DNA from: an uncultured Chromatiales bacterium
GTDB lineage: Bacteria; Bacteroidota; Ignavibacteria; SZUA-365
Direction: 5' to 3'
Length of the DNA: 64,000 bases
NCBI GenBank assembly: GCA_964635845.1
Contig: CAZWNO010000002.1
Location: forward strand, 44,901-108,900
The stretch's first letter is position 1. Every line of letters starts with the position of its first letter. The position numbers and the translations under genes are program-made. Below the pieces are notes generated by a model. That model was not told where the DNA came from and made no database searches. It was given only the letters and a program-made list of their open reading frames with translations. This document shows positions 1 through 64,000 of the stretch, piece after piece.

Positions 1-16
1 CTGGATATTTGCCATC

Positions 17-1300
17 ATGTTCGTCTGGTGGCTGCTCGCCTCCATGATGCCGGGGCTTCCCGGTCCGGGAGTCGCCCTCCGTGCCGGATTGCGTGTCGCG
101 AAGAACGCATCGGACGAAGTGTATTTCTGGGCGAAGCGCAGCTCTCTCGAGAAGGCAGCCGAGCAGGTGCTTGACGCGGCCGTGCAGCAGGATCCCGGGG
201 ATACATCGAAGTCCGACGCCGAGCGGCTCACGGACGAGCGACGTGCACGGCTCCCGGTTCGACCCGTTCCCGAGGATTCCGTTTTGAAGTCGCAGCTCGA
301 ACATATCTCGAATGTCCCCCCGATCCGCGGACGACTGATCAATGTGCTGATCATCGGGATCGACTCGCGCCTCTCTGCCCGCAACGCGCGCGCGGACGCA
401 CTCCACTTGATCACCGTCAATCCTGATTCCGCCGTCGTGGAAATCATGTCCATCCCACGCGACACCTACGTCGATCTCGGCTATCCGGACACGACACGCT
501 TCAACATCATCGCCAATGCCAAGCTGCCCGGCAACGGGATGCTGATGCGCAAGGTCAGCGAATTGGCCAAGCGCGGACCGGTCAATCACTACATCGAGGT
601 CGGATTCAGCCAGGCGATGGGCGTTCTCGAGATCCTTGGATACCGGGAACCTGTCAAAACGCTGCAGTTCCTGCGTACCCGCCGCACGCTGGCAGGCGGC
701 GACATCCAGCGCGCACATAACCAGGCATTGTTCATGCGGCAGACACTGATCGACAAATTTCCCATTCTCACCGGTGGCACCGGAGACCTGATCATTTCTG
801 CCGGACTCAAATTCCTCACTACCAATCTGAGTCGCGACTTCTGTCTCGGGCTCGCATATAATCTCGAGAAGAACGGATTCCCGAATCATCGCGCCGATGC
901 CGTCCGCCTGCGCATGCTGCCCCGTTACAACATCCGTCTCAAGCAGATGGTGGCCGATTCGGCGACCGTCAATTCGACGCTCGATCGCGTCAAGCGCATC
1001 CATGGCGAAGGTGATGATCCGAATATCAATGTCACATCGTACCTTCGGCGCGTCACTCGCAAGGCGATGCAGGATTCGGCGCGGCCGGGACAGATCGTGC
1101 ATCGGCTTCGACGGCTGAACGAACAGCACGCCTGGCTGCAGATACAGGACAAGCAGACTCGCATCGGGATTCGCGACACGCTCACGGGACTGCTGGAATA
1201 CGGACTGCGCAAGCTCGGTAAGACCGGCGAGGCGGAGGAAGTCCGCAAGGCACGCGAGGCGGAAGACCTGCTGATTCGTCAGCAGCTGCTCCGCAGATAA
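17..1300 (+). CDS. LCP family (LytR-CpsA-Psr) cell-envelope polymer phosphotransferase. The ORF is open to the window edge (no stop in frame between nt 2 and 16; W-I-F-A-I-M-F-V-W-W looks like the end of an N-terminal TM helix), so the true start may lie upstream
   Basis: Conserved LCP core in the translation (LINVLIIGIDSR..ADALHLITVNPD..IPRDTYVDLGYPD..NHYIEVGF). 427-aa ORF. Confidence 0.7.
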   Translation: MFVWWLLASMMPGLPGPGVALRAGLRVAKNASDEVYFWAKRSSLEKAAEQVLDAAVQQDPGDTSKSDAERLTDERRARLPVRPVPEDSVLKSQLEHISNVPPIRGRLINVLIIGIDSRLSARNARADALHLITVNPDSAVVEIMSIPRDTYVDLGYPDTTRFNIIANAKLPGNGMLMRKVSELAKRGPVNHYIEVGFSQAMGVLEILGYREPVKTLQFLRTRRTLAGGDIQRAHNQALFMRQTLIDKFPILTGGTGDLIISAGLKFLTTNLSRDFCLGLAYNLEKNGFPNHRADAVRLRMLPRYNIRLKQMVADSATVNSTLDRVKRIHGEGDDPNINVTSYLRRVTRKAMQDSARPGQIVHRLRRLNEQHAWLQIQDKQTRIGIRDTLTGLLEYGLRKLGKTGEAEEVRKAREAEDLLIRQQLLRR

Positions 1301-1403
1301 CCGCCGCGGGAGACGCCATGGCGGTCGAAGGGCACAGCCGTGCGGAAATTGACTTTCTATGGCACCCGGCCTATGTTGAACGAACGTACAAAATCAATAC
1401 TGA

Positions 1404-2420
<1,017 letters not shown>

Positions 2421-2440
2421 GCTGCTCATGCATTTGCATC

Positions 2441-2470
2441 GGTGACCTGCAGTCCGGCTGCAGGTCACCG
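2441..2470 (+). terminator. hairpin downstream of gap (perfect inverted repeat GGTGACCTGCAG-tccgg-CTGCAGGTCACC)
   Basis: 12-bp perfect stem seen directly in sequence, followed by gtattgt. T-tail is weak. Confidence 0.45.
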
Positions 2471-2532
2471 TATTGTCTCCACCATCGAAAAAAAGTATGT
2501 AGTGAATCTGGACGATTGCATAGGAGCATGTC

Positions 2533-3729
2533 ATGAATAAGATGACCATTCGCGACGCCGATCTGCACGGCAAGCGCGCCCTGACGCGCGTCGATTTCAA
2601 TGTTCCCCTCGACGAGGCAAATCGGATCACTGACGATACGCGCATCGAGGCGAGTCTCCCGACCATCCGTGCACTGTTGGAGCAGGGCGCATCGGTGATT
2701 CTCATGAGCCATCTCGGACGGCCTAAAGGCAAAGTCAATCCGGCCTTCAGTCTCCGGCCCGCGGCCGTGCGTCTCGGCGAGCTGCTCGGGCGCGATGTCG
2801 CCTTCGCGACCGACTGTATCGGGGCGGATGTCGAAGCGCAGGCAGCCGCCCTGAAGCCCGGAGACATACTGTTGCTGGAGAATCTTCGCTTCTATTCCGA
2901 GGAGGAGGCGAACGACGAGGGCTTCGCACGCCGTCTCGCCGGCCTTGGCGATATCTATGTCAACGATGCTTTCGGCTCCGCGCACCGCGCACACGCCTCC
3001 ACCGAGGGAGTGACGCATTTCCTTCATCCCGCGCTCGCCGGTCTGCTCATGGAGAAGGAGATCGACTACCTCGGCCGCGCCGTCGGCAATCCGGAGCGCC
3101 CGTACCTCGCCATACTCGGTGGGGCGAAGATTTCGGGGAAGATCGACGTAATCTCGAACCTCCTGAAGAAAGTGGATACCCTGCTGATCGGCGGCGGAAT
3201 GATGTTCACCTTCCTGAAGGCGCAGGGGATGGAAATCGGGAAGTCCCTGCTGGAGGCGGACAAGATCGATCTCGCGCGCCAAGTGCTGAAGGAGGCCGAG
3301 GCAGGCGGCAAACAGCTGCTGCTCCCCGTCGACACCGTCGTGGGGAAGGAGTTCCGCGATGACACCGAGACGCGCATCGTGCCGGTCTCGGAAATTCCCC
3401 AGGACATGATGGGGCTCGATATCGGACCCGAAAGCATCGCGCTCTTCTCCGGCGTCATCGCCGGTGCGAAGACCATTGTCTGGAACGGGCCGATGGGTGT
3501 ATTCGAGATGCCGGCCTTCGCACGCGGCACTTTCTCCATCGCCGAGGCCCTCGTCGCTGCCACAAGGACCGGCGCCGTAACAGTGATTGGCGGCGGAGAC
3601 TCCGCCGCGGCCATCAATCAGGCCGGCCTGGAAAACGACGTCACGCATGTTTCCACCGGCGGAGGCGCATCGCTCGAATTCCTCGAAGGAAAAACGCTCC
3701 CGGGCGTTGCAGCGCTGACCGACCGCTGA
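2533..3729 (+). CDS. pgk: phosphoglycerate kinase
   Basis: [16 protein letters not shown] and GGGASLE motifs. 398 aa. Sits next to gap as in many bacteria. Confidence 0.95.
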
Positions 3730-3818
3730 TGGATACGCCGACCTGACCCGGCCTGGCATCCGCGGACGGAACGATCCCGCACCGCACTCTGTTTCTCTTT
3801 CTTGAACGACAGGCAGTT

Positions 3819-4739
3819 ATGCAGAATTACCAACGTCAGACATTTCGACCGCAGTTCGGCGGATTCAGCTTCTTCCCACCGGTGATCAAGTACCTGCTGC
3901 TTGCCAACGTCGCAGTCTACTTCGTCCAGATGATGCTCGAGGGCGGTTTGCTCACGTTCCAGGGGGAACCCCTGTTCAACTGGTTCGCGCGCACCTTCTA
4001 TCTCTGGCCGCTCGGCAGCGGTGCGTTCATGCCCTGGCAGCTGGTGAGCTACATGTTCCTCCATGGGACATTCATGCATCTCTTTTTCAACATGATCATG
4101 CTGTGGATGTTCGGGGTGGAGCTGGAGAACACCTGGGGCTCGCGCAAATTCCTGTTCATGTATTTCGTCGCGGGAATTGCCGCGGGCCTTGCGAATCTCC
4201 TCATCGCGCCGATGTTCACCGGGACCGGCCCGACCATCGGTGCGTCCGGCGGCGTCTACGGCGTGCTCGCGGCCTTTGCGATGGTATTTCCGGACCGGCA
4301 CATCTATTTTTATTTCTTCATCCCGATGCGCGCCAAGTACCTGATTTCCGGACTCATCCTCCTCGAGGTCGTCTACAGCGTACTCGGCACGCAGGAAGGC
4401 ATCGCGCATGTTGCGCATCTCGGCGGGGCTGTCATCGGCGGGCTCTGGGTGCTGCTCGATAAAAGCGGACAGATCGATCGCTGGCTGAGCCGCCGCGCCG
4501 GAAAAACCGGTATCTCCCCGGGTTTGAATGACAAGCCGCGCGACGCGAAGTTCTATGAATTCACTCCGGGCGTGCGGGAGAAGAAATCCGGTGACGAGAG
4601 CTTCGACGCCGCGCAGAAGCGCATCGATGAGATCCTGGACAAGATCAGCGTGTCTGGTTACGCCGGACTGACGGAAGAGGAGAAACGCATCCTGCTCGAC
4701 GCGAGCAAGCGCATTCACCCGGACAAGAACTCCCTCTGA
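3819..4739 (+). CDS. rhomboid family intramembrane serine protease with a C-terminal soluble extension
   Basis: Multiple TM segments. GASGGVYGV (GxSG catalytic Ser) and AHLGG (catalytic His) motifs. Confidence 0.8.
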   Translation: MQNYQRQTFRPQFGGFSFFPPVIKYLLLANVAVYFVQMMLEGGLLTFQGEPLFNWFARTFYLWPLGSGAFMPWQLVSYMFLHGTFMHLFFNMIMLWMFGVELENTWGSRKFLFMYFVAGIAAGLANLLIAPMFTGTGPTIGASGGVYGVLAAFAMVFPDRHIYFYFFIPMRAKYLISGLILLEVVYSVLGTQEGIAHVAHLGGAVIGGLWVLLDKSGQIDRWLSRRAGKTGISPGLNDKPRDAKFYEFTPGVREKKSGDESFDAAQKRIDEILDKISVSGYAGLTEEEKRILLDASKRIHPDKNSL

Positions 4740-4761
4740 ACATGAATCGAAAGCACGTTCG

Positions 4762-5910
4762 ATGATAGAAATTCCCGTCATCCAGAATCCCGGTGCCCCG
4801 GTGTGGCAGCCGCCGCTGGTCAAGACCGTACGCCGTAGAACCCGGATGGTTCGAGTCGGAGATATTCCCGTCGGCGGCGATGCGCCGATCAGCGTCCAGA
4901 CCATGACCAAGACAAAGACGCATGATGTGAACGCGACCGTCGAGCAGATCCGCCGCGCAGCAGAAGAAGGCTGCGACATCGTGCGCATCACCGTCAACGA
5001 CAAGCACGCCGCCGCGGCCATGGCCGACATCGTGCGGCAGTCACCGCTGCCGGTCGTGGCCGACATTCATTTCAACCATGTCTTCGCGCTCGAATCGATC
5101 AAGGCGGGCGTCGCGAAGGTGCGCATCAATCCTGGCAACATCGGCTCGATCGATCGAATCCATCAGGTGCTCGCCGCCGCCAGGGAACGCGGGATTCCCA
5201 TCCGCATCGGCGTCAATTCCGGTTCACTCGAGGAGGACATCCTCGTGAGGCATGGGTATCCGACGGCGGAGGCGTTGTTCGAAAGCGCCATGCGGCATGC
5301 GAACATCTGCGAGGACTTCGGATTCCGCGACGTCATCATCTCCGTGAAATCCACGGACACCCGGCTGATGATCGAAGCCTACCGCTACATCGCCGAGCGC
5401 ACCGACTATCCGCTGCATCTCGGTGTCACCGAGGCGGGCACAACCCGAGTGGGAACGATCAAGTCCTCGGTCGGCATCGGCACGCTGCTCGCGGAAGGTA
5501 TCGGCGATACCATCCGCGTCTCGCTCACGGATGAACCGTGGAAGGAGGTCCAGGTCGGCAAGGAAATTCTTCGCTCGCTCGGCCTCGCCTCACGCAGCGT
5601 GGAGATCATCTCCTGCCCGACCTGCGGCCGTCTCGACGTGGATCTGTTCAAGATCACGAACGAACTCGAGACCCGGCTCGCAGGCATCAAGAAGCCGGTC
5701 AAGATCGCGCTGCTCGGCTGCGTGGTGAACGGACCCGGAGAAGCGAGCGAGGCCGATATCGGCATCGCCGCCGGAAAAGGTGTGGGGATTCTCTACCGGA
5801 AAGGCGAGGTTGTCCGCCGGCTGAAGGAAGAAGAGATCATCGACGCCGTGGTGGAGGAAGTGCTGCGTTTCGTGCCTGCCGAACAGCAGGAACATCCCGC
5901 CACGGTTTGA
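4762..5910 (+). CDS. ispG: 4-hydroxy-3-methylbut-2-en-1-yl diphosphate synthase (flavodoxin)
   Basis: RRRTRMVRVGDIPVGGDAPISVQTMTKT N-terminus. C-terminal CPTCGR Fe-S cysteines. Confidence 0.92.
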   Translation: MIEIPVIQNPGAPVWQPPLVKTVRRRTRMVRVGDIPVGGDAPISVQTMTKTKTHDVNATVEQIRRAAEEGCDIVRITVNDKHAAAAMADIVRQSPLPVVADIHFNHVFALESIKAGVAKVRINPGNIGSIDRIHQVLAAARERGIPIRIGVNSGSLEEDILVRHGYPTAEALFESAMRHANICEDFGFRDVIISVKSTDTRLMIEAYRYIAERTDYPLHLGVTEAGTTRVGTIKSSVGIGTLLAEGIGDTIRVSLTDEPWKEVQVGKEILRSLGLASRSVEIISCPTCGRLDVDLFKITNELETRLAGIKKPVKIALLGCVVNGPGEASEADIGIAAGKGVGILYRKGEVVRRLKEEEIIDAVVEEVLRFVPAEQQEHPATV

Positions 5911-5986
5911 ATTTCCCATCACGGGCTGCCCGCAGGTTCATCGGACAGTCGCACCATTCCGGTCGCAGGTCACAGGGAGTACTGAC

Positions 5987-6691
5987 ATGCACACCGCCGT
6001 ATCCGCGTTTCTCGATGTCCTCTTTCCCCCGCTGTGCCTGGGCTGCAGCCTGCGCACGCGTGCGGGAGATCCGCTCTGTCCGCACTGCACGAGCGACCTC
6101 GTCCCGCTGCCGCTCACGGCGGAACAGTCATCCGCGCATCTCGCCTCGCTGGCCTGTGCTTGCGATGCGACAATGATGCTCGTCGGGTGGGAGTATGAAA
6201 GCGGCAGCGTGATCGAACGCTGCATTCACACGATGAAGTATCGCCAATTGCATCGCGTGGGCGAGTGGCTGGGACGCCTGCTGGGCGAACGCCTTGCAGG
6301 ATCGATGCTTCTCGAGGGTGATCCGCTGCTACTTCCGGTGCCGCTGCATCGGCTCAAGCGCATCGAACGCGGATATAATCAGGCGGAATTCCTCTGTCGT
6401 GGAATCGCCGCGGAATGCGGCCTCGGGTGGAATGGAGTCCTGCTGCGCCGGAATCGCTACACGACGTCGCAGTCGGCATCGCGGCTCGATCGCGATGAGC
6501 GGCAGGCGAATGTACGCGCGGCCTTCGCGCTCGATATGCGGCACGCCGCGATTGTGCGCGGCCGACCCCTGATACTCGTCGACGATCTCGTGACAACCGG
6601 TGCGACCATCGGAGCTTGCAGCGATGTGTGCATTGCGGCCGGTTTCACCGACGTGCGCATACTCGCCGTCGCCCGACCGCCGCGCCACTGA
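5987..6691 (+). CDS. ComF family protein (phosphoribosyltransferase-like, N-terminal Cys4 zinc ribbon)
   Basis: CLGC..CPHC zinc ribbon. PRTase motif ILVDDLVTTGATI near the C-terminus. Confidence 0.75.
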   Translation: MHTAVSAFLDVLFPPLCLGCSLRTRAGDPLCPHCTSDLVPLPLTAEQSSAHLASLACACDATMMLVGWEYESGSVIERCIHTMKYRQLHRVGEWLGRLLGERLAGSMLLEGDPLLLPVPLHRLKRIERGYNQAEFLCRGIAAECGLGWNGVLLRRNRYTTSQSASRLDRDERQANVRAAFALDMRHAAIVRGRPLILVDDLVTTGATIGACSDVCIAAGFTDVRILAVARPPRH

Positions 6692-6727
6692 ACGGTGAAT
6701 GATCGGTCAGCGATATCCTGCTCTGGA

Positions 6728-7543
6728 TCACCGGTCGCCGTCGCTCCAGATTTTCCACGGAGCCTCCTCGCTGTACCAGAGGCGATTGAGTTCCTGCACA
6801 TGTTTGAGCGTGTCCATGCACTGCCAGAATCCGTCGTGAGGAAACACCTGTATCCGCCCCTCCCGGGCCAGTCGCGGAAGCAGGTCCTTCTCAAGCACGG
6901 CATCGTCGCCGCTGATTTCACCAAGAACGTTTTTTCGCATTACGAAAAAGCCCCCGTTCACTTCGCAGGTCGTCCGGGGTTTCTCGTCAAAGCTGAGGAG
7001 CATACGCTCTTCGCTTTCCAGGATGCCGAAGGTCGTCGACAGCCGCACGGAAAGCAGTGTCACGTCTGCGTTCGAAACCAGGTGCTGGTCGAGTTCCGCG
7101 TCAAGATCGGCATCGGCCAGTCCGTCCGTGTAGGTGGCAAGAAAGTGATCCGTTTCGATGAATGGCGCTGCGCGCAGCAGCCGGCCCGCGGTTTCGGTAG
7201 CGGCTCCGGAGTGCAGGAAAGTGACGCGCCAGTCCCGCTCGTCATCCGGGAGCAGCGTGTGATACGTATGCGCGCCGTCGGCAAGCGAGAGGGTGAAATC
7301 CGTGGTCATGCTCAGATAGCGTTCGAACCACCCGATGATCTGCTCCGCGCCGTGTCCGAGAGGGAGGATGAAATTCCGGAAGCCGAAATGCGAATACAGC
7401 TTCATCACATGCCAGATCACCGGCCTGGAGCCGATCTGTATCAGCGCTTTCGGTTTGCCGTCCGTGTGATCCCGGAGTCGCAGTCCGAGTCCGCCGCAGA
7501 GGATCACCACCGGGTACGCGCGCTGCTCGCGCCTGGCGTTCAT
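6728..7543 (-). CDS. glucose-1-phosphate cytidylyltransferase (CDP-glucose pyrophosphorylase)
   Basis: PVVILCGGLGLRLRDHTDGKPKALIQIGSRPVIWHVMKLY nucleotidyltransferase N-terminus typical of RfbF. 271 aa. Confidence 0.8.
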   Translation of the reverse strand: MNARREQRAYPVVILCGGLGLRLRDHTDGKPKALIQIGSRPVIWHVMKLYSHFGFRNFILPLGHGAEQIIGWFERYLSMTTDFTLSLADGAHTYHTLLPDDERDWRVTFLHSGAATETAGRLLRAAPFIETDHFLATYTDGLADADLDAELDQHLVSNADVTLLSVRLSTTFGILESEERMLLSFDEKPRTTCEVNGGFFVMRKNVLGEISGDDAVLEKDLLPRLAREGRIQVFPHDGFWQCMDTLKHVQELNRLWYSEEAPWKIWSDGDR

Positions 7544-7554
7544 GACCGTGCCTG

Positions 7555-8391
7555 TCAGTGAAAGACAAACACGGGAACCGTGCCGTCCTTGATGATGCTC
7601 AGCGTGGTGCTGCCGAAAATGTAATCCGCGAATCCCTGACGAATCGGCCGGCCGAGTATGATGAGTGCGGGATGCAGCTCCTTTATCACCTGCCTGATCG
7701 CATCGATGGGTTTGCCGGTGCGCAGCATCATGCGCGCTTCGAGGCCGTGCGCGCGGAGGAAGCGCGCCGCCTTCTCGAGATGGTATTTATTCCTTTCATA
7801 ATCCGACGCGACACAGAGCAGAGTGACCGGATAGATATCCGGGATGTCGGGCGTGATATGCGCGTATGCCTGGAGCGCGCGCGCGGCGCCCACGGAACCG
7901 TCATAGGCGATGATCACGTTACGGGGCAGCTCGAGTTCCTGCGGAACCGCGAGGACCGGACACACCGGTTCCTTCAGGAGCATCTCGAGTGTGTCGCCCG
8001 GTCCTTCATGCGTAGGATAATGGAAGAAGGTCCGCAGACCGGTGATGATCAGGTCGGCGGTTTTGCCTTCCTGACCGAGTCCTTCGTACGGGGTCCCGGT
8101 GTAGATGATGTCTTCGTGTTCGATCTTGTGGAGATCGCAATCCATGCGGAATTGGGCTATCAGGTTCTCCGCATGTTCCTTGGCGTCATTGAGCATCGTT
8201 GACACAGCCTTTTCCGCAAACTGGAATGCGCCCGGCTGCGCGCCGGCGGCAAGCTGCTCGATGCTCGGCCGGTCGATGACGGCCACACCGATCAGTGTGG
8301 AGCCGTATACTTTCGCCCTCCGGATAGCCATTTCCAGGGCGCTCCGGGCGTAGGGCGAACCGTCGAGACCGACGACAATACGTTTACTCAT
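7555..8391 (-). CDS. universal stress protein (tandem UspA domains)
   Basis: Two Usp-like halves (IVVGLDGSPYARSALEMA.. and VIIAYDGSVGAARALQ..). ATP-binding G-x2-G-x9-G-S/T style motif in the C-terminal half. Confidence 0.8.
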   Translation of the reverse strand: MSKRIVVGLDGSPYARSALEMAIRRAKVYGSTLIGVAVIDRPSIEQLAAGAQPGAFQFAEKAVSTMLNDAKEHAENLIAQFRMDCDLHKIEHEDIIYTGTPYEGLGQEGKTADLIITGLRTFFHYPTHEGPGDTLEMLLKEPVCPVLAVPQELELPRNVIIAYDGSVGAARALQAYAHITPDIPDIYPVTLLCVASDYERNKYHLEKAARFLRAHGLEARMMLRTGKPIDAIRQVIKELHPALIILGRPIRQGFADYIFGSTTLSIIKDGTVPVFVFH

Positions 8392-8421
8392 GGCGTACCT
8401 CCTCGAGGGTTGAGGACAGAG

Positions 8422-10878
8422 TCATTTTCGTATCCAGATTTTGACATCGAATGGAGCGAGTGCAATCGTATGGACGCCGCCCTTCAATGTCGTGTGCGCG
8501 TGGCCGGCGATTGGCACCGTGCCGGCTCGATCTCCCGACGCGACCAGTGTCCATTCGCCTTCTGAAAGAGTCAGCCCCGCGACGCTTTGCGCCTGATCGC
8601 TGGTGTTGACGAACACGGCGATGCTCTCGGCGATGACATATCCCAGCAGCAGGGGATTATCCGGTTCGATCCAACGGATGTAGCCGGGCGGAATGGTTTC
8701 ACCTGTACGCAGCACGCGTCCGTAGCTCGAGCGCCGCAGTGCGATCAGACCTTTCCAGTATTCGTACATGCGCTGGTAATTGCATGGCGCACCGTCTTCA
8801 GTATTGCGGCCGAGTGTTTCCCAGAGAAAGAGATTGGGCCGGCGCAGGTTATATGTGTCGCGCTTTCCGTGGATGTAGATCGGGCCGCTCTCGGTGTGCT
8901 TGACGAGTTCGACCAGCGGTGAGGCCCCCTTGCTGCGCATGAACTCGCTGCCGCCGTGAATGACCACGGGGCCCAGCGAGGTCAGCAGCATGGCCGCGGC
9001 AATGCGGTACGGCCCTTCATCGACACCCGACAGTCCGTTCCAATCCTGCAAGGCAAAACGGTCCGCCAGCGCCCAGTTGTCATGTATATCGAGATAGTTG
9101 ATGCCCTCGTTTGGATTGTCTTCGAATTCGAAACTGTTGGCGATCGCGCGTTTCGCGGCTTGTCTGTCACCGTTCCCTCCTGCATACCCGCGATCGCTCT
9201 GCTTGTCTTCCGGATTGCCGGGCGGACCGCACAATGCGTTGCGGCAGTCGTCCTGGAAAAACGTGATGGGTGCGTCTTCCTTGTACCAATCCCAGTCAGG
9301 ATTCCTTTCAAAGCGCGGATCGCTCGATGCGATCCATGGTTCGCCGTAAAGAATGACATCGGGTCCCAATCTCCGACGAAGCTCCCGCAGCGTCTGCTCG
9401 TCGGTGAGTCCCGCCAGGTCGATGCGGAATCCGTCGACCCCGTATTCCTCCACCAGCATGGCGCACTGGTCGAAGATCCAGCGCGCCACCATCGGGCGAT
9501 CCTCCGACTTCGTCTCCGTGCCGTACTCGCCGATGAAATCGAGTTTCTCATCGGTCCGGTAATAGGCATGCCTGTCGAAGACCCGCAGGTTGAAGTACAT
9601 TTCCCGGCCATCCATGCGTTCGGCCGTGTGGTTGAACACCAGGTCGACGATGACGGAGATCCCCTTCTCATGGAACGCAGCGACGAGATCGCGGAACTGC
9701 GCGTTCTGCGCCCCGCATTCAGTCCCACGCTCACGGTAGCGAGATTCGATCGCGAGCGCATGCGTGGTGCGATATCCCCACTCGTAGCAGCTCTCCGCTA
9801 CCATCTGCTCGCGCATGTATGCGTCGTCCGCGAATGCGGTCCGCCACTCGCGATCAGGGTAGTGGAGGTACTCCTGCACGGGCATGAGATGCACGACGTT
9901 GATGCCCAGGTCGAGCAGATGATCAAAGCCGATTGCGGCTCCCTGCGCATTCCGCAGTCCCGGTGTGATGAAACCGGTGAATGTGCCGCGGCGCGCCGGC
10001 TCGAGCTGTTCGAGCGCGAGAGTGAAATCCTCGACGTGTACCTCATAGGCGATGACATCCTCCATGCGCGGACGTCCTCCGTGAACGGGCGGAGGTGGCG
10101 TCATGCGTGGCCAGATTCTGGCGCGGCCGAAGCTGTCATCAGAAACGCGTGCGTAGGGATCCGTGACATGGACAGGCACCTGCTCGAAAAATTCGTTCCC
10201 CGGATCGGCAGGACCGTGCACCGTGAAGTCATACCACCAGCGTTCATAGTCGCCCGGGAGCACGGCCTCCCACACACCTGTGTCGTCCCGCCGCAGAGGT
10301 ACCTCCAGATCTGGACGGACGGCCTTCTGCGAGCGGTACAGGTACAGCCGCACGCTGTCGGCACGCGGAGAGAATACTCGTACGACGGTCGCTTCCTCTT
10401 CGGGAATAAATCGGGCACCGAGCTCTTTTTCGGAGAAGGCATCGCGCAGCCAGCCGTCGAAGGAGCAGAGCAGGGTATCACCGCCCTCGCGTAGCAGATG
10501 GTAGACACGACGGGGATCGATATCCGACGCAGGCCTGAGACGGAGTTCCCTGGTTCCGACAGCGGCCACCGCTTCGATGGGAATGCTCACGCCCGCGGCA
10601 GTGATCAGGCGATAGCGCGCGGAAGCGAAGGCGTCCATATCCGCATCATCCGGTAAAAGCAGCCGAACATGCCACGGACCGACCAGTTCGGCGCGCATCT
10701 CCTCCTCAGGAAGAAGGCCGGACCGTATTCGTTCCGTCAATCGCGCGCAGGTATTCGGGCCGAGTGAGGCAGCAGGGATCGCGGACGGCCGCCCGCCCGG
10801 GATCCCCGTCGAAGCCCGCAGTACTGCCGGATAATGCAGCAAGCAGACAGCCAAAAGTGCCGCCGAGATTTGAGACAT
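8422..10878 (-). CDS. secreted GH13 alpha-amylase-family enzyme (pullulanase-like). Start chosen at MSQISAALLAVCLL signal peptide; the ORF track extends 20 aa further upstream
   Basis: GH13 conserved regions: FNHTAERMDG, GFRIDLAGL (catalytic Asp), YGEPW (Glu), YLDIHDN. N-terminal signal peptide. Confidence 0.85.
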   Translation of the reverse strand: MSQISAALLAVCLLHYPAVLRASTGIPGGRPSAIPAASLGPNTCARLTERIRSGLLPEEEMRAELVGPWHVRLLLPDDADMDAFASARYRLITAAGVSIPIEAVAAVGTRELRLRPASDIDPRRVYHLLREGGDTLLCSFDGWLRDAFSEKELGARFIPEEEATVVRVFSPRADSVRLYLYRSQKAVRPDLEVPLRRDDTGVWEAVLPGDYERWWYDFTVHGPADPGNEFFEQVPVHVTDPYARVSDDSFGRARIWPRMTPPPPVHGGRPRMEDVIAYEVHVEDFTLALEQLEPARRGTFTGFITPGLRNAQGAAIGFDHLLDLGINVVHLMPVQEYLHYPDREWRTAFADDAYMREQMVAESCYEWGYRTTHALAIESRYRERGTECGAQNAQFRDLVAAFHEKGISVIVDLVFNHTAERMDGREMYFNLRVFDRHAYYRTDEKLDFIGEYGTETKSEDRPMVARWIFDQCAMLVEEYGVDGFRIDLAGLTDEQTLRELRRRLGPDVILYGEPWIASSDPRFERNPDWDWYKEDAPITFFQDDCRNALCGPPGNPEDKQSDRGYAGGNGDRQAAKRAIANSFEFEDNPNEGINYLDIHDNWALADRFALQDWNGLSGVDEGPYRIAAAMLLTSLGPVVIHGGSEFMRSKGASPLVELVKHTESGPIYIHGKRDTYNLRRPNLFLWETLGRNTEDGAPCNYQRMYEYWKGLIALRRSSYGRVLRTGETIPPGYIRWIEPDNPLLLGYVIAESIAVFVNTSDQAQSVAGLTLSEGEWTLVASGDRAGTVPIAGHAHTTLKGGVHTIALAPFDVKIWIRK

Positions 10879-11087
10879 CTGCCGGATCTTCGTTTTACGT
10901 ATGTATCGAATATAACGGAAAAAATGATATTTATGCACTTGTTTCGAGAATTTGCCCCGCGATTTCTTTCCCCCTGTCGGAATTGTCTTTCATTTGTTAC
11001 ATTGCATGTCCCGACTGCGGATTCCACAATTCTCGTGTCGAAGCATGCAATCGAGCGCCCATCACTCTTTACATCCGGAGTAGTTCT

Positions 11088-11414
11088 ATGGCGGTATATC
11101 AGTCCGAGAAGGAGTTCCTCCGTTCACTGAAGCGTTTCAACGCGCTATCTTCCCAACAGTACGAATGGCTTACGGGCATTTCCGAAAAGGAACATACGTG
11201 CCTGTTCGGCCACAAGATTCCGTCGGAGCAGTTGTACTTCAAAAAACCGCTCGATATGGAAGGCGAGCGCAAGGTCCGCATATGCAGCGAGTGCATGGAG
11301 AAATTGGTTTTCGTGACGATTGACAGCGACCGGCACAGTAGACAGATTTCGGAGCATCTGTACCGCGAACGTCATCCGGTCCCAAAGAAAATATTGAAAA
11401 CCCTGCCGCGCTGA
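11088..11414 (+). CDS. hypothetical small Cys-containing protein (108 aa)
   Basis: ATG at 11088 preceded by GGAG. The longer ORF-track start at 10764 would overlap the divergent GH13 start. No recognisable domain. Confidence 0.4.
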   Translation: MAVYQSEKEFLRSLKRFNALSSQQYEWLTGISEKEHTCLFGHKIPSEQLYFKKPLDMEGERKVRICSECMEKLVFVTIDSDRHSRQISEHLYRERHPVPKKILKTLPR

Positions 11415-11439
11415 GAAGCGCGTTGCGAGCGGGCGCCTG

Positions 11440-12894
11440 ATGCGGCGCCCTTTGTATATTCTTTCTTCCATCACAGACCGCGGCCCCGTGTCCCTCCTCC
11501 ATTTTTCCCTGATCGACTGGCTTCTCGTCTCCGCGTACCTCGGAGTGCTTCTGTATCTGGGCCTCCGCGGTTCGTCGCTGAACCGCGGCAGTTCCGAACA
11601 GTTCCTTCTGGGCGGACGCATGCTCAGTCTCCCCGGTTTCGTGGCGGCACTGGTGGCGACCTGGTACGGCGGCATACTCGGCGTCGGCGAATTCAGCTAC
11701 CTGTACGGGATCGCCAACTGGTTCGTCTTCGGCTTTCCGTACTACGTTTTCGCGGTGGCATTCGCTCTGTTCTTCGCAAAACGGGTGCGCGACACGGGCA
11801 TGTACTCCATACCGGATCAGCTGTACCACACCTATGGTCGGAAAACCGGACTGCTGGGCTCGGTGCTGGTTTTCTTCAACAGTTCTCCCGCGCCATACCT
11901 TCTCATGCTCGCGGTCCTTCTGCAGGTGGTCACCGGTTGGAGCCTCCTGCCTTGCCTCGTCGTATGGGGCGTGATTTCCATGATCTACGTGTACGTCGGC
12001 GGATTCCGCGCCGTCGTGCGTATCGACCTGCTGCAGTTCCTGCTGATGTTCGGCGGATTCTTCGTCCTGCTGATGTTCCTGATTCCGCAATTCGGAGTGC
12101 AGCCCTTCCTTTCAGAACATCTGCCGCCGCCGCATCTGACGCTGACCGGCGGAAATTCCTGGCAGTATATCCTCGTCTGGTTCTTCATCGCTCTGTGGAC
12201 ACTGGTCTCGCCGCAGTTTCACCAGTTCACGCTCAGCGCGAAATCTCCGCGAACCGCGCGGAACGGCATATTGCTGTCGGTCCTGTTCTGGTTCGTGTTC
12301 GACACGATGACCACGCTCGCCGGACTCTACGCGCGCGCCCTGCTGCCCGATCTCACACAGCCGTCGATGGCCTACCCGCTTCTCGCGGAAGCGGTGCTGC
12401 CGTCCGCCGCGAAAGGCGTGTTCTATATCGGCATGCTCGCGACGGTGATGTCGACCTCCGACGGTCTCATGTTCATCGCCGCGCTCACGGTCGGCCGCGA
12501 TATCATCGCACGCTGGGGAGGCAGTGACGATGACCATGCAATCACGCGCTATACGAAGTACGGTGTGCTCTTCACCACGGTTGTCTCGATGGCGGCTGCG
12601 CTTCTCTTTCCATCGGTAATCGATCTCTGGTACGTCATCGGCACCCTGTTCATTCCCGCGCTGCTGCTTCCGCTCGCGGCCAGCTACTATCCCCGCCTGC
12701 GCGTCTCGAACGCCCATACTTTCGCCGCGATGCTCGGCGGTTTCTCGGTCAGCACATCGTGGTTTCTGATCGGCCGCCTGAACGCGGTGCAGGGAGTCGC
12801 ACATTATCCCTTCGGCATCGAACCGATGTATTCCGGACTTGCGGTCTGCATCCTGATCTACGTCGTCGGCAGGGCGTACCGCGGCAAATATTAA
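11440..12894 (+). CDS. sodium:solute symporter (SSS) family transporter
   Basis: About 13 hydrophobic segments. GGRMLSLPGFVAALVATWYGG resembles the SSS consensus. The ATG at 11440 sits inside a hairpin (11431-11450), so an alternative GTG start near 11488 is possible. Confidence 0.78.
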   Translation: MRRPLYILSSITDRGPVSLLHFSLIDWLLVSAYLGVLLYLGLRGSSLNRGSSEQFLLGGRMLSLPGFVAALVATWYGGILGVGEFSYLYGIANWFVFGFPYYVFAVAFALFFAKRVRDTGMYSIPDQLYHTYGRKTGLLGSVLVFFNSSPAPYLLMLAVLLQVVTGWSLLPCLVVWGVISMIYVYVGGFRAVVRIDLLQFLLMFGGFFVLLMFLIPQFGVQPFLSEHLPPPHLTLTGGNSWQYILVWFFIALWTLVSPQFHQFTLSAKSPRTARNGILLSVLFWFVFDTMTTLAGLYARALLPDLTQPSMAYPLLAEAVLPSAAKGVFYIGMLATVMSTSDGLMFIAALTVGRDIIARWGGSDDDHAITRYTKYGVLFTTVVSMAAALLFPSVIDLWYVIGTLFIPALLLPLAASYYPRLRVSNAHTFAAMLGGFSVSTSWFLIGRLNAVQGVAHYPFGIEPMYSGLAVCILIYVVGRAYRGKY

Positions 12895-12941
12895 GACGCG
12901 CACCCACCGGCGGAGCCGATATGTGCGCGTCTTAATATTTG
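12891..12941. terminator. bidirectional hairpin between convergent symporter and marR (TTAAGACGCGCAC-19nt-GTGCGCGTCTTAA)
   Basis: 13-bp perfect inverted repeat that includes the symporter TAA stop. T-rich flank (tatttg). Confidence 0.5.
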
Positions 12942-12983
12942 CGTACCGAATTATTTGAGTTAGGTGTTTATTGCTGGGCGCAA

Positions 12984-13454
12984 TTACCTGCCGTAGTCCT
13001 CAAGAAATTCGGTCCGGATCTGCATCACGTTCGCAAGTTCATACACTGCGCCGATGATGCGGTCGTGTTCCTTCGGCTGGAGAATTCCCAGCACTTGTTC
13101 GTAGACATGGATGCAATCGCTCGTCACCTTCCGGGCAATTGTTTCTCCCTGCTTGGTCAGGCGGACGTTGATGATGCGGCGGTCATACGGATCGATATGC
13201 CGCGTTACGAAACGCTTTTTCACCAGACCATCAATGATTCGGGTGAGACGGCTGCTTGTCAGGTGCATGCGGCTCGCGATGTCCTTGACGGACATTTCCG
13301 TGTCGCGGCGGAATGCCCGCAGGCATTTGAATTCGGACACGGACAGATCCGCGCGTTCGGCGATCTCTTCCTGTTTGTTCTGGCAGCACGCGACCAATCC
13401 CAGGGTCAGGTCCGCCAGACGTTCGGCTTTTCGGTAGGTTTCTAGATCTTCCAT
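12984..13454 (-). CDS. MarR family transcriptional regulator
   Basis: Winged-helix MarR signature (DLSVSEFKCLRAF..MSVKDIASRMHLTSSRLTRIIDGLVKKRFV). Start set at MEDLE, 13454. Confidence 0.8.
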   Translation of the reverse strand: MEDLETYRKAERLADLTLGLVACCQNKQEEIAERADLSVSEFKCLRAFRRDTEMSVKDIASRMHLTSSRLTRIIDGLVKKRFVTRHIDPYDRRIINVRLTKQGETIARKVTSDCIHVYEQVLGILQPKEHDRIIGAVYELANVMQIRTEFLEDYGR

Positions 13455-13630
13455 ATTGCTGTGCAGAAAGGATAAAATTGCTACTGTCAACTTATGTGTA
13501 TGCTAAATAAATGTCAAGAATATTTTAAGATATTATTATAAGAAAAACGGACAGCCCGGGGTCGCCGTTTGATTCCGACAGCGATTCATCGTATAATTTA
13601 CTCCCTTATCCGCTTCCCCTGATTCAACCC
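13455..13630. promoter_or_regulatory. AT-rich divergent promoter/operator region between marR and fumarate hydratase
   Basis: Local AT content far above the window average. Repeated TGTCAA/ATGTCAA half-sites (tgtcaacttatgtgtatgctaaataaatgtcaag). Confidence 0.35.
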
Positions 13631-15169
13631 GTGAGGCAACGCATGGAACACTTTCGTCAGAGCATGCTCGACCTGATCATTCAGACCTCGACAAATCTTC
13701 CCGCCGATGTCCGGCGCGCGATGAACGCCATTCTCGACAAGGAGGCACCCGGATCGCGCGCATCGATGGCGCTCGCGATGATCGCCCGGAATGTCGACAT
13801 GGCCTGTGAGACCGAAGGCGCCATCTGTCAGGACACCGGCATGCCGACGTTCAAGATAAAGACTCCGGTCGGCGTCAGCCAGATCGAGATGAAGCAGGAC
13901 ATTCTCTGGGCGATCGCGGAGGCGACGCGCCTGGGGAAGCTGCGGCCGAACACCGTCGATTCCGTGAGCGGCAAGAACAGCGGGAACAACCTCGGAACCG
14001 GTGCGCCGATTTTCTACTGGGATCAATGGGAGAATGATTACATCGAGGTCAAACTCGTTTTGAAGGGCGGCGGCTGCGAAAATAAAAATATCCAGTACTC
14101 CCTCCCCATGGTCATCGAACACCTCGGCAAGGCCGGCCGCGATCTCGACGGCGTGCGCAAGTGCATTCTCCACGCGGTGTGGCAGGCGCAGGGCGAAGGA
14201 TGCTCGGTGGGCGCGATCGGCGTGGCTATCGGCTCGGACCGCGCCTCGGGATATGGATACGCGAAGGAACAGCTGTTCCGCGAACTCGACGACACCAATC
14301 CCGATCCGCAGCTTGCCGAACTCGAGAATTATATCATGGAGTACGCGAACGGATTGAACATCGGTCCGATGGGCTTCGGCGGAAATAGCACGCTCATCGG
14401 CTGTAAAATTGGAAGCTACCATCGACTTCCGGCGTGTTTCTTCGTGTCGGTCGCTTATGACTGCTGGGCTTTCCGCCGCCTCGGTGTTCATGTCGATCCC
14501 GCAAGCGGAGAAATCACGAAGTGGATGTACCGCGACATGCATCCCGCGAAGATGGCGAAGAGCGAGGGGATACCGCTGACCGGCAAGGAAGTGGTGCTGC
14601 AGTCACCCATCAGCGAAGAAACGATTCGCTCGCTCAAGGTAGGTGATATCGTGCTGATCAACGGACGCATGTTCACCGGCCGCGATGCACTGCACGGCTA
14701 CCTGATGGATCATGACGCTCCCGTGGACATGAGCGGCGGCGTGCTCTATCACTGCGGTCCCGTGATGCTCAAGGATGAGGGAGGGGAATGGCACGTGATG
14801 GCCGCGGGTCCGACGACGAGCATTCGCGAGGAACCGTACCAGGCGGATGTCATCAGGAAATTCGGACTGCGCGCCATCATCGGAAAGGGCGGCATGGGTC
14901 CGAAGACGCTGCAGGCGTTGGCAGAACATGGCGCCGTGTATCTCAACGCCATCGGCGGAGCCGCGCAATACTATGCCGTGACGGTCAAAAAAGTCTCGGG
15001 TGTCCATTTCCTCGAGGAGTTCGGCGTTCCGGAAGCGCTCTGGCAATTCGAGGTGGAGGGCTTCGCTGCCATTGTCACGATGGACGCGCATGGCAATTCA
15101 CTGCACGCCGATGTCCGCGACGATTCCGCCGGCCGCCTGCGGAATCTCGAATTGAAGGTCCTGCATTAA
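13631..15169 (+). CDS. fumarate hydratase class I (Fe-S dependent, fused alpha/beta)
   Basis: 512 aa. N-terminal catalytic region (CQDTGMPTFKIKTPVG) and C-terminal beta-subunit-like region, as in FumA/TtdAB-type hydrolyases. Confidence 0.88.
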   Translation: MRQRMEHFRQSMLDLIIQTSTNLPADVRRAMNAILDKEAPGSRASMALAMIARNVDMACETEGAICQDTGMPTFKIKTPVGVSQIEMKQDILWAIAEATRLGKLRPNTVDSVSGKNSGNNLGTGAPIFYWDQWENDYIEVKLVLKGGGCENKNIQYSLPMVIEHLGKAGRDLDGVRKCILHAVWQAQGEGCSVGAIGVAIGSDRASGYGYAKEQLFRELDDTNPDPQLAELENYIMEYANGLNIGPMGFGGNSTLIGCKIGSYHRLPACFFVSVAYDCWAFRRLGVHVDPASGEITKWMYRDMHPAKMAKSEGIPLTGKEVVLQSPISEETIRSLKVGDIVLINGRMFTGRDALHGYLMDHDAPVDMSGGVLYHCGPVMLKDEGGEWHVMAAGPTTSIREEPYQADVIRKFGLRAIIGKGGMGPKTLQALAEHGAVYLNAIGGAAQYYAVTVKKVSGVHFLEEFGVPEALWQFEVEGFAAIVTMDAHGNSLHADVRDDSAGRLRNLELKVLH

Positions 15170-15185
15170 CGAATCCGGGGTTGTC

Positions 15186-15764
15186 ATGAGCAGCATCGAA
15201 CATGCGTTTCACGAGGTACAACACTGCCTCTCCCATTTCATCAGTGACGGAGAGCAGTTCCCCCGGGTCCAGCTCTTCGCCGATAAGCTGGCAGCCACGT
15301 TCCGCGCAGGATGCAAGGCGATGTCCTGCGGCAACGGCGGATCGATGAGCGATGCGATGCACTTCGCGGAGGAGTGGAGCGGCCGCTACCGGAAGGAGCG
15401 TCCGCCGCTTCCCGCCATCGCGTTCAGCGATCCCGGGCACATGAGCTGCGTTGCGAATGACTACGGCTTCGCCGAGGTTTTTTCCCGACAGGTGCGAGCA
15501 CTCGGAAAGGAAGGCGACCTGCTCCTGCTTATCAGCACCAGCGGCAATTCACCCAACATGCTGCGGGCGGCGGAGGAAGCACGCACCTGCGGAGTGACGA
15601 CTGTCGGACTCCTGGGAAAGGGAGGCGGCGCATTGCTGCCACTGTGCGACCTTCCCATACTGGTGCCGGGTAACACTTCCGACCGGATACAGGAGATGCA
15701 TATCAAAATCATCCACATCGTGATCGAGACGGTCGAACGCATGCTTTTTCCCGACCTGTACTGA
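15186..15764 (+). CDS. gmhA: SIS-domain D-sedoheptulose-7-phosphate isomerase (GmhA-like)
   Basis: CGNGGSMSDAMHFAEEWSGRY and LISTSGNSPN motifs typical of GmhA. Starts 16 bp after the fumarase stop. Confidence 0.75.
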   Translation: MSSIEHAFHEVQHCLSHFISDGEQFPRVQLFADKLAATFRAGCKAMSCGNGGSMSDAMHFAEEWSGRYRKERPPLPAIAFSDPGHMSCVANDYGFAEVFSRQVRALGKEGDLLLLISTSGNSPNMLRAAEEARTCGVTTVGLLGKGGGALLPLCDLPILVPGNTSDRIQEMHIKIIHIVIETVERMLFPDLY

Positions 15765-16027
15765 CCGCCTGATTCGGAACGATCGAATCTACCGGGATCA
15801 GAAACGGCGGGGCTTCCGCGCACATCGCAGCTGTGATTCACGGGAATCCTTGAACTCGCATCTCCGCGTTCTGCGTGGAAATGCGTTTTTTTCCTGGCTG
15901 TTCAATTTTTTTCTTGCTTTTCGGGAAAGACCGCCATACATTGCAGTCCTCACTCTCACTCACCTCTCTCCACTCTCACTTGTTCTGTGACAGGATTACC
16001 TATGTCGTTCAGAATACGGTGAGAACC

Positions 16028-16867
16028 ATGCATCGCATCAAAATTACCGCACTGGCGCTGTTCATGCTGTCCGGCGTGAGTATCGGGCAAACCTCCGTAC
16101 AGACCGGGGACTTTGCCATGCTGTTTCCGTCGGTCCCGGGTTCCGTATCGGAGCAGCATACGGGTGACGCATTCCCGAGCGGTCGGACGCGCACGGCGAT
16201 ACCGGCAGCAGAGATGCCAGACCTGATGCATTTTACACCGCGGACATTGCCGGCATCATTCGATGCACTCCCTATTCCCATGGGGATGACTGATCAAGGC
16301 TCACCCGAAGCGGATCTTATCTCATTCGAGGGTTCCTATGTCAAGGATCTGGTACGTCTGAATTGGACGGTGCGCCACAACGCCGATGCGCTTGGATTTG
16401 CGGTTGAACGCAGGTCGCAGGCAGATGAGCGCTGGAGCACTGTGAGCTACGAACGCGCGGATACAAAACGCAACAGGAGCGGTTACTGCTACTTTGACCG
16501 TTCAGGAGTGCGCGGTGTGACGTATTACCGGATTCGCCAGGTTGCAGCGAACGGGAAGAGCGTCCCGACTCCGGCAATCTGCGTGATGCCGCATCTCGTG
16601 CCGAATTCCTTTGTCATCTGGCAGCACACCGTCGACCCGTTCACGCGTTTCGGTACGGTCTCGTTCGGACTCGGCAGTTCGATGGCGGTTTCCATGACAA
16701 TGATAGACAGCTTCGGACGCAGTGTCTCCACCCTGCTACATACCACCAAGCTCGAAGCCGGGCATCATTTCCTTCCATTCAGCACTTATGCGCTCCCGGC
16801 AGGCGTGTATTCCTTACGACTGGAAACTTCAGAGGGAGTGCACTTCCAGCGTATCGCAGTGATCTGA
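16028..16867 (+). CDS. secreted protein with an FN3-like central domain and a C-terminal T9SS-type sorting domain (paralog 1)
   Basis: Signal peptide MHRIKITALALFMLSGVSIG. C-terminal roughly 70 aa (..MIDSFGRSVSTLL..AGHHFLPF..LPAGVYSLRLET..) matches the Por-secretion-tail pattern. Central region paralogous to the next gene. Confidence 0.6.
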   Translation: MHRIKITALALFMLSGVSIGQTSVQTGDFAMLFPSVPGSVSEQHTGDAFPSGRTRTAIPAAEMPDLMHFTPRTLPASFDALPIPMGMTDQGSPEADLISFEGSYVKDLVRLNWTVRHNADALGFAVERRSQADERWSTVSYERADTKRNRSGYCYFDRSGVRGVTYYRIRQVAANGKSVPTPAICVMPHLVPNSFVIWQHTVDPFTRFGTVSFGLGSSMAVSMTMIDSFGRSVSTLLHTTKLEAGHHFLPFSTYALPAGVYSLRLETSEGVHFQRIAVI

Positions 16868-17005
16868 CGTTCGTAAACCGAACGCGCCTGTCCGCATCCC
16901 GTATGTTCTCGACAGGAGATGCCCAAAACCACTGTTTACAGGCGTCTTCCTCGCTGGCACGATGATTGCTCTGTGCAGTCAACAACAAGATATTCCAAGG
17001 ACATT

Positions 17006-17653
17006 ATGAAATTCGCAGTATACCTGACGATCGTTCTCGCTGCGCTCACCTGCCCAGCGGCCGCTTCGGAACCGACCAACATCTCCGGCAGCGTGGATAT
17101 CAGGCGTTTCTCTGTCGCACGCATTCAGGACATGATCACACTGAACTGGAATACGCGTGGCGAGCGCAACAATCTGGGCTTCGAAATCGAGCGCAAGAGT
17201 CAGTTCGAAGAGCAATGGACCACGATCGGATTCATGCGAGGACGCGGTACGGCCAACGGAGACCAGGATTATGCTTTCGTGGAAAAACTGAACAGCAGGG
17301 AAGTGCTGTTGTACCGTCTCAAACAGATCGACACCCGCGGCAACGCCATGTATTCGCAGGCGGTGATGGTTACTCCCGATGAGATCCCCGCTTCGATGCG
17401 TGTCAGCCCGGGATTGAAACAGCATATGGTAGAATACAACCGGATCTCCTTCGCCCTTCCGAGGGAAAGTGCGGTGCTGATCACTGTTCACGACGTATTC
17501 GGCCGCATCCTGCGCACCGTCGCCGAAGAGCAATTCACGGCCGGGTATCACGTCATTCCATTCGGGTCGGTGTCGCTACCTCCGGGATTATACAACGTTC
17601 GACTCCAGACCAGGGCTGGAGTCCTTACACAGACACTGATCAAGACTTCATAG
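17006..17653 (+). CDS. secreted protein with an FN3-like domain and a C-terminal T9SS-type sorting domain (paralog 2)
   Basis: Signal peptide MKFAVYLTIVLAALTCPAAAS. Shares the ..LNWN..LGFEIER.S...W...... domain with 16028-16867. C-terminal ..HDVFGRILRTV..AGYHVIPF..LPPGLYNVRLQT.. tail. Confidence 0.6.
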   Translation: MKFAVYLTIVLAALTCPAAASEPTNISGSVDIRRFSVARIQDMITLNWNTRGERNNLGFEIERKSQFEEQWTTIGFMRGRGTANGDQDYAFVEKLNSREVLLYRLKQIDTRGNAMYSQAVMVTPDEIPASMRVSPGLKQHMVEYNRISFALPRESAVLITVHDVFGRILRTVAEEQFTAGYHVIPFGSVSLPPGLYNVRLQTRAGVLTQTLIKTS

Positions 17654-17678
17654 ACTTCGAGAAGATTTGGGAAGAAGA

Positions 17679-17703
17679 CAGCCCCGGGTGCGCACCGGGG
17701 CTG
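17679..17703. terminator. hairpin between convergent genes (CAGCCCCGGGTG-c-CACCGGGGCTG)
   Basis: 11-bp GC-rich stem with one bulge. Located between the + gene ending 17653 and the - gene ending 17729. Confidence 0.45.
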
Positions 17704-17728
17704 TCGGCATTTCGGAGCAATGTCTCCC

Positions 17729-18991
17729 TTACCACTGGCCTGTCCAGTTCTGCCTTTCCTTCCAGAGCAGGAAGAGATGCCTTTCGCTGATGGCCCGTTT
17801 GAGCAGGCTGCCAACGAATCCGACGAAGCGGATCCGCATCCCGATGGGCAGCGCCGCCCAGCCGATGGCGAGGTGCCTGCCGAGCGAGACGACTTCGCCA
17901 AGCACCCTGGGGCGATAGGCTTTCAAGGCGCGGCCGTCCATGATTCGCTCCAGATTGTCAGCGGTGATATATCCCTGCTGCAGTGCGAACTGTGCGGCGG
18001 TGGGAACCGCCTTGTCCGACTGCGGATTGATGGCCAGGGCATTGTCGCCGATCGCGAACACCTCGGGATAGTGTCTCACCTGCAGGAATTCGTTGACGAT
18101 GACGCGGCCCTGCGGCCCTGTTTCCGCCCCGCTGCGGCGGATTAAATCGGATATTCGGATTCCGCCTGTCCAAATCATCGTCCTGGTAGGAATCGCATCG
18201 CCCGGGATTCGCAGCATCTCGAGCCTGCCATCCTGTTCCCGCATACAGGTCACACGCGTGTTGGTCAGGATCTGGATCCCCATCGCCTGCAGGGCCTCGA
18301 TCGAGCGCGCAACCTGCCTCCCGTCGAGCGAGGGAAGGATGCTCGAGGACAGTTCCACGAGCACCATCTCGGGCTCGGAGGGATCGATATGATACTGTTC
18401 GCTGAGTGAGTCGAAGCGTTCGGCCATCTCCGTCGCAAGTTCCACGCCGGTCAGGCCTCCTCCGCCGATCACGAAGCGCAGATATTCCCTGCGCTTGTTG
18501 CGGTTGGTCTCGGAGGCCGCGATCGCGAACATGCGCTCGGTGTGCACGCGGATGCGTTCCGAATCATCCAGTTCCTTGAGCTGGAAGGCATGTTCTTCGA
18601 GACCGGGAATCTGGTAGAAGTTTGTCTTGCTGCCCAGGGCGATGACAAGATAGTCGTAGCGGATGCGGCGGGGCTGCGGGGCCGAGGTCTCGGACATGCC
18701 GAAATCGAGCTCCACGTACTGCGCGTCCAGTGCGATATGCGTCACCTCGCCGAGGTGAAATGTCACGTTCTCCCGTTTCGCGAGAAAGCGCGCGAGGGGA
18801 ATGGTGACCTCGGATTCGCGCACTGCGCGTTCATGCAGCCGCGTTTCGAGCAGATGATACGTATGCCTGTCCACGAGATGGATGCGGACATTCGGGAACC
18901 GGCGGAACCGGCGCGACAGCCGCGTCACGCAGCTCATCCCGCCATAGCCGGCTCCCAATATCACGATATCTATGTCTTCCGTTCTGTTCAT
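17729..18991 (-). CDS. type II NADH dehydrogenase (NDH-2) / FAD-dependent pyridine nucleotide-disulfide oxidoreductase
   Basis: N-terminal IVILGAGYGGMS dinucleotide fold. Second GxGxxG (VIGGGGLTGVE) in the middle. Confidence 0.8.
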   Translation of the reverse strand: MNRTEDIDIVILGAGYGGMSCVTRLSRRFRRFPNVRIHLVDRHTYHLLETRLHERAVRESEVTIPLARFLAKRENVTFHLGEVTHIALDAQYVELDFGMSETSAPQPRRIRYDYLVIALGSKTNFYQIPGLEEHAFQLKELDDSERIRVHTERMFAIAASETNRNKRREYLRFVIGGGGLTGVELATEMAERFDSLSEQYHIDPSEPEMVLVELSSSILPSLDGRQVARSIEALQAMGIQILTNTRVTCMREQDGRLEMLRIPGDAIPTRTMIWTGGIRISDLIRRSGAETGPQGRVIVNEFLQVRHYPEVFAIGDNALAINPQSDKAVPTAAQFALQQGYITADNLERIMDGRALKAYRPRVLGEVVSLGRHLAIGWAALPIGMRIRFVGFVGSLLKRAISERHLFLLWKERQNWTGQW

Positions 18992-19025
18992 TTCTCAATC
19001 CCGTATTTCATCGCCTTCTATAACA

Positions 19026-19059
19026 ACAAAGGCCGCCGGATCGTGTCCGCGGCCTTTGT
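19026..19059 (-). terminator. hairpin downstream of the gluzincin gene (ACAAAGGCCGC-12nt-GCGGCCTTTGT)
   Basis: 11-bp perfect stem. On the minus strand it is followed by a T-rich ttgttgttataga. Confidence 0.4.
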
Positions 19060-19079
19060 CTGGTCTGAATTCGGGATGG

Positions 19080-21143
19080 TCAGCGCACTTCCGCCAGCGC
19101 CTTGCGTGCGGCTTCGAGCATGGGCCCGGTCGAGATCGGCGCGCCCACTGCCTGGCGCATCCACAGGTCCGGAGCGACGCTGCCTATCAGGCACATGCGC
19201 TCCATCTCCTTGCCGAGATTTTTTTTCTCCAGGAACCGCTCCACCTGGAAGGCGATGATATGGCCGAGCGGATAATCGGGCGTGTACATCCCTGCGTCGA
19301 TCATATGCGAGTAGATGCAGAGGAGCGGTTCATCCTTCATTCCCAGGACAGGTGCGAAGTAGCTGTTCCACACCTCCTTCGCGATGCCGGTCACGGCTTC
19401 GCGGAACTCCGGCGCTGTTGCTTCGGGATGTGCGTACAGCCAGCGCCACGCACGCATGTCCACCAGCGCGACCCCTGCGATCTCGTACGTCGACCACAGC
19501 ACGTCGAGCGTGTTCATCGCCCGGGCCTGCGATTCGTCGGCACGAAGACCGAGCAGTTCGAGATCACGTGACTGGAAGACGAAGGCGAAGCCCTCGGTGA
19601 ATGCGGTATTCGGCACGCCGCGCAGCATCGTGTAATCCATCAGCTGAAAGCTCATCACCTGCTCGACGTTGTGGCCGAGTTCATGGATCGCGATGTTGTA
19701 GCCCTTGTAGTTCATCCCGCCTTCCGGCACGCGCGTGCGGAGATGCGCATTGTCCACGAGACGGCCGGGACCCATGGCATGTCCGGCGCCGCGCGACGGA
19801 TCGACGGTGATTTTTCCTGCGATGAATGCCGCTCGTTCGCTGGAGAATCCCAGCTTCCTCAGGATCGCGGGGATGTCGTTTTCGAAGGCCTCGACGGTGG
19901 GGTATTTCCGCTGCACGATGCGGTCGAGCGCATCCTCGGTGATCGCGGGCTTGCTCTTGAATCCGGGATACCAGATGTCGAAGGGCTCGAGATCGCGACC
20001 GAGACGCTTGCGGACGAGCCCAGCCGTCTGCTTGATTTCCGGGGCGGTCAGAACGGAGAGAAGAAGTTCCTCCACCCGTTCTTCCGGAATCTCGCGGTCC
20101 TCGTTGAAGCGGCGCGCGATATGCGTCGGATTGTCGGGCGTGTAAGGATCCACACCGCGCTCGGCCTTGAAAATGTCGAGCCAGTGCTGATAGCGTTCGT
20201 CATCCTCGCGTGGCGGATCGGCGTCCCCGGTCTTCTGCCCCGTGGGGGCGATGCGATTCGCCTCGACGTACCAGTCCACGGCGGGATTGTTGATGGCTTC
20301 GCGCGGTATTTCCTGTGAGATGATGCGATCCATGATTTTGTGGATCATCTGCTGCCGCGGAAGCCCGTCCGGTTTCGCGTATTGCGCCTTGAGTTCATCG
20401 CGCAGTCCCCAGTGCGTGATCAGGGAGAGACCTTCCGGGAAGAGACGATCTCCGTTCTTCGTCAGCACGTTGTGCATGATGATGTTGTAGCCGCTGATGT
20501 AATTATCGGCATTGGTGTAGGCGACGTTCAGCGCCTGATTGACCTCCGACGGAATGCGCGTGTCGAAGCTCGCGGCGAGGCGGGTTTCCGCCCATTGCCG
20601 GCGCGTCCATTTCTCCCCTTCGTCCAGCCGTTGCTTCAGCGTGGACAGCGGGAAATTCAACAATGCGGTGAACGCGATTTTCGTCCTGAACAGATCCTCG
20701 TTCACATGAGCAGCGGGAGTGAATTCACCGAAGAGATAATCCACGGGGAGAACCGGCCCCTGCTCGAGTTGCAGCGGGACATTCAGGTCGCGGCCCATCT
20801 CGGTCAGGTATCCCCAGAGCAGCGTCAGGTTGTGCTGCAGGCGTTCGAAGCTCGCGTCGAGCAGATCGGGATCGGCGATGAACTGCGCCGCGCAGAACGA
20901 TTGGAACTCCTCCGGTGTGCCGTCCTCGCTCCGCCACAAACGCGCCACCTGCCGCACACCGCGTTCGATGCGCGGGCGCTGCGACTCGCCATGCCGTGCG
21001 ACGAGCGTGTCCACCGCGGCGGAGACGGCTTCCTTTGTCATGTTCATCTCAGTCATGGTCGTTTCTTTTTCCGTGGGCGTGCCGCAAGCAGCAAGCAGCA
21101 GCAGCGCCAGCATGGAGACTGCGCGTGTAAAGTTCGGTGTCAT
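19080..21143 (-). CDS. zinc metallopeptidase lipoprotein, clan MA gluzincin (M2/M3-like). Start set at MTPNFTRAVSMLALLLLAACG
   Basis: Lipobox LLLAAC. HELGH, with a third ligand Glu about 24 residues downstream (TAFTEGFAF). Confidence 0.65.
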   Translation of the reverse strand: MTPNFTRAVSMLALLLLAACGTPTEKETTMTEMNMTKEAVSAAVDTLVARHGESQRPRIERGVRQVARLWRSEDGTPEEFQSFCAAQFIADPDLLDASFERLQHNLTLLWGYLTEMGRDLNVPLQLEQGPVLPVDYLFGEFTPAAHVNEDLFRTKIAFTALLNFPLSTLKQRLDEGEKWTRRQWAETRLAASFDTRIPSEVNQALNVAYTNADNYISGYNIIMHNVLTKNGDRLFPEGLSLITHWGLRDELKAQYAKPDGLPRQQMIHKIMDRIISQEIPREAINNPAVDWYVEANRIAPTGQKTGDADPPREDDERYQHWLDIFKAERGVDPYTPDNPTHIARRFNEDREIPEERVEELLLSVLTAPEIKQTAGLVRKRLGRDLEPFDIWYPGFKSKPAITEDALDRIVQRKYPTVEAFENDIPAILRKLGFSSERAAFIAGKITVDPSRGAGHAMGPGRLVDNAHLRTRVPEGGMNYKGYNIAIHELGHNVEQVMSFQLMDYTMLRGVPNTAFTEGFAFVFQSRDLELLGLRADESQARAMNTLDVLWSTYEIAGVALVDMRAWRWLYAHPEATAPEFREAVTGIAKEVWNSYFAPVLGMKDEPLLCIYSHMIDAGMYTPDYPLGHIIAFQVERFLEKKNLGKEMERMCLIGSVAPDLWMRQAVGAPISTGPMLEAARKALAEVR

Positions 21144-21364
21144 ATGTTGCCTTGTGCGAAATGAAGGTGGTTTGCCGGCGTGAATGTGACGCAAATTGTT
21201 CCATCCGCGTCGTTTAATTTACCCTCTATCCGTCTGATATTCCATCACCGCCTCGATTTTGCCTGCACCCGTTCAGCGCGGCTGCTGCATATTCCCGTGA
21301 CCGGGAGTTGGAATTCCACTCCTTTTCATCCGATATTGCCATCTCTGTACCACCCGCACCCGGA

Positions 21365-22291
21365 ATGCAAATGACACGAACGATACTGCTCTGGATACTT
21401 GCTCTCATCATTACGCTGGCGTCCGCCTATTATCAGCGAATCACCGGTCCATCCTATCCGCTTGACGGCACGGCGAAGCTGCATGGTTCCGACGTTACAT
21501 ATTCGCTGACCCGCACGCATGGGGGCGAGGGTGACCAGCCGTTCTCGCTGATCGATGCCGGCGGCGGCCTGTCCGGCGAGGTCGTGTTCAAGCGCTACAA
21601 GACCGACGACGAGTGGAGCCGCCGCCCGCTGCTGCGCTCGGGTGACACGCTGCGCGGCTGGCTTCCGCATCAGCCGCCCGCGGGCAAGCTCGAGTATTTC
21701 GTGGAGCTGGCTGACGACGGGGCGGTCCACCGAATCCCGGCACATGAATCCGTCGTCACGCGCTTCAAAGGCGCCGTACCCGCTGGTGTGCTGATTCCGC
21801 ATGTGATCGTGATCTTCCTCGCCATGCTCTGGTCCACCAGGACGGGCATCGAGGTATTCCGAAAGAACGGCAGACTGCGCAGGTATGCTCTCTGGACAAC
21901 CGGTCTGCTTTTCGTCGGTGGACTGGTGTTCGGTCCCATCGTGCAGAAATACGCGTTCGGCGCATACTGGACCGGCGTTCCCTACGGCACCGATCTCACG
22001 GACAATAAAACGCTCATCATCTTCATCGGCTGGTTGATCGCATTGGCGGCGATCTGGAAGCGTGATGCGCTCGAGCGCCATCCCGCCCGCCGCTGGTTCG
22101 CCCTGGGCGCCGCACTGCTGACGATCGTGGCGTATATGATTCCACACAGCATGATGGGCAGCGAACTCGACTATAAGAAACTGGACGCCGTGCGCGCCAG
22201 ACAGCATCCGGCACAATTCGACAGCCTCACTCCGGCGCCCGCGGTGATCGCCGACACAACGAAGTCGACGCAGGAGGAAACGCAACGATGA
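21365..22291 (+). CDS. hypothetical integral membrane protein
   Basis: Several TM helices. Start at MQMTR. The stop overlaps the next start (ATGA). Confidence 0.45.
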   Translation: MQMTRTILLWILALIITLASAYYQRITGPSYPLDGTAKLHGSDVTYSLTRTHGGEGDQPFSLIDAGGGLSGEVVFKRYKTDDEWSRRPLLRSGDTLRGWLPHQPPAGKLEYFVELADDGAVHRIPAHESVVTRFKGAVPAGVLIPHVIVIFLAMLWSTRTGIEVFRKNGRLRRYALWTTGLLFVGGLVFGPIVQKYAFGAYWTGVPYGTDLTDNKTLIIFIGWLIALAAIWKRDALERHPARRWFALGAALLTIVAYMIPHSMMGSELDYKKLDAVRARQHPAQFDSLTPAPAVIADTTKSTQEETQR

Positions 22292-22575
22292 GCGTACAGC
22301 CCGGAGTGGGAAGCGCGTTATACATCGTCTGCGCCGGACTCGGCGCACTCGTGTTCTTTCTCGGGCCCGCGCTGGCGCTGCTCGGCGACACGGATCCTCT
22401 CTGTGCGGCGAGCGTCGGCTACGGGGGAATCACGCTGTTCACAGCAGGCATCGCGGCACGCTATTCCTTCGCCGTGGCGGCGACGCCTCTCCTTCAGCTG
22501 ATGAAGAATCTCGGTGTCGCGCTCGCGATCACCGGTATTTTCTACGCGATCTTCCTGCTGCTCTACTTCATCTGA
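22288..22575 (+). CDS. hypothetical small membrane protein (95 aa, about 3 TM)
   Basis: Hydrophobic segments. Translationally coupled to the neighbouring genes. Confidence 0.4.
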   Translation: MSVQPGVGSALYIVCAGLGALVFFLGPALALLGDTDPLCAASVGYGGITLFTAGIAARYSFAVAATPLLQLMKNLGVALAITGIFYAIFLLLYFI

Positions 22576-22578
22576 GCC

Positions 22579-23019
22579 ATGTCCTCTGCAGAATACACCG
22601 TTCCCGTCTGGTTCTTCGAGCAATCCGCCGTCATCCCCTGGCGCCGGCATCATCGGGGCATCGAGGTTCTGCTGATCACCAGCGCGCGGAAGAGACGCTG
22701 GATCATTCCGAAGGGCGTGATCGAACCGGGCATGGGGGCGCGCGCATCTGCGCGAAAGGAAGCGCTTGAAGAAGCGGGTGTCGACGGCATCGTCTCGGAC
22801 GAACGCATCGGTGACTACGTCTACAGAAAATGGAACGGCAATTGCCGTGTGCAGGTCTTCGGTCTCATGGTCACGGACGTGCTCGATCACTGGGAGGAAG
22901 AGCACGTGCGAAAGCGCCGCTGGGTGAGCGTGCGACAAGCGCAGGAACTCGTTGACACGCGCGAGCTCAAACTGCTGCTTCGCAGATTCGCGCACCGCCT
23001 CGATACCTTCCTCGAGTGA
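22579..23019 (+). CDS. NUDIX hydrolase
   Basis: Nudix box GVIEPGMGARASARKEALEEAGV (G-x5-E-x7-REALEE-x-G). Confidence 0.8.
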   Translation: MSSAEYTVPVWFFEQSAVIPWRRHHRGIEVLLITSARKRRWIIPKGVIEPGMGARASARKEALEEAGVDGIVSDERIGDYVYRKWNGNCRVQVFGLMVTDVLDHWEEEHVRKRRWVSVRQAQELVDTRELKLLLRRFAHRLDTFLE

Positions 23020-23401
23020 TCAGCCGCCCTGCGCGCGCTTCGACGTCTGCCTCGCCCGATCCTCTGCCCCGCACATCCCCCTGCTTTATTCCCGATCCTT
23101 CCTCCGCTGCATCCGATCCTCCGCCCACGGGATTTTCTCCGTGCATTTCGGATATCCGATACCCTCAATAACTCGAAAGTTACGTCCGCGAACGGGGAAA
23201 AATTTATTCCTTTAAGTTTTAAGTATTATTGCGTATCATTGTCGAGCAACTTCCATCCTGAGCCAGTTGTCCCGCCGCGCGTCTTGATGTTGAGGAGCAT
23301 CGAGAGAGTTGTACCGGATGTCTCCCTTCAAGACTCCAACCGCAACGCCTGTACACTGTAACCCGTGTGTGTCCCTTCAGGGCAGACACTCTGAGCGAGC
23401 A

Positions 23402-23833
23402 ATGACAATGCCGAAACAATCCGCCGTACTGCTTCTTCTCGCCATTTCCATCGCGCTGCTGACCGCCGGCTGCACGGATTCGATTGTCTCGGACTGTGGC
23501 GAACCGATGTCCGATCCGGTTCGCGCGCGGTTCAGCGACATCGAACAGCGCGTATTCGCGCAGTCCTGCGCGCTCGCGGGATGTCACAGCGGCAGCTCGC
23601 CGGCTTCGGGACTCGACCTGTCGACCGGTCAGGCATACGTCCAACTCGTCGGTGTGACCAGCCTGAACGACCCGTCTCTCAAACGCATCGAGCCGGGCAG
23701 CAGCGCACAGAGCCTGGTCATCCGGCTGCTGCGCAGGGAACGTCTTCCGGTGATGCCGCCAACCGGTCCCATCGAAAGCGCCGTGATCGATTCCATCGCG
23801 GCGTGGATCGACGCGGGAGCTCTGAGGAACTGA
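23402..23833 (+). CDS. lipoprotein with a planctomycete-type cytochrome-c-like (PSCyt1-like) domain carrying a non-canonical C-ALAG-CH (CX4CH) motif
   Basis: Lipobox LLTAGC. The FAQSCALAGCHSG..GLDL..MPP..WIDAGA pattern parallels the PSCyt1 consensus (R-C-x-x-CHSG..GL.L..MPP..W...GA), except the heme motif has four residues between the Cys instead of two. Confidence 0.5.
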   Translation: MTMPKQSAVLLLLAISIALLTAGCTDSIVSDCGEPMSDPVRARFSDIEQRVFAQSCALAGCHSGSSPASGLDLSTGQAYVQLVGVTSLNDPSLKRIEPGSSAQSLVIRLLRRERLPVMPPTGPIESAVIDSIAAWIDAGALRN

Positions 23834-23891
23834 TCCGCCTGCGAACGAAACTCATCCACTCTCGATCCGCTTTCCGGAAAAAGGAGTACAC

Positions 23892-24509
23892 ATGAAACGA
23901 ATCATCTCTGCACTGCAATCGAAGCGGCCGGCAAGCCTGCCGCTTCGTCCGCTTCTGTTCGTGCTGCTGCTCATCGCACAGTTCGACGGTCTGGCGCAGA
24001 AAACCGAATACCACGTGGACAAGAGCGCGAGGAACAGCGTGAAGTTCATTTCCGACGCGCCGGTGGAAGACTTTGAAGGCGTCACCGAGGCGATAGACGG
24101 CTACCTCGTTCATGAGGGCAATGATTTCACCTCCGGCAGCGGACTGTACTTCGAGGTCGATCTGCGCAAACTCGACACCGGGATCGGTCTCCGCAACCGC
24201 CACATGCGGGAGAACTATCTGCACACGGACAAATACCCCTACGCGAAATTCACGGGAAAGATCACGGAGGCGACACCGTCGGGCGATAAGACCAAGGTCA
24301 AGGTACAGGGCAGCATGGACATTCACGGGGTCAAGCGCGGCATGGAGGTCACCGGCACGATCAGCGGAAGTGGCGACAAGCTGCGCATCAGGACGACCTT
24401 CGACGTCCGGCTCACCCATCACAAGATCGAGGTTCCGCAGCTCATGTTCGTCAAGATCGACGAGAACATGGAGCTCGTGCTCGATTTCACAGTCAAAAAA
24501 GTCAAATGA
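23892..24509 (+). CDS. YceI family periplasmic protein (polyisoprenoid/lipid-binding)
   Basis: Signal peptide, then a YceI-like pattern (VKFISDAPVEDFEG..GL.NRHMRENYLHTDKYPYAKFTG..). Confidence 0.8.
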   Translation: MKRIISALQSKRPASLPLRPLLFVLLLIAQFDGLAQKTEYHVDKSARNSVKFISDAPVEDFEGVTEAIDGYLVHEGNDFTSGSGLYFEVDLRKLDTGIGLRNRHMRENYLHTDKYPYAKFTGKITEATPSGDKTKVKVQGSMDIHGVKRGMEVTGTISGSGDKLRIRTTFDVRLTHHKIEVPQLMFVKIDENMELVLDFTVKKVK

Positions 24510-24523
24510 CAGGATTATCGAAT

Positions 24524-25369
24524 ATGCGTTCTGCGATCATCGGCCTGCTCACTCTGTGTCTCGTTCTCCCTGCCGCGGCTCAGGAGGAATCCTCGGGCTG
24601 GAAGCGCTCCGAGGAGGAGGCGCACCTTCCACTCCAGCTGTTCCACTCCACCCAGGCGGTGAATCTCCCCACCGCGGAGGTGCTGCAGCAGGGAAATCTC
24701 GAGTTCGAAATTTCCCATCGCTTCATCCCGACGATCAGCGATGGCAGCAGGAACCTGTGGGGCTTCGACGGACCGGTCAACATCCGGCTCGCGCTCGGAT
24801 ATGCCTACAGCAACATCGGGTACGTCACCCTGGGGCGGAGCAACGTGCAGGACAACCTCGACCTTCACGTGAAGCAGCAGCTGTTCTCGTTTGAGAACGA
24901 CCTGCTGCCGGTGCTCGTGGCGGCGCGCGTCGGCGCAGCATGGAACACGGATGTCCCGAACCGAGACGCAGGCGACGCGGACAATCTGCAGTACTACGCT
25001 CAGCTGATCGTCAACACGATGTACGGGGACAACCTCGCACTCGGCGTCGTCCCTTCCTACGTCGGGAACAGTCACATACTTTGTCCCGAGCGTCAGTACT
25101 CGTTCGTCATGGGCGTGCACGCGCAATACTACATCACCAACGTGCTGAATGTCCTGGCCGAGTGGATCCCCACCGTCAGCGGATGGAGAACAAAGCACAA
25201 TACCGTCGCATTCGGGATCGAGCTGGAAACCGGCGGCCATTTCTTCAAGATCATCCTGAGCAACAACGATCTCCTGAACACCGCGCAGGTGCTTGCCGGA
25301 GCCGAGGATTCTTTCAACGATGCCGACTGGCACATCGGCTTCAACATCACGCGCCTGCTCGCTCTCTAG
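24524..25369 (+). CDS. hypothetical outer-membrane-type protein (signal peptide, beta-strand-rich)
   Basis: Signal peptide MRSAIIGLLTLCLVLPAAAQ. Alternating hydrophobic pattern. C-terminal aromatic/hydrophobic residues. Overlaps the YceI stop by 4 nt if started at 24506. Confidence 0.45.
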   Translation: MRSAIIGLLTLCLVLPAAAQEESSGWKRSEEEAHLPLQLFHSTQAVNLPTAEVLQQGNLEFEISHRFIPTISDGSRNLWGFDGPVNIRLALGYAYSNIGYVTLGRSNVQDNLDLHVKQQLFSFENDLLPVLVAARVGAAWNTDVPNRDAGDADNLQYYAQLIVNTMYGDNLALGVVPSYVGNSHILCPERQYSFVMGVHAQYYITNVLNVLAEWIPTVSGWRTKHNTVAFGIELETGGHFFKIILSNNDLLNTAQVLAGAEDSFNDADWHIGFNITRLLAL

Positions 25370-25475
25370 TACACGCGCTTCGTCGCAGTCCGACATCACA
25401 CCGCTGCTTGCCTTCCAGCAGCGGAGTCATCACGGAGTTCACTCACTACTGTTCAACCTTTTTCTGGAGCAATAA

Positions 25476-26162
25476 ATGAAAAGACAGATTCTCTTTTTCT
25501 CCATCCTCCTTGCCGTCGCGTCAGCGACCTTCATCATCGCCCGTCCATTCCGCGTCGGACAGATACCGAACGGCACGAAGAACGCCTGCGCGAACTGTCA
25601 TGTCAATCCTGCCGGCGGCGGTCCGCGCAACGTCTTCGGACAGGAGGTCGAGGCGAATCATCTCACCGAACCGGGGGTCAATGGACAAGTGAAATGGAGT
25701 GCGGCGCTCGCCGTTCTCGATTCCGACGGCGATGGTTTCACGAACGGCCAGGAGCTTCAGGATCCCGAGGGAATCTGGAGGAGCGGACAACCGGCGCCAG
25801 GCAATCCCGCACTGGTCACCCGGCCGGGAGATCCGACTGATTTCCCCGTCACCACGACCGTGCAGCCTCTGCCCGGTGCGGTGAGCGATCACATGCTCGA
25901 GGGCAATTATCCCAATCCCTTCAATCCCGAGACGACCATCCGCTTCCGGATCGGCGAGGCCGGGCACGTGCGCCTCGAGATCTTCAACAGCCTCGGCGCG
26001 CGTGTGCGCGTGCTGGCCGACGAATACATGGAAGCGGGCCGATATGCCGGCAGCTGGAACGGCCGCGATGACGCGGGACGTCTCGTCGATTCGGGCACGT
26101 ACTTCTACCGCTACACCGCCGCCGGCTACAGCGCGACGAAACGCATGCTCCTGGTGAAATAG
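25476..26162 (+). CDS. secreted mono-heme cytochrome-c-like protein (CANCH) with a Ca-binding DSDGDGFTNGQE loop and a C-terminal T9SS-type sorting domain
   Basis: Signal peptide, CxxCH at residues 38-42, Asp-rich thrombospondin-type-3/EF-like loop. C-terminal NYPNPFNPETTIRFRI..GHVRLEIFNSLGARV..GSWNGRDDAGRLVDSGTYFYRYTAAGYSATKRMLLVK is a textbook Por secretion tail. Confidence 0.6.
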   Translation: MKRQILFFSILLAVASATFIIARPFRVGQIPNGTKNACANCHVNPAGGGPRNVFGQEVEANHLTEPGVNGQVKWSAALAVLDSDGDGFTNGQELQDPEGIWRSGQPAPGNPALVTRPGDPTDFPVTTTVQPLPGAVSDHMLEGNYPNPFNPETTIRFRIGEAGHVRLEIFNSLGARVRVLADEYMEAGRYAGSWNGRDDAGRLVDSGTYFYRYTAAGYSATKRMLLVK

Positions 26163-26250
26163 GAGAGGAGGGGAGGAGGAGAGGAGGGAAGAAGGGGCTA
26201 CTTTCTTTCTTTCCTTCTCCCCTTCTTTCCTTCTCCCCTACTTTCCTACT
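26161..26250. repeat. homopurine tract (36 nt of A/G) followed by a homopyrimidine tract forming a mirror/inverted repeat; probable bidirectional terminator or H-DNA-forming element
   Basis: AGGAGAGGAGGGGAGGAGGAGAGGAGGGAAGAAGGGG then CTACTTTCTTTCTTTCCTTCTCCCCTTCTTTCCTTCTCCCCTAC, between convergent genes. Confidence 0.5.
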
Positions 26251-28360
26251 TACGATGCCTGCCGATGAAATCGAAGAACTCCTCGAACCAGATGAGCTGT
26301 TCCTGCGGATGCAGGACCCAGTGATTCTCATCCGGATACACGATGAGTTTCGAAGGTATGCCCTTGACCTGCGCGACGGTGAATGCCTCGAGGCTCTGGG
26401 TATAAGGGACACGATAGTCTTTTTCCCCCGTGATGATGAGGATCGGCGTATCCCAGTTTTGTGCGTATCTGTGCGGTGAGTGCTTGTCGTAGTTCTTCCG
26501 TGCCTGTGCGTCCCAGTAGGGACCGCCGTTCTCCCAGTTCGTGAACCACAGCTCCTCGGTCGCCCCGTACATGCTTTCCAGATTGAACACGCCGCAGTGC
26601 GAGACGAAACTGCTGAAGCGTCCCTTGTGATTCCCGGCAAGCCAGAATGCGGCATACCCGCCGGCGCTGGCGCCGATGGCCGTCACGTGCTTCGTGTCGA
26701 TATAGGGCTCCTTGAGCATCGCATCCGTGCAGGCGAGAATGTCCTGCATCGGCATGCCGCCCCAGTCCTGGCTGATCGCGTCGTTCCATTCCTGCCCGAA
26801 ACCCGGGAGACCGCGGCGGTTCGGTGCGACAACGACGTAGCCCTTCGATGCGTAGAGAAGGAAGTTCCATGCGAAGCTGAAGAACTGGCTGACCGTGGAC
26901 TGCGGACCGCCCTGGCAATAGGTAATGAGCGGATACTTCTTCGAGGGATCGAAGTCCGGGGGATATACCACCCAGGTCTGCACCTTCTTCCCATCCGTGC
27001 TTGTGATCCAGCGCTCCTCGAATGTGGCGGGACGGATATCCTCCAGCACCTTGCCGTTCGCCTGCGTCAGCGGGAAAGGCCGCGCGTCCTTCTTCGCGGG
27101 CTGCACATAGATTTCGGTCGGAGCGTTGAAATTGCGTCGTCCGTAGACGAGTGTCGTGCCGTCGGGAGTGATGTCGAGTCCACCGTCGTGGTTGTACACA
27201 CCGCCGGTAAGGATTTCCCAGCTTCCATCGCCGGCGTCGATGCGGTAGATCTGCACCGTGGCGCCGTCCTCGGCCGCGAAGTACAGCGCCCTGCTGTCGG
27301 GAGACCAGACTGTCGTACCCACCCACTGATCGAGCGTGGTGGAGAGTTCGCGGACCTTGCCGCTGGCGCGGTCGAAGAGCATCAGTCGGTTGCGGTCCGC
27401 CTCGTGTCCCGCGCGCGACATGGAGTGAAAGGCGATGAAGCGTCCGTCGGGCGAGTACAGCGGATCGCGGTCGAAGCCCGGCATGCCTTCGGTGATATTC
27501 CTCGTGGCGCCTGAGGCAACATCCACGACATAAATATCCGAATTGGTGCTCGTGGCGAAGTCACCGACTTTTTTCGACGTATAGGCGATCTCGCGGCCGT
27601 CCGGCGACCATGCGATCTGCTCCGCGCCGCCGAAGGGTTTGAGCGGTGTTTCGAAGCGCTCGCCCGCCATCAGATCCCGGGCCTCGCCTCCTGAGGCCGG
27701 CATCACGAACAGATGCATGTAACTCTCGTCGTTCCATTCGTCCCAATGGCGCACATGGATTTTTTCGTAGATGCGCACCTTCGCCTTGGCGTAGGATGGA
27801 TACTTCTCCGCGACAGTGGAATCCAGCTTGACATCGGATGTGAATGCGAAGTACTTCCCGTCGGGCGACCAGGAGAGATTGCTCACTCCGTTCTCCACGT
27901 CCGATACCTTCACCGCTTCGCCGCCGTCGAGCGCGATCGTGTAAATTTGGGGACTGCCGCCTCGCGTGGACAGGAACGCGACAGCTTTTCCGTCCGGCGA
28001 CCAGCAGCCCTCGAAATCCGCTGAAGGCGATGCCGTCAGCTGCCAGTGCCGCTCTCCTTCGATCGAAACCAGATGAAGATCGGAATTGCTGCGGTTGGCC
28101 GGAATATCGGGTACGGTCACGCCGTACAGCACCCACTTGCCGTCGGGTGAGACGGCCGGACTGTACACGCGCTTCAGATTGAGCAGTTCCTCCGATGTGA
28201 TCAGATGGCTCGAGCTGGCAACTTTTTCCCTTACCGCTTGCTCGAGCCGCGCCTTCTCCGCCGGTGAAAGCGTCCTGGTTTTCGTTTCAATCTGAGCAAA
28301 CGCCTGCTGGGAAAACGCGAGCAGCAGTATCCCGACGGTGAATATGGTTCGCATGGTCAT
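26246..28360 (-). CDS. S9 family serine peptidase (acylaminoacyl-peptidase / DPP-like) with an N-terminal beta-propeller
   Basis: Signal peptide. TolB/WD40-like repeats (SPDGK.., SPDGR..). C-terminal alpha/beta hydrolase with GASAGGY nucleophile motif. Confidence 0.85.
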   Translation of the reverse strand: MTMRTIFTVGILLLAFSQQAFAQIETKTRTLSPAEKARLEQAVREKVASSSHLITSEELLNLKRVYSPAVSPDGKWVLYGVTVPDIPANRSNSDLHLVSIEGERHWQLTASPSADFEGCWSPDGKAVAFLSTRGGSPQIYTIALDGGEAVKVSDVENGVSNLSWSPDGKYFAFTSDVKLDSTVAEKYPSYAKAKVRIYEKIHVRHWDEWNDESYMHLFVMPASGGEARDLMAGERFETPLKPFGGAEQIAWSPDGREIAYTSKKVGDFATSTNSDIYVVDVASGATRNITEGMPGFDRDPLYSPDGRFIAFHSMSRAGHEADRNRLMLFDRASGKVRELSTTLDQWVGTTVWSPDSRALYFAAEDGATVQIYRIDAGDGSWEILTGGVYNHDGGLDITPDGTTLVYGRRNFNAPTEIYVQPAKKDARPFPLTQANGKVLEDIRPATFEERWITSTDGKKVQTWVVYPPDFDPSKKYPLITYCQGGPQSTVSQFFSFAWNFLLYASKGYVVVAPNRRGLPGFGQEWNDAISQDWGGMPMQDILACTDAMLKEPYIDTKHVTAIGASAGGYAAFWLAGNHKGRFSSFVSHCGVFNLESMYGATEELWFTNWENGGPYWDAQARKNYDKHSPHRYAQNWDTPILIITGEKDYRVPYTQSLEAFTVAQVKGIPSKLIVYPDENHWVLHPQEQLIWFEEFFDFIGRHRK

Positions 28361-28517
28361 GACTATTCCCGAATTGAGAAACAGTATCGAGGTCTCCTAA
28401 AATACGGCGTCAGGGGTGAAATGCAGAAATCGCCTTCACCGCCAGTTGGACGATCGACGAGGCCGGTTCCCTTCGCTTTCCGTGCCCGGGGACATTCCCG
28501 CATCCAGTCCCGAACTG

Positions 28518-30404
28518 CTACCGCAGGATCTGTACCTGTCGTGACGCTGCGCCGTTCTCCGTCCGCAGCACTACCTGGTAGTTGCCTGAAGGCAATGCCG
28601 AGAGATCGAGTGACAGCTCATCCGTCCCTGCTTCGAATCGTTTTTCACTCTCGTACAGAATTCTCCCGAGCATGTCGCAGAGCATGATTCGCGAATCCAT
28701 CGGTCGATCGAATGCGAGACGAAGCCGCAGGTGATCCCGTGCCGGCGATGGATACGCGTCGATGATCCGGAACGCCGCCGCGAGCGGTGACAGCTCCTTC
28801 ACGTCGAGCGTGGCGAGTCCGAGCCGCGCACAGTATATCTCGATATTCCCGTCGTTCATGCGTCCGTCGGACCAGAAGGGGAGGATCTCGGTATCGGTGA
28901 CGATCACCTGTGTATATTCCCCGATTCCGAAATCACTGTTTTTCTCCTTCGCCTTGTACATGTTCATCGGCAGGGCCGCGACAGGCCTGTTGGGCAGGAA
29001 GTGTCTGCCGCCGTCGCGCGATACCGCGATGTAGTAGCGTGCACTGGCGTTCGTTTCATCCTCGCGCCGATCGTACCAGGTGACGGCGACAACGCCCTGC
29101 GCGTTGACGGCGATGCTGGGATGGAACTGATCCCGCACGAGGCCTTTTTCATCATCGTTGATGATGCGCGGCGCCTCCCAGCTCAAGCCGTTGTCGGAGG
29201 ATCGCGAGAAATAGATGTCCGTGCCATTGCCCTCCTTCCGCGTGATACCGTTGGCGGTCCATGTCATATAGACATAGCCGGGATTCCCGCCGCGGTCGGC
29301 ACAGAATTGCGGACTGGGGTACATGCGTTCACTGGACATACCGGGAATTTCCCCGAGCCGATCTTCAATGGAAAATTTTGGGAATACTATATCCGATATC
29401 TTCGTCACGGACGGAAACGTCGCGCCTCCGTCCGTCGACAGGGCATGCCACAGACTGAAGTGCTGTTCATCGGCCGAACCGAACCAGGTCACATGCACTC
29501 CGCCCGAGGCATCCACATCGATGCTGGTGAACTGGACGATGGCGAGAGAATCCGGCGAAACGATGACCTGCGGCGAATCGAATTGCCGCGCCCCGGGCGA
29601 TTTGCTTCGCACTCGTATCTGCATGCGGTCATTGCTCGCTCTGAAATACGCGGCATACAGGGTACCGCGCGTGGGCGCCGTGCTGCGATCGACGGCCAGC
29701 CATTGCTTGTCGACAAAATTCTGCGCGGGATCATCCATCGAGTAGCGAGCCGTAGCGATCACATCCCGCTCCGGCCGCACCCATGTCGCCCCTCCATCGC
29801 TGGAAGTGGCCCAGTACAGCTCCGAGACTAACTCGTCCATCGTCTGTGGGAGATAGAAGGCCAGCCATGAGAAATACAGCGTCCCGTCATCGTCCGCCGC
29901 AAGTACCGGATCGCCCCCGCCCAGCAAAACGTCATCGGGATCGGGGAGCTCGGTGACGAAGGGGCTGACCTGCCATGACGCTCCATCGTCGAGTGTGTAG
30001 TACACAGGACAGGTGAGATCCTGGATGGTTCCATGGGACACCCGCTGCCGGATGGCTGCCACGATGAAGTTGCGCGGAGCCACCGGATTCACCACCGCAT
30101 GCACCTCCGACTCGGGATACAGGTCATCGCTGATGACGCTCTCGGTCCAATCGTCGTCCTGCGCCGCTTTCTGCCTCACGCCGGTGGACGTACTATTGTC
30201 CATACGATCACCGGATTTCGATGAAGCGGTGTGCGTGTCATTCCCGAGTTTCGCGGCCTCCCGTTCCACAGACGGGAGACGCAGGCGCGTATGCTTGCGC
30301 ACGGCTTCTTCCAGCAGTTGTTTGCGGAAGGATTTCTGCTCCTGTGCCTGCAGGGGACAGACGAGAACAAGCAAGGTTAAAATGGAAAGCAGTTTCACAG
30401 GCAT
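28518..30404 (-). CDS. secreted BNR/Asp-box repeat protein (sialidase-like beta-propeller) with a C-terminal T9SS-type sorting domain
   Basis: Asp-box motifs SSDGGATW, STDGGATF, SSDNGLSW, SRDGGRHF. C-terminal ..DMLGRILYES..AGTDELSLDLSALPSGNYQVVLRT.. tail. Start set at MPVKLLSILTLLVLV. Confidence 0.7.
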   Translation of the reverse strand: MPVKLLSILTLLVLVCPLQAQEQKSFRKQLLEEAVRKHTRLRLPSVEREAAKLGNDTHTASSKSGDRMDNSTSTGVRQKAAQDDDWTESVISDDLYPESEVHAVVNPVAPRNFIVAAIRQRVSHGTIQDLTCPVYYTLDDGASWQVSPFVTELPDPDDVLLGGGDPVLAADDDGTLYFSWLAFYLPQTMDELVSELYWATSSDGGATWVRPERDVIATARYSMDDPAQNFVDKQWLAVDRSTAPTRGTLYAAYFRASNDRMQIRVRSKSPGARQFDSPQVIVSPDSLAIVQFTSIDVDASGGVHVTWFGSADEQHFSLWHALSTDGGATFPSVTKISDIVFPKFSIEDRLGEIPGMSSERMYPSPQFCADRGGNPGYVYMTWTANGITRKEGNGTDIYFSRSSDNGLSWEAPRIINDDEKGLVRDQFHPSIAVNAQGVVAVTWYDRREDETNASARYYIAVSRDGGRHFLPNRPVAALPMNMYKAKEKNSDFGIGEYTQVIVTDTEILPFWSDGRMNDGNIEIYCARLGLATLDVKELSPLAAAFRIIDAYPSPARDHLRLRLAFDRPMDSRIMLCDMLGRILYESEKRFEAGTDELSLDLSALPSGNYQVVLRTENGAASRQVQILR

Positions 30405-30598
30405 TCCTCCACCTCCGGGATGATGTGACATGGTTTCGACGAGAGAAGTCGTATGCATTCAATATACGAGGAATTGACCTGAAATTCATCAGTTCGCCTT
30501 CAGACGCAATGATCGATTTTTCCCTTACCTCGCAGCGCAGGCTGTCGTATATTATTCAAATAAGCTGAATTCTTCCACACACAACATCCGGATAGCTT

Positions 30599-33598
30599 AT
30601 GCGACTTGCAGTACCAATTCTCGCAATGTTCATTGCTCTGACAATGATCACCGACGCCGCGGCGAAGGAACGTCCGCGTCCTGCGTCGCCAGCCGTTACC
30701 GTTTCCAACGACCTCGTGCCGGGGATAGTCTTCGTCAAATTCAAGGACAGCCGAACGCTCGCGCCCGGCGGGGCCGCCACGGGTATCGGCAGCGTCGACC
30801 GCATACTCGCCCGCGCGATGGCTTCCTCCGTCGAGCCTTTACACCGGACCCTGTCGCAGCGAAAGAGCTTCAACTCCACGCAGGAGGCGAGTCTCGCCCG
30901 CATCGTGAAAGTCCGCTACTCCGCGTCGCTCGATCCGAAGCAGCTTGCCGCCGAACTCGCGGCAGATCCCTCCGTCGAGTACGCCGAACCGTACTACGCC
31001 TTCCGTCCGCTGCACACGCCCGACGATCCCCGCCTGACAACGCAGTGGGCCGTGACCATGCTGAAAATGCAGGAGGCATGGGACGTCACCACGGGTGATT
31101 CCACGATCTCCATCGGGTATGTCGACTCCGGTGTGAATTACGCCCACGAGGACCTTTCCCTCTCCCTCGCGATCAACGCAGGTGAATGGGGTGCGAACGG
31201 CGAACTCAAGGACAACGGCCTCGACGATGACGGCAACGGCTACATCGACGACTGGCGCGGCTGGGATTTCGTCGGGAACGGCACTTTGACGGCGCCGAAT
31301 CCGGATAACGACCCGATGGATTTCAACGGGCACGGGACCAACGGCGCGGGGATTGCCGCTGCACGCACCAACAACGGAAAGGGAATCGCCGGCATTGGCT
31401 ACATGACAAAAATCCTTGCGATCAAGGTGCAGGACGATGCGGGCCAGACCGGCTTCGCAGGTTATGAGGGGATCACCTACGCCGCCGACATGGGCTGCCG
31501 CGTCATCAACTGCAGCTGGGGCGACAATGCGATGATCAGTCAGACACTGCAGGACGTCGTCGACTATGCATGGTCGAGAGGCGCGCTCGTCGTCGGCGGT
31601 GCGGGCAACAGCGTCATCGACAACGACATCAACCCGTTCATCCCCGCTTCGCTGAACCATGTGCTCAGCGTCAGTTCCTTTGAGGAAGACGGCAGCAACA
31701 GCGCCTGGGCGGCCTACGGCGCATCGGTGCACGTCTACGCACCCGGCACCAACGTGCTCACGACACGCGGAAGCTTCGGCTACCAGGCCGTGACCGGCAC
31801 ATCTTTCGCCGCCCCGCACATGTCAGGCCTTGCGGCGCTGATCTTCGCCGTGCATCCGGACTGGACTCCCGATCAGGTGCTGCAGCAGATCCGCGTCACG
31901 GCCGACGGTTTCGGCGCGACTCCCGACGCGAAGCGCTATGGCCGGGCGAATGCACAGAAGGCGCTCACCATGAACTCTGTCCTCAACGATCTTCCTGGGA
32001 TCGCGGTCGAGAGCTTCACGGTCAGCACGCCGCAGGGTGCGTATTTCAGCCAGGGCGGACAGACCGCCACGATCAATGTCACGCTCAAGAATCATCTCGC
32101 GCCCGCGGTGGACGCTACGGTGGATCTCGTGCTCACCGGCGCACCGGTCACGGCCACGACGACCAACTTTCCGCTCGGTGCGATGGCGAACATGGTCACC
32201 AAGAGCATAACCATCGAGGTGCGGCTCAACGACGACGTCAAACAATCCGAGGGATACATCCCTGTCATTCTGAAGATCACTTCCGGTACGCTTGTTGATT
32301 TCGAAATCGTGCGCGTACCGATCTATCTCGACGACGCCTGGCATACGGTGGTCGATCTCACGTATCCGTACAACTCGATCGACCAGCCGAACCGTTGGAC
32401 CGTCTGGGTCAGCGGTGATTACGCGCCGAACGGCACACCGACACAGGACATCGCGATCCGCACGACCGACGGCGGCGACAGCTGGCTCTACGCTTTCGGT
32501 ACGGGCTTCCCGAGTGGTCGCGGTGTGTACTGCATCGACGGTATCGATGAGAACAATGCGCTCGTGGGCACGGGTCCGGCAGACGGGAACGCCGCCATCT
32601 TCCGCACCGGCGACGGTGGACAGAACTGGACTTCGTCCAGCGTCTCCAACATGACGGCCTTCGTCAACTGGATTCACATGTTCGACGGTCAGAACGGCAT
32701 CATGCAGGGAGATCCGAAGGGCAATGCCTGGGCGCTCGCCACGACGAACAACGGCGGGCAGACCTGGTCGCCCATTTCGACTCCGCTGGGTGCGGCCACA
32801 GGCGAGACGGGATGGAACAACAGTTACGATGTCGTGGGTGATCATATCTGGTTCGGAACGAACAGCAGCAAGATCTATCGCTCCACCGACCGTGGACAGA
32901 CCTGGACGGGGTATGCCACACCGAGCAAGAATTCGGTCGACGTCAATTTCCGCGATGAACTCGTGGGCATCGCCCGCTTCTCGAAACAGGCCGAGCAGGG
33001 CACGGATACACTCGCACTCACCTTGGACGGCGGTCTCACCTGGTCGCTGATCTCAACCATCGCCGCTCCGTCGGGTTCGACGGCGTTCGAGCGCGGCGGG
33101 AAGCGCCTCTGGTTCTTCCAGGGCGCGAATGCGCTGGTCTCCACCAACCTCGGTGCGACATGGAACGTTCAGGCGGCCCCGAGCGATTTCAATTACGTCA
33201 ACGACGCGGCCGAGTGGAATGACGGAGCCGTCACCATGGTGTTCGCCGCAGGCATCGAGATTTTCCGCTACGCCGGCCAGTTCATGGTGCTCGGTGTCGG
33301 AGACTTGGAAGCGGCGGCGCCGGCGATCCCGCTGCTGCACGCGCTCTATCCGAATCCCGTTGCCTCGGGACGCGACGGCAGCGTCATCGCGCAGCTCCAG
33401 CTCCCCTCGGCGGCCGCGGTTGTGCTTGCAGTTTACGACATGAGCGGCAAGAAGGTACGCGAAGTGCTGAACGCCACGCTCGAAGCCGGCATGCACAGCG
33501 CCCGTGTTTCTACCGCCGGACTCTCCGCCGGCAACTACCTGCTTCGTCTGAGCACGCCGGTCACGAGCAGCGCGCAAAAGCTCGTCGTACTGAACTAG
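30599..33598 (+). CDS. S8 subtilisin-family peptidase fused to an Asp-box beta-propeller and a C-terminal T9SS-type sorting domain (999 aa)
   Basis: Propeptide. Catalytic D (VDSGV), H (NGHGTNGAG) and S (GTSFAAPHMSG). Six Asp-boxes (TDGGDSW, GDGGQNW, NNGGQTW, TDRGQTW, LDGGLTW, NLGATW). Tail LYPNPVASGRDG..VYDMSGKKV..LSAGNYLLRL. Confidence 0.85.
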   Translation: MRLAVPILAMFIALTMITDAAAKERPRPASPAVTVSNDLVPGIVFVKFKDSRTLAPGGAATGIGSVDRILARAMASSVEPLHRTLSQRKSFNSTQEASLARIVKVRYSASLDPKQLAAELAADPSVEYAEPYYAFRPLHTPDDPRLTTQWAVTMLKMQEAWDVTTGDSTISIGYVDSGVNYAHEDLSLSLAINAGEWGANGELKDNGLDDDGNGYIDDWRGWDFVGNGTLTAPNPDNDPMDFNGHGTNGAGIAAARTNNGKGIAGIGYMTKILAIKVQDDAGQTGFAGYEGITYAADMGCRVINCSWGDNAMISQTLQDVVDYAWSRGALVVGGAGNSVIDNDINPFIPASLNHVLSVSSFEEDGSNSAWAAYGASVHVYAPGTNVLTTRGSFGYQAVTGTSFAAPHMSGLAALIFAVHPDWTPDQVLQQIRVTADGFGATPDAKRYGRANAQKALTMNSVLNDLPGIAVESFTVSTPQGAYFSQGGQTATINVTLKNHLAPAVDATVDLVLTGAPVTATTTNFPLGAMANMVTKSITIEVRLNDDVKQSEGYIPVILKITSGTLVDFEIVRVPIYLDDAWHTVVDLTYPYNSIDQPNRWTVWVSGDYAPNGTPTQDIAIRTTDGGDSWLYAFGTGFPSGRGVYCIDGIDENNALVGTGPADGNAAIFRTGDGGQNWTSSSVSNMTAFVNWIHMFDGQNGIMQGDPKGNAWALATTNNGGQTWSPISTPLGAATGETGWNNSYDVVGDHIWFGTNSSKIYRSTDRGQTWTGYATPSKNSVDVNFRDELVGIARFSKQAEQGTDTLALTLDGGLTWSLISTIAAPSGSTAFERGGKRLWFFQGANALVSTNLGATWNVQAAPSDFNYVNDAAEWNDGAVTMVFAAGIEIFRYAGQFMVLGVGDLEAAAPAIPLLHALYPNPVASGRDGSVIAQLQLPSAAAVVLAVYDMSGKKVREVLNATLEAGMHSARVSTAGLSAGNYLLRLSTPVTSSAQKLVVLN

Positions 33599-33622
33599 TC
33601 GAGCGCGATCGGCGCCGTTTCT

Positions 33623-33672
33623 GCAGAAGCGCACAGAGGACACATTCCTTTGTGCGCTTCTGCATTTCTTAT
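33623..33672 (+). terminator. rho-independent terminator (GCAGAAGCGCACA-15nt-TGTGCGCTTCTGC + atttcttatta)
   Basis: 13-bp perfect stem followed by a T-rich tract, directly after the first S8 gene. Confidence 0.55.
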
Positions 33673-33737
33673 TATCCCATCCTTCATTATCTTGTTCGAT
33701 CTTTCGCCTCTCGCCCCTGAATCATTACTGGTGACCT

Positions 33738-36700
33738 ATGAAAGCTTTCTCCGGCATGTGCATCGCAGCACTGTATCTGCTCCTGGCAGCCTCCCCCACA
33801 CTTGCGGATTCTCCCGAAAGGACTGCCTCTCCCGCCACTTACGGTAAGAGATCCGTTGAGATCGTACCCAACGTCCTCATCGTCAAGCTCCGGCCGCAGG
33901 TCAGCTTCAGCAGCGGCGGTGATCGTCTCGGTGTGCGCGCCCTCGATGCGATACTCGCACGCGTGGGCGCAACGGCGGTGGAGACGTTCAGCACCGTGAA
34001 GGAGAATGCTATGCAGAAGGCCGCAAGGCGTCAGTACCACCACGATCGCATGGTCAAGATCCGTTACAGCTCGACCGATCATCCGGCACTGCTTGCGAAG
34101 GAGATCGCAAGCGACCCGAACGTGGAATACGCCGAGCCGTACTACGTTTATCCTGTGTCCCATACGCCGAATGATCCGCGGCTGAGCACGCAATGGGCTG
34201 TCACCGTGATGAAGCTGAAGGAAGCTTGGGATGTCACGACGGGGGACTCCACCATCATCATCGGCGATGTGGACACCGGCGTGGACTGGACGCATGAGGA
34301 TCTTTCTCTGAGCATCTATATCAATCCCGGCGAGTATGGAACGAACGGCGAGCTTTCAGCCAACGGTGTCGATGACGACAGCAACGGCAAGATCGATGAC
34401 TGGCACGGCTGGGATTACTTCGGCAACGGCAGCTTCTCGGCGCCCAAGCCCGACAACAATCCCATGGACGGCACGCTCGGTCACGGCACCAACACTTCCG
34501 GCTGCGCAGCGGCGCTGGCCAACAACGGCCTTGGCATCGCGGGCAGCAGCTACCGCGCGAAGATACTCGCGATCAAGGCTTCGACGGATCAGACCGGCGG
34601 CGTCGGCGGTTACGAAGGAATCCTTTACGCGGCACAGATGGGCTGCCGCATCATCAATTGCAGTTGGGGCGGCTCAGGTGATCGGTCACAGGCTCTGCAG
34701 GATCTGGTAGACGACGTCACCGACATGGGAGCACTCGTGGTCGGTTCCTCCGGCAATGATCCGATCGACAACGACTACACGCCGCACTGGCCGTCGTCGT
34801 TCAACCGCGTCCTCAACGTCGGTTCGGTCGAATCGAGCGGCGCGGCGTCGACCTGGTGTACCTACGGCACCTCCGTGCATACGTATTCCCCGGGCAGTGG
34901 TATTCTCACCACGAAGAAGGGCGGGGGATACACGAATCCGACCGGGACATCCTTTTCTTCTCCCCTCGCTTCCGGTGTCGCGGCGCTGGTGTTCGCCATG
35001 CATCCCGACTGGACCCCCGACCAGGTTGCCGCGCAGATCCGCGTCACGTCTGACCGTTTCGGAAGCACGCCGACGAGCAAGCGCCTGTCCCGTCTCAACG
35101 CGTTCAAGGCGGTCTCGCTCAACCGGAATCTCGACGAGATTCCCGGCCTTCGCATCAGCCGATTCTCTTACGTGTTCCAGGGCGGTGGTTCGAGTTTCAC
35201 GGAACCGAGGCAGACCGCCCGCGTCACCGTGGAGTTCGAGAATGTTCTCGCTCCGACATCGGCGGCGGCCACCGCGTATGTCGATCTGGACGATCCCTCC
35301 ATCACGGCGAGCGCGACGGATTTCGCGCTCGGTGTCATGAATACCTTCGACAAGAAGACCGTCGAATTCGACGTGGTGCTCTCCGACAAACCGCAGACCT
35401 CCGAAGGCTACCTGCCGGTGCGCATCCGCATCGAGGACGGCGAATACCTTGATTACGTGATGGGACGCATCCCGATTTTCCTCGACGACGCCTGGCATAC
35501 GTCGCTGTCGTTCGGTGCACCGTACTTCACCTCCATCGATGCGGTGAGCGCAACCGTGGTATGGGCGACGGCGAACGTGCAGAGTCAGGATATCTGCGTG
35601 CGAACCGTGAATGGCGGATCGTCATGGAGCAACACCGCCGGTTCTGGATTTCCGAATGGCAAGGGAGTCTACTGCGTGTTCGGCGTGAACAGCAGCATCG
35701 CGCTCGTGGGCACCGGGCCGGATTCCGGCCCGGCTGGGGTCTTCCGCACCACCAACGGCGGAACGCTCTGGACAGGCAGCTCGGTGAGCAGCATCACGGG
35801 CTTTGTCAACTGGATTCATATGTTCGACGCACAGAACGGGATTCTGCAGGGAGATCCCCTCGGCGGAACCTGGGGCATCGCGACCACGACCGACGGCGGA
35901 GCGACGTGGACCAAGGCACCGGGGGCACCGGCCGCTCCCACCGGCGAAGCGGGGTGGAACAACAGCTATGCCGCCGCCGGCGACACACTGTGGTTCGGTA
36001 CCAACAACAGCAAGATCTACCGCTCCGTCGACCGCGGGGCGACATGGAGCAGTTTCCCGACGCCGAGCAAGCATTCCGTCGATATGGTCTTCGCCGACAG
36101 CAGGCGCGGCATGATCCGCTTTACGACCCAGACCAGTTCCGGCGGCACGAACGCCCTGGCGGTGACCAGCGACGGCGGCGAGACCTGGACGCAGCTGAGC
36201 ACCATCACCGTCACGACGGGCGGCAGCATCGAGGTCGAACCCGATGGCAAGCGCTTCTGGTTCATGCAGGGCACCAACGCGCATGTCTCGTCCGACCTCG
36301 GCGCAACCTGGACAGTACAGGCCACGCCTGGCGGCTTCGGACTGATCACCTGTTCCTCCGCCTACAGCGGCGGCATCAAGAGCGACGTGTATGCAGCGGG
36401 TCTCGACATCTTCAAGTTTACCTCGACGTTCGATCCCTACAATACCACCGGCATCGGTGATGCACCCGCGGCCGCCGGTTTCGGGATCGATTATCTGTAC
36501 CCGAATCCCGTTTCGACCGCGTCCGCAGGCGGCATCACCGTCGGCTTCACGCTCGATGAAAGCTCGGCCGCAAAGCTTGCCGTGTACGACAACCTGGGCC
36601 GTGTCGCAGTCGAAGGTCTCGACGCCAACCTCACGGCTGGTGCGCACAGCTTCCGTCTCGACACGTCCGCGCTGAGCACCGGCGTCTATCGCGTCCGCGT

Positions 36701-36749
36701 GCAGGCAGGCGATCGCGCTGCGACGGCAAACCTTCTCGTGATTCATTAG
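33738..36749 (+). CDS. S8 subtilisin-family peptidase fused to an Asp-box beta-propeller and a C-terminal T9SS-type sorting domain (1003 aa; tandem paralog)
   Basis: Same architecture as 30599-33598. Catalytic triad (VDTGV, GHGTNTSG, GTSFSSPLASG). Asp-boxes NGGSSWS, NGGTLWT, TDGGATWT, DRGATWS, SDGGETWT, DLGATWT. Tail LYPNPVSTASAG..VYDNLGRV..LSTGVYRVRV. Confidence 0.85.
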   Translation: MKAFSGMCIAALYLLLAASPTLADSPERTASPATYGKRSVEIVPNVLIVKLRPQVSFSSGGDRLGVRALDAILARVGATAVETFSTVKENAMQKAARRQYHHDRMVKIRYSSTDHPALLAKEIASDPNVEYAEPYYVYPVSHTPNDPRLSTQWAVTVMKLKEAWDVTTGDSTIIIGDVDTGVDWTHEDLSLSIYINPGEYGTNGELSANGVDDDSNGKIDDWHGWDYFGNGSFSAPKPDNNPMDGTLGHGTNTSGCAAALANNGLGIAGSSYRAKILAIKASTDQTGGVGGYEGILYAAQMGCRIINCSWGGSGDRSQALQDLVDDVTDMGALVVGSSGNDPIDNDYTPHWPSSFNRVLNVGSVESSGAASTWCTYGTSVHTYSPGSGILTTKKGGGYTNPTGTSFSSPLASGVAALVFAMHPDWTPDQVAAQIRVTSDRFGSTPTSKRLSRLNAFKAVSLNRNLDEIPGLRISRFSYVFQGGGSSFTEPRQTARVTVEFENVLAPTSAAATAYVDLDDPSITASATDFALGVMNTFDKKTVEFDVVLSDKPQTSEGYLPVRIRIEDGEYLDYVMGRIPIFLDDAWHTSLSFGAPYFTSIDAVSATVVWATANVQSQDICVRTVNGGSSWSNTAGSGFPNGKGVYCVFGVNSSIALVGTGPDSGPAGVFRTTNGGTLWTGSSVSSITGFVNWIHMFDAQNGILQGDPLGGTWGIATTTDGGATWTKAPGAPAAPTGEAGWNNSYAAAGDTLWFGTNNSKIYRSVDRGATWSSFPTPSKHSVDMVFADSRRGMIRFTTQTSSGGTNALAVTSDGGETWTQLSTITVTTGGSIEVEPDGKRFWFMQGTNAHVSSDLGATWTVQATPGGFGLITCSSAYSGGIKSDVYAAGLDIFKFTSTFDPYNTTGIGDAPAAAGFGIDYLYPNPVSTASAGGITVGFTLDESSAAKLAVYDNLGRVAVEGLDANLTAGAHSFRLDTSALSTGVYRVRVQAGDRAATANLLVIH

Positions 36750-36841
36750 AATCCGCGGCAGGTGGCCGGCGCGGCACCCGCGCGTTTCTGATTGACGGCC
36801 ATCAGTTTCCCGCACCGCGACAGCGAAAATTTTCTTATACT

Positions 36842-36877
36842 TGAAGGATACCGAATTTCGGTATCCTTCATTTTTTT
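36842..36877 (+). terminator. rho-independent terminator (GAAGGATACCGA-att-TCGGTATCCTTC + ATTTTTTTC)
   Basis: 12-bp perfect stem, 3-nt loop, run of 7 T. Between the second S8 gene and lgt. Confidence 0.65.
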
Positions 36878-36895
36878 CACACGAAAGATCCGCCC

Positions 36896-37675
36896 ATGTT
36901 CACCTGGAGTCCCGATCCCGTATTCTTCAGTATCGGAGAATGGCACATCCGCTGGTACGGTCTGCTCTTCTCCCTCGCGTTCCTGTGCAGCTTTGCTGTC
37001 ATGGTGTGGATCTTCCGGCGGGAGAAAAAAGGCGACGACCTCCTGAACAAGCTCTTCCTGTACGTGTTCGTCGGGGTGGTGGTCGGAGCGCGCCTCGGAC
37101 ACTGTCTCTTCTACAGTCCCGAATTCTACCTGACACACCCCCTCGAGATTCTGAAGATCTGGGAGGGCGGACTCGCCAGTCACGGTGCGGCCGCGGGCAT
37201 CCTGCTTGCGATCCTTCTGTTCGTTCGTACGACACCGGGAGTGAGTTTCTACTGGGTGACCGACCGCGTCTCGGTGGTGATTCCGCTGGCTGCGATCTTC
37301 GTCCGCCTCGGCAATTTCGTGAATTCGGAGATCCTGGGACTCCCAACCAGCGTTCCCTGGGCGGTCATTTTCGCGCGCGTCGACGACATCCCGCGGCATC
37401 CCGTGCAGCTCTACGAGGCGATAAGCTATCTCGCCATATTCGTGATCATGATCCTTCTGTACCGGAAGAACGCGGCAGCGCGCGCGGGACGCCTGACCGG
37501 CAGTATGGTCGCCATGCTCTTCACCATGCGGTTCTTTCTCGAATTCTTCAAGACCGGACAGTCCACACTCGATCCTTCCATGCCCATCACCATGGGACAG
37601 CTGCTGAGCGTCCCTCTCGTGCTGTTCGGACTCTGGTTGCTTATGCGAAAGTCGGCCGCCCCCATGAAATCGTGA
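36896..37675 (+). CDS. lgt: prolipoprotein diacylglyceryl transferase
   Basis: Lgt signature (HIRWYGLLFSLAFL..GARLGHCLFY..WEGGLASHGAAAG..FVRLGNFVNSEILG). Confidence 0.9.
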   Translation: MFTWSPDPVFFSIGEWHIRWYGLLFSLAFLCSFAVMVWIFRREKKGDDLLNKLFLYVFVGVVVGARLGHCLFYSPEFYLTHPLEILKIWEGGLASHGAAAGILLAILLFVRTTPGVSFYWVTDRVSVVIPLAAIFVRLGNFVNSEILGLPTSVPWAVIFARVDDIPRHPVQLYEAISYLAIFVIMILLYRKNAAARAGRLTGSMVAMLFTMRFFLEFFKTGQSTLDPSMPITMGQLLSVPLVLFGLWLLMRKSAAPMKS

Positions 37676-37759
37676 TTTCTGCAGGGACCGCGGCTGCCTC
37701 TCGACAGGAATCGCGCCTGCTCCGCGGTGGGTGCGGCATGGCTGCAACTCCTCCGCGTG

Positions 37760-38815
37760 TCAATTCCCCACACCGATCCCGACACCCCATCGCGCCGTCA
37801 AACCGGCGAGCACCTTCCCTTCGGTGGTGACAGTGCACCAGAAGCCCGGACGCACACCGGCCGCTTCGACGAAGCCAGGGTACAGGTTGAGCGTCACGAG
37901 GTTCGAAGAGATGCCGCTCAGTACGAGCGATGCGAGAAGGGAGTTCTCGCGATCGTAGAACACGCCGGCGCTCCAGACCAGGCTGCCTGTCAGATGCAGG
38001 GGATTCTCCGTCTCCGGAATGACGTCCGCATTGCGCAGTCCGGCAGCGACCGATACCGCGCTCCCGTCATCGAAGCGGCGGGAGAGTCCCGCCAGACCGT
38101 TGATGCCGAAGACATAGATCAGGGAATGCCCGTCCCAGAAGGGCAGGTTGTATTTCGCGACAAAGTACTGTCCGGTATTCCGCAACGTCATGTCCCTCAC
38201 GTTCAGTGTCGGTTGCAGCGACCAGTCGTTCAGGTGCAGCGTTTCCGAGAAAAAGACGGCGACATCGTCTATGCTGAAGAGCAGCATTCCCCCGATGTCG
38301 AAGAGATAGATATCCGCCAGCGGGTCGATCAGCTCTCCCTGCACGCCGTTGTTTTCCACGACCTCATTGAGCAGGTGATAGGCCATGACGGTCGCGGCTG
38401 ACCATACGCGCGGCGCGGCGAAGCCGTGCTGCTCGTACCATTCGCCGAGCTTGACGAAGGTCATGCCTCCGCCGACCAGGTGCAGCTGGTAATTCGGCCA
38501 CCAGCTCGCACCTTCGCTGAATTCCAGCGGCAGCACTTCATGTCGGAGAAAACGTCCCCAGCCATAACGATTGATCAGCGGCAGCGGCTTCGCGAGATTG
38601 CCGAACACCGTGCGTCCGGCCTGCGCGAAGGGATAGGCGAACACATCCCGGCGATAGCGATCGAGCTGGAGGATATCGAAGCCGCCGTTGAGCAGCACCG
38701 TCAGCGGAGAGTACTGCGCCTCGCTTCCCCAGTCCTGTCCCCGGTAATACAGCTGCTGCGCTCCCGCGCAGGTGATAATTGCGAAAAATAACGCAATCGT
38801 GCTGATTCCGGTCAA
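37760..38815 (-). CDS. hypothetical secreted/outer-membrane protein. Proposed TTG start at 38815 (preceded by AGGAGA) gives the signal peptide M/L-TGISTIALFFAIITCAGAQQ
   Basis: There is no ATG near the obvious signal peptide. The ORF-track start at 39028 would add about 70 non-hydrophobic residues before it. No recognisable domain. Confidence 0.4.
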   Translation of the reverse strand: MTGISTIALFFAIITCAGAQQLYYRGQDWGSEAQYSPLTVLLNGGFDILQLDRYRRDVFAYPFAQAGRTVFGNLAKPLPLINRYGWGRFLRHEVLPLEFSEGASWWPNYQLHLVGGGMTFVKLGEWYEQHGFAAPRVWSAATVMAYHLLNEVVENNGVQGELIDPLADIYLFDIGGMLLFSIDDVAVFFSETLHLNDWSLQPTLNVRDMTLRNTGQYFVAKYNLPFWDGHSLIYVFGINGLAGLSRRFDDGSAVSVAAGLRNADVIPETENPLHLTGSLVWSAGVFYDRENSLLASLVLSGISSNLVTLNLYPGFVEAAGVRPGFWCTVTTEGKVLAGLTARWGVGIGVGN

Positions 38816-39136
38816 TATTCTCCTACCGAGTCCACGAAGAGAACGGGATGGACCAATCAATCTGCCTGGATAGTGCGGGCTTCGGTGCGGGCTGAGACTT
38901 CCGGAAAAGTAAATTATGAAGAATACTGTACTTGCGTCCTGCATGGAAGTGACGTACGGGGAGAAAAGGATGGTTTGGGGGATAGGGGTGGACAATCCCG
39001 ACCACGGAAAGGTTACAGAAATTCTCACATTTTCCTAACGGAATCTTGTTTTTATCGTAAATTCCGTGTAATCTTCGTGACCTGCACAGGCAGAGCCTAT
39101 CGCATTCCATAGATATGTTCCACTCCGGAGAAAACG

Positions 39137-39955
39137 ATGCAGCGATTGTTCTCCTTTTGCGTGCTCTTTCTCGCACTCGGCACCGCGGTGGTTGCGCAGT
39201 CACGCGGTTTCATTCCCCCGCTGTTCAGTCTGCCTGATGAAAGCGAGCAGGTGCGGTTCACCTCCGCCCTGCAGCCGCAGTTTCAGCTGCCGGATTATCC
39301 CGCGGTACAGCTGAGCAACGGCGTGGAAGGGGTCGTTGAAGTGCAGCTGTACGTCACTTCCGAGGGCGAAGTGGTTTTCAGTGAGGTCACGGTCAGTTCC
39401 GGAGTGGAGGAATTTGACGACCTCGCACTGTCCAGCGCAATGAAAGCGCGTTTCCCGGCCGGGTATGCGACGGTGAAGGGGCTCGCACGCGATTTCCGGA
39501 TCTCGATGCCTTTTTATTTCCTGCTCTCCGCCGATCCCGAACAGTACTGGCAGTCCCGCCTCGAACTGTCGCGCGTCCAGCAGGAATATGAGATCGTCAT
39601 GAAGAGCTTCCAGGATTTCCTGATGGAGCGCAGCAAGACGCCGCCGCAAAAGGTGAAGGAGATCCACCGCGGGATGGAAGAGAAAGTCGCGATCGCGAAG
39701 AACATACACCGCATCCTCGCGGAGAAAAAGGAAACCGCCATCCTCCGCCTGCACAAACAGCTCGACGAGCATCGCGGGCAGGCCCCGCTGGCCGACGGTG
39801 AGGATGCAAGCTGGCGCCGTGACCTTCAGGACCGCGGTCAGGCGAGCGTCCAGACCGCCTTGCCGGGAACAGGCGTGGTCAATGCCCGTTCAGTCGGCGC
39901 CGAGGGCGTCGACCGGCTGACGCATGAACTGGAAATGAAGAAAGCGTATCTGTGA
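39137..39955 (+). CDS. secreted protein with a TonB-C-terminal-like domain followed by a coiled-coil/charged region
   Basis: Signal peptide. PAVQLSNGVEGVVEVQLYVTSEGEVVFSEVTVSSG resembles the TonB_C fold signature. Rest is low complexity. Confidence 0.45.
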   Translation: MQRLFSFCVLFLALGTAVVAQSRGFIPPLFSLPDESEQVRFTSALQPQFQLPDYPAVQLSNGVEGVVEVQLYVTSEGEVVFSEVTVSSGVEEFDDLALSSAMKARFPAGYATVKGLARDFRISMPFYFLLSADPEQYWQSRLELSRVQQEYEIVMKSFQDFLMERSKTPPQKVKEIHRGMEEKVAIAKNIHRILAEKKETAILRLHKQLDEHRGQAPLADGEDASWRRDLQDRGQASVQTALPGTGVVNARSVGAEGVDRLTHELEMKKAYL

Positions 39956-40025
39956 TTTTCTTGCATCGGCGGTCCTGAACCAGCCACCGATGTACCCATA
40001 ACAAACTCACCTGAGTGCTATGAAG

Positions 40026-40054
40026 ACATCCGCTGAAAGGCGGATGTTTTTTTT
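40026..40054 (+). terminator. rho-independent terminator (ACATCCGC-tgaaag-GCGGATGT + TTTTTTTT)
   Basis: 8-bp stem and a run of 8 T, downstream of 39137-39955. Confidence 0.55.
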
Positions 40055-40067
40055 CGATTCGCCGCGG

Positions 40068-40856
40068 TCAGTCGATCGCAGCGATGCTCAGCACTTCCCC
40101 GACGTCGTGCCGCGAGGCGATGACGACGCGCGGACGAAATCCCTCGCGCCGTGCGAGCACTGCCTCCACTTCGCGCAGCACGACTTCCGGCGTGTTGTTG
40201 TTTTCGCTCAGATGGCCGAGGATGAGCGTGCGGAGACGGCCGTTGCAGCACTGCTCCACCAGTTCCATCGCCTGGATGTTGGAGAGATGTCCGTGCGGCG
40301 CGCGGATACGCTCCTTGAGGTATTGCGGGTAGGGACCGTGCTCGAGCATGTACTCGTCGTAGTTGCTCTCAAGCAGCGCGGCGTCGACTTCACCCAGCAG
40401 CCGCGCCACGTCCTCGTTGCCTACGCCCAGGTCCGTGACATAGAGGAAGCGCCTCTCCCCGATCTGAACGAGAAAGAACACCGGATCGGCCGCGTCGTGG
40501 GACTTGGCGAAAGCCTGCACGGTGATGTCCTCCACCCTCACCGTTTCGCCGCGGCCGATGAAGCGGTGCCCCTTGTGCGGACGGCTGCGCCACATCCCGC
40601 GCCATGTGGCCTCGGTCAGAAAGGTCGGCACACGATAGAGTTTCGTGGTCACCGGCAGACCGCGCACGTGGTCGGTGTGTTCGTGTGTGACGAAGATGCC
40701 GCGCACGCTGTGCAATGACCGGCCGTGCAGCTTGAGCCGCTGCTCGATCTGCCGGCGCGAGATGCCGCAGTCGAGCAGCACCGCCGCGCCGCTGCGCTGC
40801 GACTCGACGTAGACGGCGTTACCGTTGCTTCCGGAATTCAGGACGATGATGTTCAT
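40068..40856 (-). CDS. MBL-fold metallo-hydrolase
   Basis: HxHxDH motif (VTHEHTDHVRGL). Start set at MNIIVLNSGSNGN. Confidence 0.75.
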   Translation of the reverse strand: MNIIVLNSGSNGNAVYVESQRSGAAVLLDCGISRRQIEQRLKLHGRSLHSVRGIFVTHEHTDHVRGLPVTTKLYRVPTFLTEATWRGMWRSRPHKGHRFIGRGETVRVEDITVQAFAKSHDAADPVFFLVQIGERRFLYVTDLGVGNEDVARLLGEVDAALLESNYDEYMLEHGPYPQYLKERIRAPHGHLSNIQAMELVEQCCNGRLRTLILGHLSENNNTPEVVLREVEAVLARREGFRPRVVIASRHDVGEVLSIAAID

Positions 40857-40928
40857 GCGTGTTTTCCAGAGGCAGTGCCGAACGGTATGGCCATCCTGCA
40901 CTGCTTCATGTCAGAGGAATCGGAATGC

Positions 40929-43058
40929 TCAGCCGACACCAAGTTCCCGGAGAAGAAAATCCGCTTTTCCGAGATACCTGGCGACGAACAGCACGTAGCG
41001 GATGTCGGCGCCGATGCTGCGGCTGTAGTCCTCGCTCCACTGGTAGTCGTTGACGGTGGCTTCGTAGGCGCGGTCGAAGTTCACGCCGACCAGCTCGCCG
41101 CGCGCATTGAGCACCGGACTGCCGGAATTGCCACCCGTGGTGTCCATGTTGTAGAGCATCGCGACAGGAACGTCTTCGAGCAGGGCATCTTCGTAGCTCT
41201 TGTCGTAGTTCCGTGTGTTGTAGAGTTCCACGAGCTGCGATGGCGCGTTGAACGGTTCCACGCCGGAGTTTTTCTCGATGAGCCCGCGAAGCGTGGTCTG
41301 CGGTTTGAAGTATGTGGCATCGGCCGGGGCGTAACCGCGGATATAACCATAGGTCAGCCGCAGCGTGCTGTTGGCGTCGGGAATGAAATCCTTTTTCTGC
41401 CATGCCATTTTCGCATCGATGAATTCGGCTTCGAGTCGTTTGAGTTCGCCGTCGCGGGATCGGCGCCGCGCGATGATCTGCTCGTTGATCGCGTTGAGAT
41501 CGCGCGCGAGCACGACGAAGGGATCCTTGCTCGCGGCGAGCGTCTCCCTGCTCCACCCGGCGATCACGTTGATGCCCGCATGCGACGCGATGGCGCTCTT
41601 CTGAAACGCCTCGCGCACGCGGATGACGGCCGTCGCGCGGTCCGCATCCTTGCCGATGAGCGCGGGAAGCGAGGCCGGCTTCTGCGTGGCGGGCAGTTTC
41701 GAGAAGTCATGCAGCAGCGTGGCGAGGAATTCGAGTTCCGTGCCCTGGTGAATCTGGCCGTACTGCGCTTCGATGAACTGCTGCATGCGTACCGCCTTGT
41801 CCCCGGTGACATCCCCTTTTTCCACGGACTTCATGACGGAGGCGAGCATCGAGATGTAATGGTTGCGTGCGATCTGTGTGGCGATGATCTCCTGCAGCGC
41901 CGTCGCCTCGTACTCTGCGTAGACACCGCGCAGTTCGGCCTGTGTTCTGCTGAATTTCGCACGGAGTTCCGGTGTGCTCTCGATATGCTGTTGCAGCGCG
42001 GCTTCCTCGGCGCGGCGCTTGTCGACCAATCCGAGGCGGCGCAGTCCCTGCAGCTTGCCCTTGTAGTTCTTTGTTGCGTTGGCGAGCCCCTTCGTAAGAT
42101 CGGCGAACGCCAGCTGCAGCGTGCGATCGCCTTCCGAGGCCTTGTCCAGGGTCTCGATCATATAGTCATAGCGCGCGGAGAGGTACGGCAGAATGACATT
42201 CTGATAGAGCGCGATATAGTCCGATGTCTTGTGCCTGTAAGTGCGTCCGGGATAGCCGAGAATGAACACGAAATCACCTTCGCTCACTCCCTTCGGCGCG
42301 ACCTTGATATGGCGCTTGGGCTTGTACGGTACGTTTTCCTTCGCATACGTGGAGGTTTTCCCGTCGGGAGCGACGTAGGCGCGAAGGAAGGAGAAGTCCC
42401 CTGTGTGCCGCGGCCAGACCCAGTTGTCGATCTCGCCGCCGAAGTTGCCCACGGCGAGCGGCGGCACGTACACCAGGCGGACGTCGAGGATGATGCGATA
42501 GGTGAAGAGGACATAGCTCTTGCCGGGAAACATCTCCGAGACTTCACAGGAGATATTCTCGCGGCCCGCTTCCTCGTCCTTCGCCAGCTTCTTCATCTGC
42601 TCCTGTATCGCGTCGCTGCGCTGTGCGGGAGTCATGCCGGCGGTGACCACGCCGAGCACTTCTTTCGACACGTCGCGATACGCCTCGGTGATCCGACAGT
42701 TGTATCCGCGCGCGGGGAGTTCCTCGTCGCGCGTGGCGGCGGTGAAACCGTTTCGGAGGTAGTCATGCTCCGGCGTGCTTGCGTCGGTGACGCCGCTGAA
42801 GGCAATGTGATGGTTGGTGAGTATCAGGCCGTCCGCGGAGACGAATTCTCCCGTGCCGCCTCCCACCTGGCAGATGGCGTCGACGAGGCTGACGCCGTCG
42901 GGATTATATATTTCGGATGCATCGATCTGCAATCCTTTGGCCTTGAGGTCGATGCGTGCGATCTCGCTCAGAGGGTACATACCCTCGTCAGCGGTGAGTC
43001 CGACGACCAGGAAAAGGGATAACGCGACGAGAGTGGCCAGGCGAACGGTGCGGAACAT
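40929..43058 (-). CDS. S46 family dipeptidyl-peptidase (DPP7/DPP11-like), secreted
   Basis: Signal peptide MFRTVRLATLVALSLFLVVG. N-terminal GGTGEFVSADGLILTNHHIAF (catalytic His region) and C-terminal GGNSGSPVLNARGELVGVNFD (catalytic Ser) of S46. Confidence 0.85.
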   Translation of the reverse strand: MFRTVRLATLVALSLFLVVGLTADEGMYPLSEIARIDLKAKGLQIDASEIYNPDGVSLVDAICQVGGGTGEFVSADGLILTNHHIAFSGVTDASTPEHDYLRNGFTAATRDEELPARGYNCRITEAYRDVSKEVLGVVTAGMTPAQRSDAIQEQMKKLAKDEEAGRENISCEVSEMFPGKSYVLFTYRIILDVRLVYVPPLAVGNFGGEIDNWVWPRHTGDFSFLRAYVAPDGKTSTYAKENVPYKPKRHIKVAPKGVSEGDFVFILGYPGRTYRHKTSDYIALYQNVILPYLSARYDYMIETLDKASEGDRTLQLAFADLTKGLANATKNYKGKLQGLRRLGLVDKRRAEEAALQQHIESTPELRAKFSRTQAELRGVYAEYEATALQEIIATQIARNHYISMLASVMKSVEKGDVTGDKAVRMQQFIEAQYGQIHQGTELEFLATLLHDFSKLPATQKPASLPALIGKDADRATAVIRVREAFQKSAIASHAGINVIAGWSRETLAASKDPFVVLARDLNAINEQIIARRRSRDGELKRLEAEFIDAKMAWQKKDFIPDANSTLRLTYGYIRGYAPADATYFKPQTTLRGLIEKNSGVEPFNAPSQLVELYNTRNYDKSYEDALLEDVPVAMLYNMDTTGGNSGSPVLNARGELVGVNFDRAYEATVNDYQWSEDYSRSIGADIRYVLFVARYLGKADFLLRELGVG

Positions 43059-43242
43059 TGTGCGAAGCCTCCGATGATAATCACATTTGAACGTGCTGCC
43101 GCGGGGCATGCATCGTTCAAGATAAGGAAAAAGCGAGAGCGGCGAAAAGATGCGGGTGCATGCCCCGCATGAATGGCACGGAATCACGATTTCCGTTATT
43201 TTTCAATTGACGCAGCACCTACATACAATGCCGGGATCACAG

Positions 43243-45066
43243 ATGACGAAGCACCTTTCCATCACATCGATTGTCTTTCTGAACGTACTATTCTTTCTCG
43301 CGGCACTGCTCCCGGCCCAGACTGTCGTCGACACAACGCTCGTGATGAGCGACGGCGTACGGATCGACGCGCTATACGCACTGCCCGTCACACCTGCACC
43401 GCCCGGCGGTTATCCCGCCATCGTGCTGGTGCATGGTTTCGCCGGCTCGAAGAATAACAACCGATCACTCGCGCTCGATTTCGCCCGCGAAGGTTACGCG
43501 GCCACGGCGTACAGCGTGCGCGGCCAGGGCGCCTCCGAAGGATTGTTCGAGTTCTTCACCGCGCCCCGCGTGCTCGACGACCTGCGCGAGAATATCCGCT
43601 TCACCATGCAGCTGCGGGGCAGAATCAATCCGGAGCGTGTGGCGGTCCTCGGCGCGTCGCAGGGAGGACTGCATGCATGGAATGCCGCAGCCTATGGCAT
43701 GGGTGCGCGCTGCGTCGTGTCGATCATCGCCAACGGTCGCGCGGAGGAGAACTGGCTCGAGAATGGCGCGCTGAACTGGACTTTCACCGCCGCGACGATG
43801 ACTCCCAACGTGCGCTTCGAGCCCGCGGTGACCGCGCTCCTGCAGCAGGCGCGCGCGAGCGGTGATTTCGGCTCGATCCAATCCTATCTTCGCGATCACT
43901 CGACGAACTCCCTCGAGAGCGGAGTCACGACCCCGACGCTGATCCTCGTCAGCTATCGCGACGGCTTCTTCAACCAGAACGCGGCGCTGCGTCAGCTCCA
44001 CGGTGTGACCGCGCCCAGGCGCATCGTGCTGTATCCGGGGGGACACGAACTCCCGCCCGATGCCCAACAGGAGGGGTACGTCATGGACGTCCTGTACCGC
44101 TGGCTGGACTACTGGCTGAAGGATGAGACCGCCCTGGCGTCCGTGGCATCGCCCGACAGCACGGTGGTGTTCTTCGACGGCGGCACGGGGGCACGTCGCA
44201 TGTATGCCGGCCAGCAATCGGAGCGATGGCTTCTCCCGGGCGATCCGCCGCCGCAGGGGATGAAACTGCTCGATCTGTACTTCGATGAAGCGGGAATCAC
44301 TCTGCAGCCTCCGCCGAACCGCAGCGAACGCGTGATCACATATATCAACGTGCTGGGCTCCACGCCGATTTCCTTCCGGACTGCGCCGATGTCACGGGAT
44401 CTCACCGTCCTGCCGCCTGCGGGGAAAGCACAGCTCCGCGTGCGGGCGACAGGAGAGCAGTATCAGATGAATGTGCTGCTCTATGACGTCGATCCCTCCG
44501 CGGGCACCCGGATCCCGATGAATCGCGGTCATTCGCAGTCGGCGGATCCGAATACCGAGCGCACCATGGATTTCGATCTGACGAGCATCCTGCACACCGT
44601 CAGAGCGGGACATGTCATCGAAGTGCTCGTGCACGGCGGCACCGCCCTGATCCCCGACCAGTCGAGCAATTTCGGGAACGTCGTGCTCGGTCCTGTACAT
44701 CCTTCGCTCAACACCTTCTTCATCGGAGGCGAGAATCCCTCGCGCATTTCCCTGTACGTCGAGGACGAAAGCACGGTCGCGGTCGCACCGCTCGGTGAGA
44801 CAGAGCACATGCGGCTCTATCCTTCGTGGCCGAATCCCGTCGACGACCACGCGACACTTTCGTTCGCACTGGACGAGGCCATGCCCGTGCGGCTGTCGGT
44901 ACATGACAGCATGGGGAGAGAGATTGCGGTGCCCGTGGAAGGATTCATGGAGGGGGGGCGGCACAGTGCGACGATGTCCGGAGCGGAGCTGCCGAACGGA
45001 TTGTACATCTACAGGCTGACGGCTGCGGGAGAAGTGTCACACGGAAAATTTATCATCAGGCATTGA
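43243..45066 (+). CDS. alpha/beta hydrolase of the CocE/NonD (S15 X-Pro dipeptidyl-peptidase-like) type with a C-terminal T9SS-type sorting domain
   Basis: Signal peptide. VLVHGFAGSK..LGASQGG nucleophile elbow. C-terminal beta-sandwich. Tail LYPSWPNPVDDHATLSF..VHDSMGREI..LPNGLYIYRL. Confidence 0.72.
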   Translation: MTKHLSITSIVFLNVLFFLAALLPAQTVVDTTLVMSDGVRIDALYALPVTPAPPGGYPAIVLVHGFAGSKNNNRSLALDFAREGYAATAYSVRGQGASEGLFEFFTAPRVLDDLRENIRFTMQLRGRINPERVAVLGASQGGLHAWNAAAYGMGARCVVSIIANGRAEENWLENGALNWTFTAATMTPNVRFEPAVTALLQQARASGDFGSIQSYLRDHSTNSLESGVTTPTLILVSYRDGFFNQNAALRQLHGVTAPRRIVLYPGGHELPPDAQQEGYVMDVLYRWLDYWLKDETALASVASPDSTVVFFDGGTGARRMYAGQQSERWLLPGDPPPQGMKLLDLYFDEAGITLQPPPNRSERVITYINVLGSTPISFRTAPMSRDLTVLPPAGKAQLRVRATGEQYQMNVLLYDVDPSAGTRIPMNRGHSQSADPNTERTMDFDLTSILHTVRAGHVIEVLVHGGTALIPDQSSNFGNVVLGPVHPSLNTFFIGGENPSRISLYVEDESTVAVAPLGETEHMRLYPSWPNPVDDHATLSFALDEAMPVRLSVHDSMGREIAVPVEGFMEGGRHSATMSGAELPNGLYIYRLTAAGEVSHGKFIIRH

Positions 45067-45071
45067 AAAGG

Positions 45072-45107
45072 CGAAGGACGGATGCCTGAATCCGTCCTTC
45101 GTGTTTT
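45072..45107. terminator. hairpin between convergent genes (CGAAGGACGGA-tgcctgaa-TCCGTCCTTCG + tgtttt)
   Basis: 11-bp perfect stem plus T-rich tail. Confidence 0.5.
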
Positions 45108-45122
45108 CCATGGTACCGGATG

Positions 45123-46811
45123 CTAGTTGACGAACTGCGCTGCGTAGTGCTTCGCGGTGAGTTTTTCGCCCGTGGCGTTTTCGATCATGTCGTTCCAGAG
45201 CAGTGTGCGGCCGGGCTTGAAGACATTGTCGATGAGGAAGGTCCCCACCTCGGTGCGGCCGACATAGGCTTCGCGGCGCGGATCCTCCGATTTCAGAATC
45301 TTGCCGCAGATATGGGCATGCAGCTGCGACGCGAGCAGTTCTCCCATCAGGTAGTTGTGATAGTAGGCGGGATACAGGGCGACATGAATCTTCGACGCCC
45401 AGTCGGGATTGCTGCGTCCCGCGGGTTTCCGGATCATCTGGTATTTTTCCACCAGCTGCCACCAGAGCGCGTCGAGGTCCTGATCGGGATTTTCGTACAG
45501 GGCTTTTTCAAAGCGATACATCACCTGCGCCCAGCGGCTGAATACCAGCTGTTCCAGACGCAGGGATTTGAACATCAGTTCGGCCGCCTCTTCCGCCCGA
45601 TTGCCAGGTACACCCGCGATCCGCGTCAACCAGACGGGATTGCTCGCGAGGCGCCCGAAGAGCATCGCGATCGCCTCGGTCGTAAACGTGTGCGCCGGTT
45701 CGCGCAGCGTCCACGGCACGCTGCGATCGTTGAATTTGTCGTAGACCGCGTGGCCGTATTCGTGCAGCGTCGTGTTCATCCAGTTGTATGTCGGCTTGAT
45801 ATTGCAGACCACCCGCACGTCACCTTGCCGGTCGATGTCCGTGCAGTACGCATGCTGGTACTTCCCTTCCTTTTCGAAGAGATCGCTCTTCTCCACGAGA
45901 TCGTCGATCGGGAGCCCGAGGCCTGCGTAGTACTTCTTCGCCAGCGCGACGATGTCCGTTTCTTTATAGAAGACATCGAGGTCTGTTTCGTAGATTTTCG
46001 GCGCCTCCTGGAAAAAACGGTTCTGGTAATGCCACGGCATCAGATCTTCGACCGCGATGCCGCAGCGTTTGGCGAGCACGACGTCCATCTCCGCCTTCAG
46101 CTGCGCGAAGCTGCCGGCGGTCAGTTCGTCGAGTTCGTCGAACAGCGCCGCGATCTGCTCGGGGTCCTGTTCGCTCAGTTCCAGTTTCATCGCGTGGAAA
46201 TTGGCGAAGCCGAGTTCCCGCGCGGCGCTGTTGCGCAGGCGCACGAGCCTGAGCACCTCCGGCGCGGCGATGCGCCCGATTTCCTTGCTCGCCTTCCACG
46301 CGGCCTCGAGTTCGGTGCTCCTGGTCGACGTACGCAGGATCTCCTCGATTTCGTTGTCGGTCAGCGTCTTGCCGTTCACCACGGCGCGGAAGGTCGAGAA
46401 TTTCTTTTCGTTTTCGTTCTGGAGGCGTATCATCTCCTCCAATTTCCGCTCGTCGATCTGCCGTTCGACATACTCGAAGTACAGTACGTTGAGCTGCCGA
46501 TTCAGGATGGGATCGGTCAGGACCTTCGCGTCGCGGATGCGCTTGAGAAGCTTGAAATCAGTCTTGTTCGCATAGATCTTCGTCAGTTCCACTTCAAGAT
46601 CGGCCGCAAGCGTGTAGTCTTCTGCTTTCCCTGAAATGGTGGCGTTGAAATAGGCGAGCGCCGCTTTCTCGCTCAGCGGAATTGCCTTGCTCTCGTATTT
46701 CTTTAGAAAAGTTCTGAATTCCTCGGTCATACGTTCCTTCTCCGATGTTCCGCAAGACATGAGCAAACCAAGAAAGGCAAGAGCGGGCAGAATAATGCGC
46801 AGTCGATACAT
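45123..46811 (-). CDS. M2 family (angiotensin-converting-enzyme-like) peptidyl-dipeptidase lipoprotein
   Basis: Lipobox LLMSCG. HEYGHAVYDKF..WTLREPAHTFTTEAIAMLFG parallels the ACE HEMGH..LRE..HEAIGD zinc site. ACE-like ..NATISG.. near the N-terminus. GGAGG 4 nt upstream of the ATG. Confidence 0.75.
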   Translation of the reverse strand: MYRLRIILPALAFLGLLMSCGTSEKERMTEEFRTFLKKYESKAIPLSEKAALAYFNATISGKAEDYTLAADLEVELTKIYANKTDFKLLKRIRDAKVLTDPILNRQLNVLYFEYVERQIDERKLEEMIRLQNENEKKFSTFRAVVNGKTLTDNEIEEILRTSTRSTELEAAWKASKEIGRIAAPEVLRLVRLRNSAARELGFANFHAMKLELSEQDPEQIAALFDELDELTAGSFAQLKAEMDVVLAKRCGIAVEDLMPWHYQNRFFQEAPKIYETDLDVFYKETDIVALAKKYYAGLGLPIDDLVEKSDLFEKEGKYQHAYCTDIDRQGDVRVVCNIKPTYNWMNTTLHEYGHAVYDKFNDRSVPWTLREPAHTFTTEAIAMLFGRLASNPVWLTRIAGVPGNRAEEAAELMFKSLRLEQLVFSRWAQVMYRFEKALYENPDQDLDALWWQLVEKYQMIRKPAGRSNPDWASKIHVALYPAYYHNYLMGELLASQLHAHICGKILKSEDPRREAYVGRTEVGTFLIDNVFKPGRTLLWNDMIENATGEKLTAKHYAAQFVN

Positions 46812-47119
46812 GAAACCTCCGGTAATGATCAGCGCCGGGTTGCGGTTGACGCGTAAATTACCATGTTCACGCGTAAATTCCGATTCCCTGCTGCCCTCCT
46901 CCAGGCCGTCTGCAGCGATTTTCCGGTCCGCGGCCTCCGAAGTCCCGACAACCTGCAGCGGTTCTCCGGTCCGTGGCTTCCGATGTCCCGATGGCCCGCC
47001 AATTGCCTGTCGCTTGGCTGTAACCTTCACTATATTGAGGTGTTATTATGAACGTGTGCTGTTTTACATACGTTCATTGAATGGATCACTGATACCGAGT
47101 ACCTGGAATCGCCGCCGCA

Positions 47120-47683
47120 ATGTCCGGAAACAAAACAGATAGCATCCCGGACGCTGAACTGTTTTACCGACTGTCTGGTGAAAAAGAGATAGCGGAAGCA
47201 GCCTTCACGGAGCTCTATGCCCGCTACGGAGGCCGGGTGTTCGCATACTGTCTGCGCTTTCTGGGTCATCGCGACGAAGCGTTGGACGTGTATCAGGAGA
47301 CATTCATCCGCTTTTTCGAAAGCGCGAAGAAACGGCGTGAAATGACGAACGTACCGGGCTACCTTCTGAAAATCGCCCGGAATCTCTGCCTCAACTGCAA
47401 GAGAAACAAGAAACAGACCGTGGAATTCGAGGATTACCAATCCCTCGTGCTCCCCTCGACAACCGAGAAAACCGAATTTCTGCAGCTTATCACGACGGCG
47501 ATGGAGATGCTGCCCGACGAGTATCGCGAGGTGTTTGTCCTTCGGGAATACGAAGGTCTCAGCTATGCGGAAATCGCGGAAATCGTTGATGAGTCCCTCT
47601 CGAACGTGAAAGTTCGCATTTTTCGCGCAAAGCAGAAAATACGCGGCATTCTGGCCCCTTATATAGCGGAATTCAGTGAATGA
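47120..47683 (+). CDS. ECF (sigma-70 family, group 4) RNA polymerase sigma factor
   Basis: Sigma-2 region (LDVYQETFIRFF) and sigma-4 region (LSYAEIAEIVDESLSNVKVRIFRAKQKIR). Confidence 0.85.
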   Translation: MSGNKTDSIPDAELFYRLSGEKEIAEAAFTELYARYGGRVFAYCLRFLGHRDEALDVYQETFIRFFESAKKRREMTNVPGYLLKIARNLCLNCKRNKKQTVEFEDYQSLVLPSTTEKTEFLQLITTAMEMLPDEYREVFVLREYEGLSYAEIAEIVDESLSNVKVRIFRAKQKIRGILAPYIAEFSE

Positions 47684-47712
47684 GCACAAATGACCTGTCA
47701 GGATAGACGACG

Positions 47713-48876
47713 ATGAGCAACCAACACGAGTACATGGATTCGCGAATGCTGCATGCATTCATGGACGGAGAGCTGGGAGGCGCCCAGGAAGAGGTGCTGT
47801 TCCTGAAACTCTCCTCCGATGCGGAACTGCGTTCAGAAATGCAGGATCACATCGCCATCCGGAAGGCGATACAGCACGACATCGAGTCATTCACACCGCC
47901 GGCATCGGCCACTGCTGCGATTTTTGCGACGCTTGGCTTCACCATTCCCGCTGCTACGGCCACCGCTGCATCCGCGGGGAGCAGCTCCGCCGGACTCGCC
48001 GGGCTGCGCGGCATGGGCTTCAGTGTGGGCTCGGCCATCCTGGCCACCGTCGCCGCAGTGCTGTTGTACATGCAGTTCCCCCTGCCGTTCGCAGCCTTCG
48101 ATCGCGTCGTGGAGCGGGTGGTGAGCACTCCGTCAGGTACGGTCGTGCTCGAGGAATCGGCACCGCTCGCCGACCTCCCCGTCGCTGCCGCGATGCGCAG
48201 CTCGGACCGTCTCAGGCATGCCGATATTCCGGTATTCGCGGCAGGAGTACCGGCCGCGGCGCCGGTGACTGTGGAACGTCGCGACGTGCGTCCGCGCGAC
48301 ATGGAACTTCTTGCGCAGGCGATGGAGTCAATGGACGCCCCCGACCATGTCCGGGCGGATCAGGTTCGATTCTTCGATCTCATCCCGGCTCCCGACGGCG
48401 TCACGCTGTATGCGCGCAACGTCGCGCTGCAGTCCGATCCGACACCGACGGTGGTGTCGCAATCCGATACATGGTTCAGCAACATGAACCTGGGCGTGCT
48501 CTATTCGATCGGCGAGCATCATTCAATCGGTATAGAAGGCGGAAGAGAGGCGTTCTCACAGCATTTTTCCGGATTTGAAAATGGCGTGCGCGTGCGGTAC
48601 GAGCAGAATCCCCTGACATACTGGGCGACGGCGGTATACCAGTATACGGGAGGTGCCCTGCTCCCGCACGTTCACCCATTTGCCCAGATTCAGGCCGGCG
48701 GCGCATTTCAGCTCGGCCCTCTCGCCCGCGCCACGCTCGGGCTCAAGCTCAAACCCTTTGATCGCATCGCCGTGGTGCTCGGCGCGGAAGGGAGCGTCCT
48801 GATGTACCGCTTCCAGAACAACTGGTTCAATACAAATAAACTGGGCCTGACCTACGGCGTCTCGTACGAGTTCTGA
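47713..48876 (+). CDS. anti-sigma-factor-like membrane protein with a C-terminal beta-barrel-like domain ending in ..YEF
   Basis: N-terminal HAFMDGEL anti-sigma motif. Starts 30 bp after the sigma gene. One TM-like segment (SVGSAILATVAAVLLYMQF). C-terminal roughly 180 aa with alternating hydrophobic beta-pattern and a terminal Phe. Confidence 0.5.
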   Translation: MSNQHEYMDSRMLHAFMDGELGGAQEEVLFLKLSSDAELRSEMQDHIAIRKAIQHDIESFTPPASATAAIFATLGFTIPAATATAASAGSSSAGLAGLRGMGFSVGSAILATVAAVLLYMQFPLPFAAFDRVVERVVSTPSGTVVLEESAPLADLPVAAAMRSSDRLRHADIPVFAAGVPAAAPVTVERRDVRPRDMELLAQAMESMDAPDHVRADQVRFFDLIPAPDGVTLYARNVALQSDPTPTVVSQSDTWFSNMNLGVLYSIGEHHSIGIEGGREAFSQHFSGFENGVRVRYEQNPLTYWATAVYQYTGGALLPHVHPFAQIQAGGAFQLGPLARATLGLKLKPFDRIAVVLGAEGSVLMYRFQNNWFNTNKLGLTYGVSYEF

Positions 48877-48879
48877 TAC

Positions 48880-49623
48880 ATGCAGAGTACACGCGCCATT
48901 GCGTTCGCTTCGCTCGCGGTGCTGATTGCGCTCGTTTTCGGCGCCTGCGACTCGCCCCTCGACGTGGAAACGCCGCGCAATCGTCTGGTCGACCGTGTGT
49001 CCATCCCGCTCTCTGACGATATCGGGAGCGCCGTATCCGTGGTGCTGCCGCCGGACACGTCGAGCGAGGATACGACCGCACTGAGCGTGCATTTCTCCGT
49101 GGCGCTCGTCGTTGACGCGAGCGGCAGTATCTCGGCGCAGACCGCGCTCGCATTCCGTGACGGCTGCCACGCCGTACTCGATTCGCTCGATGGGGAGAAG
49201 GACGAGGGCGTGGTGGTTTTCTTCACGCAGACGGCAACGATCGCCCAGCATCTGACCTCGCAGGTCTCGCTTCTGCGCAGCGCCGTCGACGGCATCCCCA
49301 CAGACGGCGCGACTGCCATGTGGGACGGTATCTACAAGGCGATGCTCGAACTGCAGTCGAAAGCCACGCATACGCACCGCGCGGTGATCGTCATCACCGA
49401 CAGTGACGACAACTCCAGCACAACGGGCACGCCGGCCAAGATCACCACACTTGGACAGAGCGCGAAAATTCCCGTATTTTCAATTGCTCTTCGCTCGACA
49501 AGCCAGGAAGTGGTGCTACGCGGCATCGCGCTGGCGACAGGCGGACAGCATTTTCCGCAGCCGTTCCTCTCGCAGATCGACGAGATCTGCCGGGGAATCG
49601 CGCACGAGCTGAAAACCCCATGA
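48880..49623 (+). CDS. VWA (von Willebrand factor A) domain lipoprotein
   Basis: Lipobox LVFGAC. MIDAS-like DxSxS (VDASGSIS). ..VVITDSDDNSS.. VWA core. Confidence 0.7.
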   Translation: MQSTRAIAFASLAVLIALVFGACDSPLDVETPRNRLVDRVSIPLSDDIGSAVSVVLPPDTSSEDTTALSVHFSVALVVDASGSISAQTALAFRDGCHAVLDSLDGEKDEGVVVFFTQTATIAQHLTSQVSLLRSAVDGIPTDGATAMWDGIYKAMLELQSKATHTHRAVIVITDSDDNSSTTGTPAKITTLGQSAKIPVFSIALRSTSQEVVLRGIALATGGQHFPQPFLSQIDEICRGIAHELKTP

Positions 49624-49672
49624 CCACAACATATCATCATCGAACAAATGAGGGCATTCAGAGGAGGCAGGT

Positions 49673-50887
49673 ATGATCCGTTTCTCAGGTTTCATGGCAT
49701 GCGTGCTGTCGATTCTCGCAACGTCGCTGTTCGCGCAGACCGAAGCACGCATCACGACGATGCACATGCAGCAGGGAAATCCCGCCGGGCAGTTCACCGT
49801 GTCGGTCCGCTGTAACGGAGAATCGCAGTTTGATCTCCAGAAAAGCCAGCTGGCCGTGACGGACAATGGCATGCCGGTGAATGACTTCGAAATCATCGAG
49901 AGTTCGTCACCGCTGCTGCGCAATCCTTTCTCGGCGGTGCTGGTCATGGACGCCAGCGGCAGCATGATCGGTGCGGGAAACGCCGGAGCGAAAGCCGCCG
50001 GCACTGCATTCGTTGATTTCATGGATGGTTCGGTCGATGAAGCGGCATTGCTCTGGTTCAATCAAACGGTCACGACCTTCCAGCAGATGACGACCATCAA
50101 GCCCATGCTGCTCGCCGCCGTGGCGGCTCTTCCCGCAGAGGGGGCCACCGCGATGTTCGACGCCGCCTGGGCCGGACTGCTCGAGCTGCAGCTGAACGGG
50201 CTCAATCCCAAGAAGGCCGTGTTACTGCTCAGCGATGGCGGCGACAACAGCAGCGTCCGAACGATCAGCGAAGTGATTTCGCTTTCGAATCAGCTGAATC
50301 TCCGTATCTTCACGGTCGGACTGGGCGATCTGCTCGACACGCTGTCGCTCGGCAACATGGCATCATTGACCGGCGGTCTCTATTTCACGACGCCCAACGC
50401 GGTCGATCTTCAGGCGATCTTCACCGAAATCGCGAATTTCATGGGACGTGGCTTCGAGGAACACACGGTCGCATTTACCAGTCCCGACCCTGACGCGGCA
50501 ATGCATGACCTGCGAATCTCCGTGGTCGCCTGCGGTGAAACCGCTGCCGCGACGAAGCAGGAGGCCGCCCTTACGACCACGGGCGTGCGTCATCTGCGTG
50601 GATCGGTGCCGTTCGCGCTCACTCTGGGCCAGAGTGTTCCCAATCCACTCGGATCCTCCGGTGAAGCCGTGATCCCCTTCACGCTGAGCGGAGTGAATGC
50701 ACCGCAGCCGCTGCGGCTCGAGGTGTTCGATCTCCTTGGCCGACGCGTGGCGAAGCTCGTCGATGCTGACGTACATCCCGGCAGCCACACAGCGCGCTTC
50801 GATGCACGGGGACTCGCGCCCGGAATGTATCTCTACCGGCTCAGCAGCGGGAGCGTCGTGACGACGAAGACCATGATCGTGCGCTGA
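49673..50887 (+). CDS. VWA domain protein with a C-terminal T9SS-type sorting domain
   Basis: Signal peptide. MIDAS DASGSM and LLLSDGGDNSS. Tail ..VPNPLGSSGEAVIPFTL..VFDLLGRRV..LAPGMYLYRL. Confidence 0.7.
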   Translation: MIRFSGFMACVLSILATSLFAQTEARITTMHMQQGNPAGQFTVSVRCNGESQFDLQKSQLAVTDNGMPVNDFEIIESSSPLLRNPFSAVLVMDASGSMIGAGNAGAKAAGTAFVDFMDGSVDEAALLWFNQTVTTFQQMTTIKPMLLAAVAALPAEGATAMFDAAWAGLLELQLNGLNPKKAVLLLSDGGDNSSVRTISEVISLSNQLNLRIFTVGLGDLLDTLSLGNMASLTGGLYFTTPNAVDLQAIFTEIANFMGRGFEEHTVAFTSPDPDAAMHDLRISVVACGETAAATKQEAALTTTGVRHLRGSVPFALTLGQSVPNPLGSSGEAVIPFTLSGVNAPQPLRLEVFDLLGRRVAKLVDADVHPGSHTARFDARGLAPGMYLYRLSSGSVVTTKTMIVR

Positions 50888-50910
50888 TCCGATCCGTTGC
50901 CCGTACATGC

Positions 50911-50940
50911 AAAGAGGCTGCCCGTTCGGACAGCCTCTTT
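50911..50940. terminator. hairpin between the convergent VWA gene and htpG (AAAGAGGCTG-cccgttcgga-CAGCCTCTTT)
   Basis: 10-bp perfect stem, extendable with one mismatch. Confidence 0.55.
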
Positions 50941-50963
50941 CCATTCCGGCCCGGTGCCGTGAA

Positions 50964-52835
50964 TCAGCCGCGTGTGGCCTTCTCCATGAATTCCATCGCA
51001 CGGCGCACGAAGTCCACCGGATTCTGAAGATTGTCTTCCACGAGCAATGCGCCTTCATACATCTGTTCGACCGCCTGCACCAGCATTGGATCGTCGTGAT
51101 TCTCGCTGTTCATCCGCGCGAGATTTTTCATGAGCGGATGACCCAGGTTGACCTCGAGTATTTTTTTACTCGACGTGAAATTGTTGTCCATCATCTTCAT
51201 CATGCGTTCCATCTGGGCGTCCATACCCGATTTGCCGACCACCAGCGTCGCGACGCTGTCGACCAGGCGCTTCGACTCGATCACGTCCTCGATGCGGTCG
51301 CCGAGAATTTCCTTGCATCGAATCAGGATGTTCTTCGCCTCGCGACCCTTCAGCGCTTCGTCCGATTCGTCTCCGGACTTCTTCGCGATGTCGATATCCG
51401 CCTTTTCGATGGAGTCGATCTTCTTCGACTCATATTCACCCAGTGCCGTGACGGTGAAGAGATCCACGGGGCCGGTGAGGAAAATCACCTCGATGTCATG
51501 CTTCCGGAAATACTCGAGGTTGGGATTGTTCTCGACGACGGCGCGGCTCTCACCCGTGATGTAGTAAATCTCCTTCTGCTCCGCATCCATGGCGGAAACG
51601 TATTCCTTGAACGATGTCATCTTACCCGGGGCCGTCTTGCTCGTCTCGAAACGCATGAGTTCGACGAGCCGGTCCTTGTTCGTGAAATCGCTTCCCAGCC
51701 CGAGCTTCAGATAGTTGCCGAAGTGCGAGAAGAAGGTCGCATATTTTTCAGGATCGGACTTCGACCAATCTTCGAGCATGCCGAGCACACGGTTGGTGAG
51801 GATCTCGCGCATCTTCGCCGTGACGGGACTCGACTGTGTCACTTCGCGTGACACGTTCAGCGGGAGGTCCTCGGTGTCGACGACACCCTTGATGAAGCGC
51901 AGGTACTCGGGTACGAGGTCCTTGCAATCATCCTGTATGAACACGCGGTTGACGTAGAGCTGCAGGCTTTTCTCCTCACGCGGATCGAAATATCCGAACG
52001 GGGGTGCGGAGGGGACGAATACCAGCGCCTTGAAATTGACGCGTCCCTCGATGTGCAGCGAGAGTGAATCCAGCGGTTCGCGGAAGTCTCCTGCCACGAA
52101 CTTGTAGAACTCATCCAGCTCCTCCTTTTTCAGATCCTCCTTCTTCCGCTGCCAGAGTGCGCTGACGCTGTTGACCCTGTCCTTGCCGATGAAAATCGGG
52201 AAGTCGACGAAGTTGGAATATTTCTTGATCAGGTCCTTTATCCTGTATTCATTCGCGAGGTCCTTCGCATCGTCCTTGAGCTTGAAGAAAATGCGGGTGC
52301 CGCGTTCCTTCTTCTCCATCTCCTCGATGGTGAACGTTCCCTCGCCGCGCGACTTCCAGCGCCAGCCCTTCCCATCAGGATCCGCCGACCTGGTCTCTAT
52401 CGTCACTTCATCTGTCACCATGAACACCGAGTAGAAGCCGACGCCGAATTTCCCGATCAGTTCTCCGCCGTCGAATTTCGCCTCGCCGGTTCTTGACTGA
52501 GTGAGAAAATCCAGCGTTCCTGAACTGGCTACCGTTCCGATGCGTGCGATCAAATCCTCGCGCGACATTCCGATGCCGCTGTCCTCCACCGAAAGGTTCT
52601 GGTTCTTCTCGTCGATGTCGATGCGGATGCGAAGCTCCGCATCAGGCTGCAGCACCGGCATGTTCCGCACCTGCATGAAGCGCACTTTGTTGAGCGCATC
52701 CGACGCGTTCGAGATAAGCTCACGCAGGAACACTTCAGGATGGGTGTACAGCGAATGGATGATCAGGTGGAGAAGCTGCTTCATCTCCGCCTTGTATTCG
52801 AATTCCTGCACGGAAGTCTGGTTCGTCTCGGTCAT
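50964..52835 (-). CDS. htpG: molecular chaperone HtpG (Hsp90)
   Basis: HPEVFLRELISNASDALNKVRF (Bergerat ATP-binding N-domain). GVGFYS. Full length. Start set at MTETNQT. Confidence 0.93.
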   Translation of the reverse strand: MTETNQTSVQEFEYKAEMKQLLHLIIHSLYTHPEVFLRELISNASDALNKVRFMQVRNMPVLQPDAELRIRIDIDEKNQNLSVEDSGIGMSREDLIARIGTVASSGTLDFLTQSRTGEAKFDGGELIGKFGVGFYSVFMVTDEVTIETRSADPDGKGWRWKSRGEGTFTIEEMEKKERGTRIFFKLKDDAKDLANEYRIKDLIKKYSNFVDFPIFIGKDRVNSVSALWQRKKEDLKKEELDEFYKFVAGDFREPLDSLSLHIEGRVNFKALVFVPSAPPFGYFDPREEKSLQLYVNRVFIQDDCKDLVPEYLRFIKGVVDTEDLPLNVSREVTQSSPVTAKMREILTNRVLGMLEDWSKSDPEKYATFFSHFGNYLKLGLGSDFTNKDRLVELMRFETSKTAPGKMTSFKEYVSAMDAEQKEIYYITGESRAVVENNPNLEYFRKHDIEVIFLTGPVDLFTVTALGEYESKKIDSIEKADIDIAKKSGDESDEALKGREAKNILIRCKEILGDRIEDVIESKRLVDSVATLVVGKSGMDAQMERMMKMMDNNFTSSKKILEVNLGHPLMKNLARMNSENHDDPMLVQAVEQMYEGALLVEDNLQNPVDFVRRAMEFMEKATRG

Positions 52836-53129
52836 GATCGAATTCTCTTCTTTCTGGTACATCTCCAACAGCATATAATTTACTACTGTGGCATGGCACG
52901 GGACAAGAACCGGCGAAGTACCCATCCTGCGCCGCCGATAGTATCCTCCTGCCATTCACAGGAAGCGGGCGTTGGATCTTTTTTCCATCACGGGAATTGT
53001 TTGCGCCTTCCTGGGCGTTTGGACTATGTCAGGGGATACACGATAATTCAGAGGAGCATCATCCCTTGTGAGTCCATTGACAGCAACTCTCATACATTCA
53101 CAACACCACCTTCAGGAGGAACGCTTCCC

Positions 53130-53684
53130 ATGTTGACAGTCGGAGATAAATTTCCCGAGTTCAATCTTCAAGCTTGTGTAAGCCGCGAGCCGAACAAGGA
53201 ATTTGCACATGTGTCCACGAAACCCACGGGGGACGGATGGCAAGTCATCTTTTTCTGGCCGGAGGATTTCACGTTCGTGTGTCCGACGGAGATCGCGGAG
53301 TTCGGAAAGCACCACGCGGACTTCGTCGGCATGAACGCCCGTGTGCTGGGTGTGAGCACCGATTCGCGCTGGGTACATCTCGCATGGCGTAATACGCACC
53401 CTGATCTGAAGGACCTCCCTTTCCCCATGCTTGCCGACGTCAGGCATGAGCTCTGCTCAGCCCTCGGGATCCTCGATAAACAGGATGGTGTCGCACTTCG
53501 CGCCACCTTCATCGTCGATCCCGACGGTGTCATCCAGTGGGTGAACGTAAACGGTCTGCTGACAGGCCGCAGCGTTCCGGAAACGGTACGCGTGCTGGGG
53601 GCACTGCAAACCGGCGAGCGTACGCCCTGCAACTGGCAGCCCGGACAGCCGACGCTGCAATCTTCCGTGACGGTGGCCGCATAA
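53130..53684 (+). CDS. ahpC: 2-Cys peroxiredoxin (AhpC/TSA family)
   Basis: FFWPEDFTFVCPTEI peroxidatic Cys motif and C-terminal resolving Cys (TPCNWQPGQ). AGGAGGA RBS 10 nt upstream. Confidence 0.88.
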   Translation: MLTVGDKFPEFNLQACVSREPNKEFAHVSTKPTGDGWQVIFFWPEDFTFVCPTEIAEFGKHHADFVGMNARVLGVSTDSRWVHLAWRNTHPDLKDLPFPMLADVRHELCSALGILDKQDGVALRATFIVDPDGVIQWVNVNGLLTGRSVPETVRVLGALQTGERTPCNWQPGQPTLQSSVTVAA

Positions 53685-53718
53685 AGAATTTCCATCAACG
53701 CAGGTACTGACCACAGAA

Positions 53719-53750
53719 GAACACCCGCCTCGATGCGGGTGTTCTTTTTT
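53719..53750 (+). terminator. rho-independent terminator (GAACACCCGC-ctcgat-GCGGGTGTTC + TTTTTT)
   Basis: 10-bp perfect stem and a run of 6 T, immediately after the peroxiredoxin. Confidence 0.65.
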
Positions 53751-53866
53751 CAAGTCGCGGTGATCATCGAGGAGGATGCGTCGCAACGGGAGAAGCATAT
53801 GTCGGCGCGTGCCTCCTCCCGGCCGGTCCGCATGCAGGGTTCGACCGGATTCGAAGTCGCCGTGCT

Positions 53867-54163
53867 TCACACGGTGATTATCGAATCCTCCGTCCCGAGA
53901 TTATTCGGCAGGTAGGCTTCAGCTTCCCAATCGTTTTCCCAGCGTACGCCGTCGAGCAGGAAGCGGTACCGGTACGACTGTCCGGCATCGAGGTACAATG
54001 AGGTGTAGAACGTACCGTCCTTTTTCTTTCCCATGGGATGCGCGGCGGGATTCCAGTCGTTGAATTCACCACAGAGCGACACGGAATCCGCACCGACAGC
54101 AGCGGGCAGATAGAAGGTTACACGGCACGATCGGCCGGTGCGAGTGTAATTTTTCTTCAGCAT
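53867..54163 (-). CDS. standalone CBM48 / AMPK-beta glycogen-binding-domain-like protein (98 aa)
   Basis: RVTFYLPAAVGADSVSLCGEFNDWNPAAHPMGKKKDGTFYTSLYLDAGQSYRYRFLLDGVRWENDW follows the CBM48 / isoamylase N-domain pattern (V.F..P.A..V.L.G.FN.W....M......F.....L..G.Y.YKF..DG.W..D). Confidence 0.6.
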   Translation of the reverse strand: MLKKNYTRTGRSCRVTFYLPAAVGADSVSLCGEFNDWNPAAHPMGKKKDGTFYTSLYLDAGQSYRYRFLLDGVRWENDWEAEAYLPNNLGTEDSIITV

Positions 54164-54258
54164 GATGTGTGTTGCTACCGCATTCGTTGGACGAAGGTGA
54201 TGACTTCCGTAAAGATACGAGTTCCGATCGTGAGAATCACATCAGCCGCACCTGCTGA

Positions 54259-55317
54259 TCAGAGCCATCTCTTGCGGCGGAAAAAGATGAACATCGCGAT
54301 GACCACGGCGAGCATGACCGCGAGCACGGCGGGATAGCCCCAGCGCTGCGTCAGTTCCGGCATATACACGAAGTTCATGCCGTAGACTCCGGCGATGAAG
54401 GTCAGGGGAATGAATATCGTCGCGATGATCGTAAGCACCTTCATTACTTCGTTCATGCGGTTGCTCTCGTGCGTCATGTACAGCTCGAGAAGGCCGCCCA
54501 GCACTTCTCGGTCATGTTCGATGCTTTCGAGCACGAGTGCGAGATGGTCCTCCACATCGCGGAGAAATACTCCCACGTCGTCGGAAAAGAGATTGCCTTC
54601 ATTGCGCTGCAGCTGTATCACCGCTTCGCGCAGGGGATGCACCACCTTGCGCAGCTGAAGCATGCGCCGCCGCAGCGCATGGATGCGGCGTACGGTATCG
54701 CTCGTCGGATACAGCAGCACTTCATCCTCGAGCCGCTCGATCTCATCATCGAAATGCTCGACCTGGGCAACGTAATGATCAGCCACCGAGTCGATGAGCG
54801 TGTAGAAAAGATAATCCGCTCCGCGCGTGCGGAAGCGACCGTTCACAGCCTCGATGCGTTCGCGATTCGGCTCGAACATATCCTGGGGACATTCGCTGAA
54901 CGAGAGCAGTGCGTTGCGCTTCAGGACGAGGGCGATGTTCTCCTCTCGCAGCATGTCGCCTCCGTCGTCGCGAAGATGCTTCAGAATGAGAAAGGTCGCG
55001 TCGTCATACTCATCGCATTTCGTGCGGTGCTTCGTGTTGACGATATCTTCAAGCGCCAGCATGTGCAGCCCGTAGACTTCGCCGATGCGTTGCACGGCTG
55101 CGACGTCGTGCACACCCTCCAACTGCAGCCATGTGATGACGGAATCATCGTGCACCGCGATCGCATCGACCGAGACGGCGCGCTTCTGCACGTGATGCTG
55201 ATCGTAGATGACGGCACGCAGCTTTGCAGAACCCTCCGCCGGCTCTCCGACATACACGAGTGTGCCTGGCGGCAGGCTCACTTTTTTCCGCTCTGTTTTC
55301 TTCCGCTGTCTTGCCAT
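54259..55317 (-). CDS. corA: magnesium/cobalt transporter CorA
   Basis: C-terminal two TM helices with YGMNF signature (AGVYGMNFVYMPEL). Confidence 0.88.
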   Translation of the reverse strand: MARQRKKTERKKVSLPPGTLVYVGEPAEGSAKLRAVIYDQHHVQKRAVSVDAIAVHDDSVITWLQLEGVHDVAAVQRIGEVYGLHMLALEDIVNTKHRTKCDEYDDATFLILKHLRDDGGDMLREENIALVLKRNALLSFSECPQDMFEPNRERIEAVNGRFRTRGADYLFYTLIDSVADHYVAQVEHFDDEIERLEDEVLLYPTSDTVRRIHALRRRMLQLRKVVHPLREAVIQLQRNEGNLFSDDVGVFLRDVEDHLALVLESIEHDREVLGGLLELYMTHESNRMNEVMKVLTIIATIFIPLTFIAGVYGMNFVYMPELTQRWGYPAVLAVMLAVVIAMFIFFRRKRWL

Positions 55318-55478
55318 GGCCTGTAGGGGAAAAAGAAATCTTGATTGAAAGATTGTTTACGATGAAAGTATTATTACGTAAATTGCTTTCGAAAAAAAAA
55401 TGCTCCAGACACATTGCCGAAAAACACCGCACACCACACACACGCGAATGCATGCATGGAGGAAGCCTCGATTTGGTG

Positions 55479-56279
55479 ATGTCTGCGACCACGCAACATG
55501 ACCTGAAGCTTACAAAGCCGCTGGCGTTTTTCGACCTCGAAACCACCGGCATCAATATTCAGAGCGATCGCATTATCGAGATCGCAGTGGTGAAGTACCC
55601 TCCGCGCGGAACTGCAAAAGAATTCGAACTTCGCATCAATCCTGAAATCCCCATTCCCCCTTCATCCACAGCCGTTCACGGAATCACCGATGCGGACGTC
55701 GTGCTCGCGCCCACATTCGGCCAGATCGCAAAACGGCTACACGACTTCCTCGATGACTGTGACCTGTGCGGCTTCAACGTGCGGCGCTTCGATCTCCCGC
55801 TGCTTCAGCAGGAGTTCCGACGTTGCAGCATGGAGTTCGATACAACCGGACGGCGAGTGATCGACGTGCAGACGATTTTCCACATGAAGGAACCACGCGA
55901 CCTGAGCGCAGCGCTGATGTTCTACTGCAATCGTCAGCATGTCGGAGCACATGGCGCGATGGCGGATGTCCGCGCGACAGCGGATATTCTGTTGGCACAA
56001 CTGAAACGCTACGATGACCTTCCACAGAGCATCGATGAACTCGAGGCGGCCGTTCATCCGAAGGATCCTGCCTGGGTCGACACTGACGGCAGGCTTGTGT
56101 GGGAAGGAAATAATGTTATACTAACGTTTGGCAAATACCGAGGCACTCCTTTGCAAAACGTTATTCAACGAGACCGTGATTACATTCAGTGGATTCTCGA
56201 CGGCGGTTTTCCGGAAGCGACCAAGGACATCATCCGTCGGATGATCGATGGCGTCGCACCCAACCGCGCGTCAACCTGA
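55479..56279 (+). CDS. DEDDh 3'-5' exonuclease (DnaQ/ExoX-like) with an ExoX-like C-terminal domain
   Basis: Exo I motif FFDLETTG. Exo II/III motifs (..HGIT.., CGFNVRRFDLPLL, HGAMADVRATADIL). Alternative start at MHGG, 55452. Confidence 0.75.
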   Translation: MSATTQHDLKLTKPLAFFDLETTGINIQSDRIIEIAVVKYPPRGTAKEFELRINPEIPIPPSSTAVHGITDADVVLAPTFGQIAKRLHDFLDDCDLCGFNVRRFDLPLLQQEFRRCSMEFDTTGRRVIDVQTIFHMKEPRDLSAALMFYCNRQHVGAHGAMADVRATADILLAQLKRYDDLPQSIDELEAAVHPKDPAWVDTDGRLVWEGNNVILTFGKYRGTPLQNVIQRDRDYIQWILDGGFPEATKDIIRRMIDGVAPNRAST

Positions 56280-56351
56280 TTGCGAAGCACTCTGTCTCCC
56301 CGTGACACACTGTCACATTCACTATCATCTCACTATCAAGGAGGAATAACC

Positions 56352-56759
<408 letters not shown>

Positions 56760-56778
56760 CAGCACTCGCGATTACTGA

Positions 56779-56812
56779 AGACCGGAGCCTCGTGCTCCGG
56801 TCTTTTTGTTTT
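56779..56812 (+). terminator. rho-independent terminator (AGACCGGAGC-ctcgt-GCTCCGGTCT + TTTTTGTTTT)
   Basis: 10-bp perfect stem plus T-run, directly after the histone-like gene. Confidence 0.65.
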
Positions 56813-56846
56813 ACGGCACTGCCGCTCCTTGCCGATGTAGACTGCG

Positions 56847-57482
56847 CTACACCGGCATCCCGATGGCAATACTGATCTCGTTCGGCAGACAGGTGATTCG
56901 CTGTCCCGGCGTGACGATCGCGGGATGCGCGACACAGGTCTGATGCTTGCAGGGAGACGATACGACCTTCAGGCGCTGACCAGCAATGACGATCACCATC
57001 GTACCGATACTTCCCTCGATTTCATACTTCCCATCCTCGTGCAATCCGAGAGCGTGTATGAGTCGATTGCGATGGAACACATCCGCACTTCGTGAGAACG
57101 CAGGTACGATATTGATGTAGCGCAGCAGCACGGGATCGTTCTGCAATCCATGCAATGCGAGTCCATCTTCGAGTTCGCGCAGCGCGGCATAGAACAGGGA
57201 TGCGCCATCGTGGTAATCACGCAGACGGTTCTGCTCGAACAGCAGCACTCCTCCCGGATACCTGCCGCTGAGGCGACTCTGCTTGAGCCGGAGGAACCGC
57301 TCGCCGAAATGTTCAGGGAGCAGCTCTTCCGCAAGTTGCTCCGCCCTCTGCGTCTGCTCGCAGAGGATGCTGACGTCCAGCACCACCGGCGAGATTTCCC
57401 TTCGTATCAGGTCCGGCGCGGATTTTCGCGCGTGATCCTTGGCGCGAAGAAAACTCAGCTTGAAGAATTCCCGTCTGTCCAT
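56847..57482 (-). CDS. hypothetical protein (Cys-containing C-terminal region [21 protein letters not shown])
   Basis: Start set at MDRREFFK. No family recognised. Confidence 0.35.
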
Positions 57483-57493
57483 GTATTCCTCGC

Positions 57494-58825
57494 TCACCTT
57501 CCGCCGCAGGTCAGACAGAAATTTACTCCCTCGCGTTGTGCGGGATACTGCATCCACTGGCCGACGAGATGGGATACCCCCTCCTCGCCCTGGTGCCATA
57601 TGACGAGATACCAGCCGTCGGTGTCCATCACGATCGAGGGTTTCTTCCGCGCAAGGCGGTCATCGCGATCGTTGACCCTGACGTTTCCTCCTATGCGGGT
57701 TCCGTCGCGTCCGTACGGTTGGAGATAGGTGTCGCCTCTCTGATTGGTCACCGTGTTCCTGTAATCTTCCCAGCACACGACAATCCCGCCCTTCCCGTCG
57801 CCGTCGACCGCAGGGAGCCGCTGCCAGCGATTTCCATCGTCATCATTGACCAGCTCGGCAGGCGAGAACGTTCCGCTGCGGAGATCCGCAATCCTGCGAT
57901 AGATATTGCTGGTCCCTGTACGGTAATCCTTCCATGCGAAGAATGCGGAATCCCCCGGCAGACAGACAGCGTTGATGATCGTGGTCATGGCTTTCCGTTG
58001 TGCCGAATCGATCAGCACGTTGCGCGCTGCATCAGCGCCGAAACAGTGGTAGTAGAACTTCCATGCACCATCGATCCTGTTGTCGGGCCAGAGAAGCAGG
58101 ACGTGATCTCCATTGTCCGCTGCAATACGCGGCTGTCCCTGCAATGCCGCCATGCCGTCGTCGTTGACGAGCACGTTTTTCCCGACAGGATGACCTTCCG
58201 CGTCGAAGCGTTGTGCAACGATGTCTGCATTGCCGCTGCGGTAATCCTGCCAGACGACGATGATCTCCCCTTTCGCATTGCGTCCGGCCGCGGGCAGGAC
58301 TCCCGGCGCAATGTGATCCGAAACGTCGAACACTGCTTCCGAGCGTCCGCTGCGATGCACGACGCGCGCGGTGATGACATGCCTGCCGTCATTGCTTCGC
58401 TGCCAGACGAGAAGTACCGTACTGTCCGTGAGGAAAACGGCGGCAGGACGTTCCTCCTCCGTTCCGGCATCGGGCACACCCAGATCAAGCACGCGAATGT
58501 CTTCCCGCTGTCCTCGACTGAGAAATGCGCCGCGCACGGCAGCCCCGTATCGCGTCCGTTCCGACCAAGCGCAGAACCACAGGCCGGCATCGCTGCCTGC
58601 CAATGTCGCGTGCCAGGCGTTGCGCACGCTGTCAAGCTGCATACGTACACTGTCAGACCGCGTTCGGACACTGTCAGACCGCCCGTGCGCAGGGTTCTGA
58701 TTCCGCTGAGCGCCTGTGAGCGCGCTGTCGGACCACATACGCAGGAGCGTATCTGCGCCATCCTGCGTGAGCCCGATACCGGTGGACAGGAGAAACAACA
58801 GCGCCGTGGCGAGCAATCGATTCAT
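57494..58825 (-). CDS. secreted repeat protein, probable beta-propeller with recurring W-x-D-Y-R blades
   Basis: Signal peptide MNRLLATALLFLLSTGIG. Repeats VVWQDYRSGNADI.., FFAWKDYRTGTSNI.., VVCWEDYRNTVTN... N-terminal RSDSVR x3 mini-repeat. Confidence 0.5.
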   Translation of the reverse strand: MNRLLATALLFLLSTGIGLTQDGADTLLRMWSDSALTGAQRNQNPAHGRSDSVRTRSDSVRMQLDSVRNAWHATLAGSDAGLWFCAWSERTRYGAAVRGAFLSRGQREDIRVLDLGVPDAGTEEERPAAVFLTDSTVLLVWQRSNDGRHVITARVVHRSGRSEAVFDVSDHIAPGVLPAAGRNAKGEIIVVWQDYRSGNADIVAQRFDAEGHPVGKNVLVNDDGMAALQGQPRIAADNGDHVLLLWPDNRIDGAWKFYYHCFGADAARNVLIDSAQRKAMTTIINAVCLPGDSAFFAWKDYRTGTSNIYRRIADLRSGTFSPAELVNDDDGNRWQRLPAVDGDGKGGIVVCWEDYRNTVTNQRGDTYLQPYGRDGTRIGGNVRVNDRDDRLARKKPSIVMDTDGWYLVIWHQGEEGVSHLVGQWMQYPAQREGVNFCLTCGGR

Positions 58826-58952
58826 ATCCGGAATATAGCAGTTACACACTCGGGACGCACGGGATGGAGATCTGACTTTGCATTTACCGTCAACCCCGTG
58901 TAATTTTTAAGATTGGACGAATGTTTACGTGGAAACTTCTCCACCAGGTACC

Positions 58953-61793
58953 ATGCCGGAAAAGAAAAGCACAGCGAAACGGGGAGCTCGATCACGCACG
59001 ACGGACACGGCAGCCGCGCGCGGAGCATCGTCACTCGTGATCAAGGGTGCGCGTGTCCATAACCTGAAGAACATTTCGCTGGAACTCCCGCATAACCGCC
59101 TGATCGTCATCACCGGTGTCAGCGGATCCGGAAAGTCGAGCCTTGCCTTCGACACCATTTATGCGGAAGGCCAGCGCCGCTACGTCGAAAGTCTCTCCTC
59201 GTATGCGCGGCAGTTCCTCGAGCGCATGAACAAACCCGATGTGGATTTCATCCAGGGTATAGCTCCTGCCATCGCCATCGAACAGAAAACCACAGGCCGC
59301 AATCCGCGCTCGACCGTCGGCACGACGACGGAAGTGTACGATTATCTGCGACTGCTCTTCGCGCGCATAGGAAAAACCTGGTGCAGGAATGACGGCGCGC
59401 TCGTGCAGCGGGACTCAGTGCGCACAGTGATGGAATTCATCGAGTCTCTGCCCGATGGAAGCAGGCTCTACGTGATGTTCCCGATGCACACACACGAAGG
59501 GCATTCCATCGACGAGGAAATCGACAACCTTCGAAAGCAGGGCTTCATCCGTATCGTGGTCGGCGATACATTGATCAGCCTTGATGACGTCGACCACGTG
59601 CAGGCCACCCCGAAAGAGATCCTGGTTCTTGTGGACAGGCTTGTCTGGGAACGTGGAACCGATACGTCACGGTTGTCCGATTCGCTGCAGACCTCGTTCG
59701 TCGAAGGCGACGGAACCATGCACCTGCGCGTCCTGGACAGCGGCGAGGAGCGAGGTTTCACTGCGCACTATGAATGCAGCGTCTGCAGGACCGCCTATTC
59801 GGAGCCCGAACCGCAGCTCTTCTCTTTCAACAGTCCCGCGGGCGCATGTCCGACATGCCAGGGCTTCGGACGCACTACGGGCATCGATCCGAATCTGGTG
59901 ATCCCCAATGGGAACCGGACCCTGGCCGAGGGCGCCGTGCAGCCATGGACGACGCCGAAACACGGCAAGCATCAGCGCGATCTCGAACGCGCAGCGAGCG
60001 CCGCCAACGTCCGTCTCGACGTACCCTGGCGCGAGCTCAGTGACGACGAACGCGATTTCGTCTGGAACGGCAATCGGGGCTTCAAGGGCATCCGCGGTTT
60101 TTTCGCGATGGTGGAATCGAAGAATTACAAGATGCATTACCGTATCCTCATGGCGCGGTATCGAGGCTACACCGTATGCAACGCATGCGACGGTGCCCGA
60201 TTGCAGCCTGACGCGCTCGCAGTGCGCGTGGCCGGCAAGCATCTCGGGGAACTTGTGCGCATGCCCATTGACCGTCTGCATCGCTTCTTCGAAAAGGTCG
60301 AGCTCACCGAGTTCGAAACGGACGTGGCGGGGCGGATCCTCACCGAGATTCGCAAGCGACTGCGCATACTCACGGATATCGGACTGGGTTACCTGACATT
60401 GGACCGGCTGTCACATACGCTTTCCGGCGGTGAGGCGCAGCGTATCAACATCGCGACGTCGCTGGGCTCGGCGCTTGTGGGATCGCTGTACGTGCTGGAT
60501 GAACCGACCATTGGCCTGCATCCGCGCGACAACAGCCGTCTCATCACCATCCTTCAGTCGCTGCGTGACAGCGGCAACACCGTGCTCGTCGTCGAGCACG
60601 ATGCCGAGATGATGCGCGTAGCGGACCTGATCGTTGACATGGGGCCGCAGGCTGGCGAGCATGGCGGCGAGATCATCGCAATCGCACCCATCAATGATCT
60701 GAAGAGGAACAGGCAGTCGCTGACCGGACAGTACTTGAGCGGCAAGCTCGGCATCCCCGTGCCGAAGAAACGCAGGAAAAGCAAGGCATCCCTCGGCATA
60801 CTGCAGGCGCGGCAGAACAACCTGAAGAACCTCGACGTTTCGATCCCGCTCGGCGTATTGACATGCATCACTGGCGTCAGCGGTTCGGGCAAGAGCACTC
60901 TCGTGGGGGACATTCTCTACGCCGGATTGAAAAAGGAGTTGGATGGAGCCTATGAAGAAGAGATCGGGAGTTTCGCGGGTTTCTCCAATGTCAAGAAAAT
61001 CAGGCACGTCGAGATGGTCGATCAATCACCGATCGGGCGCACCCCGCGTTCAAATCCGGTAACATACCTGAAGGCCTTCGACGGCATTCGCGACCTGTTC
61101 GCATCAACTCCCGCATCCAAACTGCGCGGTTACGCGCCGGGAGCGTTTTCGTTCAATGTTCCCGGCGGCCGCTGCGATGTCTGCGAAGGAGACGGCTTCA
61201 TCAAGGTCGAAATGCAGTTCATGGCCGACCTCTACCTCGAGTGCGAAGCCTGCAAGGGGACACGTTACAAGAGAGACATACTCGAAGTCCGCTACAACGG
61301 AAGGAACATCGTCGACGTCCTGGATATGACGGTCACCGAGGCGCTTCAGTTTTTCGAACATGTCCCACGCGTCAGCAACAAGCTTCAGGTTCTCGACGAC
61401 GTCGGCCTCGGGTACATGCGGCTCGGCCAGCCCGCCACGACGCTGTCGGGAGGCGAAGCACAGCGACTCAAGCTCGCCCTGCATCTGTCGTCCCGCGACG
61501 ACGGACACACGCTCTTCCTCTTCGACGAACCCACGACCGGCCTCCATTTTCACGATGTACGCAAGCTGCTCAGCTGTTTCGAGGCACTGATCGACGCTGG
61601 GCACAGCGTCCTCATCATCGAACACAACCTCGATGTTATCAAGAGCGCCGATTGGATCATAGACCTCGGTCCCGAAGGCGGCGAGGACGGCGGATATATC
61701 GTCGCGGAAGGTACACCCGAACAGGTTGCCGCGAATGAGGCAAGCTATACCGGACACTTTCTGCGCGACGTCCTTTCGTCCGAGCGCGGATAA
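58953..61793 (+). CDS. uvrA: excinuclease ABC subunit A
   Basis: Two ABC ATPase modules ([25 protein letters not shown]), zinc fingers ([26 protein letters not shown]), LSGGEAQR signatures. Confidence 0.95.
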
Positions 61794-61827
61794 CAACGTC
61801 ACTCATACCCATCCGCGGAGAACACGT

Positions 61828-62196
61828 ATGGCACATGGCATCACTTGGTTCGAGATTCCTGCGCTGGGATTCCAGCGTGCGAAGAAATTCTACGAGACCG
61901 TGCTGGAAGTACCTGTTCACGAACAGGAAGTCGGTCAGGCGTTGATGGGCTTTCTCGGCACGCACGAGGACGGCATCAACGGCGCCATCGTGGCGCATGA
62001 ATGGTACATTCCTTCCGAGCATGGCGTCCTCATCTATCTCGATGCGGGAGAAGATCTCAATCCCATGCTCGCGCGAGCAGAAGGTGCAGGAGCGACTGTC
62101 ATCATCTCCAAGACACGGATATCTGAAGACATGGGGTATATGGCCGTCTTCCGCGATCCCGAGGGAAACCGCATCGCCCTGCACTCGAGAAAGTAA
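61828..62196 (+). CDS. VOC family protein (glyoxalase/bleomycin-resistance fold)
   Basis: 122 aa. HGITWFEIPA..FRDPEGNRIALH, typical of small VOC proteins. Confidence 0.72.
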   Translation: MAHGITWFEIPALGFQRAKKFYETVLEVPVHEQEVGQALMGFLGTHEDGINGAIVAHEWYIPSEHGVLIYLDAGEDLNPMLARAEGAGATVIISKTRISEDMGYMAVFRDPEGNRIALHSRK

Positions 62197-62204
62197 GCTG
62201 CTCC

Positions 62205-63095
62205 ATGCCGTTCATCGGAGAACTCAGTGCGCTTCTGACCGCCTTCCTCTGGTCGGGTACCTCTGTCGTCTTTACGGAAGCCACGACGCGCGTGGGATCG
62301 ATTCAGGTCAACATCACGCGCATGGTGCTCGCGCTTGCGTTCCTGCTGCTGACCGTATGGATTTTCGGATACGATTATTCGATGTCCGCAGGTCAACTGG
62401 GCAACCTCACATTGAGCGGGATCATCGGTCTGGTGCTCGGAGACAGCTTCCTGTTCGGCGCCTTCAAGGAGATCGGTGCACGCATCTCCATGCTCGTCAT
62501 GTCGATGGTGCCGGCCATCACCGCGGTACTGGGTTTCGTTTTTCTCGGGGAAACACTCTCGCCGTTCGGCATCGCCGGCATGGTCATCACGATGGCGGGC
62601 ATCGCCGCGGTTGTGCTCGAGCGACGGTCCGACGCCGCATCCAAATTCCGTGTCACGTATAAAGGCCTGATTCTCGCACTGCTCGGCGCTCTCGGACAGG
62701 CCTCCGGACTCATTTTCGCGAAGTTCGCATTGAATGAATCGCCGCTGCACGGGATGGTTGCGACAACGGTGCGCATCGCCGCGGCGATAGCGCTCTTCCT
62801 GCCCGCGGCCATGCTCTTCAAATGGTATCGGAATCCCTTCCGCGTGTTTGCCCGCGACCCGAAGGCGCTCGCGTATACGACAGCCGGTGCGGTACTGGGA
62901 CCCTATCTCGGCATCACGTTCAGCCTGGTTGCCATCGCGAACACCAAGGTCGCCATCGCCACGACCATCATGGCGCTGCCTCCGATCATCATGCTGCCGC
63001 TCGTCCGGGCTGTCTACCGCGAACGGCTGACTCACCGCGCCATCGCCGGTGCTGTCGTCGCCGTTGCCGGCGTCGCCATTCTATTCATGTTTTGA
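62205..63095 (+). CDS. DMT superfamily transporter (EamA-like, 10 TM)
   Basis: Two EamA-like halves. Hydrophobic throughout. Confidence 0.8.
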   Translation: MPFIGELSALLTAFLWSGTSVVFTEATTRVGSIQVNITRMVLALAFLLLTVWIFGYDYSMSAGQLGNLTLSGIIGLVLGDSFLFGAFKEIGARISMLVMSMVPAITAVLGFVFLGETLSPFGIAGMVITMAGIAAVVLERRSDAASKFRVTYKGLILALLGALGQASGLIFAKFALNESPLHGMVATTVRIAAAIALFLPAAMLFKWYRNPFRVFARDPKALAYTTAGAVLGPYLGITFSLVAIANTKVAIATTIMALPPIIMLPLVRAVYRERLTHRAIAGAVVAVAGVAILFMF

Positions 63096-63153
63096 GCGCA
63101 GCACCTCCGCGAATCCCTTTCCATCGGCGATGTAACCGAATGCGAAATCCTGA

Positions 63154-63939
63154 TTGATCCTGACACCACCGATTACCGGAGACGCCATTCCCGACCTCAT
63201 CACATACCTCCTTCTCCTCGCAGCCGGATTCCTCGGAGGACTCATTGATTCGATGGCTGGAGGCGGCGGATTGATCACCCTCCCCGCACTGATCGCCGCC
63301 GGGCTTCCGCCGCATGCCGCGCTCGCGACGAACAAGGTGCAGAGTGCGATCGGAACCACTTTCAGCACCCTCCGATACCTGCGCAGCGGCTATGTGCTGC
63401 TGCGTCTCGGCATCACCGGCTTTGCGAGTTCGTTCCTCGGGTCCTACGCAGGCGCCTGGACCGTTCTCCGTGTGCCCGGCTCGTCGCTCGAGGCGCTGAT
63501 CCCCATCCTGATCGTCATCGTCGCGGCGATTACCTTCCTGCGCAAGGACTTCGGCGTCAGCGATCACCGTATCACCGTCGGACGTCGTCATTATCTGATC
63601 GCCATCGCATTTGCCTTTCTTCTGGGCTTCTACGATGGATTCTTTGGACCGGGTACCGGATCATTCCTCGCCTTTGGCTTCGTGCTCCTATTCCGCTTCG
63701 GATTTCTCCGCGCCACCGCATATGCGAAGCTGCTGAACCTCGCCTCGAACTACGCCGCGATACTCGCATTCGTACTCGGAGGCGATATCGCCTGGGCGGT
63801 GGGACTGCCGATGGGACTGGCCAACATCAGCGGCGCATGGACCGGCGCCGGGCTCGCGATCAAAGGCGGCACCCGCGTCATCAAACCGGTTTTCGGCGTC
63901 GTCCTGCTTGGCCTTCTCGTAAAGATCACTTTCTTCTGA
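63154..63939 (+). CDS. sulfite exporter TauE/SafE family membrane protein
   Basis: GGLIDSMAGGGGLITLPALIAAGLPPHAALATNK and a second repeat with GPGTGSFL, typical of TauE/SafE (DUF81). Confidence 0.8.
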   Translation: MILTPPITGDAIPDLITYLLLLAAGFLGGLIDSMAGGGGLITLPALIAAGLPPHAALATNKVQSAIGTTFSTLRYLRSGYVLLRLGITGFASSFLGSYAGAWTVLRVPGSSLEALIPILIVIVAAITFLRKDFGVSDHRITVGRRHYLIAIAFAFLLGFYDGFFGPGTGSFLAFGFVLLFRFGFLRATAYAKLLNLASNYAAILAFVLGGDIAWAVGLPMGLANISGAWTGAGLAIKGGTRVIKPVFGVVLLGLLVKITFF

Positions 63940-64000
63940 TTTTCCCGAATACGAACGGCTGATGGCAGATTGCCGTCGGCCTTTCGCGATCGGCGGTCCA

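Follow-up and report, generated by a model that had tools for sequence, protein, structure and literature searches.

The ORF at positions 47713-48876 (+ strand, ATG start) quite likely encodes a Dma-type anti-sigma factor that spans two membranes, sequestering a sigma factor at the inner membrane with one end of the chain and forming a small barrel in the outer membrane with the other. All positions are those of the window, the stretch of 64,000 nt that was analyzed (contig CAZWNO010000002.1 of GCA_964635845.1, forward-strand positions 44,901 to 108,900). The encoded protein of 387 aa has four parts in the order N-terminal anti-sigma domain, TM helix, disordered linker and C-terminal barrel-like domain. 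We established in silico its domain anatomy, its barrel fold and beta-signal, the adjacency of a sigma factor gene, and the conservation of a promoter and of a neighboring lipoprotein gene. As modeled, the protein has every architectural feature of the Dma class: (i) an N-terminal anti-sigma domain, (ii) a single TM helix after it, a disordered periplasmic linker, and an outer-membrane barrel that ends in the beta-signal of a BAM substrate. A preliminary description of this DNA had proposed a trans-envelope design in which one chain extends from a cytoplasmic anti-sigma domain to an outer-membrane barrel, and all of the computed evidence backs that prediction.

The same description took this architecture to be undescribed, which is incorrect; the same layout has been published for Reo, M0N98_03760, Dma1 and Dma2. 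For Reo of B. fragilis, it was put forward in 2013 (cited in PMC10927553), and a 2022 study shows it in an explicit drawing for M0N98_03760 of P. vulgatus (PMC9308784). Dma1 was named in 2024 and tested by dual tagging and fractionation; the full-length protein was found in total membranes, only C-terminal fragments were found in outer-membrane vesicles, and the N-terminal 40 aa pulled down Das1 (PMC10927553). Dma2, described in a 2026 extension of that work, mainly regulates its own operon (PMC13088901). Because this design has already been described as the Dma family (Dma1-3 of Bacteroides; PNAS 2024, J Bacteriol 2026), the protein analyzed here is a relative and not a new principle.

The features of the locus are as follows.

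47019..47046, + strand: ECF-type promoter-like element, TGTAACCTTC-N11-GTGTTAT (equivalent to TGTAACC-N14-GTGTTAT), about 75 nt 5' of the sigma start codon
47120..47683, + strand: ECF sigma factor gene, 187 aa (Pfam Sigma70_r2, 1.7e-13; Sigma70_r4_2, 3e-19)
47713..47946, + strand: predicted cytoplasmic anti-sigma domain, residues 1-78 (AlphaFold helices; zf-HC2 and RseA_N matches in the family)
48010..48078, + strand: predicted inner-membrane helix or signal anchor, residues 100-122 (Kyte-Doolittle, AlphaFold)
48079..48399, + strand: predicted periplasmic tether, residues 123-229 (low pLDDT, variable alignment)
48400..48873, + strand: predicted 8-stranded outer-membrane beta-barrel, residues 230-387 (AlphaFold, Foldseek), with strands b1 230-242, b2 258-265, b3 270-289, b4 292-312, b5 320-331, b6 335-346, b7 352-367 and b8 370-386
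48850..48873, + strand: BAM beta-signal TYGVSYEF, residues 380-387 (pattern polar-x-G-x-x-aromatic-x-Phe)
48880..49623, + strand: lipoprotein gene, 247 aa (signal peptide, lipobox ...LVFGA-C, post-Cys motif DSPLDVETPRNR, VWA domain)
49673..50887, + strand: gene for a 404-aa VWA protein (Pfam VWA, 1.3e-8) that carries a C-terminal sorting domain for type IX secretion

The N-terminal domain was modeled by AlphaFold as four helices (residues 3-17, 23-35, 37-60 and 64-74; pLDDT about 82). The H-x3-DGEL anti-sigma signature noted earlier was confirmed as L13-H14-x3-D18-G19-E20-L21, and D18, G19 and L21 were at least 90% conserved among 150 distant family representatives. The protein by itself gave a weak match to RseA_N (E 0.012, under the Pfam cutoff). 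Across the family, zf-HC2 was detected in 35 and RseA_N in 24 of 110 members (best E about 4e-5), and the two best PDB matches to the family profile were the N-domain of RseA (E 0.0037) and RsiW (E 0.03), both class I anti-sigma factors. RsiW binds zinc through HxxxCxxC, whereas the protein analyzed here has no cysteine at all and thus should not bind zinc with this domain; these ligands were found in the N-terminal region of none of the 150 relatives. The domain is class-I-like and not a zinc-binding anti-sigma (ZAS) domain.

There is one hydrophobic segment in the protein (residues 100-122, Kyte-Doolittle maximum 1.94), which AlphaFold modeled as a TM helix at 97-121, in agreement with the single TM-like helix placed earlier near residue 110. 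Exactly one such segment was found in 136 of the 150 relatives. Because the anti-sigma domain is N-terminal, we place the N-terminus in the cytoplasm. The models thus give the protein the first two Dma features, (i) and (ii), and the N-domain would bind a sigma factor. RseA and RsiW are likewise single-pass proteins with a cytoplasmic N-terminus (predicted for the protein here), and the same mechanism of release, by site-1 and then site-2 proteolysis, is presumed. They end in soluble periplasmic or extracytoplasmic domains that never reach the outer membrane, in contrast to the barrel predicted here.

The C-terminal domain was modeled with beta strands throughout residues 230-387 in the full-length AlphaFold prediction (pLDDT about 90) and also when modeled as a separate domain (pLDDT 83, pTM 0.77). 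The preliminary description had recognized these OMP-like strands; their extent is about 158 aa, not roughly 180. Foldseek TM-scores (query/target) were 0.60/0.64 for NspA, 0.59/0.57 for OmpA, 0.55/0.66 for OprF and 0.53/0.71 for a designed 8-strand barrel, as opposed to 0.46 or below for 10-strand barrels. With the full-length model, all 27 PDB matches at E ≤0.001 were outer-membrane barrels or designed transmembrane barrels. The modeled domain thus resembles the small outer-membrane barrels in fold (TM-score 0.5-0.66 with the OmpA N-domain, NspA, the OprF N-domain, OmpX/Ail and OmpW), at sequence identities of 10-14%. It also has a long, conserved b3-b4 hairpin, and in NspA and OmpX, too, two strands reach well past the others. 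The residues of the strands separate into a hydrophobic and a Gly/polar face.

The SYEF terminus noted earlier belongs to a C-terminal G-x-x-Hy-x-[FWY] ending that is present in 119 of the 150 relatives and that the protein has in common with the small outer-membrane barrels as an aromatic beta-signal. The last residue was Phe in 105 of the 150 relatives and non-aromatic in about 20% of the family representatives. Phe387 was invariant within the close subfamily, and Gly occupied the position of G382 in 148 of the 150 relatives. By these predictions, the C-domain has both the barrel and the BAM-substrate beta-signal of the Dma class. Small outer-membrane barrels are exported with a cleavable Sec signal peptide, whereas this protein is predicted to rely on a retained internal signal-anchor helix. 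It has no cleavable signal peptide at its N-terminus, which is a polar helical domain, and its only hydrophobic segment is the internal one (100-122), followed by a linker of 107 aa before the barrel. Dma1 likewise has no cleavable Sec signal peptide directly before its barrel.

Sensor domains of class I anti-sigma factors are mostly soluble and periplasmic. The protein could be a conventional single-pass anti-sigma factor whose C-domain is a soluble periplasmic barrel or sandwich that acts as a sensor and never enters the outer membrane. The AlphaFold and Foldseek results would be alike for a membrane-inserted and for a soluble barrel, so the fold alone does not tell which it is. The absence of matches above threshold to Pfam outer-membrane-protein families in the scanned family members is in line with a soluble sensor. 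OMP_b-brl (PF13505) gave weak matches in 3 of 110 representatives. OMP_b-brl_2 (PF13568), which Dma1 carries, was absent from the protein, from 10 long relatives and from the list of 25 families for the set of 110 representatives. Conservation of the polar strand faces was slightly higher than that of the hydrophobic faces (0.53 vs 0.44), a difference that was not significant (p = 0.18), and a soluble 8-stranded barrel, PsbO, appeared low in the Foldseek lists. We nevertheless consider a soluble sensor improbable. All of the full-length Foldseek matches at the threshold above are to transmembrane barrels, with TM-scores up to 0.71, and the beta-signal with its terminal Phe is conserved in the family. 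The most conserved barrel columns are Gly, Glu, Gln, Lys and Arg, that is, Gly and polar or charged residues without an aliphatic core. In every member, the disordered tether is 100 aa or longer, which would be needless for a domain near the membrane, and Dma1, with the same layout, was shown to reach the outer membrane (PMC10927553). Structure prediction of the C-terminus, the check suggested earlier for telling a closed barrel from a soluble sandwich, gave matches to closed transmembrane barrels; neither of the two AlphaFold models and neither of the two Foldseek searches supported a soluble beta-sandwich.

On the preferred reading, that of a barrel in the outer membrane, the 107 aa between the TM helix and the barrel would cross the periplasm. 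This region is rich in Ala, Val, Pro, Asp and Arg and is mostly disordered (pLDDT <50 at residues 124-197), and its sequence and length vary across alignments. Among the 150 relatives, the linker had a median length of 143 aa and a range of 100-290, never falling below 100. It corresponds, as modeled, to the disordered periplasmic linker of the Dma class. The contour length of the tether is about 38 nm, compared with a periplasmic gap assumed to be 15-25 nm; because this is short for the assumed gap, the tether would be fairly taut. Within it, a juxtamembrane motif (residues 131-156, nt 48103-48180) is conserved in the subfamily.

This motif could be a constitutive cleavage site, as would be expected if the protein were a pro-protein that is split soon after export into an anti-sigma part and a barrel. 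The barrel would then function by itself, like any other outer-membrane protein, and the tether would be silent at steady state; at most, release of the sigma factor would be coupled to barrel biogenesis. In agreement with such processing, C-terminal fragments of Dma1 of 17-20 kDa accumulate and full-length Dma1 is gone in stationary phase, but full-length Dma1 is present in membranes during growth (PMC10927553), and the sigma regulon is de-repressed when Dma1 or Dma2 is lost (PMC10927553, PMC13088901). In addition, a profile search with the barrel alone returned six fragments, all of the same family and at least one of them (P0194) ended by a contig edge, and no stand-alone barrel with a signal peptide of its own. 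We give constitutive processing only a small chance. The lack of a stand-alone form in this search also argues that the fusion of anti-sigma domain and barrel is itself under selection.

The family to which the protein belongs is large. We found 45 close homologues, all of which, apart from one short fragment, align over 89-100% of the query, and the family profile recovered at least 1,837 cluster representatives (clusters at 50% identity). Such conservation marks the ORF as a genuine gene, as opposed to a chance reading frame. Nearly all of the best 150 of the 1,837 representatives matched the profile at both the N-terminal and the C-terminal domain, and the uninterrupted architecture was present in 29 GTDB genomes from independent assemblies. 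The alternative that a frameshift or assembly error joined an anti-sigma gene to an outer-membrane protein gene, a concern raised in the preliminary description, can be dismissed as next to impossible, since the halves are joined in hundreds of independent genomes and metagenomes, with unbroken architecture in the close homologues, the GTDB genomes and the distant representatives alike, and since the barrel-only search gave no separate barrel gene. Relatives with a named source come from MAGs labeled Bacteroidota, Ignavibacteria or Kapaibacterium, the last of which NCBI places in Bacteroidota; the Dma class has the same restriction to Bacteroidota. All of these source-named family members are annotated as 'hypothetical protein'.

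The gene directly 5' of the anti-sigma gene encodes an ECF sigma factor, and an ECF sigma gene occupied this position in 29 of 29 loci. From this arrangement, the sigma factor is presumed to be the cognate partner of the anti-sigma factor. It scored above the cutoff for TIGR02937 (sigma70-ECF) and below that of every specific NCBIfam model. The best of these, NF058625 (sigma_PG0214), gave 100-110 bits against a cutoff of 130, barely above generic ECF models. The cognate sigma factors of the Dma class are ECF21; because all of the specific scores fall under cutoff, membership of this sigma factor in ECF21 is unproven.

Upstream of the sigma gene, the promoter-like element showed conservation of at least 80% in all 15 related loci compared, whose flanking DNA did not align. 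It occurs once in the 64-kb window, where no occurrence is expected by chance, and is probably an autoregulated promoter of the operon. Since the motif is not repeated in the window, we name no further members of a regulon. Among 12 distant loci, GTAAC was present upstream in 10; three had a loosened TGTT pattern and others had GTAACA-N15-AGTC. A published Das1/EcfO promoter motif for comparison was not found in the literature. Scans of the window for tRNA genes and Rfam families gave no matches.

A lipoprotein gene was directly 3' of the anti-sigma gene in 25 of 27 loci, as judged by a heuristic lipoprotein call. In the VWA domain of the lipoprotein (Pfam VWA, 2e-10), the DxSxS MIDAS motif is intact. 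All 20 strictly detected cognate lipoproteins, and none of 34 other lipoprotein-like ORFs, had the motif C-x-[S/N]-P-x-[D/E/G/A]-[L/I/V]. In the close subfamily, the cassette has as its fourth gene the one for the 404-aa VWA protein (TIGR04183 Por_Secre_tail, 33.8 bits against a cutoff of 23). This gene was kept downstream in loci whose anti-sigma protein is at least 43% identical, with one exception (L028). The type IX sorting domains in genes neighboring the anti-sigma gene are in keeping with the restriction to Bacteroidota.

Comparison with the characterized systems was made by layout and annotation. Dma1 (BT_4721), Reo and M0N98_03760, with Das1/EcfO as sigma factors, have the same four-module layout ending in an 8-stranded barrel, in genes that adjoin one for an ECF sigma factor of about 180 aa. 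The sizes are 431 aa for M0N98_03760 and 180 aa for its sigma factor (PMC9308784), compared with 387 and 187 aa here. Exact primer-derived probes for the P. vulgatus gene (PMC9308784 supplement) had no matches in metagenome and viral contigs. In both cases, a lipoprotein is encoded next to these genes or belongs to the regulon, NigD for Dma1/Reo and a VWA lipoprotein here, where the partners also include a type IX protein. Both groups are from Bacteroidota in the broad sense, with the lineage here consisting of Ignavibacteria/Kapaibacterium-like MAGs. The N-terminal 40 residues of Dma1 suffice for sigma binding, whereas the present protein has a four-helix domain of about 75 aa that resembles RseA_N and zf-HC2, and its tether, which takes up 107 of 387 aa, is shorter than that of Dma1, a protein of about 55 kDa. 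Dma2 (BT_1558), with Das2, has the same four modules and is restricted to the genus Bacteroides; its operon contains the sigma gene and downstream genes, which are those most strongly induced upon deletion of the anti-sigma factor (PMC13088901). By analogy, this suggests that the sigma, anti-sigma, lipoprotein and VWA genes here are arranged as in the Dma2 operon. The downstream genes differ: DUF4858, DUF4943 and a reductase-like protein in Bacteroides thetaiotaomicron, VWA proteins here.

By analogy with Dma1/Reo and RseA, we infer sigma binding, dual localization, a proteolytic trigger and a regulon as follows. The four-helix N-domain (about residues 1-78) would bind and sequester the ECF sigma factor encoded just 5', with residues 100-122 as the inner-membrane anchor and the N-terminus in the cytoplasm. 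The disordered tether, about 107 residues, would cross the periplasm, and the C-terminal stretch of roughly 158 residues would be inserted by BAM into the outer membrane, forming an 8-stranded barrel like those of OmpA and NspA, with the b3-b4 hairpin reaching out at the cell surface. Outer-membrane damage, a surface signal or failed barrel assembly might open the tether to periplasmic proteolysis; cutting of the tether would be followed by intramembrane cleavage and would free the sigma factor. The freed sigma factor would transcribe its own operon from the TGTAACC-N14-GTGTTAT promoter, and with it the genes for the neighboring VWA lipoprotein and for the VWA protein secreted by the type IX system. 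This logic is that of the FecA-FecR-FecI system, in which a signal sensed by an outer-membrane barrel is relayed by an anti-sigma factor in the inner membrane to an ECF sigma factor, which makes the response. Fec uses two proteins, a 22-stranded TonB-dependent transducer and FecR, whereas here a single chain would combine the anti-sigma factor with a small barrel of 8 strands. Neither FecR nor TonB-dependent receptor domains were detected in the protein or its operon neighbors.

The Dma-type design has previously been studied in gut Bacteroidales only, and our results point to its abundance among environmental Ignavibacteria/Kapaibacterium-like Bacteroidota, on the scale of the clusters counted above. 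We tentatively raise the possibility that these proteins are a second, sequence-distinct lineage of two-membrane-spanning anti-sigma factors and not plain Dma1 orthologues. Such a lineage, with no fewer than 1,837 clusters (50% identity) and several paralogues per Ignavibacteria/Kapaibacterium-like genome, would combine an RseA-like class-I domain with a barrel family of its own. It might operate as a three-part module with the lipoprotein, whose post-Cys peptide (C-x-S/N-P-x-D-L/I/V-D/E) could dock onto the barrel or tether as a signal input or clamp, and the tether of at least 100 aa could act as a ruler or tension sensor of the distance between the membranes.

The family provides a deep alignment in which to find the barrel and tether positions that matter, and a clean candidate promoter for the sigma factor. 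The lipoprotein, with its conserved peptide beside the lipid anchor, is an unexpected constant partner and could be the missing signal input of this class of regulators. The annotation 'Dma-like anti-sigma factor' is merited in place of 'hypothetical protein'. A small number of MAGs labeled as proteobacteria have the same cassette as this locus, and these are probably mislabeled.

The preliminary description had placed an anti-sigma factor gene at 47713-48876, and we found exactly this open reading frame: it lies on the + strand, starts with ATG and encodes 387 aa. The features discussed here are as follows.

47019-47046, ECF-type promoter-like element, TGTAACCTTC-N11-GTGTTAT, ~75 nt upstream of the sigma gene
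47120-47683, ECF sigma factor, 187 aa (Pfam Sigma70_r2 and Sigma70_r4_2; TIGR02937 above cutoff)
47713-48876, + strand, predicted anti-sigma factor with C-terminal barrel (the target), 387 aa
48880-49623, VWA lipoprotein, 247 aa, downstream of the target
49673-50887, VWA protein with a type IX secretion sorting domain, 404 aa, downstream of the target

A word-indexed search recovered 45 homologues of the target, with identities of 43-97%. Apart from two or three fragments, their lengths are 365-440 aa and their query coverage is 89-100%; none has a Pfam annotation, and those named in their source are all 'hypothetical protein' from Bacteroidota MAGs. Their alignment divides into a strongly conserved N-terminal zone (residues 1-80), a hydrophobic helix, a linker of variable sequence and length, and a conserved C-terminal region of ~160 aa closed by an invariant Phe. 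When 1.84 billion cluster representatives were searched exhaustively with a profile, 1,837 proteins matched at E ≤0.001 and 655 at E ≤1e-30; nearly all of the best 150 of the 1,837 (370-570 aa) align over both the N- and C-terminal domains. Full-length relatives, with identity down to 27%, were found at 29 loci in a scan of GTDB species genomes. Because the full-length architecture recurs in the homologues, the cluster representatives and the GTDB loci, we ruled out that two genes had been fused by a frameshift, a possibility raised in the preliminary description; the two domains stay joined across the family.

The MAGs carrying these 29 loci are labelled Bacteroidota, Ignavibacteria or Kapaibacterium (the last also Bacteroidota in NCBI taxonomy), plus a few with proteobacterial labels that are probably mistaken. 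Five loci (L019, L020, L021, L022 and L027) have a Bacteroidota-type cassette in MAGs labelled Bradyrhizobiaceae, Chromatiales, Hyphomicrobiales or Ectothiorhodospiraceae; probably these labels are wrong or the bins contaminated. Two family members, P0030 (JXA28_12885, 380 aa) and P0127 (JXA28_04890, 501 aa), have the same locus-tag prefix and thus come from one MAG. A single genome can therefore hold paralogues of this family, and each of them presumably has a sigma factor of its own.

The N-terminal domain resembles known anti-sigma domains. By itself, the target had a single, weak Pfam match, to RseA_N (E 0.012, residues 12-60, under the Pfam cutoff), and it matched none of the NCBIfam models. 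Among 110 diverse family members, 35 matched zf-HC2 (best E 3.7e-5) and 24 matched RseA_N (best E 4.8e-5), and the top two PDB matches of the family profile were the RseA N-domain (E 0.0037) and RsiW (E 0.03). AlphaFold models four helices in this region (residues 3-17, 23-35, 37-60 and 64-74; pLDDT ~82). Since the target has no cysteine, and HxxxCxxC was found in 0 of 150 relatives, it is not a zinc-binding anti-sigma factor. By itself, the N-terminal domain (residues ~5-100) also matches open reading frames that adjoin ECF sigma genes at eight further loci (L030-L037), whose MAGs bear the labels Burkholderiaceae, Phycisphaerales, Gemmatimonadota and Anaerolineales. The barrel is absent from these matching frames; the anti-sigma domain therefore belongs to a widespread type, and what is specific to the lineage is its fusion to a barrel.

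A hydropathy scan found a single TM-grade segment in the target, at residues 100-122. It is followed by a tether (residues 123-229) that is rich in Ala, Val, Pro, Asp and Arg, mostly with pLDDT <50. Linker lengths in the family are 100-290 aa (median 143) and never fall below 100 aa, which would fit a need to span the periplasm: the contour length of 107 residues is ~38 nm, compared to an assumed periplasmic width of ~15-25 nm. Beside the TM helix, at residues 131-156 (48103-48180), the close subfamily keeps the motif ERVVSxPxxxxxIEExPALxDLPV in an otherwise variable tether, with P140 invariant and D154 nearly so. This juxtamembrane motif is a candidate site for a site-1 protease or for partner binding.

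Several lines of evidence indicate that the C-terminal domain is probably an outer-membrane barrel. Residues 230-386 were modelled as strands in the full-length AlphaFold model (pLDDT ~90), and a model of residues 222-387 alone, built from a 26-sequence alignment, kept the same strands (pLDDT 83, pTM 0.77). Foldseek comparison with the PDB gave transmembrane beta-barrels throughout, and in the full-length search 27 of 27 matches with E ≤0.001 were outer-membrane or designed barrels. Scores for the domain model are listed below.

Foldseek TM-scores of the domain model (query-normalised / target-normalised)
NspA: 0.60 / 0.64
OmpA: 0.59 / 0.57
OprF N-domain: 0.55 / 0.66
Designed 8-strand barrel: 0.53 / 0.71
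OmpW: 0.54 / 0.50
OpcA (10 strands): 0.38 / 0.28
Pla (10 strands): up to 0.46 / 0.32
Designed 10-strand barrel: 0.35 / 0.38

DSSP assigned ten strand segments, with breaks at residues 281-282 and 299-300. We read these breaks as bulges within one long b3-b4 hairpin of the model, and the domain therefore as a predicted 8-stranded barrel with a protruding hairpin. Hairpin residues G273, E275, G277, E279, F281, Q283, F285, Q298 and P300 rank among the family's best-conserved positions. The densest family-wide cluster of conservation is in this hairpin (residues 270-312; 48520-48648), which is predicted to project past the barrel and is a candidate surface-exposed sensing element.

The last eight residues of the target, TYGVSYEF, fit the BAM beta-signal; 119 of 150 relatives end in G-x-x-hydrophobic-x-aromatic, and 105 of 150 have a terminal Phe. 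Hydrophobic residues make up 67% of one face of the predicted strands and 30% of the other, where Gly, Thr, Ser, Glu, Arg and Gln are abundant. Conservation in the barrel is highest at Gly and at charged or polar residues rather than in an aliphatic core, which suits a small membrane barrel with a polar lumen. Conservation did not differ significantly between the two strand faces (p = 0.18). Sequence ties to known outer-membrane-protein families are faint: OMP_b-brl was matched in 3 of 110 family members (best E 5e-4), and OMP_b-brl_2 (PF13568) was not among the Pfam families listed for these 110.

A sigma gene is directly upstream of the target homologue at all 29 loci. With regard to possible ECF21 membership, the sigma factor in the window scored about 105-110 bits against NF058625, below the cutoff of 130. 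The promoter-like element is unique within the 64-kb window, and cTGTAACCTTC-N11-GTGTTAT precedes the sigma gene in 15 of 15 close loci, amid DNA that otherwise does not align. Of 12 distant loci, 10 have a GTAAC upstream of their sigma gene; three of these fit a loosened TGTT pattern and others have GTAACA-N15-AGTC. Promoters of ECF sigma factors have an 'AAC ... GT' layout. Because the element has the same layout, it is likely, judging from sequence, that the sigma factor autoregulates its own operon from 47019-47046.

Where the target protein is at least 43% identical, the VWA pair is kept, with the exception of L028, which has the first VWA gene only. In one distant subgroup, the gene for a ~940-aa protein follows the sigma/anti-sigma/lipoprotein trio (L018, 6062-8902; L024, 6105-8936; L026, 6086-8887). 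The L018 and L024 versions of this protein combine Ig-like, He_PIG and CarboxypepD_reg repeats with a type IX sorting domain, an echo of the type IX VWA protein of the window cassette.

By heuristic detection, a small lipoprotein gene is directly 3' of the anti-sigma gene at 25 of 27 loci among L001-L029. The mature domains of these cognate lipoproteins fall into at least four unrelated groups, some with VWA and others without a Pfam match. Despite this they keep a post-Cys motif, C-x-[S/N]-P-x-[D/E/G/A]-[L/I/V]-[D/E], which in the window lipoprotein is C-DSPLDVETPRNR. Under a strict heuristic, the motif was found in 20 of 20 cognate lipoproteins compared to 0 of 34 other lipoprotein-like open reading frames in the same DNA. 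One possibility is that it serves the sigma/anti-sigma/lipoprotein module specifically, as a peptide for docking or sorting.

The preliminary description had proposed an anti-sigma domain, a TM helix and a C-terminal outer-membrane barrel in one polypeptide, and had regarded this architecture as undescribed. The architecture is borne out in silico by AlphaFold, Foldseek and the beta-signal; its novelty, however, is not, since it was already published by Evans et al. (PMC9308784), by Pardue et al. (PMC10927553) and in a Dma2 paper of 2026 (PMC13088901). Evans et al. linked P. vulgatus M0N98_03760 (Reo), a 431-aa protein adjoining a 180-aa sigma factor, to envelope stress (PMC9308784 and its data table), and a 2026 P. 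vulgatus study states that Reo 'spans all five compartments' (PMC13114119). Dma1 (BT_4721) has, in order, a Das1-binding N-terminal region, a TM helix, a long disordered region and an 8-stranded barrel; Das1, pulled down by the N-terminal region, is an ECF21 sigma factor (PMC10927553). Total membranes contained Dma1 at full length, and outer-membrane vesicles contained only C-terminal fragments of it; the same authors state that the family does not extend beyond Bacteroidota (PMC10927553). The Dma2 paper defines the Dma family by four modules and reports ECF21 sigma factors encoded beside its members (PMC13088901).

As modelled, the target has all four architectural features of the Dma kind, and its family also has the adjacent sigma gene and belongs to the same phylum. 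For these reasons we file it as an unannotated member of the Dma kind, comparing it with Dma1 and Reo by architecture and annotation rather than by alignment. The lipoprotein after target homologues has a parallel in the NigD lipoproteins that adjoin, or are controlled by, Dma1 and Reo. Two differences bear on whether the family is instead a lineage separate from Dma1, a possible but less likely reading. Dma1 is annotated with PF13568, in contrast to the 110 target-family members; and 40 residues suffice for sigma binding in Dma1, whereas the target has a ~75-aa domain resembling RseA and zf-HC2, a contrast that may be real or only apparent. What the target family adds to the Dma precedent is its size and distinctness and the conserved lipoprotein motif.

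Starting from the observed anatomy, and by analogy with Dma1/Reo and RseA, we infer that the target would keep the sigma factor at the inner membrane while the barrel and tether signal what state the outer membrane or cell surface is in. Freed by proteolysis, the sigma factor would then induce its own operon, with the surface VWA proteins among the products.

The host clearly possesses both an outer membrane and type IX secretion. An S15/alpha-beta-hydrolase peptidase is encoded at 43150-45066, with a Por_Secre_tail match just under the Pfam cutoff, and two ~1,000-aa open reading frames (30599-33598 and 33738-36749) match the VWA2 protein, which has a type IX sorting domain (E ~1e-8); all three products are probable type IX secretion cargo. 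Long antisense open reading frames at 45120-46634 (+) and 50907-51851 (+) lie opposite real genes for an M2/M3-type peptidase (45123-47030, -) and HtpG (50964-52955, -); they are a by-product of ~60% G+C and are not to be called genes. HtpG and the peptidase also hold positions flanking the cassette in L001 and L003.
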